A stretch of 64,000 nucleotides of DNA from positions 32,001 to 96,000 of the IMG/VR virus record IMGVR_UViG_3300032030_000005, one strand, 5' to 3'. Each line of letters opens with the position of its first letter. Position 1 is the stretch's first letter. Position numbers and translations under genes: made by a program. The stretch is from a virus (Duplodnaviria; Caudoviricetes). Positions 1-64,000 of the stretch are shown here, piece by piece. Under the pieces are notes generated by a model. The model had not been told where the DNA came from. It saw nothing but the letters and a program-made list of their open reading frames with translations, and did not search any database.

Positions 1-1
1 C

Positions 2-3000
2 AATAAGATATGTTGATGTAAGTGTAATATTTCTTGATGTATATTCATCATACCATACTTGAGACTGACCTATAATTGACATGAAGTATGTCTGATTTGT
101 GAAACCAGACTTCCAATCAAGAGCATCTTGTAATGTATTCTGAATCTTAGTATCAGCCCAATAGAAGAAGTCTTGTCTTTCATCTCTTGCGAGAGTAACG
201 ATAGCGTTCTTAATCGGGTCTTCATAGTTAGCATCAAGTACGTGATCGAATTCAAAGAGGTCCTTATTAAGAACATCTGGATTCCAAGTACCCTTATAAG
301 CCTTAATACGAATATCATTGATTAAATGAGTACGTTTCTTAAGAGCAGAACTTGTTGAATCATCATATGTGAAGCTACCATCAGAACCTTCAAGTAAGCT
401 GATAGGTGCAGAAATATCTGTAACAAGGTTATCATAGCAAAGAGTATTAAGACTAGCTAAAACTCTATCCTGCTTTGAGATATTTGTTTTAACGATTTCC
501 TTGTTTTCCTTTGCTAAGTTAACAGAATCTTCAATATCTACCTTACACATATAAGGATAATTAATAACTGGATCTGCTTCTGCTTCTGTACTATCTAATG
601 GTAATTTCTGATTATTAAATGTTACTTTAATAGCTTCATTAATGAGGTTTGTAACATCTGTTTGAGTTAATGAACCATCATTAAGATCAGAATTATAGTA
701 GTTCCAGATTTCATTAATAGAATATGAAGAACCATTATACTTAACAATTGTATTTCTAATATCAATAGTACCAATTAATGTATTGATAATGTCAGAGATA
801 AACTTTTCATTGATTAATACATTGATGATGCTATGGATATCTGAAAGCTGTGATAATGATTCAGAGAGAATCTGATAAATAACTTCATAACGTTCTTGCG
901 TTAAACCACCAGATACGTAACCATTCTTGATATCATCATAAATACTAATAAGTGATGGACCACCATAAATGGTTCTTCTAGGTTCACCATAATGGTTTTC
1001 ACCAGTAATATTAATAAGAATCTTTTCAAGAATTGGCATCATACCCTTATATGTAGTTTCATCATTTTCATCTCTACCATAAAGCTGAATATTATTAAGA
1101 ATACCAAGAGGGTCAACTTCCTGATTCTTTAATTCACTTTCAGTTGAATCAAAATAATATGCATAAGGCTTACCATTATCAACACGATCCATATGGATAA
1201 GGTTGTAAATAGTATATGTCTTATTAAGAACTGTATTGATAATATTTGTAATTAAGTAATTAGCTTCACTTACAATAGTATCCATAGCAGCATAAAGATT
1301 TTCAAGTGATTCAGTACCAAGAATAATTGAAGCATTTGCTTTAGCTAACTTAGTGCTAAGATCGAGAATATTATTTCTATGTACATTAAGTAATGTTAAG
1401 TATGTAGATCTAAGATCAAGATTATTATTAATTGTCTTAATTAAATACTTAAGTGAAGAATAGTTAGAGTAATCTGTAACAGAACCCATATTGTTAATAA
1501 TAGATTCAAAACCAGCTACAAAAACATTTAATAATGTAGTGATTGAGTAATCTGCATAATTTAAATCTTCAAACTTCTTAGTAGTAATATCATTGATAAT
1601 AGTATCTTTACCCTTACCATCTAATTCTTTACTAATTAATGAAGAATAACTTGCAACCTTATTAAATGAGTTAGTTAACTTACCATTTCTAAGTCTTTCA
1701 GAGAATACTTCATCAAATACAACATCATTAACATCATCTTTGCTGAAATAGAAGTTTGTAATAACGTTATTAACACTTGTTGATTCCCAAACAGGGCTAC
1801 CTGTTGAATAATTATCTCGTGTATCAACTTTTAAGTTAAATGCTGTTATTGCAATATTTAAAATTTCATATTTAGCAGTTGTATTTGGATAAATAATCTT
1901 ACCATTTTCACTCTTCTGATTTACAATTGTTTTATCATTAATAGCATTTGCAAATCTAATTACATCTGTTAATGCTACTTCTAAGTATGGTAAATAGCTC
2001 TTTCTATTCTGATAATCATTATAACCTCTAACATCAAGAATCTGATCGCTTGAGTGATCAACATTCTTAACGAGAATTAAATAGTTATCATAATTAGTAT
2101 CGCCAAACTTATCATAGATAGCCTTGATAAATTCATAGTATCCCTTAACAGTATAGAAGTTATACTTATCAGCTTCATCAGTTCTAATCTTAGTCTGGAT
2201 TTCTAATGAAAGATTATCTTCAATATTCTTATTGAGAACGAGATATGTATCATTGTAAATCTTATAGTTTCTACCACCAGTGATTTGTTCGTATTTTCCA
2301 TCTACAGCTGGATATAAATACTTATTAACAAGGCTGTTAAGATAGCAATCATCATATCTTTCACCAACCATAACAGTTGTTCCGTTGATTGGCTGATAGT
2401 GCTTATTACCTAATACATCATATACTTTAAGTGTGTTAGCATATGGGTTAGCTAACTTAGTATTAGGATCAAAGAGCTTAGTATCTACAATTGGAATATA
2501 AATATCATCTTCATATGTATCATCTACATACATTGGATAAAGTTCAAATGTTTCAGCACCATCATTATAATCATAATAACTGAATGTAGTTGTTCCATCT
2601 GAAGGGAAATACTTCTGAACTGGTGCATCATTCTGTACAGCTATATCTGCAAAGATATTTGATGTTACATAATCATAAATTGTCTTATTACCAAGTGTAA
2701 CACCTTCATTTGTAAGAGTTGTATAGGCATCAGATACATAAGAACCTAAACGTCTATAAACAGTCTTACTACTATTTGTAGAATAAATAGTATTAATTGG
2801 AGCTGATGCAGAAGTAATTGTATAATATTTATCAGCCTTTACAAATGGATCAGAAATTACAAAACCAGTATTATTGTAAATATCATAGTTTGCAACGAAC
2901 TGAACATACTTCATAAAGTTATGATAATAGCTGATAAGATGTTCGCCAGTTTTCTCAATGAAACCATCTGGTGTAATTGTGCTAGCCATTTCTGTTGAAG

Positions 3001-4432
3001 AAATATATACAGAATCTGTATCTTCATAACCAGTCTTAGTTGCAGTACCTACATAAACACCATTATTGTCCTTTAATCCTGGATTAATAATTTCCTGTGT
3101 TCTAAGATACCAGCTACTTGGCTTATTAACAGAACTACCAACTTGATCTGCTAAGAATTCATTCTTATCAAATGAATAGCTATACTGATCACAGTTTCTC
3201 TTATTAGAATAAATGAGATTATCAACCTTATCTAAGAGAAGTCCCTTTACATTAGAGAATCCACTTTCAATATTACCTGAAATAATCTTATTAAGATTCT
3301 GTGAAATTCTATCCTGAATAAGCCAGTTATAGAAACCTCTCATATAGTCAGTGATATATTTCTGATTGTTATAGATAATCTTACGTGAATTATCTGCAAT
3401 ATCAACGATATCTGCAGTTGTTTCATCATTATTAGAAATATTGAGAACGTATTCACCGTTATCTGTAAGTGCTACACCATTTGAAGAATACTTCATTAAA
3501 GCAATATGAACGTCTTCTTCCTTACCAGTTGATGAACTAAAATATGTTTCATAAGAACCATCAGGCATTACACGGCTCTTACCGCTAATTACATCAACAA
3601 TATAAGGATCTACTTCGTTATTAATAATAGAAGCGAGCTTAATATAGTTTTCTGTATTAAACTTAACTTTAACATATTCAGAGTAACTATTAACAACTGT
3701 TTCAATAAACATTGACTTCTGGCTATTTGGATCAATTGCATCTGGGTCAAATGATACAAAATATGGACCGTCAATGATATCGAATGTTGATGCAGAAGTA
3801 TATTTAATAACTTCAAAAGTATAAACTCTGCTTGTAATCATTCCATCATAAGAAGAATTTAAACGAATTCTAAAACCAAGATCGTTATAGTATTCACCTC
3901 TTCCTTCTGGATATACTGCAAAGATAAAGTTATCAAAATAACCATCTGTAGTTGGATAACTTGTACGATCTTCTGCTAATTCACTTTCTAAAAGTTTTTC
4001 AGAAGTATTATTAACACCGATGTATGCTACAACTGGTCTTAAATAAACGTCATTGATTTTAGTTTCATTACCATTTGAATCAATAACTGTTTTACCATTT
4101 GTTGAAGACTTGTACTGAATGTTAAAAACAGCGTGAGCATATCTAGCATCTTCAGGAAGAAGTCTCATAATAACGGCAGAGCCACCATTTGTTAACCACT
4201 TTTCGATGTTATAACCAGCTTGACCAAATTTCTTAATATTTGGTGAACCATATTTAAAAAGAAATTCATCAAGTGTTGTAACTTCTTGTAATACATTATC
4301 CTTACCATGATCGAATACGTCAGCTACAAAGAGAACTTCTCTATTTACTGATGTATCATACTTATAATTATCAGTAGTGATATAAGTCTTTATAGAAGGA
4401 TGAAGATACTTTAAAGTAATTTCACTAGGCAT
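2..4432 (-). CDS. Contractile tail sheath protein, unusually large (>1477 aa, 3' end outside the window)
   Basis: Not in the ORF track because no stop falls inside the window. ATG at 4432 (MPSEITLKYLHPSIKTYITTDN...LDEFLFKYGSPNIKKFGQAGYNIEKWLTNGGSAVIMRLLPEDA). The same frame at the left edge reads LLEGSDGSF...FDHVLDANYEDPIKNAIVTLARDERQDFFYWAD, typical of sheath N- and C-terminal domains. Late-type promoter at 4595-4606 (-). Confidence 0.85.
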   Translation of the reverse strand, partial: MPSEITLKYLHPSIKTYITTDNYKYDTSVNREVLFVADVFDHGKDNVLQEVTTLDEFLFKYGSPNIKKFGQAGYNIEKWLTNGGSAVIMRLLPEDARYAHAVFNIQYKSSTNGKTVIDSNGNETKINDVYLRPVVAYIGVNNTSEKLLESELAEDRTSYPTTDGYFDNFIFAVYPEGRGEYYNDLGFRIRLNSSYDGMITSRVYTFEVIKYTSASTFDIIDGPYFVSFDPDAIDPNSQKSMFIETVVNSYSEYVKVKFNTENYIKLASIINNEVDPYIVDVISGKSRVMPDGSYETYFSSSTGKEEDVHIALMKYSSNGVALTDNGEYVLNISNNDETTADIVDIADNSRKIIYNNQKYITDYMRGFYNWLIQDRISQNLNKIISGNIESGFSNVKGLLLDKVDNLIYSNKRNCDQYSYSFDKNEFLADQVGSSVNKPSSWYLRTQEIINPGLKDNNGVYVGTATKTGYEDTDSVYISSTEMASTITPDGFIEKTGEHLISYYHNFMKYVQFVANYDIYNNTGFVISDPFVKADKYYTITSASAPINTIYSTNSSKTVYRRLGSYVSDAYTTLTNEGVTLGNKTIYDYVTSNIFADIAVQNDAPVQKYFPSDGTTTFSYYDYNDGAETFELYPMYVDDTYEDDIYIPIVDTKLFDPNTKLANPYANTLKVYDVLGNKHYQPINGTTVMVGERYDDCYLNSLVNKYLYPAVDGKYEQITGGRNYKIYNDTYLVLNKNIEDNLSLEIQTKIRTDEADKYNFYTVKGYYEFIKAIYDKFGDTNYDNYLILVKNVDHSSDQILDVRGYNDYQNRKSYLPYLEVALTDVIRFANAINDKTIVNQKSENGKIIYPNTTAKYEILNIAITAFNLKVDTRDNYSTGSPVWESTSVNNVITNFYFSKDDVNDVVFDEVFSERLRNGKLTNSFNKVASYSSLISKELDGKGKDTIINDITTKKFEDLNYADYSITTLLNVFVAGFESIINNMGSVTDYSNYSSLKYLIKTINNNLDLRSTYLTLLNVHRNNILDLSTKLAKANASIILGTESLENLYAAMDTIVSEANYLITNIINTVLNKTYTIYNLIHMDRVDNGKPYAYYFDSTESELKNQEVDPLGILNNIQLYGRDENDETTYKGMMPILEKILINITGENHYGEPRRTIYGGPSLISIYDDIKNGYVSGGLTQERYEVIYQILSESLSQLSDIHSIINVLINEKFISDIINTLIGTIDIRNTIVKYNGSSYSINEIWNYYNSDLNDGSLTQTDVTNLINEAIKVTFNNQKLPLDSTEAEADPVINYPYMCKVDIEDSVNLAKENKEIVKTNISKQDRVLASLNTLCYDNLVTDISAPISLLEGSDGSFTYDDSTSSALKKRTHLINDIRIKAYKGTWNPDVLNKDLFEFDHVLDANYEDPIKNAIVTLARDERQDFFYWADTKIQNTLQDALDWKSGFTNQTYFMSIIGQSQVWYDEYTSRNITLTSTYLI

Positions 4433-4667
4433 ATTAATCACTTCGATTGTCTTTAATAATATAGATTATAAACTATAAAATGCTTAAGCTGAAGCATTTG
4501 ATGATTACTAAATTAGACAATCATTTCCTTTCTTCAAAAATTTTAGCTTATTTTTCATCTAGTAACCATATAATTAATAAATTTTATGGATTTATAAAAG
4601 AATGTTTAAGATATTGATATATTATTATATCAACAAACATTTATACTTTTATAAAGAGGTGATATTA

Positions 4668-5594
4668 ATGTTCGTTATTAATAAAGACAGATTCTTTGAG
4701 ATATTAACAACTATGAATAAAACATGTATGTTTAGAGATATTAAGGATAAGTATATAAAAGATGTACCTAAACTTAAGGAGATCTTTGAGTTCGTAGATT
4801 TAAATAAATATGACTTAGAATACTGTCAGAATAGATTAGTTGCTATTAAAGATAAAACAACACCTATTAATTTTATCCGTAATCTTATTATATGTCCATT
4901 TGATACCGAATTTGTATTACAGAGTGAAGAATGTGAAAATATCACTTATGAATTCCCTTCAACACTTAGAAAATCATATCTTACTACAGGTAATACAGGT
5001 GGTGAAAATGAATCATTATGTATTAAAGGATATATGAATCCATCTATATTAAATAGTATACTATTATATATGTTAGATACTAATTTAATTCCATCAGATA
5101 CTATGGTTATCTTTTCATTAAAGGCTAATACTACTAAATTTGATGCCGATGATATAATCGAATATTTACAGGTAAAAGGTCTTAATGATGTTAATAAAGG
5201 TATTGTAAATGTTATTAATTTAAATTATACTAGCTTAGATAAAGGTTATCCTAAGAAAGATTTTGCCGGAAAGATAGTTATTCAAAGTGATGATCCATCT
5301 TTTGCTAATTATGCTTTACGTAAATTTAATATAGATCAAAACTTTGATAAAACTTTAATTAATAATTTTGAAACATTTGTTAAACCAATGCCTAAAATTA
5401 AAGATAACTATTTAAAATTATTACAGTATTTTAGAATTCCATTATATATAGAAGATAGATTATTTATATTTACAGATAAGACTATTAATATGAAATATCA
5501 TGTAATATGTAATACTAATTTCTTAGTAGAATGGAATACTATTAATAATTATATTAATGAATTATATTATTATATAAAAAGAGGTGAATTATAA
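4668..5594 (+). CDS. Hypothetical protein, possible degenerate M28/M42 peptidase fold
   Basis: GAGGTG SD before ATG 4668, in frame with the track ORF at 4602. Motif order resembles an M28 fold but metal ligands are absent. Confidence 0.35.
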   Translation: MFVINKDRFFEILTTMNKTCMFRDIKDKYIKDVPKLKEIFEFVDLNKYDLEYCQNRLVAIKDKTTPINFIRNLIICPFDTEFVLQSEECENITYEFPSTLRKSYLTTGNTGGENESLCIKGYMNPSILNSILLYMLDTNLIPSDTMVIFSLKANTTKFDADDIIEYLQVKGLNDVNKGIVNVINLNYTSLDKGYPKKDFAGKIVIQSDDPSFANYALRKFNIDQNFDKTLINNFETFVKPMPKIKDNYLKLLQYFRIPLYIEDRLFIFTDKTINMKYHVICNTNFLVEWNTINNYINELYYYIKRGEL

Positions 5595-6154
5595 TGAATA
5601 AAGAACTCAAAAAAGCTTATTTAAAGTATTATCTTAAAGATACTGAAAACGCTTTATCTTTTAATGAATGGTTTGATTATTTATTAGAAAAAGCTGATGA
5701 ATTAGATGAATATAATTTCTTAAATGAAGATTTTATAGAAGCTGAAAAGTACTACGATGCTTTATGTGAAGATATTAATATCAGCTATTCTAATACTGAT
5801 AAAAATAAAAAAGAAGATAAAAGAGAAAAAAAATTAGATGCTGATAAAATTGAACAAAAATATAAAGACTATTGTAACAAAATGAAGACAAAAGGTAAAA
5901 AACCTTTACCTTATAGTGAATGGAAAGATAGACAAAATTTAGCTAGAGATTTAAAATTAACTATGGCAACTGCTGGTATTGCTGTTACTGGCGTTGCAGC
6001 TACAAAAATAGGTGGAGCAATATCTAGTAAAGCTGCTAAAAAAATATATAATGATAAACATGAAGTAAAATCTAAATCTATTGAATTTAGCACTCATGGT
6101 AAACGTAAAAAAACTACCTTTACTGCCAAAACTGAATACTACAATGATAAATGA
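5594..6154 (+). CDS. Putative virion (head) protein with Gly/Ala hydrophobic segment and basic C-terminus
   Basis: Acidic N-terminus containing YYDALCE, segment ATAGIAVTGVAAT, Lys-rich tail. Resembles 6195-6677 and 38229-39263. Confidence 0.45.
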   Translation: MNKELKKAYLKYYLKDTENALSFNEWFDYLLEKADELDEYNFLNEDFIEAEKYYDALCEDINISYSNTDKNKKEDKREKKLDADKIEQKYKDYCNKMKTKGKKPLPYSEWKDRQNLARDLKLTMATAGIAVTGVAATKIGGAISSKAAKKIYNDKHEVKSKSIEFSTHGKRKKTTFTAKTEYYNDK

Positions 6155-6157
6155 TAA

Positions 6158-6192
6158 AAAATCCTAAAGAGTATAATACTCTTTAGGATTTT
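6158..6192. terminator. Bidirectional intrinsic terminator (CCTAAAG family)
   Basis: aaaatcctaaagagta-taa-tactctttaggatttt between convergent genes. Confidence 0.85.
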
Positions 6193-6194
6193 AT

Positions 6195-6677
6195 TTATTT
6201 TTTAATTATATTATGGCATTTTTTACCAATATATTTGATTGTATTTTTACTATGTCTTATAGATGCATCTTTTGCTCTTAATGCTCGTCCTAATTTTATT
6301 TTATCTTTTTTACTTAAATTTTCTGGATCTCTTTTTAATTTATGTATAATGGCTTTATCTAATAAATCTTTTTTAGTTTTAGAATCATTTAACATACTAT
6401 CCACTCGTCTAATACTTTTTTTATTATCACTATGAACAGCTAATGCTCCACCACCAACAGCTAATGCTCCACCAGTACCAAGTATAATTTCTTTTTTATG
6501 TTTTTTCAAAAAATTTTTAATATCTTCATTTTCATTATCCGTATTTTTATCTACATGTTTTTCAGTAGATTTACTTTTAAATTTATCTTTAATTTTATCA
6601 AATATTTCATTTTCATTTAAATAAATATCATCTATAGCATCATAATAACCTTCTAAAAAAGCTTCTTCATAATTCAT
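6195..6677 (-). CDS. Putative virion (head) protein, EGYYDA family
   Basis: AAGGAG SD before ATG 6677 (MNYEEAFLEGYYDAIDD). Paralogous to the middle of 38229-39263. Late-type promoter at 6707-6718. Confidence 0.55.
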   Translation of the reverse strand: MNYEEAFLEGYYDAIDDIYLNENEIFDKIKDKFKSKSTEKHVDKNTDNENEDIKNFLKKHKKEIILGTGGALAVGGGALAVHSDNKKSIRRVDSMLNDSKTKKDLLDKAIIHKLKRDPENLSKKDKIKLGRALRAKDASIRHSKNTIKYIGKKCHNIIKK

Positions 6678-6706
6678 AAAATAACGCTCCTTTCCATACA
6701 ATTTAA

Positions 6707-6735
6707 TAATAAGTAGTTTAAGAAACTAATCTTTA
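6707..6735. promoter_or_regulatory. Back-to-back late-type promoters AACT-N6-TA
   Basis: AACT-ACTTAT-TA on - (6707-6718) and AACT-AATCTT-TA on + (6724-6735) between divergent genes. Confidence 0.6.
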
Positions 6736-6768
6736 TACTATTTAATTAATATAAAGGATGGTGAGTAT

Positions 6769-7506
6769 ATGCTTAAATTCTTTGAACAAGATGGAGAATC
6801 TATTAGATTTACTGGAGATATTCTTAATATTTATCTTCCTAAGAATTATTTTGAATCTAATGTAGCGTACTATGATGGTAATGAAGTAAATACTATAGCA
6901 TATTTCTTCTTTGAAGTAAAATCATTTGCTATGGAAGAAAAAGATGAATTGGGTCATATTTATACTTTTAAATTACCTGCAAGAATTGTTTTTGAATTTG
7001 ATGATAAGAATTCTAAGACAATAAATATTAAAGATACTGGAGATATTCAATATGATATATTGACTATGAATAAAGGTAGTTTATTTGTAAAGAATATTAA
7101 CGTAGAAAAATCTGCTACAAACGCTAAAGACTTCTTATATATGTTGCATAAAGGTAGATTTCCATCATTAATTCCTTATGATGAGATTATTAAAATTTAT
7201 ATGCAGAACTTATCTCTTAATGAAATGTCATTAGGATGTCAAAATTGTATATATGAATTAATGATAGGTGAATTAATGCGTAATAAGAAAAATCTTAAAG
7301 AACCTTTTAGAAAATCTATTAATAAAGAATCTGTAAATCCTCTCGATTATAAAAATATCAATATGAAGAATATAGCCTTCTTTAACTCAACATATACAGC
7401 TGTATCATTTGAAGATATGAATAAAGCCTTAGTTAGTGGTGTAGCTAAAGATATTACTAAAGAAAAAGAAATTCGTTCTCCTGTTGAGAAGGTATTGAAG
7501 TACTGA
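6769..7506 (+). CDS. Multisubunit RNA polymerase beta-prime C-terminal fragment (probably virion RNAP)
   Basis: YELMIGELMR and STYTAVSFEDMNKALVSG...RSPVEKVL align by eye with beta-prime EIIVRQM and SFISAASFQETTRVLTEAA...LKENVI. Confidence 0.65.
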   Translation: MLKFFEQDGESIRFTGDILNIYLPKNYFESNVAYYDGNEVNTIAYFFFEVKSFAMEEKDELGHIYTFKLPARIVFEFDDKNSKTINIKDTGDIQYDILTMNKGSLFVKNINVEKSATNAKDFLYMLHKGRFPSLIPYDEIIKIYMQNLSLNEMSLGCQNCIYELMIGELMRNKKNLKEPFRKSINKESVNPLDYKNINMKNIAFFNSTYTAVSFEDMNKALVSGVAKDITKEKEIRSPVEKVLKY

Positions 7507-7513
7507 TTAAAAT

Positions 7514-7541
7514 TCCCTAAAGAGTTAATGCTCTTTAGGGA
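7514..7541 (+). terminator. Intrinsic terminator (CCCTAAAG family)
   Basis: tccctaaagag...ctctttaggga followed by T-run. Confidence 0.8.
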
Positions 7542-7549
7542 TTTTATTT

Positions 7550-7565
7550 ATATATTATTACTATG
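7550..7565 (+). promoter_or_regulatory. Early-type phage promoter ATATATTAT-N4-RTG
   Basis: ATATATTAT-TACT-ATG upstream of the LRR gene trio. The same core recurs at many intergenic sites. Confidence 0.7.
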
Positions 7566-7618
7566 TAAAAAGTGTTAATATTAAAATATTAACTAAATAT
7601 GAAAGGAAGTAATAATTA

Positions 7619-8674
7619 ATGGAAATGGAAGGAAAATATTTAAAAGTACGCACATGCTCAGATATTAAAGCTTTTTGTAGACAGAATCATATTTTAGAAG
7701 AAGAATTTAATAATCCAGTAATTATATATGGTGATATGTCTGGATATGCAGGATATCTCTTAGGAGGTAAGAAATTTTTTAATAGTGAAGTAATTATTAA
7801 AGAAGGTGTTAAAAATTGTGAATTTTTATTTCATAATTGCAGCAAGTTTAATCAACCAGTTATAATACCTTCAACTGTTAAAAACTGCAATTCAATGTTT
7901 ATAGGTTGTACTGCATTTAATCAAGCGATTAATATACCGGGTACAGTTTATAGTTGTGATATGATGTTTCGTAGTTGCACATCTCTTAATAGCCCAATTA
8001 CATTAAATGAAGGAACTGACAGCTGTTCTGCTATATTTATGAATTGTACGGAATTTAATCAACCAGTTATAATACCTTCAACTATTAGAGGCTGTGTTCA
8101 GATGTTTCATAGTTGTGAAAAATTTAATCAACCTGTTACCCTTTCAGAAAATAATGACGATTGCACTGAAATGTTTATGCGTTGTTATTCGTTTAACCAG
8201 CCAATCACAATTCCAGAAAAAGTAATAAATTGTCATAGTATGTTTTGTCAATGTAAAAAATTTAATCAACAAGTAATATTACCAGAAAATCTTGAATGTT
8301 GCGATCAAATGTTTATATATTGTACTGCATTTAATCAACCTATTATAATTCCTATGCATGTTCCTATAACAGACTGTATTGAGATGTTTGATTATTGTGA
8401 TAGTTTAGATCCGGCAAATATATTATATTTAAATAACGGACCAAATTCTTGTGTTGTATGGTCTGGTCGGTTAGGTAGGATAAGAGACTTTTATACAATC
8501 AGAGTATGTATAAATGATAAATATTATAGTAACAGTATACTTTGTGATGAAAATATAAAAAATATCAAACCGTCTGAAGTTTATTATGATAAATATGATA
8601 ATTCATTAAAATTTAATCATAAACTAACTACTAAAAGATTAGCGAAGATGTTATTAAATGCAAATTTATATTAA
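7619..8674 (+). CDS. BspA/DUF285-like leucine-rich repeat protein 1
   Basis: About nine 22-aa repeats MFxxCxxFNQPVxIPxxVxxC. Confidence 0.85.
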   Translation: MEMEGKYLKVRTCSDIKAFCRQNHILEEEFNNPVIIYGDMSGYAGYLLGGKKFFNSEVIIKEGVKNCEFLFHNCSKFNQPVIIPSTVKNCNSMFIGCTAFNQAINIPGTVYSCDMMFRSCTSLNSPITLNEGTDSCSAIFMNCTEFNQPVIIPSTIRGCVQMFHSCEKFNQPVTLSENNDDCTEMFMRCYSFNQPITIPEKVINCHSMFCQCKKFNQQVILPENLECCDQMFIYCTAFNQPIIIPMHVPITDCIEMFDYCDSLDPANILYLNNGPNSCVVWSGRLGRIRDFYTIRVCINDKYYSNSILCDENIKNIKPSEVYYDKYDNSLKFNHKLTTKRLAKMLLNANLY

Positions 8675-8692
8675 AAAGGAGTTAAAAAAAAT

Positions 8693-9850
8693 ATGGTAAT
8701 AGTTAGAAACCGTTACAGTATCAAGGAATACTGTAAAGAACATGGTATTTTTGTAGATGAGTTCAATGAACCTGTAAAACTAGAACCGGACGGTTTAAAT
8801 TGTGATTGTTTTTTCGCAAATTGTCGTTCGTTTAATCAACCAGTAGAAATACCTAAAGGTATTATAAGCTGTGAGAATATGTTCTTAAGATGTGATAACT
8901 TTAATAGTCCAGTAACTTTCATTGGTAATACAGTAAAAAATGTTGAATCTATGTTTAATGATTGTAAGTCTTTTAATCAACCAATAGAATTTCCAAATAG
9001 TGTAGTTAATATGAAAAGTACGTTTTCAAGTTGTCGTAAATTCAATCAGAAGATTACAATACCTGAAAATGTAATGTATTGTGAACGTATGTTTGAATAC
9101 TGTTATGATTTCAATCAACCAATAGAATTACCTGATTGCGTTATTAATATGCAATCCATGTTTTCATGTTGTGAAAGTTTTAATCAATCGTTAAAAATAC
9201 CATTAGGAACTACATCTCTGTATTTTACATTTTATAAATGTATTAATTTAAATAAAGATATTATATTACATGATAATATATATAATATGTGTGATACATT
9301 TTATATGTGTAGTAAGTTTAATCAACCAATAACAATACCAAAATATATATATAATTTAAATAGTACATACTTTGGTTGTGAAAGTTTAAATTTAAATCAA
9401 ACGATTGATTTAACAAAATATAAATATTTAAATAATACGAATAACATGTTTAATAACTGTAGTAATTTAAAAATAGATGTGAAAATAAGTGATGCACAAA
9501 TAGTCAATAATGGTAATTGTCAGTGTATCTTTGATGCTAATAGTGAAAGTAATGTAATTACTAAAGATCTCAAAGAAATATTAAAAGACTGGAATAAAGC
9601 TAAACATTATACAAAAAATGGTGACTTATTAAAATTTAAAAAGATAATAATAAATGGTAATGAATATGACTATATATCAAAATATATTAGAAAATCTAAA
9701 CATGATCTATGGAAAATAAATTTTAAAAATACAACCATAGAATATATTAGTGATAAACCTTTTAGTGAAAAAAGGTTAGCTAAATATTTATTAGATGTTA
9801 ATTTATCATATCAGCGTATGGCTAATGCAATGTTACAAGGTATTTTATAA
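8693..9850 (+). CDS. BspA/DUF285-like leucine-rich repeat protein 2
   Basis: Tandem MFxxCxxFNQPI repeats; N-cap shared with neighbours. Confidence 0.85.
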   Translation: MVIVRNRYSIKEYCKEHGIFVDEFNEPVKLEPDGLNCDCFFANCRSFNQPVEIPKGIISCENMFLRCDNFNSPVTFIGNTVKNVESMFNDCKSFNQPIEFPNSVVNMKSTFSSCRKFNQKITIPENVMYCERMFEYCYDFNQPIELPDCVINMQSMFSCCESFNQSLKIPLGTTSLYFTFYKCINLNKDIILHDNIYNMCDTFYMCSKFNQPITIPKYIYNLNSTYFGCESLNLNQTIDLTKYKYLNNTNNMFNNCSNLKIDVKISDAQIVNNGNCQCIFDANSESNVITKDLKEILKDWNKAKHYTKNGDLLKFKKIIINGNEYDYISKYIRKSKHDLWKINFKNTTIEYISDKPFSEKRLAKYLLDVNLSYQRMANAMLQGIL

Positions 9851-9866
9851 TAAAGGAGATATATTT

Positions 9867-10766
9867 ATGTGGTATATTGATAACAACAAATATCTTTGTG
9901 TAGCAGATAAAGAAGCATTACAGCATTATTTAGAAAGTGAAAAAATATCTAGAACTAAATTTAATCAACCTGTAAAAGTTATCGGTAGTCAACCAACTGC
10001 ATTAGTAGAGTTATTTGAAGGTATGAAAAATTTTAATAGTGACGTTATCATAGAAAATAAATATGTTTATACTGCAAGACGTATGTTTAAAGGATGTAGT
10101 AAATTCAATCAACCTGTAAAGTTTCCAAAATTAATAACTAGTTATAATGAAACTTTTATGAATTGTATATCTTTTAATCAGTCTATAGATGATATGTTTT
10201 TAAATATAAAAGGACATTCATATATGGCAAACAAAATGTTTTATGGTTGCAAGTCTTTCAATCAACCATTTAATTTTAAAAAGATAATTAAAAATACTAT
10301 AATTTTAACTAGTATGTTTGAAAAATGTATAAGTATTGATGAAAAATCAGTTCGAAATGCAATAAAAATAATTATAGATCCTACATTGGAAAATTATATA
10401 AATTTTAATTGTCCTAGATATATAGATAGAATATTCTGTAAAACTAATTTTAGATTTAAAAATGATATAATAATTAATAAAAATTTTACAACAATATTTG
10501 GTTCTTTTAAATATTTTTATGATTACGATCAAGATTCTATAGATTTTTATATTTTAGTATATTCTAAAGGATTAGGAATAAAATTAGCAACAAATTCAAA
10601 TAAAGCTAAAATAACAGTATGTGAAAAAGTATATAATTTTAAAGAATTAAAAAATATTCGTTTTGGTATGATTCCGTCAAAATACAGTCCTAAAGAAAAT
10701 ATGTTTTATATAAACATGAATAGGGAAGATTTTGCTAAAAAATTATTATATTCTAATTTAAAATAA
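9867..10766 (+). CDS. BspA/DUF285-like leucine-rich repeat protein 3
   Basis: AAGGAG SD before ATG 9867. Fewer, more degenerate FNQP repeats. Confidence 0.8.
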   Translation: MWYIDNNKYLCVADKEALQHYLESEKISRTKFNQPVKVIGSQPTALVELFEGMKNFNSDVIIENKYVYTARRMFKGCSKFNQPVKFPKLITSYNETFMNCISFNQSIDDMFLNIKGHSYMANKMFYGCKSFNQPFNFKKIIKNTIILTSMFEKCISIDEKSVRNAIKIIIDPTLENYINFNCPRYIDRIFCKTNFRFKNDIIINKNFTTIFGSFKYFYDYDQDSIDFYILVYSKGLGIKLATNSNKAKITVCEKVYNFKELKNIRFGMIPSKYSPKENMFYINMNREDFAKKLLYSNLK

Positions 10767-10770
10767 ATAT

Positions 10771-10801
10771 ATAGCCCATAGAGATATTCTCTATGGGCTA
10801 T
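10771..10801. terminator. Bidirectional terminator
   Basis: atagcccatagaga-tat-tctctatgggctat plus T-run. Confidence 0.85.
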
Positions 10802-10806
10802 TTTTT

Positions 10807-11196
10807 TTATAACATATTTTCACGCTTCATACGTTCTAATCTAAGATTATTTCTATCTGCAATAGATTTTTCATGAGCTGCTTTAGCTTTTCTAAGTGAA
10901 TTCTTAGATTCTTTTTCTTCAATTTCAGCTTTCTTATGTCTTTCTTCTAATTTACGTTGTTTCCATGTTCTATAATTAGGATACATTTTAGGATTTTTTC
11001 TATGATCCCTCTCGTATTGTCTCATTTCTTTATTTTCGAAATTATCAATACTAAGTTGTCCGCCTTTTTGTTGATATTGAATGTATCTTGCTCTTTTTTT
11101 ATTATCTTCTTTAGCCATAGCTTTATTTTCAGATTCTACAGCTTTTCTATTACGATAAGAACTAATAATACTTTCATCTAAAGGATAATTCATCAT
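10807..11196 (-). CDS. Basic hypothetical protein
   Basis: 129-aa Lys/Arg-rich ORF overlapping the stop of the upstream gene; GAGGTGG SD. Confidence 0.6.
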   Translation of the reverse strand: MMNYPLDESIISSYRNRKAVESENKAMAKEDNKKRARYIQYQQKGGQLSIDNFENKEMRQYERDHRKNPKMYPNYRTWKQRKLEERHKKAEIEEKESKNSLRKAKAAHEKSIADRNNLRLERMKRENML

Positions 11197-11879
11197 ACTG
11201 CCACCACCTCATAACGATTATTATCTTCATCGTAAGCAAATTCTTCATCTTCAACAGTATCAAATTTAACAATATTAATTAATGATGTATCAAATTCACA
11301 ATCATCTATAATATTATAATCACTATCAATGATGTATAATTCTTTATTTTTAGTACATACGATATTATATTCAGCAGGTAATACTTGAGTCTTTTTAGTT
11401 TCTATCTTTTGTTCTTCTTCGCCTATTGATAATCTATCATTTAGTATCTTATCAATTTCTTCATTAGATGGCTGTTCAATATTTTCTTCTTCAGCTTCTT
11501 CCATAGAACTCTGAAGTAATGTAGTTTTATCACTCTTATTAAGAAGTCTATAAAGATCAAGAATATCCTTACTAACACCAGATTGCTGATCTTCAAGTTT
11601 ATTATTAGCACTAAACATTTTAGCTTCCATATCCATTTTAGTTCTTTTAATATTAGTTAATTCTTTAATAATATTAAGTCTCTTTTCTTTAATAGATATT
11701 AAATTAGCTGTCTGGGATGACATGAAGACTGGGTTTGCTCTCGTTGGTGTCTTCGCTACAGCATCAAGTCTATCTTTTGCTTCATTAAATAATATATCTA
11801 AAGATTGTAATTCTAATAAGAGCATATTATATTCTTCATCTAATTCTTCTGGATTTAATAATAGTTTATTACTAGCCAT
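11193..11879 (-). CDS. Hypothetical coiled-coil protein
   Basis: AAGGAGTG SD before ATG 11879. Late-type promoter at 11905-11916. Confidence 0.65.
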   Translation of the reverse strand: MASNKLLLNPEELDEEYNMLLLELQSLDILFNEAKDRLDAVAKTPTRANPVFMSSQTANLISIKEKRLNIIKELTNIKRTKMDMEAKMFSANNKLEDQQSGVSKDILDLYRLLNKSDKTTLLQSSMEEAEEENIEQPSNEEIDKILNDRLSIGEEEQKIETKKTQVLPAEYNIVCTKNKELYIIDSDYNIIDDCEFDTSLINIVKFDTVEDEEFAYDEDNNRYEVVAV

Positions 11880-11926
11880 ATATCTCACTCCTTTATTAAT
11901 AGTATAATTAAAAGTTGATTTTTAAT

Positions 11927-12314
11927 AAAAAAAAGAGCAATACTCGGTTCGATCCGTAGATAGGCTATTGCTCTTTTTTTGCTTGGTCATTATTAGCTTT
12001 TTTAACTGTCCGGATCAGTAGCTAATAATGGAATATCGACTTTGATATTCACCGGGGGCGTTGCTTATTCCTCTTTTTTCAACTGCTCTGCCATGAATAA
12101 CCCTGTTATTCCCACTGTCAGCACATGTGCTGGAAGGCATTTTGCTTGTAGTTAAGAGCCTCGACGTCTTCAAAGGACCGCATAGAAGACCATATCATTT
12201 TAACATATGGTTGTTTCTTCTATTGTTGTAAAACTATGAATAAGGTTAATGTTTTTTGCGCAACAATCTATTCATAAAACCGAGAAAAACATCAATTTCC
12301 TCTTCCTTATTCAT
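11927..12314 (-). ncRNA. Candidate structured ncRNA A (~390 nt)
   Basis: Early-type promoter at 12319-12327 (-). 5' ATGAATAAGG pairs with CCTTATTCAT. GC higher than flanks, several hairpins, no SD-led ORF, terminal stem gagcaata/tattgctc plus U-run. Confidence 0.6.
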
Positions 12315-12345
12315 AAATATAATATATAAATAAAAATATAATCTA

Positions 12346-12759
12346 AAAAAAAAAGAATAACCCAGACTTTTCAACTACGCCTTATGTATCACCGGTCGAT
12401 TACTGCGTGTATTATTCTTTTTTATTATGCGGACGTAAGATATGTATAGGTTCACAGCCGATTACTCGATCTATATAGTACGTATACTATATTATATAGA
12501 ACATGAACCTCACGGTAAATCAATATCTTTACGGAGTACAGAAATAGTACCCATCAGACTCATTTTTTTTTTCTTAAGAAACCTCAGCAAAGACCCTATT
12601 GCTAGATAATTACCTCTAGCTCAGTCTTCATAAGTTACATGTAACCTTAGCGTGTTTGGTTTCGTGTAAAATGGCGAAAAACACAATAATAGCTTCCATT
12701 TATGTTTTACTTATCCAAAAGTCTGGTAAACATCGGGAAGTTCTTCTTGCTATTATCAT
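12346..12759 (-). ncRNA. Candidate structured ncRNA B (~410 nt)
   Basis: Early-type promoter at 12764-12772 (-). 5' ATAATAGC pairs with GCTATTAT. Multiple stems, A-rich linkers, terminal aagaataa/ttattctt stem plus U-run. Confidence 0.6.
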
Positions 12760-12774
12760 AAAAATAATATATAT

Positions 12775-13320
12775 TTATTTTTCCTTAAAGAAAATTTCTT
12801 TAATAAAATATTTACTAAAGTATTTATCAAAGTATTCTATTAATACTGGATCATTAGATTCTTTAATAATACTAGATAATTCTATACTCTTTAAAACCAT
12901 CTTAGCATCCTTATCTTTATCAAACCAGTATATATGAATCTTATCATTAAATACTTTACCATTATATTTACATGTAAATGGATATGTAAATATAATAGGA
13001 TCACCATCTATTGTCTTAGTCATTTCACCTAATTCAAGTACTAATTCTTTACATTTGATATTAATAACTGCTTTACGTTCTTCATCAAATTTAATTAAAT
13101 GTGATTCATAATCATCATCGATCTTCATCCAAGCTTCTGTATGTATAGGTGTTTCTTGATCTTTCTGAAATCCATTAGAAATACCTTCATATTTTTCCTG
13201 AAATACTGATGGTTTTCTAAAAGTATCTATTCTATAAGATACTTTACCATTATCATCTATGACTCTACATACATATATACCTTCTTCACTTGGAAGCTTT
13301 TCTTTTACATGTATAAACAT
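12775..13320 (-). CDS. Hypothetical protein with DUF551-like N-terminus
   Basis: N-terminal FIHVKEKLPSEEGIYVC resembles the common phage WIxVxExLP motif. Confidence 0.5.
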   Translation of the reverse strand: MFIHVKEKLPSEEGIYVCRVIDDNGKVSYRIDTFRKPSVFQEKYEGISNGFQKDQETPIHTEAWMKIDDDYESHLIKFDEERKAVINIKCKELVLELGEMTKTIDGDPIIFTYPFTCKYNGKVFNDKIHIYWFDKDKDAKMVLKSIELSSIIKESNDPVLIEYFDKYFSKYFIKEIFFKEK

Positions 13321-13322
13321 AA

Positions 13323-13691
13323 CTATTTCTCCTTATCTGTTACATTGAGATTAAAAGTTATTGTATTATCCAAGACATTATGGGCGAATTTAAAGACTTT
13401 GTAGTTCTTCAAGATCTCTTCACCTATTGCAGTAGCTAAGTCTTTTAACATATAACTCGGTATCTCATCTTTACTAATATCTTCTAAGTTATTGATTTTC
13501 TTGTATAATTCCGGTTCACAATCTTTAATAAAGCTGATATCATAGTTAATACTAACTGTATTTTCTTTAATATTTTCTTCTTCTTGCATTTCTGTATCCA
13601 TTGGTATATCTTCTTTAAAGAATTCCAGCATTTCATCAAACGCTTCAGCTTCATTATCTTTCTTTTTAATATCAAAAAGTCTTTCAAACAT
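13323..13691 (-). CDS. Hypothetical protein
   Basis: 122-aa ORF with SD, in operon. Confidence 0.6.
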   Translation of the reverse strand: MFERLFDIKKKDNEAEAFDEMLEFFKEDIPMDTEMQEEENIKENTVSINYDISFIKDCEPELYKKINNLEDISKDEIPSYMLKDLATAIGEEILKNYKVFKFAHNVLDNTITFNLNVTDKEK

Positions 13692-13754
13692 ATTCTATCC
13701 CTTCCTATATATAAAATAGCTCTTAAGGAATATTACTTCCTTAAGAGCATGTTA

Positions 13755-15416
13755 TTAAATTATACCTTTGCAAATAAACTGATTAGATGTAACTAAAATA
13801 CCAATAATACTTATAACAGCCTTAAGTATTTCAGTTTCAGTTTTTAATGAATTAACTATTGAAGTTGATTCATCTGGTTCATAAGCTTTAGTTTTAAGAT
13901 TATATATACATTTTTCTTCTACACATTTTTTAATAATTTTATTTATCTCTTTATTTGGAATACCTGCATTTACAAGTACACATTTATAACATTCCATAAA
14001 TGCTTCAGCTATTAAATCTTCAAGAGTTGTTAATAGTTTATAATTCTTAACTACTCTTGCAAATGGAGTATGCTGAATACATTTAGGAATAGCTAAATTA
14101 CCGCCTGAAACATAACCTGTTTCTAATGCTGCCTTACAAGCAAAGATACTATCTTCAATAAGATATCTTCTATTATTCTTTTCTAATTCAGTATCTCCAC
14201 CTACATAATATTTTACAATAGATGAATTAAGATTACCTCTACGAGTCTCTAACTTAAAGATCTTATCATCGAAAGAGTCATCCTTTAATTCCTTAAGCTT
14301 CTCTATCTCTTCTGTAATAAAATCTACTCGTTCAGCAAGTTCTTTATCAGAACACTTTCTACCAATAATCTTAGTAGTCTTATTAGTAATTGAGATCTCA
14401 TCACAAGAGCCTAACATCTTATAGAAGTTTTTCTTAAAGTCTTCTTCTTTCTCAAAGTTCTTATCATAAATAGTGCTTTTTGTAAATAAAGCAATATCTT
14501 TAAATATTTCTTCCTGATTTTTATTCATAAAATTAAAATCAACTAAACAGATCTGAAGATCAGGATTCTGCTTCTTATTAATAATCCAACAAGAAACAAA
14601 TTCTACAGAAAAGCTCTTAGCGATAATAACTACTGGCTTTGTCTGCTGAGATACTAAATGACCTATTACATCTACAATATAATTAAGATCTGTTGAATCA
14701 AGTCTATCATTACACATAAATATAAAAGGATCTTTAACAGAAAATTCTGGCTTATTTTTATTAGTAGTAAATTCTTCTGCAATCATTCCTGATGCAAATT
14801 CAAGACCATTCAAATATTCATAAGAGTCTGTAGAATCTTTAGAATTCTCTAAATAAATAAAGCCTTCCTTACCGATCTTCTTATAAATATCATAAATATT
14901 CTTACCAACTTTTTCATCATTATTATTAGATACTTCCGCTATCTTCTGAATAATGTTAAAATTACTTTCATTAATAGGAGTTGCAAATTGCTTAATATTT
15001 TCGTTAATATAACCTTCTAATTCTTTTAAACCATCGAATATTTCTTTAGGTGCATATCCAGATAATTTACCATTAAGATTATTATTAATAGTATTAAACA
15101 AACTCTCTGCAATAACTACTGATGATGTACTACCATCACCAACAGTCTGTACTAAATTAAAAGAAATCTTTTTAATAATTTCATAAATAGTTCTTGCTAC
15201 CGGGCTTTCAAATCTTAAGCTAGATAAAATAGTATAACCATCCTTAGTAGCAATATGACCACTTATTTTATCTTCAATAATTGTTGAAGAACCATAATAA
15301 CCTAATGACTTTCTAAGGCTATCTGCTATAACCTTAAGAGTCATTGATGAAAGATCTTTATAATCTTTTTCTTTTACAATATTATCACTTTTACTATATA
15401 CTATATTATTTTCCAT
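13755..15416 (-). CDS. groEL: Phage GroEL-like chaperonin
   Basis: 553 aa; TKDGYTIL, VGDGSTS (GDGTTT-like), YYVGGDTELE, GYVSGG motifs. Confidence 0.9.
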   Translation of the reverse strand: MENNIVYSKSDNIVKEKDYKDLSSMTLKVIADSLRKSLGYYGSSTIIEDKISGHIATKDGYTILSSLRFESPVARTIYEIIKKISFNLVQTVGDGSTSSVVIAESLFNTINNNLNGKLSGYAPKEIFDGLKELEGYINENIKQFATPINESNFNIIQKIAEVSNNNDEKVGKNIYDIYKKIGKEGFIYLENSKDSTDSYEYLNGLEFASGMIAEEFTTNKNKPEFSVKDPFIFMCNDRLDSTDLNYIVDVIGHLVSQQTKPVVIIAKSFSVEFVSCWIINKKQNPDLQICLVDFNFMNKNQEEIFKDIALFTKSTIYDKNFEKEEDFKKNFYKMLGSCDEISITNKTTKIIGRKCSDKELAERVDFITEEIEKLKELKDDSFDDKIFKLETRRGNLNSSIVKYYVGGDTELEKNNRRYLIEDSIFACKAALETGYVSGGNLAIPKCIQHTPFARVVKNYKLLTTLEDLIAEAFMECYKCVLVNAGIPNKEINKIIKKCVEEKCIYNLKTKAYEPDESTSIVNSLKTETEILKAVISIIGILVTSNQFICKGII

Positions 15417-15430
15417 AATATGTTTACTCC

Positions 15431-15799
15431 TTAATTTTTTAAAATGATAAATGTGTATTTATTATTATCTTTCGTAATATTAAAAATACCATTCAAATCA
15501 TATTTATCTATTAGTTCATCAATAGTATTATCTATATTAAATACTATCTTCTCAAAATTACAAATCATCGCATCTGTTGACTCACAATCATATCCTTCAA
15601 CTACACTATAATCTATATTTTCTGATCTAAATATATTTACTAATTTATTAAATTCATATCCATTCTTTTTATCTAAGGATTCTATAAAGTTATTTAAATC
15701 AGCACTATATTGATTTTCGATTTGTTCTTCTTCATTTATTACCTGATTTGATGGTTGTATAAGATCATTATAATAAAAATAAATCATAAAATCAACCAA
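15431..15799 (-). CDS. Hypothetical protein
   Basis: 122-aa acidic ORF upstream of the chaperonin. Confidence 0.55.
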   Translation of the reverse strand: MVDFMIYFYYNDLIQPSNQVINEEEQIENQYSADLNNFIESLDKKNGYEFNKLVNIFRSENIDYSVVEGYDCESTDAMICNFEKIVFNIDNTIDELIDKYDLNGIFNITKDNNKYTFIILKN

Positions 15800-15822
15800 C
15801 TTTCATAAATATATGCCCAACC

Positions 15823-16080
15823 TTATTTCTTATTAGATGCTAAGTTGTTAAGCTTAGCATTCTCGGCTTCTATACGTTTTCTGTCTAATTCCATTTTTTC
15901 TTCTTTAGCTTCTTTTAAAGATAGTAATACTGAATAATCCATTTGCATCATTTCAGTAATACTTATTTTACCTTCAAATAAGTCTAATAAATATAGTAAG
16001 AAATTAGCACTATTTTTATATTTCTCTTTTAATAATAAGTTGCCTTCTAAATCTTTGCTTACTGGTTGAGCATTAGACGA
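15823..16080 (-). CDS. -1 frame extension of the gp26-like protein (tail assembly chaperone GT/gp51-like domain)
   Basis: 85 open codons (SSNAQPVSKD...LLDLFEGKISITEMMQMDYSVLLSLKEAKEE...NKK) in the -1 frame, with no start codon before the conserved-looking part. Overlaps CTTTTTC at 16079-16085. Confidence 0.6.
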   Translation of the reverse strand, partial: SSNAQPVSKDLEGNLLLKEKYKNSANFLLYLLDLFEGKISITEMMQMDYSVLLSLKEAKEEKMELDRKRIEAENAKLNNLASNKK

Positions 16081-17282
16081 AAAAGCACATTTTCCATATC
16101 TACCGGCATTTCACCAAGATCTTTTCCACATGAAGGACATTTAAAGTTAGGAATTCTATATTCTGTCTTGTATTTATTTGTCCATTCATCAATAGCTCTT
16201 GCTAACTGCTTTGAATCATTAATAGATAACTGCTTAAGAATCTTAATAATCTTTTCATTACCTGATACTGGATAATAAACAGGACTCTTCTTTTCAAGAG
16301 TTTCTGGTACATTAAGAAGATAAACATTCTTTATAAATAAAAGTGTAGCTAAATCACTAGCTAAGCTTTCAAGCTGATCTGTAGGTGTTGACTTTAAGAT
16401 ATCAAGCTGATTCTTAAGAGATGGTACTCGAATATCAATAATAGTCTTTGACTGCTCTAAGCATACTCTCTTATGTTCAGAAAGTAAAGAAGCCTTAATA
16501 ACAGCATCTGAATTATCAGCTGTCATAGCAATTTCATTTAATCTTTCAAAGATAGCTTCATCCTTACTAAATACAAGACTATCATTTGGAATATCATGTG
16601 AAAATTCATGTTCACAATGTACACACTTAAAATCAAACTTTGTACTACCTGGGAATGTCTGCATATGTAAACCATAGAATAAAGACTGAAGATCAAAGAA
16701 TGATGTACATTCACAGAATGTATCAAAATTAATTGGTCCAATACTTGTAGCCTGAATTCTATTATGAATAATCTGATAAATCTTCAATGTACTATGATAT
16801 TCATCCATTGTAGAATTTGTAATAGCATCAATATCATCAAACTTAAGAGCATTCATATAAGCTACATAACAACTCTGTGGAAGTGGTACTTGGAATGTAG
16901 GTGTTGAATTAAAAATTAAATCTAAATTACTATGCTTTTCAAGACTATTAAGTGAATCTGAAATTATAATATTATTTAAATCAATATTCATTGTAGGAAG
17001 AAGTTCATTAATCTGAACCTTCATATCATTCATTACATCATGCTTTGGACTAAGATTAAGAGGATCTGGATTAACATCTTCCTTTTGAGTGATAATATCC
17101 TTTGCTGAAAGACTCTTTGATGATTTTCTCTTAGTTGGTACATTATTACCTTTAGTCTTAACACTAAGATCTAATTCACCTTTAAGTTCTTTTTTAGCAT
17201 TTTCCATAGCTTCAAACATTTCTTGATTAACCTGAACTTCAGGTACTATATCATTTTGATCAAAATTAACTTTCTTGCCCAT
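16059..17282 (-). CDS. T4 gp26-like baseplate hub / tail assembly chaperone with Zn ribbon
   Basis: VPLPQS motif, two CxxC pairs (CVHC, CPSC), adjacent to the gp25-like gene. Confidence 0.65.
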   Translation of the reverse strand: MGKKVNFDQNDIVPEVQVNQEMFEAMENAKKELKGELDLSVKTKGNNVPTKRKSSKSLSAKDIITQKEDVNPDPLNLSPKHDVMNDMKVQINELLPTMNIDLNNIIISDSLNSLEKHSNLDLIFNSTPTFQVPLPQSCYVAYMNALKFDDIDAITNSTMDEYHSTLKIYQIIHNRIQATSIGPINFDTFCECTSFFDLQSLFYGLHMQTFPGSTKFDFKCVHCEHEFSHDIPNDSLVFSKDEAIFERLNEIAMTADNSDAVIKASLLSEHKRVCLEQSKTIIDIRVPSLKNQLDILKSTPTDQLESLASDLATLLFIKNVYLLNVPETLEKKSPVYYPVSGNEKIIKILKQLSINDSKQLARAIDEWTNKYKTEYRIPNFKCPSCGKDLGEMPVDMENVLFRLMLNQ

Positions 17283-17305
17283 ATTAGTTTATTCCTTTCT
17301 TATTA

Positions 17306-17950
17306 TTATAGATCCATCTTAGAAATTATTTTACTATTAGATGAATCTCCTGTATAAAATAGACTAAGTTTATATTCTTCTGAATTTCCATTTGGATTAG
17401 TATCATATACTGTAAAAAATATAGCAACTGTAATATATTTATTATCAGAACTTCTTAAAAATTCTATTTCTTGTTTAGTAGATATATTTGTATTAATTAA
17501 ATCTTTATTTAACCATTTAGTCATTTGATTATTAATATTAGTATTAAGTTCTGATTTTAAACCTTGTGTAGCTAATTCAAATAAATAATTTTCAATACCT
17601 ACACCAAAGTCTGGATTATTAGGATATGTACCCGGTTTAGTAACTAAAATATTTTGAATCATTCTAGCTACTGCTTCTTTACCTGATGTACCTTTTAATT
17701 TTTTAAATTCCGAAATATTTAGTGTTACATCTCTTATCTCTGTAGGAGTATTATTTTTCATTACAGCTTCTTTACCGGCTTTTACCATATCTTGAATCTT
17801 TTTATTAGCTTCATCTAAACTATTTTGCCGATATATTTCATAAACGTCACTTACATTTAAATGACCATTTGAATAAGCTCTATTTATAGCATCTATATAA
17901 GACTGATCGAATTCTCTAACTCCTATATTATTTGTGTTATCATTAGGCAT
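17306..17950 (-). CDS. Baseplate wedge protein, gp25/GPW-like
   Basis: IQNILVTKPGTYPNNPDFGVGIENYLFE signature. Confidence 0.85.
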   Translation of the reverse strand: MPNDNTNNIGVREFDQSYIDAINRAYSNGHLNVSDVYEIYRQNSLDEANKKIQDMVKAGKEAVMKNNTPTEIRDVTLNISEFKKLKGTSGKEAVARMIQNILVTKPGTYPNNPDFGVGIENYLFELATQGLKSELNTNINNQMTKWLNKDLINTNISTKQEIEFLRSSDNKYITVAIFFTVYDTNPNGNSEEYKLSLFYTGDSSNSKIISKMDL

Positions 17951-18090
17951 TTTATATCACCTCATTTTTTAACTTATTAATATAGTTTATTTATACCTTT
18001 ATGTTAGTTATAGTATTAAAAATTAAAATTTTTAATTTTTTTAAAAAAGAAATTTATTAAATAATAATTATTTATTAAGGAGGGAAAAAT

Positions 18091-19452
18091 ATGAGTGAAA
18101 TAATAGAAAATATAATTGATGAAAATGAAAAAAATAAAAATACTAAAGAAAGAATTAGTGATATTAAAGCTTCCTTAGAATATACAGTTTCAGATGATGA
18201 AATTAATAATATCAATAATTTAAAAAATATTGTTGAAGATTCTACTATACCTAGAAAATATACATATGTGCCTAAATTAACAGCTATATTTTCAGATGGT
18301 ACTGTATATGATTTATTACAATATACTACAATAGTTCAAACTGAAATTAATTTAGATATATATGTGTTTCCATTAATATCTGTTAGATTAGATGTTCCAG
18401 TAGAATTAGTACCTAAGATTCAATTTGATGATGACTTAGTTATTAATTATGAATTGATGTACAATGCCAATACAGATTTAGATACAGCAACAATGTATAA
18501 TATATTATGGAATATTAATCTTAAAAAAGTTAAACAAGAAAGTTCACCTATTATGATGAATGAAATATTCTATAAGGAAGTATCTGAAGAAATTAGAAGA
18601 GTTCCTTTAGAATTAAAACTAATACCAGAAGATTGTTTAAATGCTAATAAGATATTATTCTCAGGTGTATATAGTAAATGTGATATGGTTCAAATGTTAA
18701 CTTTATTAACTGAAAAATTAAATTATAAAACTTATATATCAAGACCAGATAATATTAGAAAGTATAATCAAGTAATATTTCCACCTTGTAATATATTTTA
18801 TGGTATTGAATATTTGGATCAATATTATGGATTATATGATAGAGGATTAAAGATGTTTTATGGTTTTGGAAATAGTGTCATAATGTCAAAGAATCATTAT
18901 ATAGAAACTGGTATGAATAAAGTTAAAGTATCATTTGCTCAAAATAATAATGGTTATGATATTTATAATTATACTAATGGTGGTATAGAGCAATTAGGTA
19001 GTGACTATTATATATCAATAACTCCTAATAAAGTTAAGATTTTAGATAAAAGACATTATATGAAAGAGACTTTAGGTACTATAGTAACAACTTATTCAAG
19101 AGATGATCATGTATATTTTGAACAAGCAAGAGAATATGATTATACAGAAAAAGAAGATATTATAGAAAAAGTTAAATCATATGTAAACCAATATAATAAT
19201 ACAAATAAAGAAAAAGAATATTTATTAAGATCTGTATATTCAAGACAAATAGAATTAATGCTTGAAGGTGCTTTATTACCACCAGATGGATGGTTTAAAG
19301 TATTTGATATTAATTTTGATTCTAATAATTATAATTCTTTAAATGGTCTTTATTGTATGCATGGTTATTATTTTAGATTAGCTAAAATTAGTAATAAAAA
19401 TAGTACAAGAGGTTTTGATGTTACTTCTGCTATAGAATTAACTGAAATATAA
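18091..19452 (+). CDS. Putative virion structural protein (possible baseplate hub)
   Basis: 453-aa beta-rich ORF divergent from baseplate genes. Hub call is tentative. Confidence 0.4.
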   Translation: MSEIIENIIDENEKNKNTKERISDIKASLEYTVSDDEINNINNLKNIVEDSTIPRKYTYVPKLTAIFSDGTVYDLLQYTTIVQTEINLDIYVFPLISVRLDVPVELVPKIQFDDDLVINYELMYNANTDLDTATMYNILWNINLKKVKQESSPIMMNEIFYKEVSEEIRRVPLELKLIPEDCLNANKILFSGVYSKCDMVQMLTLLTEKLNYKTYISRPDNIRKYNQVIFPPCNIFYGIEYLDQYYGLYDRGLKMFYGFGNSVIMSKNHYIETGMNKVKVSFAQNNNGYDIYNYTNGGIEQLGSDYYISITPNKVKILDKRHYMKETLGTIVTTYSRDDHVYFEQAREYDYTEKEDIIEKVKSYVNQYNNTNKEKEYLLRSVYSRQIELMLEGALLPPDGWFKVFDINFDSNNYNSLNGLYCMHGYYFRLAKISNKNSTRGFDVTSAIELTEI

Positions 19453-19496
19453 AAAAATTGAGTAAAAACCTATATAGGTTTTTACTCAAAATAATA

Positions 19497-20042
19497 TTAA
19501 TCTTTATACCAGTTGGCGAGTCTATGCTTATCTGTGCCAAAGTTATCTTTACCCTGATTGATAAAGACTTCTTCAACTTCTCCGGTCTTATAATTAAGCA
19601 TTTCACATTTCTGCTGATAGTTATATTCTACAATAGCATTTGTCTGATCTGCTGCAAAGTATACTTTTTCACCATTAGTTCTATCTACGATACCAACAAT
19701 ATTTTCACTAACTGCTTCAGCATTATTTAAATCATAACGTTCACAGTCATATACCTGAACTGTTGATGTATAAATATCAGATATACTACACCAATCCATT
19801 CTCCATTTTACTTCATCATAGATTCTAAGTAAATCATTCTTCTTATACTGAGGCTTAGTCGGATCTTTAATATATTCGATCAAATCATCTCTATCTAATA
19901 AATCATTACCTGATTCTACTAATGGCTTATGCTTCTGAACTAATAATAATTCATAAGGCTTATACTTATCAAAATAATTAAATACGTTCTTATCGATCTT
20001 AGGGCTATTAGTTATAATACTTATAATTTCAGCTGCTGTCAT
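19497..20042 (-). CDS. Hypothetical protein
   Basis: GAAAGGA SD before ATG 20042 removes the overlap with 20098+. Late-type promoter at 20068-20079. Confidence 0.6.
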   Translation of the reverse strand: MTAAEIISIITNSPKIDKNVFNYFDKYKPYELLLVQKHKPLVESGNDLLDRDDLIEYIKDPTKPQYKKNDLLRIYDEVKWRMDWCSISDIYTSTVQVYDCERYDLNNAEAVSENIVGIVDRTNGEKVYFAADQTNAIVEYNYQQKCEMLNYKTGEVEEVFINQGKDNFGTDKHRLANWYKD

Positions 20043-20097
20043 AATATCATTCCTTTCTATAGAAATATAACCATTTGTTAAAAGGAGGCAAACTAAT

Positions 20098-20565
20098 ATG
20101 AATATAGAAATTTTAAAATTCAAAATAACTGATTATAAAGATAAAGTTATCCCAAAAAAATTATTTAGAAAAGAAAAAATAGTTAAAGAAGAAATATCAT
20201 ATGAAATTAAATTATCATATAATTTAGATGAAGATAGATTTTATTATGAGGATGAAAATAAATTAATCCCTACTAAAAAAGATTTATCAAGATCTATATT
20301 AATGTTATATGATATTTATAAGAGATATGAGAAGTTTGGTTATGCAGAAAATTTTATATTATCCAAAAATAATTTAGGAGTATTTCTTAAGAATTTCTTT
20401 ATATGTAATAATGATGAAAATGATAGTTATTTAAAAAGAATGATTTTTGGAACTCAGCCTATTAATATAATGCTTATTAATAGTGTTTTAGATGAATTAA
20501 ATATCAAAGATGTAGATTTTACTAATTACTATTATTATCAGTATCCTACTATAAAATTTAGATAA
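20098..20565 (+). CDS. Hypothetical protein
   Basis: AGGAGG SD; 155 aa. Confidence 0.65.
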   Translation: MNIEILKFKITDYKDKVIPKKLFRKEKIVKEEISYEIKLSYNLDEDRFYYEDENKLIPTKKDLSRSILMLYDIYKRYEKFGYAENFILSKNNLGVFLKNFFICNNDENDSYLKRMIFGTQPINIMLINSVLDELNIKDVDFTNYYYYQYPTIKFR

Positions 20566-20798
20566 AAAAAAATGCTAGACGTAATGTTACATGTAACATT
20601 ACGTCTAGCTCCCGTTAATAGACTCGATATATGCTATATGCACTATTAACCATACTAAGCCTTTCAGTAGTAAACTACCCTCGGAGATTAATAGAACATT
20701 ACATACTCTATCTATTCACAATTATAATATATATTTAAAATAATGAGTTAATACGGTTTATAATAAAAGTTATATACATTCCTACTATAAAATTTAGA
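20544..20798 (+). repeat. 19-bp direct repeat TCCTACTATAAAATTTAGA at 20544-20562 and 20780-20798
   Basis: Exact duplicate of the 3' end of the 20098 gene, flanking ncRNA unit C. Confidence 0.85.
20564..20719 (-). ncRNA. Candidate ncRNA C (~155 nt)
   Basis: Early-type promoter at 20724-20732 (-). gttaatag/ctattaac stem and long perfect terminator palindrome 20574-20609 plus U-run. Confidence 0.55.
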
Positions 20799-20804
20799 CA
20801 AAAC

Positions 20805-21057
20805 AAAAAAAAAATAAGTACAACAATGTACTTATTTTTTTTTTCTCTATTTCGCAAGAAACGTTGCTTCACAGCAAGGCTAGACAAGCAAGCATAGAGA
20901 GGCACTCTTGTTCTTTTTTCAATGGTCTACAAGGAAAAGACCCTGACATATTATGAACAACTGAATAAAATATTATTTATAAGTAAGTGTATACTATACA
21001 CTTACTTTCTGGAGGACTTTTGAAGAGAATATAAGGGGGATATATTCTCTTCATCAC
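20805..21057 (-). ncRNA. Candidate ncRNA E (~250 nt) with C-rich loop and CCUCC linker
   Basis: Early-type promoter at 21062-21070 (-). 5' hairpin tgaagagaatata-TCCCCCT-tatattctcttca, linker GTCCTCC, second hairpin, terminator aaataagtaca/tgtacttattt. Confidence 0.6.
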
Positions 21058-21136
21058 AATTATAATATATATTTGAAAATTACATTTAAAACAGAAATTA
21101 TATCCCTAAAGGTTATTAACCTTTAGGGATATAATT

Positions 21137-22291
21137 TTAAATAAATAAATCGTCACCTGGATTGCTTGTTGCATCATATTTAGGAACGACATCTTGTCTA
21201 TTATCAGGATTATAATTACTTTCAAGACTGTTTGAAGTACTCATATCTTCCTGTTTTAATGTAGTAATTGTTTGATGTTCTGTCTGTCTTACGTCATCAT
21301 CAAGAGCTTTTGCAAGTTTCTTAACTGTATCCGCAGCCTTAAGCTTTCTTTTAGCAACTGCCTGATCATGTTTACTATTAGAAAGAGCTACAGCATCTGC
21401 TTCCATAGTCATAGAAAGATATTTTAATGATTCTGCAATATCATTCTTCTTGAAGTAGAACCAGCAAATAAATACTCTAATTAAATAGATAGCTGCAACA
21501 ATGGCTGTACCAACTAATGCAATACCAGCTGTAGCAGCAAGAACCGGATGAGCACCAGCACCAGCTGTAACAATTTGACCTAAAGTACCAACAATTGAAG
21601 CTCCTTCTGGAACTGCTTCATTATAAACCATTTCATATTCTTCAACTTTTCTTTCAAAAGTTTCATTAAGAGTAAGTTTATTATTTCTACAAAGATCGTT
21701 AAACTTTTCAAGATTTTTAAATAAAATATTTTTCTTTAATGAGTTTGTCGGTGGATCTCTATAAATTAAAAGATTATCTTCAGTAATAGAAATACAATTA
21801 ATAAATACAATTGATGTTGCATCCATAACAGCTAATGATACTGTCTGATATAAAAGAATATTAACACTATCGTTTGTATCATAAGCTTTTTCAAAATACT
21901 TAATATTCTTTTCAAGATTATTCATAGCAGTTTCAACAATATGAAATGCTGTTACAGCTTCTACTGTATTTTTACCCTTAGCTTTTTCAAGCATAGGCTT
22001 TAAAACTGATAAACACTTCTTAGTAATCTTATAAGCCTTAGACTTAGTAATATTACCTCTTGTTTGTGGTAAATCTAAGAAAGCACCTTTCTTATTTAAT
22101 GCTTGAAGACGCTTTTCTGATTTCTTCATAGCTATAGAACCAACTTTATCAGCTAATCCTATTTTTTGTGCTTCAGTTAAACTATTTAAAAATTTATCTG
22201 ATACTACAAAAGAATTTGTATCTAAATAATTTTCTTTTAATACAGCTTCTAATGTAAATCTATCAGGAGTCATATTCATTATATAAGCCAT
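21137..22291 (-). CDS. Putative virion protein with transmembrane segment
   Basis: Hydrophobic stretch VLAATAGIALVGTAIVAAIYLIRVFICWFYF; late operon. Confidence 0.5.
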   Translation of the reverse strand: MAYIMNMTPDRFTLEAVLKENYLDTNSFVVSDKFLNSLTEAQKIGLADKVGSIAMKKSEKRLQALNKKGAFLDLPQTRGNITKSKAYKITKKCLSVLKPMLEKAKGKNTVEAVTAFHIVETAMNNLEKNIKYFEKAYDTNDSVNILLYQTVSLAVMDATSIVFINCISITEDNLLIYRDPPTNSLKKNILFKNLEKFNDLCRNNKLTLNETFERKVEEYEMVYNEAVPEGASIVGTLGQIVTAGAGAHPVLAATAGIALVGTAIVAAIYLIRVFICWFYFKKNDIAESLKYLSMTMEADAVALSNSKHDQAVAKRKLKAADTVKKLAKALDDDVRQTEHQTITTLKQEDMSTSNSLESNYNPDNRQDVVPKYDATSNPGDDLFI

Positions 22292-22309
22292 TTTTTACAC
22301 CCCTCTCTA

Positions 22310-23683
22310 TTATCTACCAAATAATGACTTAAGATCATCTAAGTTAAGAGGCTTCGGCTTCTTCTGTCTCTTAAATGCTTCAAGCTTTTTAACGATATAA
22401 TGACCAGATGGCTCATCATAAATATATACTGTATTTGTAGATTCATCAATATAACCAAAATTTAATAAATATAATTGATCTAATAAATTCTGAGCAAATT
22501 TAGGTAATGTTAAATCAACCTTATATGTATTAGCTATATAATCTACTTCATCTTTAGAAACCATTAATGTAGCAACCTTAATAGGAGCATCTAAAGAATG
22601 ATTTGATAATCTGGTTGCTTTATTCATAGCTCTAAGCTTCTTTAATTTAAACCACCAATAGTTAGATGATTTAGCGGCCTGAATACCAGTATTCTTCATG
22701 TTTGTAAAGTCAAATAAGAATTCAAATAAACCTTTAGCAAAATTATATTCACCAGTAGTCCATTTAATAAATCTGAAGAAACCAGTATTCTTATATGAGT
22801 TACCAATATTAAAGATGATATCTTCTGATTTAATAGGATGAGCTACACATTTAACACCAAAGATAACTTCTTTTTCATCAAGAGATGATCTAGACATGCC
22901 ATATGATGGATTCTTTTCATTTCTAGAACCAATATTAAAAATAGATTTACCATCAGTTCCTGGAATTGGAATACCTATACCTGCAGAAACTGAATTCTGC
23001 ACAGAGTTGGCTACAGAAATTCTAACTTTTAAAAACGTTGGCTGTAAATCATTAACCTTTTTAAACATATCTGGATCAAATACATTCTTATCAGAGAATG
23101 TAGCTGTTGATGAGCTAGAAGTTGTTTGCTTAACAGAATAACTAAAAGGTCCAATATCATTAGTTGATTCCCATGAATTATCTGTTTTATTAACAATTGT
23201 TCCGTTTGGAGTATCATCTTTGGCTTCTTTTAAGTATTTAGGTAAAGTAGTTTCATTTAAAGACCATTTACAGAATTTATCTTCAACTGGAATTAATGAA
23301 GATTGAAGAGCAGAATTAATAGATTCTTCAAATAATGCTGGTGTTCTCATAATTTGAGAATTTGGTCCACCTTCAATATTAGTATGTACAAGTTTTAATG
23401 CTGATAAAAGATCGCCAGTACCATTAGTTAATTTACCAAAATCATTTTGAAGTAAAAGTCTAAGCATAATAGTATTTTCAACTTCAAAACCATCAGCTAA
23501 TGCAGTTGCTGCATCAACCGAAATATTTTGACTTATTAATAATGGAAATTGTAATATATAATCTTTAGCTAACATTTTAAGAGATTGACCATTTGGCATT
23601 GTTTGTTTATAATCTCTAGATGTTGTTGCTCTCATTGTCATATAACGATCTAAGATATTATTAAAAGCTCCCATAAAATTCAT
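22310..23683 (-). CDS. Putative virion structural protein
   Basis: 457 aa; late-type promoter at 23703-23714. Confidence 0.5.
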   Translation of the reverse strand: MNFMGAFNNILDRYMTMRATTSRDYKQTMPNGQSLKMLAKDYILQFPLLISQNISVDAATALADGFEVENTIMLRLLLQNDFGKLTNGTGDLLSALKLVHTNIEGGPNSQIMRTPALFEESINSALQSSLIPVEDKFCKWSLNETTLPKYLKEAKDDTPNGTIVNKTDNSWESTNDIGPFSYSVKQTTSSSSTATFSDKNVFDPDMFKKVNDLQPTFLKVRISVANSVQNSVSAGIGIPIPGTDGKSIFNIGSRNEKNPSYGMSRSSLDEKEVIFGVKCVAHPIKSEDIIFNIGNSYKNTGFFRFIKWTTGEYNFAKGLFEFLFDFTNMKNTGIQAAKSSNYWWFKLKKLRAMNKATRLSNHSLDAPIKVATLMVSKDEVDYIANTYKVDLTLPKFAQNLLDQLYLLNFGYIDESTNTVYIYDEPSGHYIVKKLEAFKRQKKPKPLNLDDLKSLFGR

Positions 23684-23732
23684 TCCTTTCTATTAAAAAA
23701 TATAAATGGTTGTTAATAGTGTATTATTAATG

Positions 23733-24088
23733 AAAAAAAAAATAATTAACCCTATAAAGGGAGGCTAAGTAGTATTGCATACTTAGCCTAAACAAAAATT
23801 AATATCAGAGGCCCACAACAATACTTAAATTGTTTACAGTTTATTTTTAATTGAAAAAGTTTTAATTAAATACCTAATAAAATTCCAATGATGAGCTTAT
23901 AAATTAAACTAGCCATGTTATAAAACCTCTCAATTAAATAAATTGAGATTAATATTAGTGAGAGAGCATTGGTTTACTTCTGTAATATATTGTATCTGTA
24001 GGAACAAACTATCTTAAAAGATATCAAACATATCTCCTACTGGGCTTGACGACTAGTGAAGCATGGTTCATCACCCACTAATCTCTAC
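23733..24088 (-). ncRNA. Candidate structured RNA D (~355 nt) containing a 16-codon hydrophobic ORF
   Basis: Early-type promoter at 24093-24101 (-). 5' attagtg/cactaat closing stem, 3' aggctaagta/tacttagcct hairpin and U-run. ORF 23866-23916 encodes MASLIYKLIIGILLGI after GAGAGG. Confidence 0.5.
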
Positions 24089-24168
24089 TATAATAATATA
24101 TATTTAAAGATTTTTATGTAAAACAACAACCTAATATTAAATTTATATATAGAAGAAGGTGATTTAAT

Positions 24169-25920
24169 ATGAGAAATGCTGCTGATATTTTAAAAGAACG
24201 TTATATTGATGAAGTTAATATATATGATAATTTTAATCCATATAGAATTAAAGAAAATGTAGAGCCTTTTATGGGAGGATTACCTATAATATTTATGACT
24301 ACACCTTCAATGTCAATTATTGATGGAGATGCTGTATACGAAAATTTAGCATTGGTAAATCCTTTATTTACATTATTAGAAACAACTGATTTTAATTTAT
24401 TAAAAGGACTTCAATATGGTGAAGGTGGTACTAATTCACCTTTTATTAAAATATTAACAAATAGATTTAAAGGTATAACTCTTAAAGACTTTGTTATGAG
24501 CACAACAGACGAGCATGAAACATATTATGGTTGGAAACAAATTCTTCCGGGATCAACAGTTGAAAACTTTACGGCTGAAGGATCTTTGATAGTAACATTT
24601 TCTGAAACTAAAAACTTAGATATTACTAAATATAATTATGCTTGGATGAATTATATAGAAGCTGTTAGATATGGTACTTATGAACCAAAAGCTTCAACAA
24701 GAAGTACCAGAACTTTAGATTTTACATCTTCATTATATTTCTTCTTATTAGACTTTGATATGAGAACGATATTATATTTCTGCAAATATACTGGTGTATA
24801 TCCAACAAATGTTCCATTAGGAAGTACTATTATTAGTGATAATATATCTACAACTAAAAATATGATTGATTCTCCTATTACATTTGCATATCAATATAAA
24901 GAAGAAATGAATCCACAAATATTATATGATTTTAATATAGTATCTGAAGATCCAGGTAGTTTATTTAAAAATCTTAAACATGGTGAAGATGGTACTCCAA
25001 GTTTATATGGTGGTTTTAAACAATATAATCCTACTGATTATATGATAACTAGTACACTTAATATAGAAGATAAAAAAGATAATAGTTCGACAAATGCTCT
25101 TTTAGATGATGGTAGAGATTATTTATATGTAAAGAATTATAACACACCTGTAATAAGAATGGCTAATGAAGAAAGTTATGATTCTAATAGTCAGACTAGC
25201 TTTAATAGTGCAGAAACTAATAAAACTACATTTGTAATGGAATTCTTAAATACTAATGAAAAAGCTACTGCTGCAAGTATCTTTAATGATGGTACATCTA
25301 GTAATGGTGCTGCATATAAGTCTTCAGCTCTTAGTGAATTAAAGAATAAAATTCGTGGAGAAGCTTTAGCATTATTAGCATCTACAGTAGGTAAATCATT
25401 CTCCAGTGTTGATGATTTAAATACTCATAGAGAAATTTATGAATTATGGTTAGAAAATGTTAATGGTGGAGATATTAAAGATGCTAAAGATGTTGATTGG
25501 AGTGATAATCCAGTTTATGCATCTGAAGAAGCTTATGAATATGCTAAAGAATGTTGGAAACAACAAGTAGAACGAGAAGGTTTGCAAGAAGGTACAGTAG
25601 AATATGAAGAAAGATATGCTGAATTAGAAAAAGACTATTGGAATATTAATTCTGGTGGTCTTCAATATGAATTAGGTGAAGATGGTGAAAAATTATCAGC
25701 TGGATATGAAGATGGTGACTTTGAACAATGGATGCAAGAATATAGTAAATACGAAAATCCAGAAAAATATCAGGAATTAGTTACATTAGTTAATAAAGCT
25801 AAAGAAAAAACTAATGAAGAATATCAGGCTAGTGTTGATAGATCTAAATACGATACATATGCCAATCAATCAGCTGAAGAATTTGCTAATTTATATGGTG
25901 AATTCTATGGAGTAATTTAA
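24169..25920 (+). CDS. Tail tube-fold baseplate protein (gp48/gp54-like) with acidic C-terminal extension
   Basis: LIVTFSET...AWMNYI...YTGVYPTNVP...ITFAY pattern of tube-like proteins. Late-type promoter at 24125-24136. Confidence 0.6.
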   Translation: MRNAADILKERYIDEVNIYDNFNPYRIKENVEPFMGGLPIIFMTTPSMSIIDGDAVYENLALVNPLFTLLETTDFNLLKGLQYGEGGTNSPFIKILTNRFKGITLKDFVMSTTDEHETYYGWKQILPGSTVENFTAEGSLIVTFSETKNLDITKYNYAWMNYIEAVRYGTYEPKASTRSTRTLDFTSSLYFFLLDFDMRTILYFCKYTGVYPTNVPLGSTIISDNISTTKNMIDSPITFAYQYKEEMNPQILYDFNIVSEDPGSLFKNLKHGEDGTPSLYGGFKQYNPTDYMITSTLNIEDKKDNSSTNALLDDGRDYLYVKNYNTPVIRMANEESYDSNSQTSFNSAETNKTTFVMEFLNTNEKATAASIFNDGTSSNGAAYKSSALSELKNKIRGEALALLASTVGKSFSSVDDLNTHREIYELWLENVNGGDIKDAKDVDWSDNPVYASEEAYEYAKECWKQQVEREGLQEGTVEYEERYAELEKDYWNINSGGLQYELGEDGEKLSAGYEDGDFEQWMQEYSKYENPEKYQELVTLVNKAKEKTNEEYQASVDRSKYDTYANQSAEEFANLYGEFYGVI

Positions 25921-25937
25921 ATAAAGAAGGTGAAAAT

Positions 25938-28900
25938 ATGGCAATAGATATTACTAATAAAATAACATCAACTGATTATGCAGATAATACAGTTGATACA
26001 TCTGATAAATCTATTATAAATATTAATTCAACAAGTTATAATGTATTTAATAATTGGATGGACTTTGTTAAGAAGTATTTTGGTTTAGATGAAACAGACT
26101 CTCCATATATAAGTACTTTAAAGTCTTCATTCTTTGGTTATTTTAATGAAATAGCTTCTAGTGAAATTAAGAATGCCGTTTATCATAAGAATTTCTTATA
26201 TGATGAGCACTTTTTAAATACGGCTATTTTACCAGAAAGTATTTATAATTTTGCGAAGCAATTTAATGTACCAATAGATACTGCCACTCCAGCAACAATG
26301 TATTTAAAAATAGGTGTTGCCGAAAGTAGTTTAACGTCTAGTACTTTATTAAAAGAAGTTTCTATTGATAAAGAATCTACTAATAAAAATGATAATGTCC
26401 TTAAGATATATAATTTAACATTTACTAGAGATAACACTTTATTTACAGTAAGTAATTATAACTTTTTATTACCATATCCAATAGTATTAACTATTCAGGA
26501 AATAAGTGGTGTTACACCAGATGATAAATCTTATAGCTATGCAGTTAATTATGATACTACTGCTGAAAGATTTCCTTTTACAGAAGCCATGGGCACATTA
26601 CCATTTTTAAAAGTATGGAAAGAAAATGTTGATGATGTAGATTATGTATTTATAGCCTTTCAGGTATATCAGTTTGAAAAAAGAACTACTGAAGTATTAG
26701 TCACTTCAACACAAGATAACCCTGATACTATTTATCATAACGTTAAATTTGATAATCAATTAGCATTCTTTGATGCTAAATATGAATTTAATGGAAAGAT
26801 TACTGATTTAAATCTTTACTTTAATAATATATATGTGCCTAGTGAAGAAGAATATTTTGCATATTATACATATTTAAATGATAACTGCTTACAGATATCT
26901 TTTTCATCAAACGATATTACAGGTTTTAGACCGACACAGGGTTCTACCTTATATTTTAGGACTTATACTACATTAGGCGAGGAAGGTAACTTTGATTACT
27001 CTGGTGGAGTGTCTATGAAGTTTACTAATAACACTTCATATGGTTATCTTGATTTCTCTTGTGAAACATTTGTTGATGGTTCTAGTGGTGGTAAAAATCG
27101 CTTAGACACTTACGGTCAAAAGATTAAAATCTTAGAAAAGATTACTACTAGAAATAATGTAATTACTGATAATGATTTAATAAGATTCTTTGATTCTGTT
27201 AATGAGTCTTTAAATATTAATGGTAGTACTATTAAATTCTTAAAGAAACAGGATGATGTAATTAAACGTATTTATTGTAATTTCTTATTATTAAGAGATG
27301 AAAATAAACGTGTAATACCAACTAATACAGCTCCACATATTAAAGTAAAAGCTCAAGATTTATTAGTTGATAAGAATAAATACGTTATTAAAGAGCATTC
27401 TATCGTTAAATGTAATTATGTAAGAGATATTGCTAATTATAATCCATTAACCATGGATCCAGAATTAGTAGTGGAAAACTTTAATGACTATTTTGATACT
27501 ACAAATAATTTAAGATATTCTCAAGACTATATCGAGTATTTCTTAGACAATGAATATTTCCAGAACATCTTAAATGAAAAGACTGAGTCTTATGAAATAG
27601 CCTTAGATACTTTAGATAGTATTTATGATATTATGAAATTCTTTGAAGTAGAAAATGATGAATTAGTTTATACTATTCCATTTATGATTTCTATTGAAAA
27701 AGATCCTTTCCTTAAAGCTACTTATTATAATATGGATGTAAATACTAATGCTCAAATTAACTATAAATATTTAAATAGTAAAGTTGGTGCTTCATTCAAT
27801 ATTAGTACTTTAAGTATTGAAAAAGATGTTAATCCTACAGCCACTAATAAATATACTTTAGATTCTAATGTATATAAATTATCATTTAATTTAAATACTA
27901 ATGTAAGTTATTCTGAACTAAAAGAAAAAGTTGTTGTTAAATGTTTAATGACTGATATGAAAGATTCTAAAGTATATGGTCATTTCTTCTTTAAACTTAG
28001 AGATGTAGATATTGATGAAAATAATGTAGTAAGTTATTCTTATAAATATGAAGCTGAATTAGCTACAGATTATACTTTTGATAATGGTATGCTTAATATG
28101 TATAACTGTTTATACAGAAATATAGCATCTATTAATGGTTATAAGAGTCAATTATTTAAAACAGTTCCTATTGATGAAGATATCTGTTTCCAGATTGGTA
28201 TACTTTATTATGATAAAAGTTTAGCTGAGACACAGAATAAAGAAGAAAAGGCTGACTGGTTCTATCCTTTCCCTGATGGTTTTATTCAAAATATTGAAGA
28301 CGCTGTAAGAGTTATAGATGATAGAACTGGTGGTAAAGAATTTACTTCTTGTGAAGATTTAACAGATCAGTCCGAATTTTACACAAATACTAACGATGTT
28401 ACCTTATGGAAAGGTTATAGAAATATAGATTCTATACTTTTCTTACCGGTTGAATTAGATTCTTCAAACTCAACAGGTTCTAATAATAATTATCAATATT
28501 ATCAAGATAAACCATTTGATTGGAATATAGAAATTGATGATAAACATCCATATACGCATTCATTTGGTTGTCTGGCATATTTTTTAAATGAGCATAAATT
28601 ATCAGATTGTAAACTTACTATAAAAATAAAAGATACATTCCCGGTAAATAATCCAGATGCTGATACTAATCATTTAAGTTTAAATGGTTATGCTAAAATT
28701 GTAATACCAAATCTTAAAATTGATACAACAGTAATTAATATAGAAATTGGTCATAAAATTAAATATGATGAAGCATTACCTAACTTTGGTAATGAAGATG
28801 AGAATATTTCTATTACTAAATCATATGATAAAGATGGTAATAAATTTATAACTATTACAATTGAGAGTATTATAAAGATTATAAATGATATCAATACAAG

Positions 28901-30062
28901 TTATATTAAAATTATTACTGCTGATGAGGATGAAAGTGATGAAAGTTACAAAATTTATAGAAGATTAAATGAAACAGTTCCTATAGATGATACATTAGGA
29001 CATACAATATTAGAAAATGTAGAAAAGATGGATAGAGTATCTGTTATGTTCTATAATATTGTAAGAGGAATTACTAATAATCTATCAAATGATGTAGTAG
29101 AAGCTGATATGAGTGAACTATCAATAGATTCTATATTAGTATCTAGAACTGATTATGATATGGATAATGATGTTGATAGTAGATCAAATATTAATAATTA
29201 TGTATTAGCTACTGTATTAGATAATGCTTCTCCTGTAAAGATGTATCAGAATTTGTCAAGTGTTATGAGTTCTATTGTTGAATATGATGAAGAAACTGAT
29301 ACATTTGATATAGAATTAGTACCATTAATTTCATTAAGATATTATATGGCTAGACCAAAAATGTTATATGATTTATTAAATAAATTTATAGCTATTGTTG
29401 ATAGCCTTTTACCTAGACTTGAAAATAATACTAATTGTGATATGAAGTTCTATAATACTTACGGCCCGTCAAGATATTATTATTTCACAAAACAGTATTT
29501 AGATGAAATTAATTACGTAGACAAAGAAACTGGAGAGGAAGTTGATATTAATGACGATAACTTCAATCCTTATAGAAGTGCTATAGTTACTACTAACTCT
29601 ACAGTTATGTATAATTATTTAGGCAGAACTGATGCTATGTTAGATTTTACTATCTATGTAAATGAAAATATCACAAATCAAAAGGACGAAGAAATTAAGA
29701 AATATATTTCTGACTTTGTAGAGGCTTCTAATGATGATTTAATATTACCTATTTCTAATTTAATAGTAGCTTTACAGAATAATTTTCCTATTATTAAATT
29801 TATTAAATATAATGGTATCTTTAGTGATATTGTAAATAGTAACAACCCTTCAATTAATAATGACTATCAGTTAATTGATAATGATTTTGATTTTAATAAT
29901 TTAAGTAAAGATGAAATTAGAACTTATGTTCCTGAATATCTTAACTTAAAGAAATCTGTTATTAAAGAAACCGAAGATGCCATTGTGTATACTAATAATA
30001 TATTTAATTTACTTAAGTATTCTACATATGACTATGTAATTAAGATTACTTATAAATTATAA
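25938..30062 (+). CDS. Baseplate wedge protein, T4 gp6-like
   Basis: DEHFLNTAILPESIYNFAK...ATPA, YTTLGEEGN and SSGGKNR motifs; 1374 aa. Confidence 0.75.
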   Translation: MAIDITNKITSTDYADNTVDTSDKSIININSTSYNVFNNWMDFVKKYFGLDETDSPYISTLKSSFFGYFNEIASSEIKNAVYHKNFLYDEHFLNTAILPESIYNFAKQFNVPIDTATPATMYLKIGVAESSLTSSTLLKEVSIDKESTNKNDNVLKIYNLTFTRDNTLFTVSNYNFLLPYPIVLTIQEISGVTPDDKSYSYAVNYDTTAERFPFTEAMGTLPFLKVWKENVDDVDYVFIAFQVYQFEKRTTEVLVTSTQDNPDTIYHNVKFDNQLAFFDAKYEFNGKITDLNLYFNNIYVPSEEEYFAYYTYLNDNCLQISFSSNDITGFRPTQGSTLYFRTYTTLGEEGNFDYSGGVSMKFTNNTSYGYLDFSCETFVDGSSGGKNRLDTYGQKIKILEKITTRNNVITDNDLIRFFDSVNESLNINGSTIKFLKKQDDVIKRIYCNFLLLRDENKRVIPTNTAPHIKVKAQDLLVDKNKYVIKEHSIVKCNYVRDIANYNPLTMDPELVVENFNDYFDTTNNLRYSQDYIEYFLDNEYFQNILNEKTESYEIALDTLDSIYDIMKFFEVENDELVYTIPFMISIEKDPFLKATYYNMDVNTNAQINYKYLNSKVGASFNISTLSIEKDVNPTATNKYTLDSNVYKLSFNLNTNVSYSELKEKVVVKCLMTDMKDSKVYGHFFFKLRDVDIDENNVVSYSYKYEAELATDYTFDNGMLNMYNCLYRNIASINGYKSQLFKTVPIDEDICFQIGILYYDKSLAETQNKEEKADWFYPFPDGFIQNIEDAVRVIDDRTGGKEFTSCEDLTDQSEFYTNTNDVTLWKGYRNIDSILFLPVELDSSNSTGSNNNYQYYQDKPFDWNIEIDDKHPYTHSFGCLAYFLNEHKLSDCKLTIKIKDTFPVNNPDADTNHLSLNGYAKIVIPNLKIDTTVINIEIGHKIKYDEALPNFGNEDENISITKSYDKDGNKFITITIESIIKIINDINTSYIKIITADEDESDESYKIYRRLNETVPIDDTLGHTILENVEKMDRVSVMFYNIVRGITNNLSNDVVEADMSELSIDSILVSRTDYDMDNDVDSRSNINNYVLATVLDNASPVKMYQNLSSVMSSIVEYDEETDTFDIELVPLISLRYYMARPKMLYDLLNKFIAIVDSLLPRLENNTNCDMKFYNTYGPSRYYYFTKQYLDEINYVDKETGEEVDINDDNFNPYRSAIVTTNSTVMYNYLGRTDAMLDFTIYVNENITNQKDEEIKKYISDFVEASNDDLILPISNLIVALQNNFPIIKFIKYNGIFSDIVNSNNPSINNDYQLIDNDFDFNNLSKDEIRTYVPEYLNLKKSVIKETEDAIVYTNNIFNLLKYSTYDYVIKITYKL

Positions 30063-30133
30063 AAAAAAATAGAGATAAGCCTAGTGCTTATCTCTATTTT
30101 TCTATGAAAGGAAATAGGTAGGAAGATTTCTAA

Positions 30134-30475
30134 TTAGTCGTCGAACTCTTCTTCCCCTTCATACTCTGTAGGCTCGTTACAATAAGGAAGTATATTTTCC
30201 TTAAAAAACTTTTCTGTAAATACGCCACAACGTTTTAATTCGGATAATGTTGTAAGAGAACATCTTTCAACGTTCTCATTGAAAGTAAAGCCGTAAAGAG
30301 CCAGACCGTATTTGAAATCTTTTTCAGTAGGATAGAGACCAAAATGTTCTCTGGATTGCATAGGCATTCCAGAAATTTCTAGTCTAGCTAACATAGCTTT
30401 CTTAGTATCCGGATTAAGTTGAATCTTAAGAGAGCATGTGGGGGTAAGTTCGACCGTAAGAATCTCATCATTCAT
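30134..30475 (-). CDS. Hypothetical early protein
   Basis: AGGAGG SD; early-type promoter at 30525-30533. Confidence 0.65.
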   Translation of the reverse strand: MNDEILTVELTPTCSLKIQLNPDTKKAMLARLEISGMPMQSREHFGLYPTEKDFKYGLALYGFTFNENVERCSLTTLSELKRCGVFTEKFFKENILPYCNEPTEYEGEEEFDD

Positions 30476-30583
30476 AATTATTGTCCTCCTTAAAAATAAA
30501 AAATGAATATGATTTTACATGAATATAATATATATTTAAAAACATAAAGTTATATTTTTAAAGAAAAGTGAGGTGCTACTACG

Positions 30584-31441
30584 ATGCAATATTTCCATGA
30601 AGAAAAGATATTAAGTACTTTTAATACTAAAGCGGCTAAGAAAAGAAGAGATAAAGTTAATAAGACTCAAGAACTTTTAGAATCATTTGATGCTTTAAGA
30701 CAGACTGATGATATCATAGAAGAAAGACAAGAAAAGGCTTTACATGAAAGTTTAATGAATTCTTTTTCTAAAACAGGTAAAGAACTTGAAAAAGAAAATA
30801 CTATTAGAGATGTAAATCATAAAACTGATTATATTAATGAACAAATCGATACACTTGCTAGAGATTTATTCTTCTATACAGTATATGAATCACTTTTAGT
30901 TGATGAAGTTATTAAAAATGCTAACTATGAATATATTAGAGAGCAAGCTTATGAATTCTATGATAAATGTAATGAAAAAGGTATGTTAGTAGTTAAAGAA
31001 AATAGTGGTTTTGATGATTTACTTGGCACAGCTATTTGTAATCTTAAAGAAGAATTAGTTAATAATAATAGTTGTGATATTGGTAAAGTTCTTGAAGAAA
31101 CTGTTAATGATAAGAACTTCTTAACATTCTACGCTACCGAATCTATTAAGCTTAAGACTGCTGAAAGTCTTAGGAATGAAAAGAAGGCTTCTATTATTAA
31201 GGAAGAATTAATAAGTGAAGAAAAGTATGTTGATCCTTCTAAGTCATTATTCAGATTCCTTTTTGAAAGTAATATTCGTGATATTATCGATAAGACTGAT
31301 ATTACAGATCCAGAAAATCTTCAAGACATGGCTATGCTTGAAACTATTTTAGATTATACTATTATGGAAACTGCTAATACATTAGAATTAGTTAATTTCT
31401 CTAATCTTAAGTCTATCTGTAATAAACCTATTACTGTTTAA
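30584..31441 (+). CDS. Putative virion/head protein
   Basis: Late-type promoter at 30541-30552; Glu-rich with many L/I-x-E sites. Confidence 0.45.
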   Translation: MQYFHEEKILSTFNTKAAKKRRDKVNKTQELLESFDALRQTDDIIEERQEKALHESLMNSFSKTGKELEKENTIRDVNHKTDYINEQIDTLARDLFFYTVYESLLVDEVIKNANYEYIREQAYEFYDKCNEKGMLVVKENSGFDDLLGTAICNLKEELVNNNSCDIGKVLEETVNDKNFLTFYATESIKLKTAESLRNEKKASIIKEELISEEKYVDPSKSLFRFLFESNIRDIIDKTDITDPENLQDMAMLETILDYTIMETANTLELVNFSNLKSICNKPITV

Positions 31442-31481
31442 AATAATACCCCTAAAGTCTATAGACTTTAGGGGATATTTT

Positions 31482-32303
31482 TTAAATATAAATATGATAT
31501 CTAATATTAAATGAACTTGCTAATTCTTTTGATAAAGACATATTTTCAAATGTTAATCTACTTGCAAGACAAACAGTAGACATATCAATATCAGTTATAA
31601 TACCTGAATTACTTAAATCACAGTTAGCCATTACTAGACCAATTTCACTAAATGATTTACCAACAAGATCATTTCTAGTAATATCGAATTTAATAATATA
31701 TTCTACTTCAAAATTAGTAGGATTTATTTTAATTTCAGATTTAGTAGTATCTATAGATTTACAATAAAAATTATCATCATCATTTAAACTACTTGGTGAA
31801 AAATATTTAGTGAGTCCTGTAGTATTATCAATAACACGATCACTATCAAATGTAAGATTATTAAGATATGCATCTGTATTTTGATAACTATTATTACCGC
31901 CATTACCACCATTATTAGCATTTTCAGGTCTAGGAATCATAGGAACAGGAACAAACATTGTTGAATCTGTTGTTAAAGTACTATCGCTAGTGAAATTATC
32001 TATTGGTGAAGGAACTCTAATAATGGAAGGATTACTAATATTAGATCCATTATTACCAAACATAAATCCACAAATAACCGGCACATAATTTTCTTTACCT
32101 TCACTAGCTACCGGAATATATCCATTTTCTGTTGCTTTTGAAATAATTTTTCTATCTTTAAATATATTATATAACATAGCTAGTCTAGCTGATAATAAAA
32201 TTAAATTATCTACAGTTTTTAATAAATTACCTTTATCATCAAAGATTTCTACTCTACCTCTAATAGTTTTATCTTTAAATTCATAGAAATTTAACATACT
32301 CAT
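31482..32303 (-). CDS. Putative baseplate/tail structural protein
   Basis: RGRVEIFD...DNLIL and FSEIGL...SRLTF...RYHIYI pattern seen in myovirus baseplate/collar proteins. Late-type promoter at 32334-32345. Confidence 0.55.
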   Translation of the reverse strand: MSMLNFYEFKDKTIRGRVEIFDDKGNLLKTVDNLILLSARLAMLYNIFKDRKIISKATENGYIPVASEGKENYVPVICGFMFGNNGSNISNPSIIRVPSPIDNFTSDSTLTTDSTMFVPVPMIPRPENANNGGNGGNNSYQNTDAYLNNLTFDSDRVIDNTTGLTKYFSPSSLNDDDNFYCKSIDTTKSEIKINPTNFEVEYIIKFDITRNDLVGKSFSEIGLVMANCDLSNSGIITDIDMSTVCLASRLTFENMSLSKELASSFNIRYHIYI

Positions 32304-32409
32304 TCGAAAAAACCTTCTTTCATATAGAATTTATAATATTAAGTTACTATTTATATTTAAAAGTAAAATTAACATATTTGTATAAAATATAAATAAAGGA
32401 GCAACTATC

Positions 32410-33012
32410 ATGGGTATAGCTGAAAATACTGTAAAAAATAAAGTTGAAAAAATTAAAAAAGCTGAACTATCAATGGAAATTAAAGAACATATAGATCATT
32501 TAACCATATATATTACTATAGATCAAGCTATAGAACCTCAAATGAGACCTAGAGTTGGAAAATTCTTTAATATCTATGATCCATTGGAAAAATATAAGAA
32601 AATCTTAGGTGAAAAAATTAAAACTAGTTTAAATCATCTGCAAGTAAATATTGAAATGAATGAGGATAAATATATCGAAACTGAAATAGTTCTTACAAAT
32701 ATACCACCTAAAAATTTTACTAAGAAACAGTTAATAGCAGCATTTTTAGGAAATCTTAAATTTAATAAAAAGCCTGACATTGATAACTGTGTAAAAACTA
32801 TATATGATAGTACAGAAGGTATAATATTCTTTAACGATAGTCAAATAGTTAAAGAAACCTTTGAGAAAAAATATAGCACTAAAGAAGAGACATTTATTAT
32901 ATTTAATATATATGATCAACCTAAAATTAAAGGAAGATTAAGTAAAAAAGAATTAGACGATATCAAAGATTATACTGATATCTTAAATTATCTAAATAAT
33001 TTGGAAGGATGA
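32410..33012 (+). CDS. rusA: RusA-like Holliday junction resolvase
   Basis: KKPDIDNCVKTIYDS...IIFFNDSQIV catalytic motif. Confidence 0.85.
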   Translation: MGIAENTVKNKVEKIKKAELSMEIKEHIDHLTIYITIDQAIEPQMRPRVGKFFNIYDPLEKYKKILGEKIKTSLNHLQVNIEMNEDKYIETEIVLTNIPPKNFTKKQLIAAFLGNLKFNKKPDIDNCVKTIYDSTEGIIFFNDSQIVKETFEKKYSTKEETFIIFNIYDQPKIKGRLSKKELDDIKDYTDILNYLNNLEG

Positions 33013-33019
33013 ACACAAT

Positions 33020-33496
33020 ATGAAAAACAATATTGACAAGCTTTTTAATGAAGAAGATACTAATGAATTAGAACAAATACAGAGATTAAGAAAGAATATT
33101 CTTAAAAATATAGGTATTAAAAATTTTATAGACCTTATTAGAACTCTTATAGATGAATCAGAAGACTATGAATTTACATCAGCTAGTAAACGTAAATTCA
33201 TTAATATTAATACACCAATATTTACTATTAGAAAAAAAGGATTTGTTTATAATGAAAAAGACTATAGATCAGAGAAAGCCAAGGATGATAAGATTAATAG
33301 TATTGTTAATGAAATAAATCATGAAGTCTTAGAAAAAACAACTGAGCATATTTTAGATATTATATGTAGTGATCCAGACCTTAAAGCACTTTATGGTGAT
33401 ATGAATGAATCATTAAAAAATATTATATGGACTACTGTATTTGAAATTAGAGTTTCCTTAACTGATAATATTATCTATATGCGATATTGTATTTAA
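33020..33496 (+). CDS. Hypothetical protein
   Basis: 158-aa ORF with SD. Confidence 0.6.
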   Translation: MKNNIDKLFNEEDTNELEQIQRLRKNILKNIGIKNFIDLIRTLIDESEDYEFTSASKRKFININTPIFTIRKKGFVYNEKDYRSEKAKDDKINSIVNEINHEVLEKTTEHILDIICSDPDLKALYGDMNESLKNIIWTTVFEIRVSLTDNIIYMRYCI

Positions 33497-33570
33497 TTTT
33501 TTATTTATATATTATTATAGTGAATATTGTAACAGATATTTAAAATAATTTTATTTAGGAGGAAATAAAA

Positions 33571-34047
33571 ATGAACCCATTAACAATTTTTGCTATATCT
33601 GCAGCTGTTGGATTTGCAGGTGCTATGGCAGTACTATCACATCTTGATAAGAAAAAGAAGAATGTTATTGAAACAACATCTACTGAAACAAAGGATGATG
33701 AATCTGAAAAAGCTAAAGTAGACAAATCTATCAGTGTATTTATATCTACGCCATTTGCTGGTTTAGATGATAATACTATTGAACAGAATATTGAAGCAGC
33801 TAAACTGGAAGCTGCCGATAGGGTAAAAACTCTTGAAAATGATGAAAATCTAAAAATAGAATTCGTTCATAATTTCAAGAAAACAACAGAAGGTAAAAAG
33901 CCTTGCCAGCTCATCGCCGAAGCAATCTCAAAAATGGCAGATTGTGATTACGTCTATTTTACTAACGGATGGGAAAATTCCGAAGGATGTAAAATAGAAC
34001 AGGAAATTGCAAATAGATATGGAATGCAGCGTATCTATTCATACTAA
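33571..34047 (+). CDS. DUF4406 / nucleoside deoxyribosyltransferase-like protein with N-terminal membrane anchor
   Basis: VFISTPFAG and MADCDYVYFTNGWENSEGCKIEQEIA motifs; hydrophobic N-terminus; early-type promoter at 33507-33515. Confidence 0.7.
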   Translation: MNPLTIFAISAAVGFAGAMAVLSHLDKKKKNVIETTSTETKDDESEKAKVDKSISVFISTPFAGLDDNTIEQNIEAAKLEAADRVKTLENDENLKIEFVHNFKKTTEGKKPCQLIAEAISKMADCDYVYFTNGWENSEGCKIEQEIANRYGMQRIYSY

Positions 34048-34130
34048 ATAAGTATATCCCTAAGCTTATATAAGCTTAGGGATCTTTTATCTCATGAAGA
34101 GAATAAAAATTAAAAAGTGAGGTTAATAAA

Positions 34131-35090
34131 ATGAAAATCGATTATGAAAACCATAAGATAACAGTTTTAGTTGACGGAAAAGACTTTGATTACAAAGTTC
34201 ATAACTTTTTAAATGGCTCTTGCTATTTATATAATAAAATAGTAGAAGCAACCTTAATAATCGACATCAGAGATGATTATAAGGAAAACAATGATTGTCG
34301 CTTCTTTGGATTAAAAAAAGCATTTAGTAATTGTGAAAATTTAAAAACAGTTAATATATTAATTAGAAATGTTGACGGTCTTTTTAATTTTAATCCTGAA
34401 GCTAATATAATTGAAAAAGCTAAATGTTTTCAACATGCTTTCAATGTTGAAAAAATACTAGTTGTGTTAGAAAATACTTTTAAAGAAAGTATTAATTATC
34501 ATGAATTAACACGCAACTATATAACAACAAAAAATGATCGAAAAGTAATAGGTTTATTAAATTTCTTAAAATTATTAACAGAGAGCCTTATTGTACCATA
34601 CAATATGTATGATGGACGTTTATTAATAGATGATCTATCAATAGATGAGAATAATTTTTGGATGAATGATATATATGTAACAATAAAGAGGACCATACAG
34701 GGATCATTTAATCCAAAAGCATCTGATAATACTCGTGGTGCAAAGTTATTTAAGTACATTAGTAATTTAGAAACAGACGACGACCCAGTTAGTCTTAATA
34801 TTAGAAATGTAGAGACTAATGAAGAATTTGTTTTATTTGAATACATACCAACATTAAATAAAAGATCGTTTTTAAAATGCAAAGAGTCAATTTTGGAAAA
34901 TAATTATTTTCCAAAATTAAACGATAATTATAAGCATAATAATCAAGAATATGTTTATTATGATGTTATAAATTTTATTACTAATGAACTTAACCTTAGT
35001 AAAGAAAAAGCTATTTATAAGAAAAATACGTTAACGTTACAGTTAGATGCAACAACATATGCATTACTATTACTTAACATTAATTTATAA
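34131..35090 (+). CDS. Hypothetical protein with shared C-terminal module
   Basis: One LRR-like remnant (AFSNCENLKTVNI); C-terminus YKKNTLTLQLDATTYALLLLNINL. Confidence 0.6.
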   Translation: MKIDYENHKITVLVDGKDFDYKVHNFLNGSCYLYNKIVEATLIIDIRDDYKENNDCRFFGLKKAFSNCENLKTVNILIRNVDGLFNFNPEANIIEKAKCFQHAFNVEKILVVLENTFKESINYHELTRNYITTKNDRKVIGLLNFLKLLTESLIVPYNMYDGRLLIDDLSIDENNFWMNDIYVTIKRTIQGSFNPKASDNTRGAKLFKYISNLETDDDPVSLNIRNVETNEEFVLFEYIPTLNKRSFLKCKESILENNYFPKLNDNYKHNNQEYVYYDVINFITNELNLSKEKAIYKKNTLTLQLDATTYALLLLNINL

Positions 35091-35154
35091 TCCTCTTTTA
35101 AATACATAAAAATATCCCTAAAGACTATAAATGTCTTTAGGGATATTTTTTTTT

Positions 35155-35949
35155 TTAATTTAAACATTCACTATTTAAATTCGGAGGATGATTTGTCTGT
35201 CTTGACATGATGTTATAGTTCTTAGAACAATACTTCTTCTTAGAAATCTTAACACTTTCTTTAATTTTTGTATGATCCAGAGCTTGTTTGAATAAAGCTT
35301 TAAATTCTGACTCACCATAGTCTCTTACTGAGATACACATGCTTATAGGGTCTAACTCGTCACAACCCGGAAGAACTACTGATCTTGTGCTTTCACTAGA
35401 TTTTCCACAAATAGCACATAACCACATATGCCATTCTTTTATACTACATACACCCATAGTGTTACCAATCTTATTTAAGCACTTTTCACAATCAGTATCT
35501 ATTTCTGTTAAATTAAAACGGTTTAAATATTCATAACTAGTTCTAAAACCAGCAATAAATCCTAATTTCTTAATTTCACTACACCATTCATTAATCATAT
35601 AAGTAAGTGTAGATTTAGCCATATTTTCTCTTAAAGAAGTTTTTATATCATCAATTACATAATAACACGGACACTTAAAATTCTTATCTTTGATAACTTC
35701 TTTAAAAGCTTCAATTTCTTTTTTTGTTTCTTCAAGACTTTTTGCACGGCAGTTCCAATAACAACCTACTAGTAAATTAGCTTCAGTAGCCTTAGTATAA
35801 AATTCTTCAAACTTTTCATCTTTAATATCAGGGCCTTCACCAGCTCTAATAATTACAAATGAACATTTGCTTTCTGCTAATTTAGTAAAGTCAATATTGG
35901 CATTATCCTGAGATATATCGATGCCATAGAATAAGTCATTTAATAACAT
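35155..35949 (-). CDS. GH25 family muramidase-like protein
   Basis: YGIDISQDNANIDF, FVIIRAGEG, DEKF motifs. Probable start ATG 35949; late-type promoter at 35984-35995. Confidence 0.75.
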   Translation of the reverse strand: MLLNDLFYGIDISQDNANIDFTKLAESKCSFVIIRAGEGPDIKDEKFEEFYTKATEANLLVGCYWNCRAKSLEETKKEIEAFKEVIKDKNFKCPCYYVIDDIKTSLRENMAKSTLTYMINEWCSEIKKLGFIAGFRTSYEYLNRFNLTEIDTDCEKCLNKIGNTMGVCSIKEWHMWLCAICGKSSESTRSVVLPGCDELDPISMCISVRDYGESEFKALFKQALDHTKIKESVKISKKKYCSKNYNIMSRQTNHPPNLNSECLN

Positions 35950-36069
35950 AAAATCAACCCCCAGTTGACAAAATATTTTAGAATAACTTATTGTTGACGG
36001 CAACAAAAAAAGAAAAAAAGTGAGATTCTAAATGGAAGAATCTCACTTTTCATTACGCATTATTTACCA

Positions 36070-36351
36070 TCAAAAGATATAAGTAAATAATGCATAAAAA
36101 CCGAATGTCGCTAAAACGATTAGCGACATTACACTGACGGTAACGAACTCAATAGCAATTAAATTTGCCATTTTGTTAATTACCTTATACAGGTCATTGG
36201 TGAACTGTGATTTACCATGATATACTACCAATATATAAATGATGTACAGTATTAGTAGTATCAGTCCCGTTATGGTCATTGCCCCAAGACCATAACTCCA
36301 TATGTTATCGGGACTTAAGATTTTGAAAAATATTTCAAACTTATTGTTCAT
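36070..36351 (-). CDS. Small two-TM membrane protein (early)
   Basis: Two hydrophobic helices, AGGAGG SD, early-type promoter at 36398-36406. Confidence 0.6.
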   Translation of the reverse strand: MNNKFEIFFKILSPDNIWSYGLGAMTITGLILLILYIIYILVVYHGKSQFTNDLYKVINKMANLIAIEFVTVSVMSLIVLATFGFYALFTYIF

Positions 36352-36456
36352 AAGAAGTCCTCCTTTTTTAATTTAATATGTTTCCTATGACATCATTATA
36401 ATATATATCTAAAATTTGAGTAAAAACGGTTAAAGGGATTTCTCCCTTTAACCTAA

Positions 36457-36783
36457 TTATTTATAGTTTTCATCTATATTGTTATTTATACTATTCATAT
36501 AATCTAATTTCTTTTCATTTATTCTAGTCTTTTCTTCTTCTTTAGTTTCAAAGAATGACTTACATAAATAACCAAGAATTGTTAATAATAAAGTTCTAAT
36601 AACTTCTATGCTTACGTCTGTAAGTGGATTTGGATCTGCATTTTTAATAAGAGCAATCGTTGCTAAAATGTAAGACCATGTTACCCATACAATAGAAATA
36701 TATAGAATGAATACTACTAATCTTTTAGTAAATGTTGCTTTCTTAGTATTAAGCTTTTTACTAGTGTTTATTGGTTTACACAT
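36457..36783 (-). CDS. Holin-like two-TM protein
   Basis: Two TM helices with charged C-tail, near the GH25 gene; late-type promoter at 36809-36820. Confidence 0.5.
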   Translation of the reverse strand: MCKPINTSKKLNTKKATFTKRLVVFILYISIVWVTWSYILATIALIKNADPNPLTDVSIEVIRTLLLTILGYLCKSFFETKEEEKTRINEKKLDYMNSINNNIDENYK

Positions 36784-36943
36784 AACAACACTTCCCTTCT
36801 ATATAATATAATTAAATGTTGATATAAAACTGTAATAAATGTATGATCCGAATATATATTATAATTGTGTAAGAATGAAACATATAATGAAATCACCTAA
36901 ACAAGTGATGTAAATAAACTGTTGCCATAAAGGAGGTTATACT

Positions 36944-37408
36944 ATGGCAGATAAAGACAAAGAAATGATAAAGATCATTTTCTCAAAAAATGAAGAGCGT
37001 GGAATGATCCGTGCTTCTCTGTATAATAATGAGAAAAATGAAAAAGAAAACATTTCCATTTTTATTAAAAACGGAAATATCTTCGATAATGATGAAAATG
37101 AACCATTTGTTATTGAAGAAGTGGTACCTATACCATTTAAAAATAGGAATACAAATTCAGAATGTCGTCATTTTATAATTATTGGCGACAATGGAGTTAT
37201 AACTGCCAATGAAGCATATTGCAATGAAACATTGGAACAGATGGCTGCAAGAATGTTTGTTGAAAACCATCGTTCGGTAAAAGGATCGTCACATTTAATA
37301 ATGATCCAGATAAAAGATTCATACTATCATATACCGGAAATTCGCTTTGATAGCACGGATTATCATTCTGGCTATCCAGCGATTCTTTCAATGACTGTTA
37401 AAGACTAA
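36944..37408 (+). CDS. Hypothetical early protein
   Basis: Early-type promoter at 36854-36862, AAGGAGG SD, own terminator at 37432-37468. Confidence 0.65.
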   Translation: MADKDKEMIKIIFSKNEERGMIRASLYNNEKNEKENISIFIKNGNIFDNDENEPFVIEEVVPIPFKNRNTNSECRHFIIIGDNGVITANEAYCNETLEQMAARMFVENHRSVKGSSHLIMIQIKDSYYHIPEIRFDSTDYHSGYPAILSMTVKD

Positions 37409-37509
37409 TAATCTTTAACAGTTACTCTAGAAAAACAGTTCCTTACCATCGGAGCTGTTTTTTTTTTCGATTAAAAACTATAAATTATTAACATAAAAGG
37501 AGTGATAAT

Positions 37510-38217
37510 ATGTTAAGTGCTACTAGAATTATACAACGTCTTGAAAAGAAACTCGGTTATAAATTTATGGATCTAGAAATATCACATGAAGAAATAATTG
37601 ATAATCTTAAAGATGAAACTCTTAGAACCTTCTCTAAGTATTTTCCATATCAGGAATTATGTGTAGTAGATCCGGAAAATAAAGTAGATGGTATAGATAA
37701 TAGATTCTATATTGGAAGTCAAAATGAATGTGTTGGTATTAATAGACTTATTGGTGGTAGTTTACTTGGTGCTAACTATGTAACTAATATGTTACATCCG
37801 GTTAGTATGAGTATGTTACTTGGTGATCCTATTAGTAGACAATGTAACATTGATTTATTATCATTTACATCAAACCCTATAACTTTTAAATATTTTGAGC
37901 CGGGTATGATTGAAATTTATCCTTATTATCATAATATAAAATCTTATATAATAGTAGCTAATGTAGTTCACCCTGATCATTTTGGTACTATACCGATTAA
38001 TCTTGAAGATGAATTTATGGATTATGCATTAGCTGATACAAAAGATGCACTCTACACAATGAGATCTAGATTTGCTAATATACAATTACCATATGGCAAC
38101 ATAGAAATGTTCTTAGATCAATTACAAGGTGCTGAAGATAAGAAAGAACAGATTAAAGAAAAATGGAGAACTAATTCTCATAAGAGTTCTCATAGAAAGA
38201 AAATATTCATAGCATAA
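37510..38217 (+). CDS. Neck protein, T4 gp13-like
   Basis: KKLGYKFMDLEIS...TFSKYFP and DYALADTK...RSRFANIQLPYGNIEM patterns. Late-type promoter at 37476-37487. Confidence 0.65.
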   Translation: MLSATRIIQRLEKKLGYKFMDLEISHEEIIDNLKDETLRTFSKYFPYQELCVVDPENKVDGIDNRFYIGSQNECVGINRLIGGSLLGANYVTNMLHPVSMSMLLGDPISRQCNIDLLSFTSNPITFKYFEPGMIEIYPYYHNIKSYIIVANVVHPDHFGTIPINLEDEFMDYALADTKDALYTMRSRFANIQLPYGNIEMFLDQLQGAEDKKEQIKEKWRTNSHKSSHRKKIFIA

Positions 38218-38228
38218 GAGGTGTTATT

Positions 38229-39263
38229 ATGATAAGTAGAGAAGAATATTTAAAGAAAGTAAGACAATCAAGTTTCTATCAAAATGCTAGTCTTATAGAA
38301 CGTAAAAGAATATTAGAAGATGCTAATAAACAGTATGATAGAAGATTAGAACGTGAAAAAGAAGAAAAAACCTTAAAAGAAGAAGTTTATGACTCTATTA
38401 ATAATTTAGAAATCACTGATGTATTTCAAAATTTTGAAGATAAATATGGTAAGGATAATACTACTGAACTAACTACATTTAAAGACTTACATCAGAAAGA
38501 TGCTTTTCCACCTCATGGAAAAGATAGAGCTAATTTATTTAAAGCTGTTCATGAAAGAGATAAAAATATTGGTGTAGAACATCAAGTATTTAAAAATGCT
38601 AATAAACAAAAAAGGATGTGCGAAGAAATGACATATGAAGATTTATTTTTAGAAGGTTATTATGATGCTTTAAATGAAACTAAAAAGGAAAAAGAGGAAG
38701 AAGAAAATTTTTTTAAAAAGCATAAAAAGAAGATTATTGCTGGTGCTATTGGGGCCGGAGCTATTGCTGGTGCTGCTGGTGCTATTCATCATGATAATAA
38801 AAAGAGTTTAGCAGTAGCTAATAAAGCAATTACAAATGCTAAAAAAGAAGGAACTATTGGTGTAGGATATTATGACACAGCACGTCATAAATCACATTTA
38901 ATAAATGATGACTCATCTAGAAAAGAAAAAATTAAAGTTGGTAGATTTATGCGTGCTAAAGATTATATAGAAAGAAAAAAATATGAAAGAACACCAAAAG
39001 ATCAATTTAGACAATCATACATTGATGAAATGGAAAAACGAGCTCATAATAAAGAATTAAACGATAAAATTATGAATAGATTAGGCGTAAAACATGAAGA
39101 TTATGATGAACTTGATGAGATATTCATGGAAGGTTATTATGATGCCATTAATGAAATGACTGAAATTGATAACTATGGTGATGAATATGATTATGATGAA
39201 TACAATGAATATGATGAATTATCTGATATAGATGAAGATGATATCAAACATTCATATAATTAA
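38229..39263 (+). CDS. Putative virion (head) protein, EGYYDA family
   Basis: Two EGYYDA motifs flank a KKHKKKIIAGAIGAGAIAGAAGAIHHDNKKS segment paralogous to 6195-6677. Confidence 0.55.
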   Translation: MISREEYLKKVRQSSFYQNASLIERKRILEDANKQYDRRLEREKEEKTLKEEVYDSINNLEITDVFQNFEDKYGKDNTTELTTFKDLHQKDAFPPHGKDRANLFKAVHERDKNIGVEHQVFKNANKQKRMCEEMTYEDLFLEGYYDALNETKKEKEEEENFFKKHKKKIIAGAIGAGAIAGAAGAIHHDNKKSLAVANKAITNAKKEGTIGVGYYDTARHKSHLINDDSSRKEKIKVGRFMRAKDYIERKKYERTPKDQFRQSYIDEMEKRAHNKELNDKIMNRLGVKHEDYDELDEIFMEGYYDAINEMTEIDNYGDEYDYDEYNEYDELSDIDEDDIKHSYN

Positions 39264-39310
39264 TAAATATAAATTTTCCCTAAAGGCTATATAGCCTTTA
39301 GGGATATTTT

Positions 39311-40081
39311 TTAATTTATACAATACTTTTTAATAACAAGATTCTGTACTTTATAAACCTTATTAGAATTAAATGCTAATTTAATCATATTATCCTTAAA
39401 ATTATCTCCATATGCAACATCTGTAAATAGATTATCTATAAATACTTTAGTACACCAGAAATTACATTCTTTCATAGGATCATTTTCAATCATTAATTCT
39501 AATATATCTTCTGCTAATAAATTATATGTCTTAATACTTTCTATATTATCTGTAAAGAAATAAATTTGATTTAAATAGTCATTTGGAATAACTCCTTTAA
39601 GATTAATGTAAGCCTGATTCTTAGTATCTACATCGGCTACAATAGGGAATTCCTTAATATTATTAATAAAATAATTATATAATAAACTTTCCATATTATC
39701 TTCAATATTATTTACTAAGAAATTATAAATCATATGAATATAATGAATTTTAGTATCAAATAATAAAGCTTCACTAAAAGTTATTTTAAAATCAAAATGT
39801 TGTTCTATTGATGTTAAAATATTAGTAGCCATTTCATCCATAATCTGTTCAAGTTCTGGGATAAAGTCTTCATTATCTTTATACTTCTCATGTAAAAAGT
39901 TATATTTCTGAATTATATTTTCAAAGCAATCCATACTATTCTTTGGTATTTCTGTTTCATCGAATAATTGAATTATTTGCTGTTCTATATTATCTAAAGA
40001 TAATTCTGAAGAAAGATTACTTAATATATCTCTCTGATCATAATTACTTAAACTAATATCTTCATTTCTTTCTAACATCAT
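39311..40081 (-). CDS. Hypothetical protein
   Basis: 256 aa; late-type promoter at 40113-40124. Confidence 0.6.
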   Translation of the reverse strand: MMLERNEDISLSNYDQRDILSNLSSELSLDNIEQQIIQLFDETEIPKNSMDCFENIIQKYNFLHEKYKDNEDFIPELEQIMDEMATNILTSIEQHFDFKITFSEALLFDTKIHYIHMIYNFLVNNIEDNMESLLYNYFINNIKEFPIVADVDTKNQAYINLKGVIPNDYLNQIYFFTDNIESIKTYNLLAEDILELMIENDPMKECNFWCTKVFIDNLFTDVAYGDNFKDNMIKLAFNSNKVYKVQNLVIKKYCIN

Positions 40082-40214
40082 AATAGTGTTCCACCTTTCA
40101 AAGAATTAAATTTATTAAAATGTTGTTTTTAATATATTAAAAAATAAATATATATTATAGTTGTGTTAAATTTTAAATATTTAAAATTAACGAATAATTT
40201 TAAAGGGGTAAGAA

Positions 40215-40505
40215 ATGATGGAAAAAGAAACAGCATTAAAAGTTAAAAGAATCATGTGTGACATGGAGGAGTTACGCAAGTTTACGGATATGGTATATTA
40301 TATTAACGATAATTCACCATATGAAGTAACGATGACTCTTAAGACAAAACTTACTGAAGAAGCAAATTCTGAAGTAAAAGAGGAAACAATCAGTATGATT
40401 TATCCTCACTTTACAAACAATGAAACATATGAGATGCTAAAGAGTCTCAAAGATCATTGTAACGCTAGAATTAAGGAATTGGAGGAAATCTTAGAGAAAA
40501 TTTAG
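40215..40505 (+). CDS. Hypothetical early protein
   Basis: Early-type promoter at 40150-40158. Confidence 0.6.
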   Translation: MMEKETALKVKRIMCDMEELRKFTDMVYYINDNSPYEVTMTLKTKLTEEANSEVKEETISMIYPHFTNNETYEMLKSLKDHCNARIKELEEILEKI

Positions 40506-40519
40506 AAAGGAAGGTAAAA

Positions 40520-40972
40520 ATGGTAATTATGATAATAGATCATAATAACATTAAAGATCTTCAAAATGGTTATGATTTTGAAGATCTTTTCATTGATGAT
40601 GAGGAAGATTATCAGTTACAGATAAATTTCTCTGAATTTGAAAAGAACGGTGTATCTAATAAACCATTAGCAATATTAGTTAAAAGATGCTATAACAGGC
40701 ATTTTACTATTAATGTAAAAATCGATGCAGAAACTACCTTGTATGTATTAAGAAAATACATGGACAAAACTGCATCAAGATTGATGTTCACTTTAAATTT
40801 AAATGACAAAAATTATAAATATACGATAGGAGATGAAACAGTGTATAATAAGTCTCATTTAAATTTAAATGAAGGATCTGAACTTATCTTAGATCCAAGG
40901 AAACATGTAATTAAAGTTCTTAATTTAAGTGAAGCTAACGAAGCTTTATTTAAATTAAATAGAACACTTTAA
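40520..40972 (+). CDS. Hypothetical protein with shared C-terminal module
   Basis: C-terminus LDPRKHVIKVLNLSEANEALFKLNRTL. Confidence 0.6.
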   Translation: MVIMIIDHNNIKDLQNGYDFEDLFIDDEEDYQLQINFSEFEKNGVSNKPLAILVKRCYNRHFTINVKIDAETTLYVLRKYMDKTASRLMFTLNLNDKNYKYTIGDETVYNKSHLNLNEGSELILDPRKHVIKVLNLSEANEALFKLNRTL

Positions 40973-41059
40973 TTAAATTAAAACTAAGAGATTATATAGT
41001 CTCTTAGTTTTTTTTTTGTAAATTTTTAATATAAAAATATAATTATATTAAAAAGGAGA

Positions 41060-41647
41060 GTGATTAAAATGGATGAAATCACATCAGTTGCATTACTACC
41101 TGATATAAAAGTTATTAAAGAAAAATTAAAAAATTTAGATAAAAAAGATATATATGATGTAGATAATTTATTATGGGATATTACAAAAGATCAATTATTA
41201 ACTTTTAAGAATATAGCTAAAGATGAAGAACAATATAATCAATTTATGAATGATAATATTGATTTAAAAGCTATGTTTACAGTTGATGCTTTGGCTGCAA
41301 TAACAAATGAAAAATTAGAAGAATATAGTCAATGTGAAGAATTTAAAGATACAGATTTAAGATTAAAGACAACTATATATATTGATAAAGATTTGAATAG
41401 ACATATAGATTTTACTACAGAAACTATAGAAGAAGTAGATTTAGATGATGACGATGGATATCCACCATTTAATGATATGATAGAAAAATGTATAACAAAT
41501 TTTTGTAGAGAAGCTTTATCTGAAGAATTAAGTGAAGAAGAACTTGAAGAATTTATAAATGATAGACTTGAAGATTATAAAGAAGAACCTTATTCACCAG
41601 AATGGTTAGAAGGTTTTATAGCCGGTTATTTTGAAAAAGAAGATTAA
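41060..41647 (+). CDS. Acidic hypothetical protein
   Basis: 195 aa, AAGGAG SD. Confidence 0.6.
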   Translation: MIKMDEITSVALLPDIKVIKEKLKNLDKKDIYDVDNLLWDITKDQLLTFKNIAKDEEQYNQFMNDNIDLKAMFTVDALAAITNEKLEEYSQCEEFKDTDLRLKTTIYIDKDLNRHIDFTTETIEEVDLDDDDGYPPFNDMIEKCITNFCREALSEELSEEELEEFINDRLEDYKEEPYSPEWLEGFIAGYFEKED

Positions 41648-41664
41648 AAAAGGTCCGTAAAGAG

Positions 41665-43002
41665 TTAAGACTCTTTACGGATTTTTAAATCTTGCATGAA
41701 TTTATCAAGTTCTTTTTCAGATAAACTATCTTCACCCATTAAATCATTAATCTTATTAACTATTCCCATATCAGCATAACATACAACTGTATATGTGGTA
41801 TTACTCATAGGATCTTTAGTTTTAAGAATGAATTCTTTTTCGTCAAAAGAATATACTTCAGGATCAACAAGCTTACCATTTATATATAAATCTATATCAA
41901 ATACTTTAGACATTTTAATCTTATATTTATTTAATAAATCACAAACTTTATGAACATTTGTTGGTAATACGGACTTAAGATCTAATTCATCATATTCAAC
42001 ATTAACTTCTGGTAGGAAGTTCCTTCTAAATAAAAGATTCCTTCTATTCTTGGTGTATGGAATATAATCTTCATTCATTATTAATGAGAATCTATACATA
42101 CCATCATCATAATCTTCTGGTTGTTGTAATTTAATATTCTTAAATCTTTCCATATTATCTAATTCCATAATAAATGTAGCCGGTGTCCATAATTCAGCAG
42201 TAATACTATATTCAATTTGTGAATTTTGAATAACGTTCTGTCTAAGATTTCTGTTATTATTAGACATATCAGGATAATTAACTAAAATATTAGCTGGATA
42301 CTTAAACATAAAACGATCATTACCAGTTGACAAATCTTTAGTTAAATAAATACCATTATATGAATACTGCATCATAAAATCTTCCATACGTTCCTTATCA
42401 GCTGGATCTGACAAGTCATAATTTAATCTATTTGCAATATTACTAATAATAAATGGAGGAACTTGTGTCTGTAAGAATATCTTATTTAAAAAGAAATATC
42501 CATTAGTCTGAAAGTTCTGATCTATATATGATAAACAATTCCAACCCTGTAATTCAGAATTAACTCTAATACCAATTCTAAACTGTATTTTAGTTCTCTT
42601 AAATGAATTAAATATTCTTATACCAGTAGATTCATCTTCAAATATTAGATTATAATTCTTTTTAAGTTTCTTTAAATATATCCATGAAGTATCTGTAAAT
42701 AATAGTGGTAATTGACCCATATAACCTTCTGATAAATCAAATTGAGGTTGCACAAATAAATATGGTCTCTTTTTAGGTTCAAAATAATCTTTTTGAATAG
42801 CACTTGCTGCCATTGTAGTAGATATATATGTTTCTTTAAAATATTTATCTGGAAATTTAGATTTAAAATATTCAGTCATATAACTTGTTACAGAACCTAT
42901 AATAGATGATAAGGCATTAGAAGAACTACAAACAGAAATAGTACTATATGTTTGATTTACTATTTGCTCTTCTCTACCCGGATCTCCAAATGTAATATTC
43001 AC
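41665..43002 (-). CDS. Putative virion structural protein
   Basis: 445 aa; late-type promoter at 43028-43039. Confidence 0.5.
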   Translation of the reverse strand: MNITFGDPGREEQIVNQTYSTISVCSSSNALSSIIGSVTSYMTEYFKSKFPDKYFKETYISTTMAASAIQKDYFEPKKRPYLFVQPQFDLSEGYMGQLPLLFTDTSWIYLKKLKKNYNLIFEDESTGIRIFNSFKRTKIQFRIGIRVNSELQGWNCLSYIDQNFQTNGYFFLNKIFLQTQVPPFIISNIANRLNYDLSDPADKERMEDFMMQYSYNGIYLTKDLSTGNDRFMFKYPANILVNYPDMSNNNRNLRQNVIQNSQIEYSITAELWTPATFIMELDNMERFKNIKLQQPEDYDDGMYRFSLIMNEDYIPYTKNRRNLLFRRNFLPEVNVEYDELDLKSVLPTNVHKVCDLLNKYKIKMSKVFDIDLYINGKLVDPEVYSFDEKEFILKTKDPMSNTTYTVVCYADMGIVNKINDLMGEDSLSEKELDKFMQDLKIRKES

Positions 43003-43113
43003 AATAACACTTCCTTTCTTTAAATAATAAATGGATGTTAAATTTATATAATTTATTATTAAATATTTAATTTAACAAATAAATAATTAATACTTTAATA
43101 AGTAGGTGATATT

Positions 43114-43578
43114 ATGGAAAATGAAGAAAATAAAACAGAAGTATTAGATGTAACATTAGTTGATCCATATGAACATGTAGATGTAATAAGTGATACATTC
43201 TATGAAGGTAAAGAAAAAGCAACTGTATCAGATATAGAATATATGTGTAATTTTATAGCTAATAATATTGGATGTGAATATTGTCCATTAAAAGTTAGTA
43301 ATAAAATTTGTCCATTTGCTTTATTACTTAAAAAGTATGGTACATATACAGAAATCAATAAAGAAATTTTAAAATGGTTATCTGAAAATCCACCAACAAG
43401 TTATTTAATGGATATTAGAGAGAAAATGCCAAATGTTGTAATTGATTCAAATTATAATATTCCTAATTTCTGTGTTAAAGATATCTATGGTAATGATTGC
43501 TGCGAATGCTGTAAATCAGATAATGTATTTGATAAAGCAGATATGTACTGTAGGAAATGCTGGAGACAACCAATGTAA
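43114..43578 (+). CDS. Cys-rich hypothetical protein
   Basis: CEYCP, CCECC and CRKCW clusters. Confidence 0.6.
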   Translation: MENEENKTEVLDVTLVDPYEHVDVISDTFYEGKEKATVSDIEYMCNFIANNIGCEYCPLKVSNKICPFALLLKKYGTYTEINKEILKWLSENPPTSYLMDIREKMPNVVIDSNYNIPNFCVKDIYGNDCCECCKSDNVFDKADMYCRKCWRQPM

Positions 43579-43620
43579 AAATAATAAACCCTTAAGAGAT
43601 ATACTCTTAAGGGTTTATTT

Positions 43621-44304
43621 TTAAATATTCGTTCTTCCAGTATGTGTATGATTGATATATCCATTAATAATATCATTAGCAGATTCTTTTACAATAGCAT
43701 CTATATATTCTTTTAATGAAACATAATTAGACACTAATTCATCATTATTACCATTAATAAATGAATTGATATTATCAATATCTTCATGTATGCTTTCAAG
43801 TTCTGAATCTATATTATCAATTGTACTAATCTTTTTATCTTTAAACTTATAAATTGGATTATTTACATTTGTTGTTTTTTCTTCATCTAATTCAATGATA
43901 TTATTTAATATAGTATTATTTTGTTTAACTATTGAAGAAGTTTCATTGACATTTAAATTTTTATTTAAATTCATCAATACAAGATAATCTACTGGATCCA
44001 TAAGACCATAGTCACTATTAGATACTTTTTCATCAGCAGAAACAGCTCTTGATCTTAAGAAAGTATCTGAACTATTAAAGAATACTTGAGTTTCTCCACC
44101 TTGAATTCTTAATAATATAGCTCTATTAGCACCTTCAGCGTCATTATTATTATCTACAACAAATGCTATATAGTTCTCGTATTGAGATTCTAAACTAATA
44201 ATTTGATCTTCAAGATACTCTTTAAATTCTTCAGCTGTTTTAGTTCTAGTAGCTGTACTATCAGTAATTATTTTAAAGTTAATAGTTGTATCTGTTGTTG
44301 CCAT
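43621..44304 (-). CDS. Hypothetical protein, possibly spike-associated
   Basis: Follows the gp5-OB gene and ends in NHTH, a motif typical of iron-binding spike tips. Confidence 0.4.
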   Translation of the reverse strand: MATTDTTINFKIITDSTATRTKTAEEFKEYLEDQIISLESQYENYIAFVVDNNNDAEGANRAILLRIQGGETQVFFNSSDTFLRSRAVSADEKVSNSDYGLMDPVDYLVLMNLNKNLNVNETSSIVKQNNTILNNIIELDEEKTTNVNNPIYKFKDKKISTIDNIDSELESIHEDIDNINSFINGNNDELVSNYVSLKEYIDAIVKESANDIINGYINHTHTGRTNI

Positions 44305-44320
44305 TTATATCATCCTCTCG

Positions 44321-44842
44321 TCAAGTAATAAATTCCCATGTAATTTTATCTGTAGTATTTGAGTCATCTCTAGCATTAGATGTTCTAATAATATCTATAG
44401 ACTCACCATCACTAAATTTAACTGCCTCACCATCAGATAGAAATACAGTATTAGTATATACACAGTTATTAGGATTATTATTAAAGAAAGATACTATTAC
44501 TTTCTGTCCTACTCCAGGTTTAGTACTTTTAATAAAATCCGTTTTAGATTCATTTAAAAAATGTCGTTCAATTAATATTCTTGCATATAAATATTCTTGC
44601 TTATTTATTCTTGTAGTAATATTAAGATCTTCATTATTAAGAATATGACTTTTAGATAATTCTACTGTATTATCTATATTTTTAATAGATGGAGTATAGT
44701 TATATCCAAATAATTCAGGTATAAATACTTTTATCATTAAAGTATCTTCATATTCAGAATTATCTAATACATATCCGATATATTCTCCACTAAAATCAAA
44801 TTGATGTATAACTTTATTATCAAATAAACCAAAGTGTTCCAT
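44321..44842 (-). CDS. Baseplate spike OB-fold protein (gp5/VgrG N-terminal-like)
   Basis: YIGYVLDN...IKVFIPEL...PGVGQKVIVSFFNNNPNN. Late-type promoter at 44861-44872. Confidence 0.65.
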   Translation of the reverse strand: MEHFGLFDNKVIHQFDFSGEYIGYVLDNSEYEDTLMIKVFIPELFGYNYTPSIKNIDNTVELSKSHILNNEDLNITTRINKQEYLYARILIERHFLNESKTDFIKSTKPGVGQKVIVSFFNNNPNNCVYTNTVFLSDGEAVKFSDGESIDIIRTSNARDDSNTTDKITWEFIT

Positions 44843-44938
44843 AATATTTTCACCACCGTATAATTTTAAGTTATTTATATATTTATATATTATATATATG
44901 TTAAATTTAAATATTATATTTAAAGGAGGTTAATATCA

Positions 44939-46216
44939 ATGATAAATTTAACAGAAGAACAAGCAAAAGCAGTAGATGCAATAGCTAAATGGTATTATTT
45001 TAAAAATAATGAACCGTTAGTTGTAGTGGGTGCTGGAGGAACTGGTAAGAGTTCTATTATATCAACATTTATTGAGATTCTGGGGCTATCTAGTTTTACT
45101 ACAGCATTTGTTACATTTACTGGTAAAGCTGCATCAGTATTAATTAAAAAAGGTAATAAAAGAGCTAAGACAATTCATCAGTTAATCTATGATCCGGAAT
45201 TAGATAAAGATGGAAACATCATAGGATTTAAGAAAAAACAACGATTAACTGAAGCATTAAATTTAATAGTTGTTGATGAATATTATATGGTTGATGATGC
45301 TATAATGACTGACATTTTATCATATGGTGTTCCAGTAATATGTTTAGGAGATAAATATCAATTACCTCCACCAAGTGGTAAAATTAATTCATTAGCTAAA
45401 AGAAAACCTGATATTGAATTAACACAGATATTAAGACAAGCAAAAGATAGTCCTATAATCTATTTAGCCACAAAAGCCAGAAATCATGAAAGAATACGAG
45501 TTGGAAATTATGGTGATAATGTAAGAGTTATCAGCAAAGATTCTTTAACATCTGAAGATTTAAAATTTATGATGACTGCAGATCAGATTATTTGTGGAAA
45601 GAATGATACTGTCAAGAAGTTAAATAACTTTTATAGAAGAAAATTCTTGAAGATAGATCCTGAATTAACATTACCTCAGTTAGGAGAAAAATTAATCTGT
45701 TTAAGAAATAACTGGAATATCAAATTTAACGTAAATAATTTTGATATAAATTTGGTTAATGGTTTAGGATTAAAATATATAAAACATTCAGCTTTTGATG
45801 GACCAGATTATAATAAATTTGATGAGTGTGGTTCATTTTATGCTGTACCTGATTTTGCAGAACCATCAGATATAACTATATCAAATATTAGTCTTATTCA
45901 TTATGATGGTTTAGCTTTTAAATATGGATTATTTAGTGATGCAGAAATTAAAGATGAAAAGAATATAGCTGAATATGGATATGCTGAAGTATTAAAGAAA
46001 AGAAAATATTTTGGTAGTATGAATAAGTCTGCTTATAATAATTATAATTTATTAAATTATGGTTATGCAATCACTACTCATAAATCTCAGGGTTCTTCAT
46101 GGAATAAGGTATTTTTATTATTTGAACCATTTTCTTCACCAAGTAAAGATCTTTACTGGCAGCAATTATATACGGGTATATCTCGTGCAGAAACCGAATT
46201 AGTCTTAGCGATTTAA
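44939..46216 (+). CDS. SF1B helicase, Dda/RecD2-like
   Basis: GAGGTGKS, VVDE, GDKYQLPP and YAITTHKSQGSSW motifs. Confidence 0.9.
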   Translation: MINLTEEQAKAVDAIAKWYYFKNNEPLVVVGAGGTGKSSIISTFIEILGLSSFTTAFVTFTGKAASVLIKKGNKRAKTIHQLIYDPELDKDGNIIGFKKKQRLTEALNLIVVDEYYMVDDAIMTDILSYGVPVICLGDKYQLPPPSGKINSLAKRKPDIELTQILRQAKDSPIIYLATKARNHERIRVGNYGDNVRVISKDSLTSEDLKFMMTADQIICGKNDTVKKLNNFYRRKFLKIDPELTLPQLGEKLICLRNNWNIKFNVNNFDINLVNGLGLKYIKHSAFDGPDYNKFDECGSFYAVPDFAEPSDITISNISLIHYDGLAFKYGLFSDAEIKDEKNIAEYGYAEVLKKRKYFGSMNKSAYNNYNLLNYGYAITTHKSQGSSWNKVFLLFEPFSSPSKDLYWQQLYTGISRAETELVLAI

Positions 46217-46266
46217 AATTTAAATTTTGGTGAAAACATAAAATTACAAGGAGGGAAAAGAAAATT

Positions 46267-47523
46267 ATGGGTATTATTAATGAAGATTTAATTAAAATGA
46301 AAGAATTAAAATATATTGAAGAAGAAAAAATAAATAAAATAAAAGAATTCTTTGATATAATGTATAACAAAACAAAAAATATACCAATCTATAAAGCTAC
46401 ATTAAAAAATATAGATTGGAATAATTTAGATACTCCAGATGTTAAAAATTTAATACATTTCTTTGAAGATTGGATGGTAGTATCTAAAGAATCAGATGGT
46501 ATTATACCATTATCATTTATTACAACTAAAAATAAAAAATATAAATGTGAAATATGTGGAAAAGAAAATGAAGATATTATAAAGGTATCTAATATACAAG
46601 TACCAAGATGTAAAACATATATAAATCTCTGCCCTAAATGTACAGAAATATTAAAACCAGATGGATTACATGGTAGTAACACGATTTTATATAAACATTC
46701 TTTGGATTATTTAAAAGAATACAAAGAACGTATACCAGAGTTAAAGAAAAATCCTATTTATAAAATAATTAAAACTCTGATTGATGATAATTTCAAGTTA
46801 CTTAAAGATACAGAATATCTTGATGAATATAGATCAATATTAATTAATTATAGTAGTGCTATATTTAATTATCTTATATTAGAAGAAGATTTAGACAAGA
46901 TTTCAGATGAGGATTTCTTAGTTATTAAAGAATTCATGAATACTTACAATTTTATGTCTAAATTAAATGATAATCTAGATTTACCTATATTTATGATTCA
47001 GGCAGCTAATTTAGCTACAAGTTCAGAAACTTATTTAGGTAAATTTAAAATGATAGATCTACATATACTCGCCAATGAAGAAAATGATTTATATACAACT
47101 TTAAAAGAAGCAAACGATCTTACTAAAATATTTAATAGCTTTTATAAAGAAAAATCTATTGGTGGACGATATTCAATAGGTAGATTTATTAGAAATAGAT
47201 GTGGTAGAGATGAGAATAATTATCTTGTACCAAACGAGAAAGACATGTATGCATTAATACTGACTATAGGTGTTGATAGTTCATTAATTGAATATATCAA
47301 ATATGATATCAATCCAAGAAGTGGACCTTACCTTATAGAACATTATAAAAATTATGTAGAAAAACTTTATGAACTTAAATATGAAAAACAAGACGATAGT
47401 GAGTTTGGAAAATTAATAGAAAATATATATAAGAACTCATTATCGATTGAAATACCAGAAAGAGCTGAAAAGAGTGCTAAGAGAAAGAAACATAAACAAC
47501 GTTCAGCTTTTCAGCCATCGTAA
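46267..47523 (+). CDS. Hypothetical protein with Zn ribbon
   Basis: CEICG...LCPKC. Confidence 0.55.
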   Translation: MGIINEDLIKMKELKYIEEEKINKIKEFFDIMYNKTKNIPIYKATLKNIDWNNLDTPDVKNLIHFFEDWMVVSKESDGIIPLSFITTKNKKYKCEICGKENEDIIKVSNIQVPRCKTYINLCPKCTEILKPDGLHGSNTILYKHSLDYLKEYKERIPELKKNPIYKIIKTLIDDNFKLLKDTEYLDEYRSILINYSSAIFNYLILEEDLDKISDEDFLVIKEFMNTYNFMSKLNDNLDLPIFMIQAANLATSSETYLGKFKMIDLHILANEENDLYTTLKEANDLTKIFNSFYKEKSIGGRYSIGRFIRNRCGRDENNYLVPNEKDMYALILTIGVDSSLIEYIKYDINPRSGPYLIEHYKNYVEKLYELKYEKQDDSEFGKLIENIYKNSLSIEIPERAEKSAKRKKHKQRSAFQPS

Positions 47524-47587
47524 ATTAATAATAAAGACTCTTATATCTTAGTATATAAGAGTCTTTAATTTTTTAGGAGGAAGTTTT

Positions 47588-47914
47588 ATGTTTTTTAAAA
47601 AGAAAGAAAAGATTAAGTATTATTATTTAACTAAAGCTTGGTATGATAATAGTAGTGGTGGATTTTGTGCTACAAGCCTCTTTATAGATTCTAACAAAGC
47701 TGTTGAATGGAAGAATAATAGCTTTAGAAAAGGAGCTAAGGCTGTATGTATTGAATTCTATGAATTATATTCAGATAAGAAATCACAGGATTTAAAATAT
47801 CAGGGTTCTGAGACTATGGATCTTACTGAATGGACAGAAATGATGGAAAGAACTGAAATAGAATTAACCGCAGCTCAGAAGGCTGGCTTGAATCATTTTA
47901 AGCCTTTAAAATAA
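47588..47914 (+). CDS. Hypothetical protein
   Basis: AGGAGG SD; 108 aa. Confidence 0.6.
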   Translation: MFFKKKEKIKYYYLTKAWYDNSSGGFCATSLFIDSNKAVEWKNNSFRKGAKAVCIEFYELYSDKKSQDLKYQGSETMDLTEWTEMMERTEIELTAAQKAGLNHFKPLK

Positions 47915-47966
47915 TTATATATTATAATATAGTCTATAAGACAATATTTATATTAGGAGGAATAAC

Positions 47967-50342
47967 ATGTCTAAGAAAATTAATGATGATTATAATGAGG
48001 AATCCATAACACAATTGGATTATCCAATTAATATTCAGAAAAAACCAACTATGTATATTGGTGATATAAGAACTATTGGATGCACTCATTTAGTTAGAGA
48101 GGTTTTAGACAATAGCGTTGATGAATGTCTCAATGGATATGGTAATTGTATTACAATTAATATATCTAATAAAAATGGCTCTTGCTCAGTAGAAGATGAA
48201 GGTCGTGGAATACCACCTAAAGCAATTGAGAAAGCTTTCTGTAACTTACACGCATCAGGTAAGTTTAATAACAAAGAGTATTCTGCCTCTGCAGGTACTA
48301 ATGGTGTTGGCACAACAGCCGTTAACGCTCTGTCAAAGTCATTTATAGTTGAATCTGTAAGAGAACATACTGCGTATGTACAGAAGTTCTCAGATGGTTT
48401 AGCGATAACTAAATTAACAAAGACAGGTACTAAAAAGAAAGAATCGGGTACAATAGTATACTTTGAACCAAATAAGAAGTTTATGAAGGAAGTAAACTTT
48501 GATATTGATGTTCTTAAGGATGAATTATCTTCTAAAGTATATGTACTTAAAGGTATTAAATTAGTGCTTAATAATGAAGATACTAAAGAAAAATTTGAGT
48601 ATCTTTCAAAAAATGGCTTAAGTGATTATATTAAGGCATGTAACAAAGAGCCTATATCATCTTCTATTAAACTTAATAAAAATATTCCATTTAAATATAT
48701 TGATGAAGATGATAATGAAATTGATTTAACATATAATGTCGATATGGAATTTTCTTATGATAAGAAATCTCATACAGATATTATATCATTTTGTAACTCT
48801 TTATGTATGAAAGATGGTGGTATTCAGGAAGTAGCATTTAGAACCACTTTAACAAAATTCTTCAAGAAGTATATTAAAGAAAATAATTTATTAACAAAGA
48901 AAGATGAAAAGCTTCTTGATAAGATAAGTGGTGAACATGTTTGTGATGGTTTAGTAGCTATCATTTCTATTAAGCATCCTATGCCGGAATTCCAAAATCA
49001 GACAAAACAGCAGCTTCGTAACGCTGAACTTAATAAAATATCTACATATGTAAACGAAGCTCTCGAAGAATTTGCAGCAGAAAATCCTAAAGAAGTTAAG
49101 AATATCTGCAATAAGATAATTTTAAGTGTAAAAGCCTTTGAAGCTGCGAAGAATGCCAGAGAAAGTGTTCAGAAGAAGGGTGAAAATCAGTTCTCTATAG
49201 TAAGTGATTTAAGTAAGTTAGCTAACTGTATATCTAAGGATATTTCTGTAAATGAAATATTTATTACTGAAGGACGTTCAGCATCTGGAACCGCTAAAGA
49301 CGCTAGAGATAAATATACTCAGGCTATATATGGATTAAGAGGTAAAATGCTTAATACTATAAATACTGAAGCCCCTGCAGTATTAGCAAACAAGGAATGT
49401 GCAGATTTAGCATATATACTAACTGGCCAGAAAAATGCCATAGACGATAAATTTGATATATCATTATTAAAATATGGTAAGATAATTATGTTATGTGATG
49501 CCGACTTTGATGGTCTTCATATTGTAATATTAGGTACTACTTATATATTTGAACATATGAAGCCTATTATTGAAGAAGGACATTTTTATGTGGCAATTCC
49601 ACCACTATATTCAATTATAGAGAAAGGAAAAAAGAGATATTTTGTAGATCAGGAAGAATATGATAATTATATCTATAAGAAAATTCTTGAATCATATTCA
49701 TTCGTTGATGAAAATGAAAAGTCATTAAATAAGAAAATAAAAGTAATCTTTAATAAATATGATATGTTATCATCACATATAAATCTTTACTCATTAACAA
49801 ATATTGGTCTAAGTAAACAGTTCTTACTCGATTTATTAGACTATTGTGTTGATGAAGGAGATATAGACGAAAAGACTATTAAGACATTTATTAAAGATTG
49901 TGATAATATAAAATTTAATAAAGATAAAAAGATATATAATGGCTTCTATGGAGACGATTATGTATCTTTTGAATTTGATAAGTTAATTAAATTCACTGAA
50001 GAAACTGTAGAATATATCGAAAATAATAAAATACCTATTGGCGATATATACTATGGTGACAAAAACAGCAATGAATATTCAGCATTTACAATTAGTGAAT
50101 ACATAGAATTAATCTATAATGTAACACCAAAGAGCCGTACAAGGTTAAAGGGTCTTGGAGAAATGGATGCTGATGAATTAAAAGAAACAACTCTTGATGT
50201 TGAGAAGCGTAATCTCTATCGAGTAACAATTGAAGATGTTGAGAGAGCTAAGGAAGCTATGAATAATTTCATGGATAGCAATTCTAAGTATGTAGCATTC
50301 AGAAAAGCTATACTTTTAAATAGTAAGAGAGTGGAGGATTAA
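47967..50342 (+). CDS. gyrB: Type IIA topoisomerase/gyrase subunit B
   Basis: KPTMYIG, EVLDNSVDE, DEGRGIP, LHASGKF, EGRSA, LRGKMLN, DADFDGLHI, LKGLGEM motifs. Confidence 0.95.
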   Translation: MSKKINDDYNEESITQLDYPINIQKKPTMYIGDIRTIGCTHLVREVLDNSVDECLNGYGNCITINISNKNGSCSVEDEGRGIPPKAIEKAFCNLHASGKFNNKEYSASAGTNGVGTTAVNALSKSFIVESVREHTAYVQKFSDGLAITKLTKTGTKKKESGTIVYFEPNKKFMKEVNFDIDVLKDELSSKVYVLKGIKLVLNNEDTKEKFEYLSKNGLSDYIKACNKEPISSSIKLNKNIPFKYIDEDDNEIDLTYNVDMEFSYDKKSHTDIISFCNSLCMKDGGIQEVAFRTTLTKFFKKYIKENNLLTKKDEKLLDKISGEHVCDGLVAIISIKHPMPEFQNQTKQQLRNAELNKISTYVNEALEEFAAENPKEVKNICNKIILSVKAFEAAKNARESVQKKGENQFSIVSDLSKLANCISKDISVNEIFITEGRSASGTAKDARDKYTQAIYGLRGKMLNTINTEAPAVLANKECADLAYILTGQKNAIDDKFDISLLKYGKIIMLCDADFDGLHIVILGTTYIFEHMKPIIEEGHFYVAIPPLYSIIEKGKKRYFVDQEEYDNYIYKKILESYSFVDENEKSLNKKIKVIFNKYDMLSSHINLYSLTNIGLSKQFLLDLLDYCVDEGDIDEKTIKTFIKDCDNIKFNKDKKIYNGFYGDDYVSFEFDKLIKFTEETVEYIENNKIPIGDIYYGDKNSNEYSAFTISEYIELIYNVTPKSRTRLKGLGEMDADELKETTLDVEKRNLYRVTIEDVERAKEAMNNFMDSNSKYVAFRKAILLNSKRVED

Positions 50343-50346
50343 TATA

Positions 50347-53300
50347 ATGTCAGTAATAGATATAAATATAACAGATCTTCAAGAAGACTATATGGTAAAA
50401 TACATGCGTAGTGTTCTTGAAGAGCGTTCTATACCAGATCTTAGAGATGGTCTTAAACCTATACAGCGTTATTGTATTTGGGATGCCTTTAATGAAGGAC
50501 ATACATATGATAAGCCACATGTTAAGTGTGCATTAGGTGTAGGATCTATTATTGGTAAATATAGTCCTCATGGCGATCAGTCAGCGTATATGGCAATGAT
50601 GAGATTAGCTCAGAATTTCTCATTAAATATACCATTAATTAATCCACATGGTAAAATATAAATTAAAAGAGTTATAATTAATAATAAAGAAGTGATTAAA
50701 ATAAGAAGTTATGAAGAAGAAATGAATTATTATTTAAATAATTTTGTAAGCATAAAAGATGTTTGCAAAAAATTTCATATAGATAATAAATCATTTTCAA
50801 AATATTTAAAATTAAATAATATCGAAATTAGAGAAACTAGACGAAAATATATAGTAAACGAAGAATATTTTGATATAATAGACACTGAAGATAAAGCTTA
50901 TTGGTTGGGATTTCTAATGGGCGATGGTTGCATAAAATCAAATAATAATCAAATACAATTAGCATTAAGCAATAAAGACGAAGATCATGTGATTAAATTT
51001 AAAAATTGTCTTAATTCAAACTATCCAATAATATATGAAGAAACTAAATTTAATAGTAAATCATCTATATTTAGAATATATAGCAAAAAAATGTATAATA
51101 GACTTAATGAGTTAAATTTCACAACACACAAATCGATGAATGAGAAATTTATACATTCAAATTTTGATTATGCATTTATTAGAGGTATATTTGATGCTGA
51201 TGGTTGGATTACTAAAAGCAAAAATCACCTTAAAGAATTTGGAATTTGTAGTTCTTTAAATTTATGTAATGAAATAAAAGATTATCTGATTTCTAAAGGT
51301 ATTAATAAAGATAAAATAAGTATTTCTAAAAACAATACTAAAAAAGATAATCAATTATATAGAATAAGAATTTTTAATTCCAAAGATTTAAAAACTGTAT
51401 ATGATTTATTATATCAAAATAAAAATTGTATTAATTTAGAACGTAAAAAAATAAAATTTGAAGATATTTTAAAATAACTCTTTTAATTTTTGCCGTCTTA
51501 AATGAAACCAACAAGTATATTTAAGATTATGAGTGCTGAATTAAGCTGGGAGGGTGTAAAATCCTAGTCAGAGATCGAAGGCTTTATTTAAAAGTAAAGT
51601 CAGACGCAACGCATAGTAATTGAAACTATAATTGAGATATTATAGAATATAATATTACCAAGAGGCAGCACTAACGGTTGGTACATTATGCAGAATAATG
51701 TGTTAAAAAGATATGCTATACTGGATTAGAATTGACTAATCGATGAAAATGAACGAAAGTTCCAGAGTATGAGATAAAAAACTCATAGATAATAACAATT
51801 AGAATTGTGGAAACATAGGTGGTGATTCACCTGCTGCCATGAGGTATGTTGAATACAGACTTTCAAAGTTTGGTCAATCTTTATGTACTGATATAAATAA
51901 AAATGCTGTGGATTTCACAGATAATTATACAGTAACATTAAAAGAACCTACTGTATTACCAGCTAAAGTTTGTAATTTATTAATCAATGGTTCACTTGGT
52001 ATTGCTTGTGGATTTATAACCAGTATTCCACCCCATAATATTAATGATGTATGCAATGCTACTATAAAATTGGTTAAAGATCCTAATACACATTTAGATT
52101 ATTTCGCAAAGCATCTTAGGCCAGACTTTCCTACCGGTGGTATTATATGTAATACTAGTGAATTAACTAATGCATATAAAACTGGAACAGGAAATATAAA
52201 GATAAGATCTAAGGTAGAAATTGTAACTAAGAAAAATGGTTCATCAATTATTAAGGTAAAACAGATACCATATTTAGTTACAATAGGTCCTAGAATTGTA
52301 CCTGGAGCAACTACAACTGATGGCGGTCTTGTAAACAGTATTGTCGATAAAATTAAAGCAAATGTAATTGAAGGAATTAGTGATATTCAGGATCATTCAG
52401 ATAAAAATGATATCGAAATTGATATTCATGTAAAGAAAGACTATGATCCGAATGTCATTTTAGCTCAGTTATATAAATATACTAAGCTTGAAAGTTCATA
52501 TAAGATTCAGCTTGTATGTTTAAATAATGGTTCTTTTGATGTTTATAACATTAAGAGAATTCTTGAAGAGTTCTTAGATTTTAGACGAGATACTATTAGA
52601 AGAACAATAATCTTTGATATTAATAAATTTCAGCGTAGAATTCATATTCTTGAAGGCTTAATTCTTGCTTTATCAAATATCGATGATGTTGTTAAAATTA
52701 TTAGAGCATCCGCTGATACTAAGATAGCTGCTTCTAAGTTAAAGAAGAAACTTCCTTCATTAACAACAGTTCAAGTAGATTATATACTTGACATGAAATT
52801 ATCTACATTAACTGGCTTAGAAATCGATAAGCTTAAAAATGAAAGAGATGATAAGCTTAACAAGGTTAATGAATTCATTGAAGACCTTAAGCCAGAAAAT
52901 ATTGATAAGAGAATTATTGAAGAACAGGAAGAGTATAAGAAGACATATGGTACTCCTATTAAAACAGAGTATATGGATATAGATACTAACATCACAATTG
53001 AAGATACTATTGAAAAAGAAGATTGTGTTGTCATTCTATCTAAGGACAGTTATGTAAAAAGACTGTCACCTAATACGTTCAAGACACAGAACAGAAATAC
53101 ACAAGGTAATAATTTGTCTATATCTGTTAAAGATATCTTTACAACAAACACTAAAGACCATTTAATGTGTTTTACTAATACTGGAAGAGTCTTTGATATA
53201 AAGGTTTATCAGATACCAGAAAGTAATTTAAAATCAAAAGGAACTAAATTACCTATTAATCTTAAGAAGGATGAAAAAGTAGTTAAGATTCTTTGTTTAA

Positions 53301-53989
53301 GTGATGAACAACTTAACAAAGAAGATTCTTATCTGATATTTGTTACTAAGAATGGTATTTGTAAGAAAACTAATATTGAAGACTTTAATAATATTAATAG
53401 TGCCGGATTAATAGCTATTAAGCTTAATGAAGGTGATAAGTTAGTATTTACAGGTCTTATAGATACAGAGAAAGATATTCAGGATATTATCATAGCTTCA
53501 AATACTGGTAATACAGTACGATATAATCATGAAGAATTCAAGCCTATGGGCAGAGTTACAATGGGCCTTACAGCTATGTATTTACCAGAGGACGAATATA
53601 TAGCAAGTGCTTGTATTATAGATAGTCTTAATGATAAAGTATTCTTTGTTACCAGTCAAGGATTAGGTAAGACAACTCTTATAACCGATATGGTTAAAAA
53701 GAAGAATAACGGTAAAATAGCAACAATCAATGATGGTTTCCCACGTCTTAAGAGAACATCAAATATTAAAGGACGTATAGGAATAGAACTTAAAGATAAT
53801 GATAGCTTATTAGATATTTTACCAATCCATGAAGATGATGAGATAAAAGACTTAATAATTACTACATGTAATAAAGTCTTGACAATAAGTACAAGTGAAT
53901 TCTTAAAGCCTTTAAAGCGAACAACATGTGGAAAGAAGCTTATTAATTTAGCTGAAGAAGACCATATCGTTAATGTAGCTTTAAGATAA
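50347..53989 (+). CDS. gyrA: Gyrase subunit A, two exons: join(50347..50652,51803..53989), 830 aa
   Basis: Exon 1 DLRDGLKPIQR...PHGD...LINPHG joins in frame to NCGNIGGDSPAAMRY, restoring the conserved GNxGxxxGDxxAAMRY motif. C-terminal pinwheel repeats present. Confidence 0.93.
50653..51802 (+). mobile_element. Group I intron (1150 nt) in gyrA
   Basis: Exon 1 ends in U and the intron ends in G. IGS TTTTGCCGT (~51488-51496) pairs with ATGGT|AAAA, giving a U-G pair at the splice site. P3 AGTGCTG/CAGCACT; P7 GCATA/TATGC. Confidence 0.88.
50692..51477 (+). CDS. Intron-encoded LAGLIDADG homing endonuclease
   Basis: Two motifs, KAYWLGFLMGDG and AFIRGIFDADG, plus an N-terminal HTH-like segment. 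Confidence 0.9.
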   Translation: MIKIRSYEEEMNYYLNNFVSIKDVCKKFHIDNKSFSKYLKLNNIEIRETRRKYIVNEEYFDIIDTEDKAYWLGFLMGDGCIKSNNNQIQLALSNKDEDHVIKFKNCLNSNYPIIYEETKFNSKSSIFRIYSKKMYNRLNELNFTTHKSMNEKFIHSNFDYAFIRGIFDADGWITKSKNHLKEFGICSSLNLCNEIKDYLISKGINKDKISISKNNTKKDNQLYRIRIFNSKDLKTVYDLLYQNKNCINLERKKIKFEDILK

Positions 53990-54047
53990 AAATATTTACC
54001 CTAAAGAGATAATTCTCTTTAGGGTATTTTTATAAGGAGCTTTTATT

Positions 54048-54653
54048 ATGAAAAAGTGTTATGATAAAAAAGTATTAAAAGAATTATTAAAAAATTTTAA
54101 AAACTCTAAAAATTTTAATACAATAGGTATTACTCCAGATGGAGTTTATAATCATTGCTATAAGTTTAATATTAAAGACGATTATTTATATTTATCATAT
54201 GATAAATGTGCATCATATAATAAGCGTGGTAATGAACATCTTTCTGTAATAGATAACTTTGAAAATGTAAAGTTTCTATATAAAGATAATAAAATATATG
54301 CAACTAATATTCTGACTTTTATGGATTTAATAAATTTCATAGGTAGATATAGACGATGTATTGTAAAAAATAGTTATGAAATTATTAATGATTTTATGAA
54401 ATCGAATGATTATAAGTCTTTATTATATATAAATAATAAGAAAACTAAGTGTACAAAACCGAACTATAGAACTGATTTTTCATTAATATTACATTCTGCT
54501 GAATTTAATAATATATTTAATATATTAAATGCAAATAATACAATTGATAATAATGAAGATGAATTTTACTATGATATTTATAAAAATGAATTTCATATTA
54601 ATATTAATAATGAACAGAATAGAGCTTTATTAGAAGTTTATAATAATTTATAA
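54048..54653 (+). CDS. Hypothetical protein with shared C-terminal module
   Basis: C-terminus YYDIYKNEFHININNEQNRALLEVYNNL. Confidence 0.6.
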   Translation: MKKCYDKKVLKELLKNFKNSKNFNTIGITPDGVYNHCYKFNIKDDYLYLSYDKCASYNKRGNEHLSVIDNFENVKFLYKDNKIYATNILTFMDLINFIGRYRRCIVKNSYEIINDFMKSNDYKSLLYINNKKTKCTKPNYRTDFSLILHSAEFNNIFNILNANNTIDNNEDEFYYDIYKNEFHININNEQNRALLEVYNNL

Positions 54654-54722
54654 ATACATATTATATTTAGGAGATATATTATTTGTATCTCCTAATTTTT
54701 TATTAATAAAGGAGTAAAGAAA

Positions 54723-55421
54723 ATGGAAAATATAAATAACCATACAAGTATAATTAAAAGTATTAAATTTTTTAAATATGAAAGACCCCTTAAAGTGAGC
54801 TTTCTTGATTTAATAAATAATAATGATGAACATTATACTTTAACCGTCAATTGTAATAAAGCAAACGACTATATTACAAACGATAGTTATCAGTTTGAAA
54901 GTGGTAGTTTTCATGATGCTATTAAATATGATAAAGATACAAAAACTGTATACATAAAAAATAGTCCATCGTCTATGAGACATATTTTCTATGAAATTTT
55001 TGTTAATATTATTAAAGTGACCGCTTATAAAGACTTTAAACCTAATAGATTTTATAACGGTAGAAAATATAAAAATAATCAGACATCTGAAGAATTATTA
55101 AAAGAGTCATTATATAAAGATTATTTAAACTTTTTAGATAATATGTATATTAATATAAAAATACAAAATGTTAAAAATAATGAAATTATTGATAATATAA
55201 AAATGACTTATTATGATTCTTATTATTTGGCTAAACGACAGGCTACAACAAACTATAATACTTTATTATTTAGAAACTTAATAAAGTATTATGATCTAAA
55301 ATCATCTAAGAATGATGTAAGATTGAATTGGATAAAATTAGATTTAACTTATTTTAGTATAACATTGCCAGTAAATGATGTTGCTTATGCTAAAGTTAAA
55401 TTAAATACTTCAACAACATAA
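54723..55421 (+). CDS. Hypothetical protein with shared C-terminal module
   Basis: C-terminus LDLTYFSITLPVNDVAYAKVKLNTSTT. Confidence 0.6.
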   Translation: MENINNHTSIIKSIKFFKYERPLKVSFLDLINNNDEHYTLTVNCNKANDYITNDSYQFESGSFHDAIKYDKDTKTVYIKNSPSSMRHIFYEIFVNIIKVTAYKDFKPNRFYNGRKYKNNQTSEELLKESLYKDYLNFLDNMYINIKIQNVKNNEIIDNIKMTYYDSYYLAKRQATTNYNTLLFRNLIKYYDLKSSKNDVRLNWIKLDLTYFSITLPVNDVAYAKVKLNTSTT

Positions 55422-55431
55422 GGAGGTTTTA

Positions 55432-55788
55432 TTGTTGGATGGACATATTCAGCTATATAAGAATAATGATTTAACTTATGAGGAAAAGCATAAGTTAATT
55501 ATGAGAATTTATTCTCAAACACATAACGACATTTATTTATTAAATGAAGCTAATCCAGCTAATCAGCTTCAAGGAGGGATTCTTCATAACTATCTTTACA
55601 CATTACCAAAAAATTTAGAACATTTATCTGGTGCAACATTAAATGTTATATCTCAGAATGAGCTGCTTGATAATATGGTGGCTGTAGAGATATATTACAA
55701 CACGGTTGCAAATAATTCTATCTACTTGATAACACTTACCGAAAAAATGTATGCATTATTAAGTATAGATAATACATTGGAGGCATAA
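55432..55788 (+). CDS. Hypothetical protein with shared C-terminal module
   Basis: AAGGAGG SD; C-terminus YYNTVANNSIYLITLTEKMYALLSIDNTLEA. Confidence 0.6.
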   Translation: MLDGHIQLYKNNDLTYEEKHKLIMRIYSQTHNDIYLLNEANPANQLQGGILHNYLYTLPKNLEHLSGATLNVISQNELLDNMVAVEIYYNTVANNSIYLITLTEKMYALLSIDNTLEA

Positions 55789-55794
55789 TATAAT

Positions 55795-56151
55795 ATGGTT
55801 AACGTCAAAGAAACTTTGCACCTGTGGGTTGATTGCCCTTTAGGTTTATACAAAGCATACTTTAGGCATGGAAAAACAAAGCAAGAAATACCATTTTCAA
55901 ATCAAATATGGGATGAAATATCTTGCATTATACATGAATTAGATAAATTAAATAAAACAATACCTGGTATTTATGATAAAATGACAGGACTTAAATTAGA
56001 TAATTACAATGGTAAATTGATTATTTATTGTAATGATGAGTTATATGCTTATCTGTCAATAAATAATCTTTTTGATAATGATTCAATGGAGGTACGTTAT
56101 GATAGAAATAATCTTTTATATCCTATTAGGAGTATTATTGATATGGATTGA
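55795..56151 (+). CDS. Hypothetical protein with shared module near C-terminus
   Basis: LDNYNGKLIIYCNDELYAYLSINNLF, then a tail overlapping the next gene. Confidence 0.6.
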   Translation: MVNVKETLHLWVDCPLGLYKAYFRHGKTKQEIPFSNQIWDEISCIIHELDKLNKTIPGIYDKMTGLKLDNYNGKLIIYCNDELYAYLSINNLFDNDSMEVRYDRNNLLYPIRSIIDMD

Positions 56152-56281
56152 AGATATATACAGTCCTATAATAATTACCGAGGATGATATCTATGGATGC
56201 TTAGTATACGCCAAGATTGTGACAACAGGCTTCTTTAAAGAAGTTGTTGTCAAAAAAATTAAATCACTCTTTAAGAAGTGA
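56099..56281 (+). CDS. Small membrane protein
   Basis: GGAGGT SD before ATG 56099; MIEIIFYILLGVLLIWI. Confidence 0.5.
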   Translation: MIEIIFYILLGVLLIWIEDIYSPIIITEDDIYGCLVYAKIVTTGFFKEVVVKKIKSLFKK

Positions 56282-56355
56282 TAATAAGATTAAATACTCC
56301 AGAGACTAAAAATTCTCTGGAGTATTTTTTTAACAATTTAGTGAGGAAATATTTT

Positions 56356-57468
56356 ATGAAAAAAACAACTGAAGACTTTAAAATAGAAGTAAGTAATTTA
56401 ACTAATAATGAATATACATTGATATCAGAATATATCAATAATAAAACAAGAGTTACAATTCAACATAATAAATGTAATAATATATATGAAGTTAGACCAG
56501 ATAGATTTATTCAAGGTGATAGATGTCCTTATTGTGCTGGGAAAATTGTTACCACTGATGAATATAAGAATAAAGTATATAATTTAACAAATGGTGAATA
56601 TGAGCTAATATCAGAATATATCAATAATAAAACTAAAATAAAAATACTGCATCATAAATGTAATAATATTTTTGAAATAACACCTATTAATTTTAATAAT
56701 AATCATAGATGTCCATATTGTTCACACCCAAGTAAGAAGAATTCTATAGAAGATATTAAAACTAAAATATTCAATCAAGTTAATAATGAATATACTTTAT
56801 TAAGTGATACATATATAAATAATAAATCTAAATTATTATTTAGACATAATAAATGTGGTAATGAATTTGAATCTAGTGCTGATAACTTTCTTAATAAAAA
56901 GAGACGTTGTCCTAAATGTTCTTTAGAATTAAGAAGTAAAAAACATAAACTAACTCATGAAGAATTCTTAGCTAAAATACCTAAAGATGTTTTTAATGAT
57001 TATGATATATTAACTAAATATACAGCTAGAAAAAATAATATTAAAGTCTTATGTAAAAAATGTAATAATACTTTTATATTAACAGCTGATGAATTTCTAG
57101 CTGGCAATAGATGTCCTCACTGTAGAGTATCTATTGGTGAAGATTTTATAGATAAATGGTTAACTAAAAATGGTTATGAACATATATGGCATTTTAAAGA
57201 CTTTAAAGATTGTAAATATAAAAAGACTTTAGAATTTGATTTTAAATTAGAAGATTCTAATGGTAAAATATTTATAATTGAATATGATGGTGAATTTCAT
57301 TTTTTACCTATATATGGCAAAAAACAATTAGAGCTACAAATTAAAAGAGATAACATTAAAAATGATTATTGTAAAAAACATGGAATAGATATTTATCGAA
57401 TACCATATACAAAGTTTAATGAATTAAATTCTATATTGGAAAGTATTGTTAGTAAATATAATTATTAA
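56356..57468 (+). CDS. Free-standing homing-type endonuclease: four Zn-ribbon repeats plus C-terminal PD-(D/E)XK/Vsr-like domain
   Basis: Four repeats of EYxLISEYINNKTK..H.KC.N.F....RCP.C; C-terminal FDF...IEYDGEFHF...RDNIKNDYC...IYRIPY. Confidence 0.8.
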   Translation: MKKTTEDFKIEVSNLTNNEYTLISEYINNKTRVTIQHNKCNNIYEVRPDRFIQGDRCPYCAGKIVTTDEYKNKVYNLTNGEYELISEYINNKTKIKILHHKCNNIFEITPINFNNNHRCPYCSHPSKKNSIEDIKTKIFNQVNNEYTLLSDTYINNKSKLLFRHNKCGNEFESSADNFLNKKRRCPKCSLELRSKKHKLTHEEFLAKIPKDVFNDYDILTKYTARKNNIKVLCKKCNNTFILTADEFLAGNRCPHCRVSIGEDFIDKWLTKNGYEHIWHFKDFKDCKYKKTLEFDFKLEDSNGKIFIIEYDGEFHFLPIYGKKQLELQIKRDNIKNDYCKKHGIDIYRIPYTKFNELNSILESIVSKYNY

Positions 57469-57511
57469 AATATATACCCTAAAGATCAAACGATCTTTAG
57501 GGTAAATTTTT

Positions 57512-60500
57512 TTAGTACATTTCTTTGATTTGTCGTTTAAGTTCTATAAGTGCTTTAGACGCATATCCCATGATAAAAATATCCAATGTCATACGTGAAT
57601 TTATACTAAGAGGGCTTAATATACCTTCAATTATTTCATCTTGTCTATAATCTGAATATGGTTCTTCACCTTTTTCAAGAACTCTAGAAACGATGGTTTT
57701 AAGCGCAGTACCGTAGATTATTTTATCACCAACACCTAATTCCTGATAGTATTCGATAAAGAATTCAAACATTACACCATCTACAAGATCTTCACCTTTA
57801 ATTTTATCTTCTTTCTGAATATCTATAATAGGTGCATTAAGACTATCAAAACCACTACCTTTATATTTTTCGATAAGGTTCTTTCTAGTCTTCTTACTAT
57901 TAATATAAGACTTAATAATATTCTGTAAACTTTCAGAATATTCGTTAATCTCATTTGTATAATATATATTAATCTTTGTTACTACACCTGTGTATTTACA
58001 CTTTAATTCATTTTTAGCCATTTCAGCAATGTTTTCTACAAATTCATCACCGATTTTACCAAGAATATCATTAATAGATTCATCATTAAACGCATTTTCA
58101 AATACTAATAATGGTTCATTAGTCTTGATATGCTGACCTTCTTTAGCTATATAACTTACTGTAGCATTTTTATCTAATATTTTAGTCTTTCTCATTGTTA
58201 CTTTAGTTGCCATAGCTTCGGATAATGTTTCTGTAATCATAGAAGAGTCTTCAAGTGTAAAGTCTCCTGATGTTATGGCTATTTTACTTAATCTACCAAG
58301 ACAATATGTAATATCGTCCTTTTTACCGTCTCCCTTAAAGAAGTTAGGGTTTTTAGCTAAAATAGCACCTTTAACGAATTTATCTCCTTCATTATATAAC
58401 ATTTCGAATTCCTGTCCAATAAAGAAACCACCATTAGAGTTATTACATTCAACTATATCTAAATCTATTAAATCCTGTTTACCAGATTTATATTTTATAA
58501 TAGCTACTTTATTCTTAGTATCTATTTTTTCAACTACACCGTCTTCTTTAGCTTTAAATGCAAATTCATCAGAGATCATATATGGAACAGTCTTTTCAAT
58601 ACCACTACCAATAATAGGAGGTCTTTGATCTAATACTGATACGATGTGTTTCTGTTGTACAGACTGCATTGAAATACGTGGAGAGTCAGCGTGAGTAGTT
58701 GTAGCCGGGTTAAGTAATTCGGATACATCATACTGTGTTGTATTACCGTTACCAGATTTATTACTTGGGTCCACAAAGCCATAGATGTTTGTAATTTTAG
58801 GGTCATATGTCAGTTGTCGAACAATGCCTACCTGATTACCTTCAGGTGTATTTAATGATATTAATCCCTTCATGTTCTCATTGTAACCACGTACTCGTTT
58901 AGTATATGCTTCACTTACATTAATACCTGCTAATCCCTTCATAGAAGCATTACCAGTTTTCTCCAATTCAAGAGAAGGATTTAAACTTGAATAGTTTTCA
59001 ATAGTTTTAAGTTCCATCAATTTTTTAGTAAGAATATCTGGATCAACTGTAATCTTTACAGGGTTTTTAGCATGTTTAGAGTCTTTATAATGTTTAAATG
59101 CATCTGCTAATACTTTATACATCATAGCAGGAACTTGTTCAGCACCACGAATTCTAAAATTATTAACATCTGTAGGTTCTGTAAATGAAATATCTTCAAG
59201 TAATGTATTAGCATATAATAATACATCATATACATTTGTAGGAAGATTTAATTCTTCTAAGATATCTCTTGTAATAGGATCTATTAATAATGAAATAGAG
59301 TTATGGAAACCTTTAGCAGCATTTCGTGAATTAAATGCATCACCAAAGTAATCTATATATGGATCTTTAGTATTCATATCTGCAAAGACTATTTCTTCAC
59401 AATCCATTTCTAATAATCCTGATAATAACATACTATTTCTAATCTTAGAAGTATCATAATAAAGATAACCATCTTTAAATTTAATTTTACCAATATCATC
59501 TTGGATATTAATAGATTTATTCTTTTCTTCAAATGTATATTCAATATTATATCTTTCTAAAAGATTTAATAATCCTAATTCATATCCTAATAAAACTGCT
59601 ATAGGAAGTGTTTTATTATTGATTTCCATTCTTGAATATGTTAATTTATTATTTGTTTTAATCTTAGTAGATGATAAATCCTTTACCTTATCAGTTGTTA
59701 CTTCATTGATTAAAGTAATAATCCACGATGATAATGTAGTATCTAAATTCTCATAATTCTTTCCATCATAAAGATATATCTTTTTATCAACAATATTAGA
59801 AAGTATTAATTTTTTCTTATCACTTGTATGACCTAACATGAAGTATTCTTTTTTATCAAAGGTTGCTTTAACAGAAAGCTTTTCATCATATTTAGGCTTA
59901 TTTATATCAAGCATATTTTGTACCGTCTGTTGGTCGAAGATTAATTTATAATTTTCAACATCTAAGCTATAAAGATAAGTAGATATATCACAATATTCTG
60001 ATGATACAGTATACTTACCATTATTCTTAATTGAGTTACCTAATTTATAATCAAAGGTAACTCCTTGTTTTTTATATTTTAATAAATTATGCTTAGTAAA
60101 TAAAGTTTTAAGATATGTTAACTTTTCACTAAACTTTTGACCAAATCTAGTAATAAAGTGCTTATTATAGTTAGTTGTAATCTGTACTCTGTCTGGTTCT
60201 AATTTAACGATAGGCATAAATACAATCTGTTTCATAATAATCTTTTTATTACCATTTACATACATGAATTTACCATCTTTGATTTCTGGTATATTTACTT
60301 TGAATTTATGTGCTACACCTGTATCATCTTTAAATTCAATTTCAAGTAATTGCTGTTTATTCATATCTGTATTATTTGGTTTAAGATCTATCTTATTAAC
60401 ATATACACCAATATCATTATCATTATTAAATGCTTTAAATACTTTAATCATATCCTGATTAAATTTCTTATTCATATAAGAATTATCATAATCTGTTAAA

Positions 60501-61690
60501 GTACTGGTAAGAATTTCTTTATTTAATACTTCTTTAATATTACCATCAGAAATTTCTTTATGATCAATTTTCTTTTCGTCATAATTCTTCTTGATATCTT
60601 TTAATGAGAAGTCATTGAACATCAGCTTGTCCTGTTGAATCAATAACTGTTCAGCAGTTTTCTTACGTTCCCCATCAAGTTTATCTTGTTGAGATTTGAT
60701 TAAAGAATCCTTGAAGTTTTTATCATTTAACATAACCTCTAACATCTGCTCTTCAGTCATATCTTCTGATGTATCAATCTTTTCTTCTACAACTTCTTCA
60801 ATCTTATTATCTAATTCAGACATATTGTCATCGTCTTCATTAACACCAAGATCATCTACAATCTTTTCCTTAAGGTTACTCTTAGCAACTTCTTTTTCAG
60901 TTTCTGTAGTATCTTCTTTAGCACTAACTTTTGATGCAAAACCACTTGAAGGTGCATTCTTATTTTCAGAAGATTCTTCATCTGCAATAATCTTACTTAC
61001 TTCTTCCGTACTAAGTAAAAGATGATTTACACGAATAATAAACTTCTGCTTATTAGTATAGAAATCTTCATCTACTGTAAGTTTAAAGTATGTTTTATTT
61101 TTAGCTGATACAAAAATAAAATTAATACCCATAAACTTTTCAAGAAACCAATCAGGTCTCTTTTTCATCATTGTCTGAAAATAATATAAAAAGCTTTCTT
61201 TATTTTCCGGATCCATACCATCAACATTAAATACAATAACTTTATGGCTGTATTTAAATTCATTATATTTTTTATACATTCCATCAAAGAAATCTTGCAT
61301 TTTTAATAGCTGAGATTTCTTGGAAGATTCCTGATTAATGAGTAAGTATGGGGTCATATCATAAAGTAAATTAGCATTTTTATATGATGTTATATTCTGT
61401 CTACATGTAAAATGATAATTAACCTTTTCCGAAAAATCTTTATAATGATTAGACTGATTTATTAAGTTTCTAATCTTTTTATTATCAGATACTAATAATT
61501 TTTCTCTATAATAATTTTTAAAATATGTAGGCATAAATATATTAGCATTAATAAATTCTATAAAATTTTCAGGAGAATTACCAACATGTAAAATAAGTTG
61601 ATTTTTATTTAGTTCTTTATTATTAGAATCTAAGCCTTTAATTTGTCTATTAAATAATCTATAATCAACTATTTTATCTAGTACTATCAT
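57512..61690 (-). CDS. Multisubunit RNA polymerase beta-like subunit (probably virion RNAP)
   Basis: YVNGNKKIIMKQ, TPEGNQVG, HADSPRISM, TLEDS, GVGDK and LSPLSINSRM motifs. Late-type promoter at 61714-61725. Confidence 0.9.
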   Translation of the reverse strand: MIVLDKIVDYRLFNRQIKGLDSNNKELNKNQLILHVGNSPENFIEFINANIFMPTYFKNYYREKLLVSDNKKIRNLINQSNHYKDFSEKVNYHFTCRQNITSYKNANLLYDMTPYLLINQESSKKSQLLKMQDFFDGMYKKYNEFKYSHKVIVFNVDGMDPENKESFLYYFQTMMKKRPDWFLEKFMGINFIFVSAKNKTYFKLTVDEDFYTNKQKFIIRVNHLLLSTEEVSKIIADEESSENKNAPSSGFASKVSAKEDTTETEKEVAKSNLKEKIVDDLGVNEDDDNMSELDNKIEEVVEEKIDTSEDMTEEQMLEVMLNDKNFKDSLIKSQQDKLDGERKKTAEQLLIQQDKLMFNDFSLKDIKKNYDEKKIDHKEISDGNIKEVLNKEILTSTLTDYDNSYMNKKFNQDMIKVFKAFNNDNDIGVYVNKIDLKPNNTDMNKQQLLEIEFKDDTGVAHKFKVNIPEIKDGKFMYVNGNKKIIMKQIVFMPIVKLEPDRVQITTNYNKHFITRFGQKFSEKLTYLKTLFTKHNLLKYKKQGVTFDYKLGNSIKNNGKYTVSSEYCDISTYLYSLDVENYKLIFDQQTVQNMLDINKPKYDEKLSVKATFDKKEYFMLGHTSDKKKLILSNIVDKKIYLYDGKNYENLDTTLSSWIITLINEVTTDKVKDLSSTKIKTNNKLTYSRMEINNKTLPIAVLLGYELGLLNLLERYNIEYTFEEKNKSINIQDDIGKIKFKDGYLYYDTSKIRNSMLLSGLLEMDCEEIVFADMNTKDPYIDYFGDAFNSRNAAKGFHNSISLLIDPITRDILEELNLPTNVYDVLLYANTLLEDISFTEPTDVNNFRIRGAEQVPAMMYKVLADAFKHYKDSKHAKNPVKITVDPDILTKKLMELKTIENYSSLNPSLELEKTGNASMKGLAGINVSEAYTKRVRGYNENMKGLISLNTPEGNQVGIVRQLTYDPKITNIYGFVDPSNKSGNGNTTQYDVSELLNPATTTHADSPRISMQSVQQKHIVSVLDQRPPIIGSGIEKTVPYMISDEFAFKAKEDGVVEKIDTKNKVAIIKYKSGKQDLIDLDIVECNNSNGGFFIGQEFEMLYNEGDKFVKGAILAKNPNFFKGDGKKDDITYCLGRLSKIAITSGDFTLEDSSMITETLSEAMATKVTMRKTKILDKNATVSYIAKEGQHIKTNEPLLVFENAFNDESINDILGKIGDEFVENIAEMAKNELKCKYTGVVTKINIYYTNEINEYSESLQNIIKSYINSKKTRKNLIEKYKGSGFDSLNAPIIDIQKEDKIKGEDLVDGVMFEFFIEYYQELGVGDKIIYGTALKTIVSRVLEKGEEPYSDYRQDEIIEGILSPLSINSRMTLDIFIMGYASKALIELKRQIKEMY

Positions 61691-61758
61691 CGAATCACCG
61701 CCTTAATAAAGTATAATTAAAAGTTTCAGATATACAAATTTATATTTAATTTTTAAAT

Positions 61759-61774
61759 ATATATTATTTATGTG
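61759..61774 (+). promoter_or_regulatory. Early-type phage promoter
   Basis: ATATATTAT-TTAT-GTG upstream of 61841. Confidence 0.7.
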
Positions 61775-61840
61775 TTGAAGTAATAAATTGCTTCACATAG
61801 TATACTATTTAATAATAAAAATAAGGAGGAAAATTAAATT

Positions 61841-62110
61841 ATGAATAGTTTACTAAAAACTTTTGCAGAAAAGCAAAAGATAGAAGTTCATGACAACGAA
61901 GAGTGTTATGAATTATTTGTAGGTGAAGACATAGACAATATTGAATTATTAAGTGAAAATTTAAAAAGTGTCTTTGCTTATGCAGTTACTTCTTCAGATG
62001 ACTCAAAATCGATAATGTTAATAGAGAATTCTGAAGATTCAGAGGACTTCTGTTATTGCATTATAAATAATGCAACAGGAGAAAAAAATTATTTTAATAA
62101 AAATATTTAA
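61841..62110 (+). CDS. Hypothetical acidic early protein
   Basis: AAGGAGG SD. Confidence 0.6.
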   Translation: MNSLLKTFAEKQKIEVHDNEECYELFVGEDIDNIELLSENLKSVFAYAVTSSDDSKSIMLIENSEDSEDFCYCIINNATGEKNYFNKNI

Positions 62111-63093
62111 TGGAGGAAAATGTGATGATAATCAAGAAGAACAAAAATGGAACAGTGAAGGCAGTTAAGAAGGTTGAAGAAACTGAAGAGGAAGAAGAAC
62201 TTCAGCAGACAACAGAAGATGTAACTGAAGAAGAATATGATTCTGAAGACAGTGTAGATATCACTGAAGATGAAACTTCAGATGAAGATGCTGAAGATAC
62301 AGAAACTGAAGAGGAAGAAGAAGCTTCAGAACCAGATGATGTAGAAGAGGAGGAACCTGAAGAGGAGGAAAAGCCTATAAAGAAGCCATCTAAGAAGTCA
62401 TCTAAGAAGGAAGATTCTTCAGATGAAGACGAGTATGAATTAGCAGAACCTGAAGAAGAACCTGAAGAGGAGGAGGAAGAAGACGAAAAAGCAACTTCTA
62501 CTCCATCAGAAAAGAAACACAAGTTCGAGATGGAAATGATTAAACCAGTTAAAGGTAAAAGAATGCACAAGGATTCTTATGCTACATCAAAGACTGGTTC
62601 AACTTCTCGTTTTAATAGAGAAGTAAATCTTCAGTGTTTGGTAAACTCTCTTAAAAAGCATGGATTTGAAGAAATTATCGAAAATTATTTCGGTAATCTT
62701 CCAGAAACTAAATGGCGAGTACTTGCCTCACAGATTCTCGATTCTGTAGAAGAGGCTATTCTCGATAGCCTGTTTAATGAAAGTACAGGATTTGGATTCA
62801 TGAACGGATCAATTCAGGCAACACTGGTAAAGGCTAAACTTTATCCAGCTATAAAAGAAGATATAAAATACGATACTCTTAAGAGAGAACACCATATCCT
62901 TACTCTCAAGGATGTTGAGTTTAACAAGAGATTCGGCCTTCTTTATAATAACGAAGGTTCAGGATCATCTGAGATGTCAGTAAAGGTTGAAAAGACTTCT
63001 AAGGGCTATAAAGCCATGTCAGACGCTCTCAACATTAAGAAGGGAGACCTCCTTAATGAAAAGGGTCAGAAGCTTGTTAAGAAGAGCAAGTAA
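62110..63093 (+). CDS. Protein with long acidic low-complexity N-terminus and possible HU/IHF-like domain
   Basis: About 115-aa D/E-rich tract, then ASQILDSVEEAILDSLFNESTGFGFMNGSIQATLVKAKLYP, resembling HU helix 2 and beta arm. Confidence 0.45.
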   Translation: MEENVMIIKKNKNGTVKAVKKVEETEEEEELQQTTEDVTEEEYDSEDSVDITEDETSDEDAEDTETEEEEEASEPDDVEEEEPEEEEKPIKKPSKKSSKKEDSSDEDEYELAEPEEEPEEEEEEDEKATSTPSEKKHKFEMEMIKPVKGKRMHKDSYATSKTGSTSRFNREVNLQCLVNSLKKHGFEEIIENYFGNLPETKWRVLASQILDSVEEAILDSLFNESTGFGFMNGSIQATLVKAKLYPAIKEDIKYDTLKREHHILTLKDVEFNKRFGLLYNNEGSGSSEMSVKVEKTSKGYKAMSDALNIKKGDLLNEKGQKLVKKSK

Positions 63094-63195
63094 TTCTCCT
63101 ATTGCTCTTTTATATAAATAGTATACTTTAAAAGGTGGAATCTCTGAATGTAACAGTTTAGAGATTCCATTTTTTTACGAAAGGATGTAGAGAAA

Positions 63196-63942
63196 ATGAT
63201 ATTTAATTACGAATCACCAGAACTCATAACAATTAACATTTTAGAATTAGTAAAAAGACAAAAAATAATTAATGACAAATTCCCTAATCCTAATAGGAAA
63301 TCAAAATACATAAATGTGTATGATAATATGGTGGGTCAAATATCTGAAGAGGTATTTGAGACAAAAGAAAGTATTACTAAAAATAAAGAAATGGCCCTTC
63401 CAGTTAAAGTACAAACAAATGATTCACTTGAAGAGTTTATTGATGTATTAATGTTCACAGGTAGTCTGTTAGTAGAAACAGCTACATATTTTGAAATTGA
63501 TATTATTGATTTCTTAAAGCATAATGATGATTATGCTTATATTCTTATTTATGATACTTATAAGGACAATGATTTTAAAGAGGAAAACAGAAATATACCA
63601 ACCTGTGAAAATCTGGTATATACAAGAAGACAGATTATTGATAGAAAGTATCATAAGCCAGCAAAAGAAAGACCGGAAAATTATGAGATAAATCTAATAA
63701 AATCTATAATTGTAGGAACATTCTTACCAAGAAAAAATGATAAAGACAATAATGAAGATATTTATGAAGAATTTAAGATTCCTGAATTTATTACAAACAT
63801 GAATCCATACATTCAGGATGTTTTATTCTGTTATGATGATGAGTTAAATTTCTCATTAGCACGTAAATATCTTATTGAAGATAGAATTAATTTATTAAAT
63901 GAATTATTCGAAAATAAAAATAAGAAAATAGCAAATCTTTAA
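63196..63942 (+). CDS. All-alpha NTP pyrophosphatase-like protein (MazG/dimeric dUTPase superfamily)
   Basis: ExxE...ExxD pattern: SEEVFE...LEEFID. Confidence 0.5.
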   Translation: MIFNYESPELITINILELVKRQKIINDKFPNPNRKSKYINVYDNMVGQISEEVFETKESITKNKEMALPVKVQTNDSLEEFIDVLMFTGSLLVETATYFEIDIIDFLKHNDDYAYILIYDTYKDNDFKEENRNIPTCENLVYTRRQIIDRKYHKPAKERPENYEINLIKSIIVGTFLPRKNDKDNNEDIYEEFKIPEFITNMNPYIQDVLFCYDDELNFSLARKYLIEDRINLLNELFENKNKKIANL

Positions 63943-64000
63943 TTTTATATGTACCGTAAGACTAATATAGTCTTACGGTATTTTTTTTTTATAAATTATG

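Follow-up and report, generated by a model that had tools for sequence, protein, structure and literature searches.

Five minus-strand copies of the motif ATATATTAT-N4-RT-G/A (12327-12312, 12772-12757, 20732-20717, 21070-21055 and 24101-24086) were present in the window, the 64-kb stretch analysed of a 305,865-bp phage genome. As the initial annotation had described, all five copies face stretches of 148-413 nt without a conventional open reading frame, each closed by a hairpin and a U-run, and a run of at least seven U is reached 145-403 nt past the predicted +1 in every case. The ends of units A, B, C and E are A-tract/stem/U-run structures read directly from the sequence, and the terminator of unit D was recognized as canonical by a terminator scan. 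The units and their promoters are the following:

11935-12312, minus strand: unit A, predicted non-coding structured RNA of about 378 nt; 75.9% identity to strain L031, with covariation
12312-12327, minus strand: promoter of unit A, exact motif, +1 = G at 12312
12345-12757, minus strand: unit B, predicted non-coding structured RNA of about 413 nt; 84.9% identity to L031, with covariation
12757-12772, minus strand: promoter of unit B, exact motif, +1 = G at 12757; core and +1 G kept in L031
20570-20717, minus strand: unit D, predicted ORF-free transcript of about 148 nt; 16-bp terminator at 20609-20574
20717-20732, minus strand: promoter of unit D, predicted +1 = G at 20717; preceded by the ACCGTATTAA upstream element
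20805-21055, minus strand: unit C, predicted ORF-free transcript of about 251 nt; chain of hairpins, without an ORF having a ribosome-binding site
21055-21070, minus strand: promoter of unit C, motif match, predicted +1 = G at 21055
23740-24086, minus strand: unit E, predicted early transcript of about 347 nt; a small-protein gene occupies the same site in relatives
24086-24101, minus strand: promoter of unit E, motif match, predicted +1 = A at 24086

The form ATATATTAT-N4-RTG occurred 16 times in the window against 1.23 ± 1.08 in shuffled sequences, none of 100 shuffles reaching 16, and 49 copies were found in the whole genome. The early promoter mapped in Bacillus phage AR9 is AAATATATATTAT-(6N)-G+1, with a start site that is G or rarely A, as in three AR9 promoters (PMC5312081). 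Comparison with AR9 Table S2 revealed that all five unit promoters fit the motif, and judging from the match of consensus and spacing to this mapped promoter of the virion RNA polymerase, the motif is a real early promoter, as had been proposed from the sequence. Transcription should therefore start at the final G or A of the motif, which is G in units A-D and A, as in those three AR9 promoters, in unit E. The ACCGTATTAA element upstream of unit D is also present in many AR9 early promoters (PMC5312081). Both phages share the early consensus, this element, the late promoter AACA-N6-TA and some long 5' untranslated regions, with only about 28% protein identity, and the structural proteins match AR9/PBS1. 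In AR9 all mapped early starts were attributed to protein genes, with untranslated regions of 26-340 nt, and a stand-alone early non-coding RNA was not described (PMC5312081). Two Rpb2_6-like genes and one Rpb1_2-like gene above the Pfam cut-offs correspond to two beta-like and one beta'-like RNA polymerase modules, which points to two multisubunit RNA polymerases encoded by the phage.

Most other intergenic early promoters of this phage lie 17-135 nt from the next same-strand ORF of at least 60 aa, and those ORFs have AAGGAGG; for the five units this distance is 403-932 nt. About one fifth of the intergenic early promoters lack such an ORF, and other early units of the genome that appear gene-free hold mini-ORFs behind strong ribosome-binding sites. 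In real early genes AAGGAGG stands 5-9 nt ahead of the start codon, and no strong AAGGAGG site was found before any ORF of at least 8 aa in units A-D, in which no protein remnant was detectable. The proposed absence of tRNA, tmRNA, RNase P and SRP signatures held: Rfam 15 at gathering threshold gave no match in the window (6S, tmRNA, RNase P, SRP, riboswitches, ROOL, GOLLD and pRNA included), terminator-like hairpins were the sole scorers at E up to 10, and ARAGORN found neither tRNA nor tmRNA. A helix at or near +1 had been taken as a sign of stable RNAs; this feature is not specific, since it occurs in 32% of the other 50 early transcripts and in 10% of shuffles. The G+C content of unit A (38%) is in the top 2.5% of genome windows, that of unit B is weakly enriched and those of C, D and E are not.

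Both units A and B are retained in the diverged strain L031, with bodies 76% and 85% identical, respectively. The promoter of unit A is identical there in core motif, N6 spacer and +1 G, with two substitutions just upstream of the core. Unit A is more diverged than the third codon positions of the flanking genes, and the bodies of both units diverge at or above the synonymous rate while promoters and U-runs stay conserved. Indels between strains are often not multiples of three (the unit B alignment has 98 gap columns with frame-breaking lengths), whereas the flanking genes show none in 369 and 546 nt, and A and B are therefore considered non-coding. The large indels are located in hairpin loops, and a 14-nt inner hairpin of the unit B terminator region is deleted in L031.

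Covariation among homologues, proposed by the initial annotation as a check, was examined for A and B with two sequences per RNA (this phage and L031). On this two-strain basis, the consensus of unit A contains 82 pairs, 12 of them compensatory and none broken, against 4.4 ± 2.0 in shuffles (0 of 200 reaching 12), with a consensus energy of -61.9 against -32.8 ± 4.9 kcal/mol in shuffled alignments. Unit B contains 91 consensus pairs, 7 compensatory, against 1.5 ± 1.2 (0 of 150 reaching 7). Controls with slid partners gave 0-1 compensatory pairs. When a single-sequence structure was used, unit A had 9 compensatory pairs against 2.9 expected (P about 0.003) and unit B was marginal (P about 0.07-0.11). 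Folded alone, neither unit B nor the L031 copy of unit A was better than shuffles (z = -0.6 in both cases). An RNA fold kept by matching mutations in the diverged strain is supported by these alignments, the compensatory excess being clear for A and, for B, present against shuffled and slid controls but marginal with single-sequence structures. The covarying elements are:

11988-12050, minus strand: unit A, two adjacent hairpins (12050-12044/12037-12031 and 12030-12022/11996-11988) with 3 and 2 compensatory pairs
12182-12223, minus strand: unit A, hairpin with 2 compensatory pairs and 1 wobble change
12349-12423, minus strand: unit B, 17-pair terminator stem with a variable insert inside and U10 behind it; changes comprise two wobbles and one compensatory A-U to G-C
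12448-12510, minus strand: unit B, helix (12510-12501/12458-12448) with two adjacent compensatory pairs

Units C and D have no homologue anywhere searched. Unit C consists mostly of perfect hairpins in a row, with a 25-codon ORF starting at an AUG at +2 and an A10-stem-U10 terminator able to act in both directions. The fold z-scores of C (-8.6) and D (-6.7), which constitute the structural support for these units, are driven by perfect hairpins that are possibly plain terminators. Neither is followed by a same-strand gene, and both point into the 3' end of a gene that converges on them. Two copies of a direct repeat, read from the sequence, bracket unit D:

20544-20562: 19-bp direct repeat, copy 1, coinciding with the final 19 nt of a 155-aa gene
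20780-20798: 19-bp direct repeat, copy 2

This pair would be a signature of insertion or duplication of the D cassette.

At the site of unit E, relatives carry a promoter, a leader of about 115 nt, a ribosome-binding site and a conserved ORF of 35-61 aa, and the promoter is kept at the same site in four of them. In the relatives the small protein (MVFK...CLISLILDH) is preceded by a strong ribosome-binding site and ends in a conserved ...L(I/V)LDH. Unit E has only 16 codons behind a weak ribosome-binding site and lacks the LDH end, so that an intact member of this family was not found there, and its ORF resembles the relatives' protein at the hydrophobic C-terminus, with which it aligns. The features concerned are:

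23703-23714, minus strand: AR9-type late promoter AACA-N6-TA before the gene of a 457-aa virion protein, just past the unit E terminator; conserved in relatives
23866-23916, minus strand: 16-codon ORF of unit E (MASLIYKLIIGILLGI); its weak ribosome-binding site, GAGAGG, lies within a hairpin

AACA-N6-TA is the AR9 late promoter consensus (PMC5312081). By this comparison unit E is probably a small mRNA or a decayed small gene, not a dedicated non-coding RNA. The earlier proposal of early structured non-coding RNAs is thus supported for A and B, which are non-coding with compensatory changes, and is not supported for E, the counterpart of a small-protein gene; the roles suggested with it (decoy, antitoxin mimic or anti-defence RNA) are speculative.

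Units A-D are missing from the same sites in relatives with 50-73% identity. Across the junctions compared in L002, L005, L006, L010 and L011, which measure 40-113 nt, the genes are separated by 84-113 nt at A/B and by about 40 nt at C/D. An unrelated promoter-RNA-terminator unit occupies the C/D site in L008 and L009. Judging from its gene table, a close strain carries a gene on the reverse strand right behind the 181-aa gene. Units of this kind are far fewer in the complete relative G003, which indicates that such a phage can do without them. Phage morons and prophage regulatory RNAs such as DicF, IpeX and AgvB/AsxR are independent promoter-to-terminator modules, accessory and strain-variable, placed between genes that are adjacent in relatives, classical morons being protein-coding and found in temperate phages. 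At the A/B and C/D junctions the predicted units have this same arrangement, with their own promoter and terminator between genes adjacent in relatives. They differ from classical morons in their non-coding RNA cargo, their phage-specific early promoter and their place in a lytic-type jumbo phage.

The reading favoured here, held with somewhat better than even confidence, is that A-D are autonomous early units of an AR9/PBS1-like jumbo phage that give stand-alone non-coding RNAs, with E being what remains of a conserved early small-protein gene under translational control. The virion RNA polymerase would enter with the DNA, start at the G six bases past the ATATATTAT core and halt at the hairpin and U-run, producing non-coding RNAs of about 378, 413, 251 and 148 nt from A, B, C and D, respectively. 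A and B would be multi-helix RNAs under selection for secondary structure rather than sequence. The units would represent accessory cassettes, or RNA "morons", variable between strains and placed at gene junctions that are tight in relatives, and their flanking repeats (an extended early promoter of about 50 nt and terminator/gene-end sequences, with many copies in the genome) could drive cassette gain, loss and exchange. The RNAs would most likely act in trans in the first minutes of infection, binding a protein or RNA of host or phage origin so as to sequester or redirect it and thereby serving host takeover or counter-defence.

Other readings of the same units have been considered. A and B lie directly upstream of a 231-aa gene on the same strand without a recognizable promoter of its own, so a role in cis is possible: the terminators of A and B would gate read-through into the 231-aa and 129-aa genes, by riboswitch action, protein-dependent attenuation or antitermination, and E would serve its small ORF as a translational control leader. 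The 50-nt spacer past terminator A, almost unchanged in L031, has neither an early nor a late promoter consensus; the 228-231-aa gene of relatives also sits directly behind a terminator, which would make read-through its normal expression route; and one 5' segment of unit B can pair in two conserved alternative ways, in one case with part of the terminator stem. The anti-SD in the E-site leader of relatives pairs with the ribosome-binding site, and early 5' untranslated regions reach 340 nt in AR9 (Lavysh et al. 2017, PMC5312081). This reading is rather unlikely, since the relatives carry the same 228-231-aa gene without any A/B-like leader, two complete tandem promoter-terminator units are odd for one leader, no known riboswitch or leader family matched, and C and D end toward a convergent gene. 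That the units are mRNAs for tiny peptides, with peptides or minigene translation as output from the 16-aa ORF of E, the 6-12-codon ORFs that A and B carry close to their 5' ends, behind purine-rich stretches, and the 25-codon ORF of C, is quite unlikely. The E ORF with its ribosome-binding site and its match to the C-terminus of the relatives' small protein, the mini-ORFs of other gene-free early units, GGAAGAGGAA six bases ahead of the AUG of unit A in both strains and the unit B codons AUG-UUU-ACC-AGA-CUU-UUG kept in both would agree with it. However, the unit A mini-ORF has 6 codons in one strain and 8 in the other with only MF in common, the conserved codons of unit B double as a strand of a conserved helix, the ribosome-binding sites are far weaker than the AAGGAGG of real genes, unit D has no candidate ORF, and peptides leave the 12 and 7 compensatory pairs over about 400 nt unexplained.

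Those pairs also bear on whether the units are by-products without RNA function, namely orphan promoter copies and terminators left by recombination, transcriptional insulators between convergent or tandem operons, or elements working at the DNA level, for instance transcription-primed replication origins or palindromes that bind proteins. Lineage-specific, strain-variable and repeat-flanked units, the near-neutral divergence of unit A, and the perfect hairpins and bidirectional terminator of unit C are consistent with such an origin, and the reverse-complement alignments, at -55.4 and -54.2 kcal/mol, fold nearly as well as the forward ones (-61.9 and -56.9 kcal/mol). Neutral DNA would not retain the compensated pairs, which include helices 130-290 nt apart, and G-U pairs together with G-C to G-U changes in unit A fit the transcribed strand, while promoter cores and U-runs remain conserved as the bodies drift; this explanation is also quite unlikely. 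Within the favoured reading of stand-alone RNAs, a more speculative extension may be put forward tentatively: A and B, possibly together with C and D, may found new families of large, fast-evolving structured RNAs made by the injected viral RNA polymerase as infection begins, within its first minutes, acting as decoys or sponges against host defence or gene expression and swappable via their repeated promoter and terminator flanks. If true, jumbo phages would have an RNA-only accessory genome.

In 201phi2-1 and phiKZ, jumbo phages that encode RNA polymerases, ONT-cappable-seq has revealed sRNAs with a terminator soon after the start site, intergenic or in 5' untranslated regions; 201phi2-1 has eleven, three of them intergenic, with unknown functions (PMC11512511). 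The units described here resemble them as short units with the terminator close behind the start site. Those sRNAs are shorter than 250 nt, come from Pseudomonas phages and transcriptomics, and include one conserved across genera (PMC11512511), whereas A and B are about 380-410 nt long, belong to a single lineage, and are predicted from sequence and backed by covariation instead of expression. ROOL and GOLLD, large structured RNAs of Firmicutes and phages that can be phage-borne, form many helices over several hundred nucleotides and have no known function, and A and B are likewise large and multi-helix. Unlike them, A and B are smaller, have no Rfam match or relatives outside one lineage, and are not near the tRNA cluster, which is located at 193-196 kb of the genome.

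The C-rich-loop sRNAs of Firmicutes (RsaE/RoxS, RNAIII) pair with ribosome-binding sites. An assignment to the RsaE/RoxS anti-SD type, which would call for conserved unpaired C-rich motifs, was not supported: the GCCCCCG run of unit A is replaced in L031. Unit C resembles this type in the UCCCCCU loop of its 5' 13-bp hairpin and an unpaired GUCCUCC, with no target identified. CCCCC is rare in this phage, with 13 strand-specific sites in the genome.

The window covers bases 32,001-96,000 of a single contig of 305,865 bp (G000), with 27% G+C and a coding density of about 92% under code 11. Its structural proteins are about 28% identical to those of the Bacillus phages AR9, PBS1 and their kin, and the genome contains two beta-like and one beta'-like RNA polymerase modules scoring above the Pfam cut-offs. 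On the basis of these structural-protein matches and polymerase modules, the phage is assigned to the AR9/PBS1-like jumbo phages with their own multisubunit RNA polymerases. It also codes for a chaperonin and a gp25-like baseplate protein. One of the polymerase modules falls within a 1,392-aa ORF of the window. The modules are located as follows:

window 57512-61690, minus strand: RNA polymerase beta-like/beta'-like module
G000 23673-24911: RNA polymerase beta-like/beta'-like module
G000 136797-137234: RNA polymerase beta-like/beta'-like module

The motif ATATATTAT-N4-RTR, which precedes early protein genes, is present in 16 copies in the window versus 1.23 +/- 1.08 in shuffled sequences, and in 49 copies genome-wide. 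The AR9 early promoter, mapped experimentally as AAATATATATTAT-(6N)-G+1, serves the injected virion RNA polymerase and requires no new protein synthesis (PMC5312081). Comparison of the two motifs shows them to be the same element, which puts the predicted +1 at the last base of the window motif. As a consequence, the ATG or GTG within it is no longer a possible leaderless start codon, and leaderless ORFs beginning there were discarded, the G of this triplet being the start mapped in AR9. With the AR9 spacing, the five units under study (A-E) are predicted to be transcribed as follows:

12312, minus strand: start of unit A, transcript of about 378 nt
12757, minus strand: start of unit B, transcript of about 413 nt
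21055, minus strand: start of unit C, transcript of about 251 nt
20717, minus strand: start of unit D, transcript of about 148 nt
24086, minus strand: start of unit E, transcript of about 347 nt

Most intergenic early promoters of this phage are located 17-135 nt ahead of an ORF preceded by AAGGAGG, and about 8-11 early promoters genome-wide have no sizeable ORF, although in some of these cases a mini-ORF follows a strong ribosome-binding site. Late promoters of the AR9 type (AACA-N6-TA) can be identified in this phage too, and one copy is conserved in relatives:

23714-23703, minus strand: late promoter AACA-N6-TA, preceding the gene of a 457-aa virion protein

At least six early genes of a complete relative (G003) have in common a 5' leader that is conserved, measures about 160-180 nt, starts with GAAUAAAGUA and ends with UUGGAGUUUGUAUGUUCC; it may be the early-UTR motif described for AR9:

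G003 79846, 82634, 83409, 147356, 178302 and 258914: starts of early genes with the conserved leader (loci L036-L049)

The initial annotation had pointed to intervals of 150-410 nt lacking a conventional ORF, and the five promoters indeed face minus-strand stretches (403-932 nt) without any ORF of 60 aa or more, in which a U-run is reached 145-403 nt after the start. The terminator scan identified a textbook terminator in D only, the ends of A, B, C and E being A-tract/stem/U-run structures with larger loops. Fold z-scores were -3.5 (A), -0.6 (B), -8.6 (C), -6.7 (D) and -3.2 (E). A clear rise in G+C was found only in A, and G+C enrichment is convincing as support for that unit alone. The helix at the 5' end, previously read as the sign of 5'-protected stable RNAs, is present at +1 in 32% of the early transcripts of this phage versus 10% of shuffles; this hairpin is a general early-transcript feature and tells nothing specific about A-E. 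The terminator of unit C can operate in both directions. The convergent 155-aa gene on the plus strand has no U-run after the unit D hairpin (window 20574-20845), and its transcripts may run antisense across all of D, up to the C terminator.

No known RNA signature had been recognised in these units, and the searches agreed with this. Rfam, at the gathering threshold and with E up to 10, returned terminator hairpins only, and ARAGORN found neither tRNA nor tmRNA in the window. Searches for paralogues in the whole genome (blastn, nhmmer) recovered promoter and terminator parts only, and a pseudogene test with six-frame fragments against relatives and the phage's own genome gave nothing. No homologue was found by blastn and nhmmer among all collected loci of relatives, only promoters matched when A+B and C+D were compared by BLAST with five related IMG/VR records, of which two are complete, and there was no match in exact-word scans of viral contigs or by megablast against INPHARED phage records. 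Exact-word scans of genome contigs gave none for unit B; the lone 22-mer match for unit C was attributed to chance, lying within a 775-aa ORF of a MAG with 63% G+C and having dissimilar flanks.

Units A and B were compared with a diverged strain represented by L031, a 2,321-nt contig from a different metagenome that was reached through cluster members of the neighbouring proteins. Another protein-cluster member, P0050, was discarded as it bears no relation to the 384-aa protein. L031 aligns to window positions 13830-11533 with 87% identity. No indel interrupts the flanking genes, whose identity is 94-98% (83-96% at third codon positions), whereas unit B shows 84.9% identity with 98 gap columns and unit A 75.9% with 15. 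The indel lengths in A and B are incompatible with any reading frame, and both units were shown, at the sequence level, to be without coding capacity; a 147-aa gene call over A in L031 is spurious, since it needs TGA as Trp and crosses the terminator into the next gene. Promoters and U-runs of both units are conserved and the large indels are placed in hairpin loops. The C-run of A is not conserved.

Structure tests on the alignments of units A and B with L031
RNAalifold consensus pairs: A, 82; B, 91
Pairs compensated on both sides: A, 12; B, 7
Broken pairs in consensus: A, 0; B, 1
Compensatory pairs in column shuffles: A, 4.4 +/- 2.0; B, 1.5 +/- 1.2
Shuffles attaining the observed compensatory count: A, 0/200; B, 0/150
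Consensus energy, observed (kcal/mol): A, -61.9; B, -56.9
Consensus energy, shuffles (kcal/mol): A, -32.8 +/- 4.9; B, -39.3 +/- 4.6
Single-sequence structure, compensatory pairs observed vs expected: A, 9 vs 2.9 (P about 0.003); B, 3 vs 1.0 (P about 0.07-0.11)
Single-sequence structure, broken pairs observed vs expected: A, 22 vs 32; B, 15 vs 20 (P about 0.04)
Compensatory pairs with the 3' partner slid 1-3 columns: A, 0; B, 0-1

The compensated pairs of A are spread across at least six helices; three fall within a single 7-bp hairpin and two within the hairpin that follows, and one long-range helix spans about 130 nt. Considering the compensatory-pair, shuffle, single-sequence and slid-partner tests together, a structured RNA is well supported for A and moderately supported for B, two sequences being compared in each case. 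The proposal of structured non-coding RNAs with covariation is supported for these two units (12 and 7 compensatory pairs) and is not supported for E, which has a small-gene ancestry. The reverse strand folds nearly as well as the transcribed one in these alignments, and the transcribed strand was therefore assigned from the promoters. A covariance model of the 5' domain of A (R1) matched itself alone and did not find B, so that homology of the two units is not shown despite the similar layout of their 5' ends.

Gene order is retained in the relatives L002, L005, L006, L010 and L011 (50-73% protein identity). The A/B junction measures 886 nt in this phage versus 84-113 nt in relatives, where it holds a terminator only, and the C/D junction 571 nt versus about 40 nt. 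Because the same junctions are short in relatives, comparison of the genomes shows A-D as lineage-specific insertions, with a cassette-like distribution. In two loci of related phage DNA the C/D junction holds a single different cassette, with a body of about 190 nt, unrelated in sequence, that stands between an extended early promoter and a terminator; its two copies show five differences, loop-located or wobble-compatible:

L008:1586-1800 and L009:1585-1796: promoter-RNA-terminator cassette, fold z-score -5.2

A 19-bp direct repeat brackets D, its second copy being the end of the 155-aa gene. According to the gene tables, a near-identical sister contig of 306,119 bp has the same gaps (one additional nt at C/D), and one close strain has a reverse-strand gene immediately after the 181-aa gene. 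Only one or two gene-free early units were found in G003. A HicA-toxin-like gene (L002:18165-18356) immediately follows the chaperonin gene in one relative; here only a 122-aa ORF occupies that place.

At the site of unit E in four relatives, an early promoter and a leader of about 115 nt lead to a strong ribosome-binding site, with which an upstream anti-SD can pair; next come a conserved ORF of 35-61 aa (MVFK...CLISLILDH), a terminator and the late promoter:

L002:8323-8508, L005:3278-3430, L010:8291-8452 and L006:8340-8447: small early protein MVFK...CLISLILDH

In this phage the promoter is kept and the leader measures 170 nt; the ribosome-binding site, GAGAGG, is weak and lies within a hairpin, and the ORF of 16 codons is similar to the hydrophobic C-terminus of the protein in relatives. 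The best reading of E, one of the five units, is that of a small-protein gene that was truncated or is decaying. In the relatives' mRNA the ribosome-binding site can pair with an upstream CUCUUUCC, a segment for which the 5' end GGAAAGGAG could compete.

The RNAs of these units would be made early and be stable, and host or phage factors would be their targets in trans; C and D would be functional RNAs and not insulators, and the cassettes may move by recombination through their repeated promoter and terminator flanks. The main rival explanation places A and B in cis, as attenuating leaders of the 231-aa gene located downstream on the same strand, a gene for which no separate promoter can be recognised. 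At about 400 nt A and B are unusually large, and selection on structure is seen in A and probably in B. Their predicted early timing, restriction to a single lineage and cassette-like turnover form the pattern expected of arms-race functions, which makes them concrete candidates for a part in host takeover or counter-defence based on RNA. Phage non-coding RNAs are still poorly charted, and in RNA polymerase-encoding jumbo phages they are known mostly through transcript maps of a few Pseudomonas phages. Non-coding transcription units are already known from such maps (PMC11512511); what makes the present ones of interest is how large A and B are, together with their support from covariation, their early promoter and their behaviour as cassettes. 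Whole RNA genes have been delimited here from sequence alone in an uncultured phage, anchored on the experimentally defined AR9 promoter.

Outside the window, eight tRNA genes (Lys, Tyr, Asp, Met, Glu, Asn, Leu, Gln) are clustered at G000 193209-196230, alternating with ORF-free stretches of 500-700 nt with raised G+C. A repeated non-coding family (about 100-290 nt, 74-87% identity), not related to units A-E, occupies four large intergenic gaps outside the window and may correspond to introns, mobile elements or RNAs:

G000 163282-163616: non-coding repeat family
G000 207820-208331: non-coding repeat family
G000 235544-235931: non-coding repeat family
G000 296023-296194: non-coding repeat family
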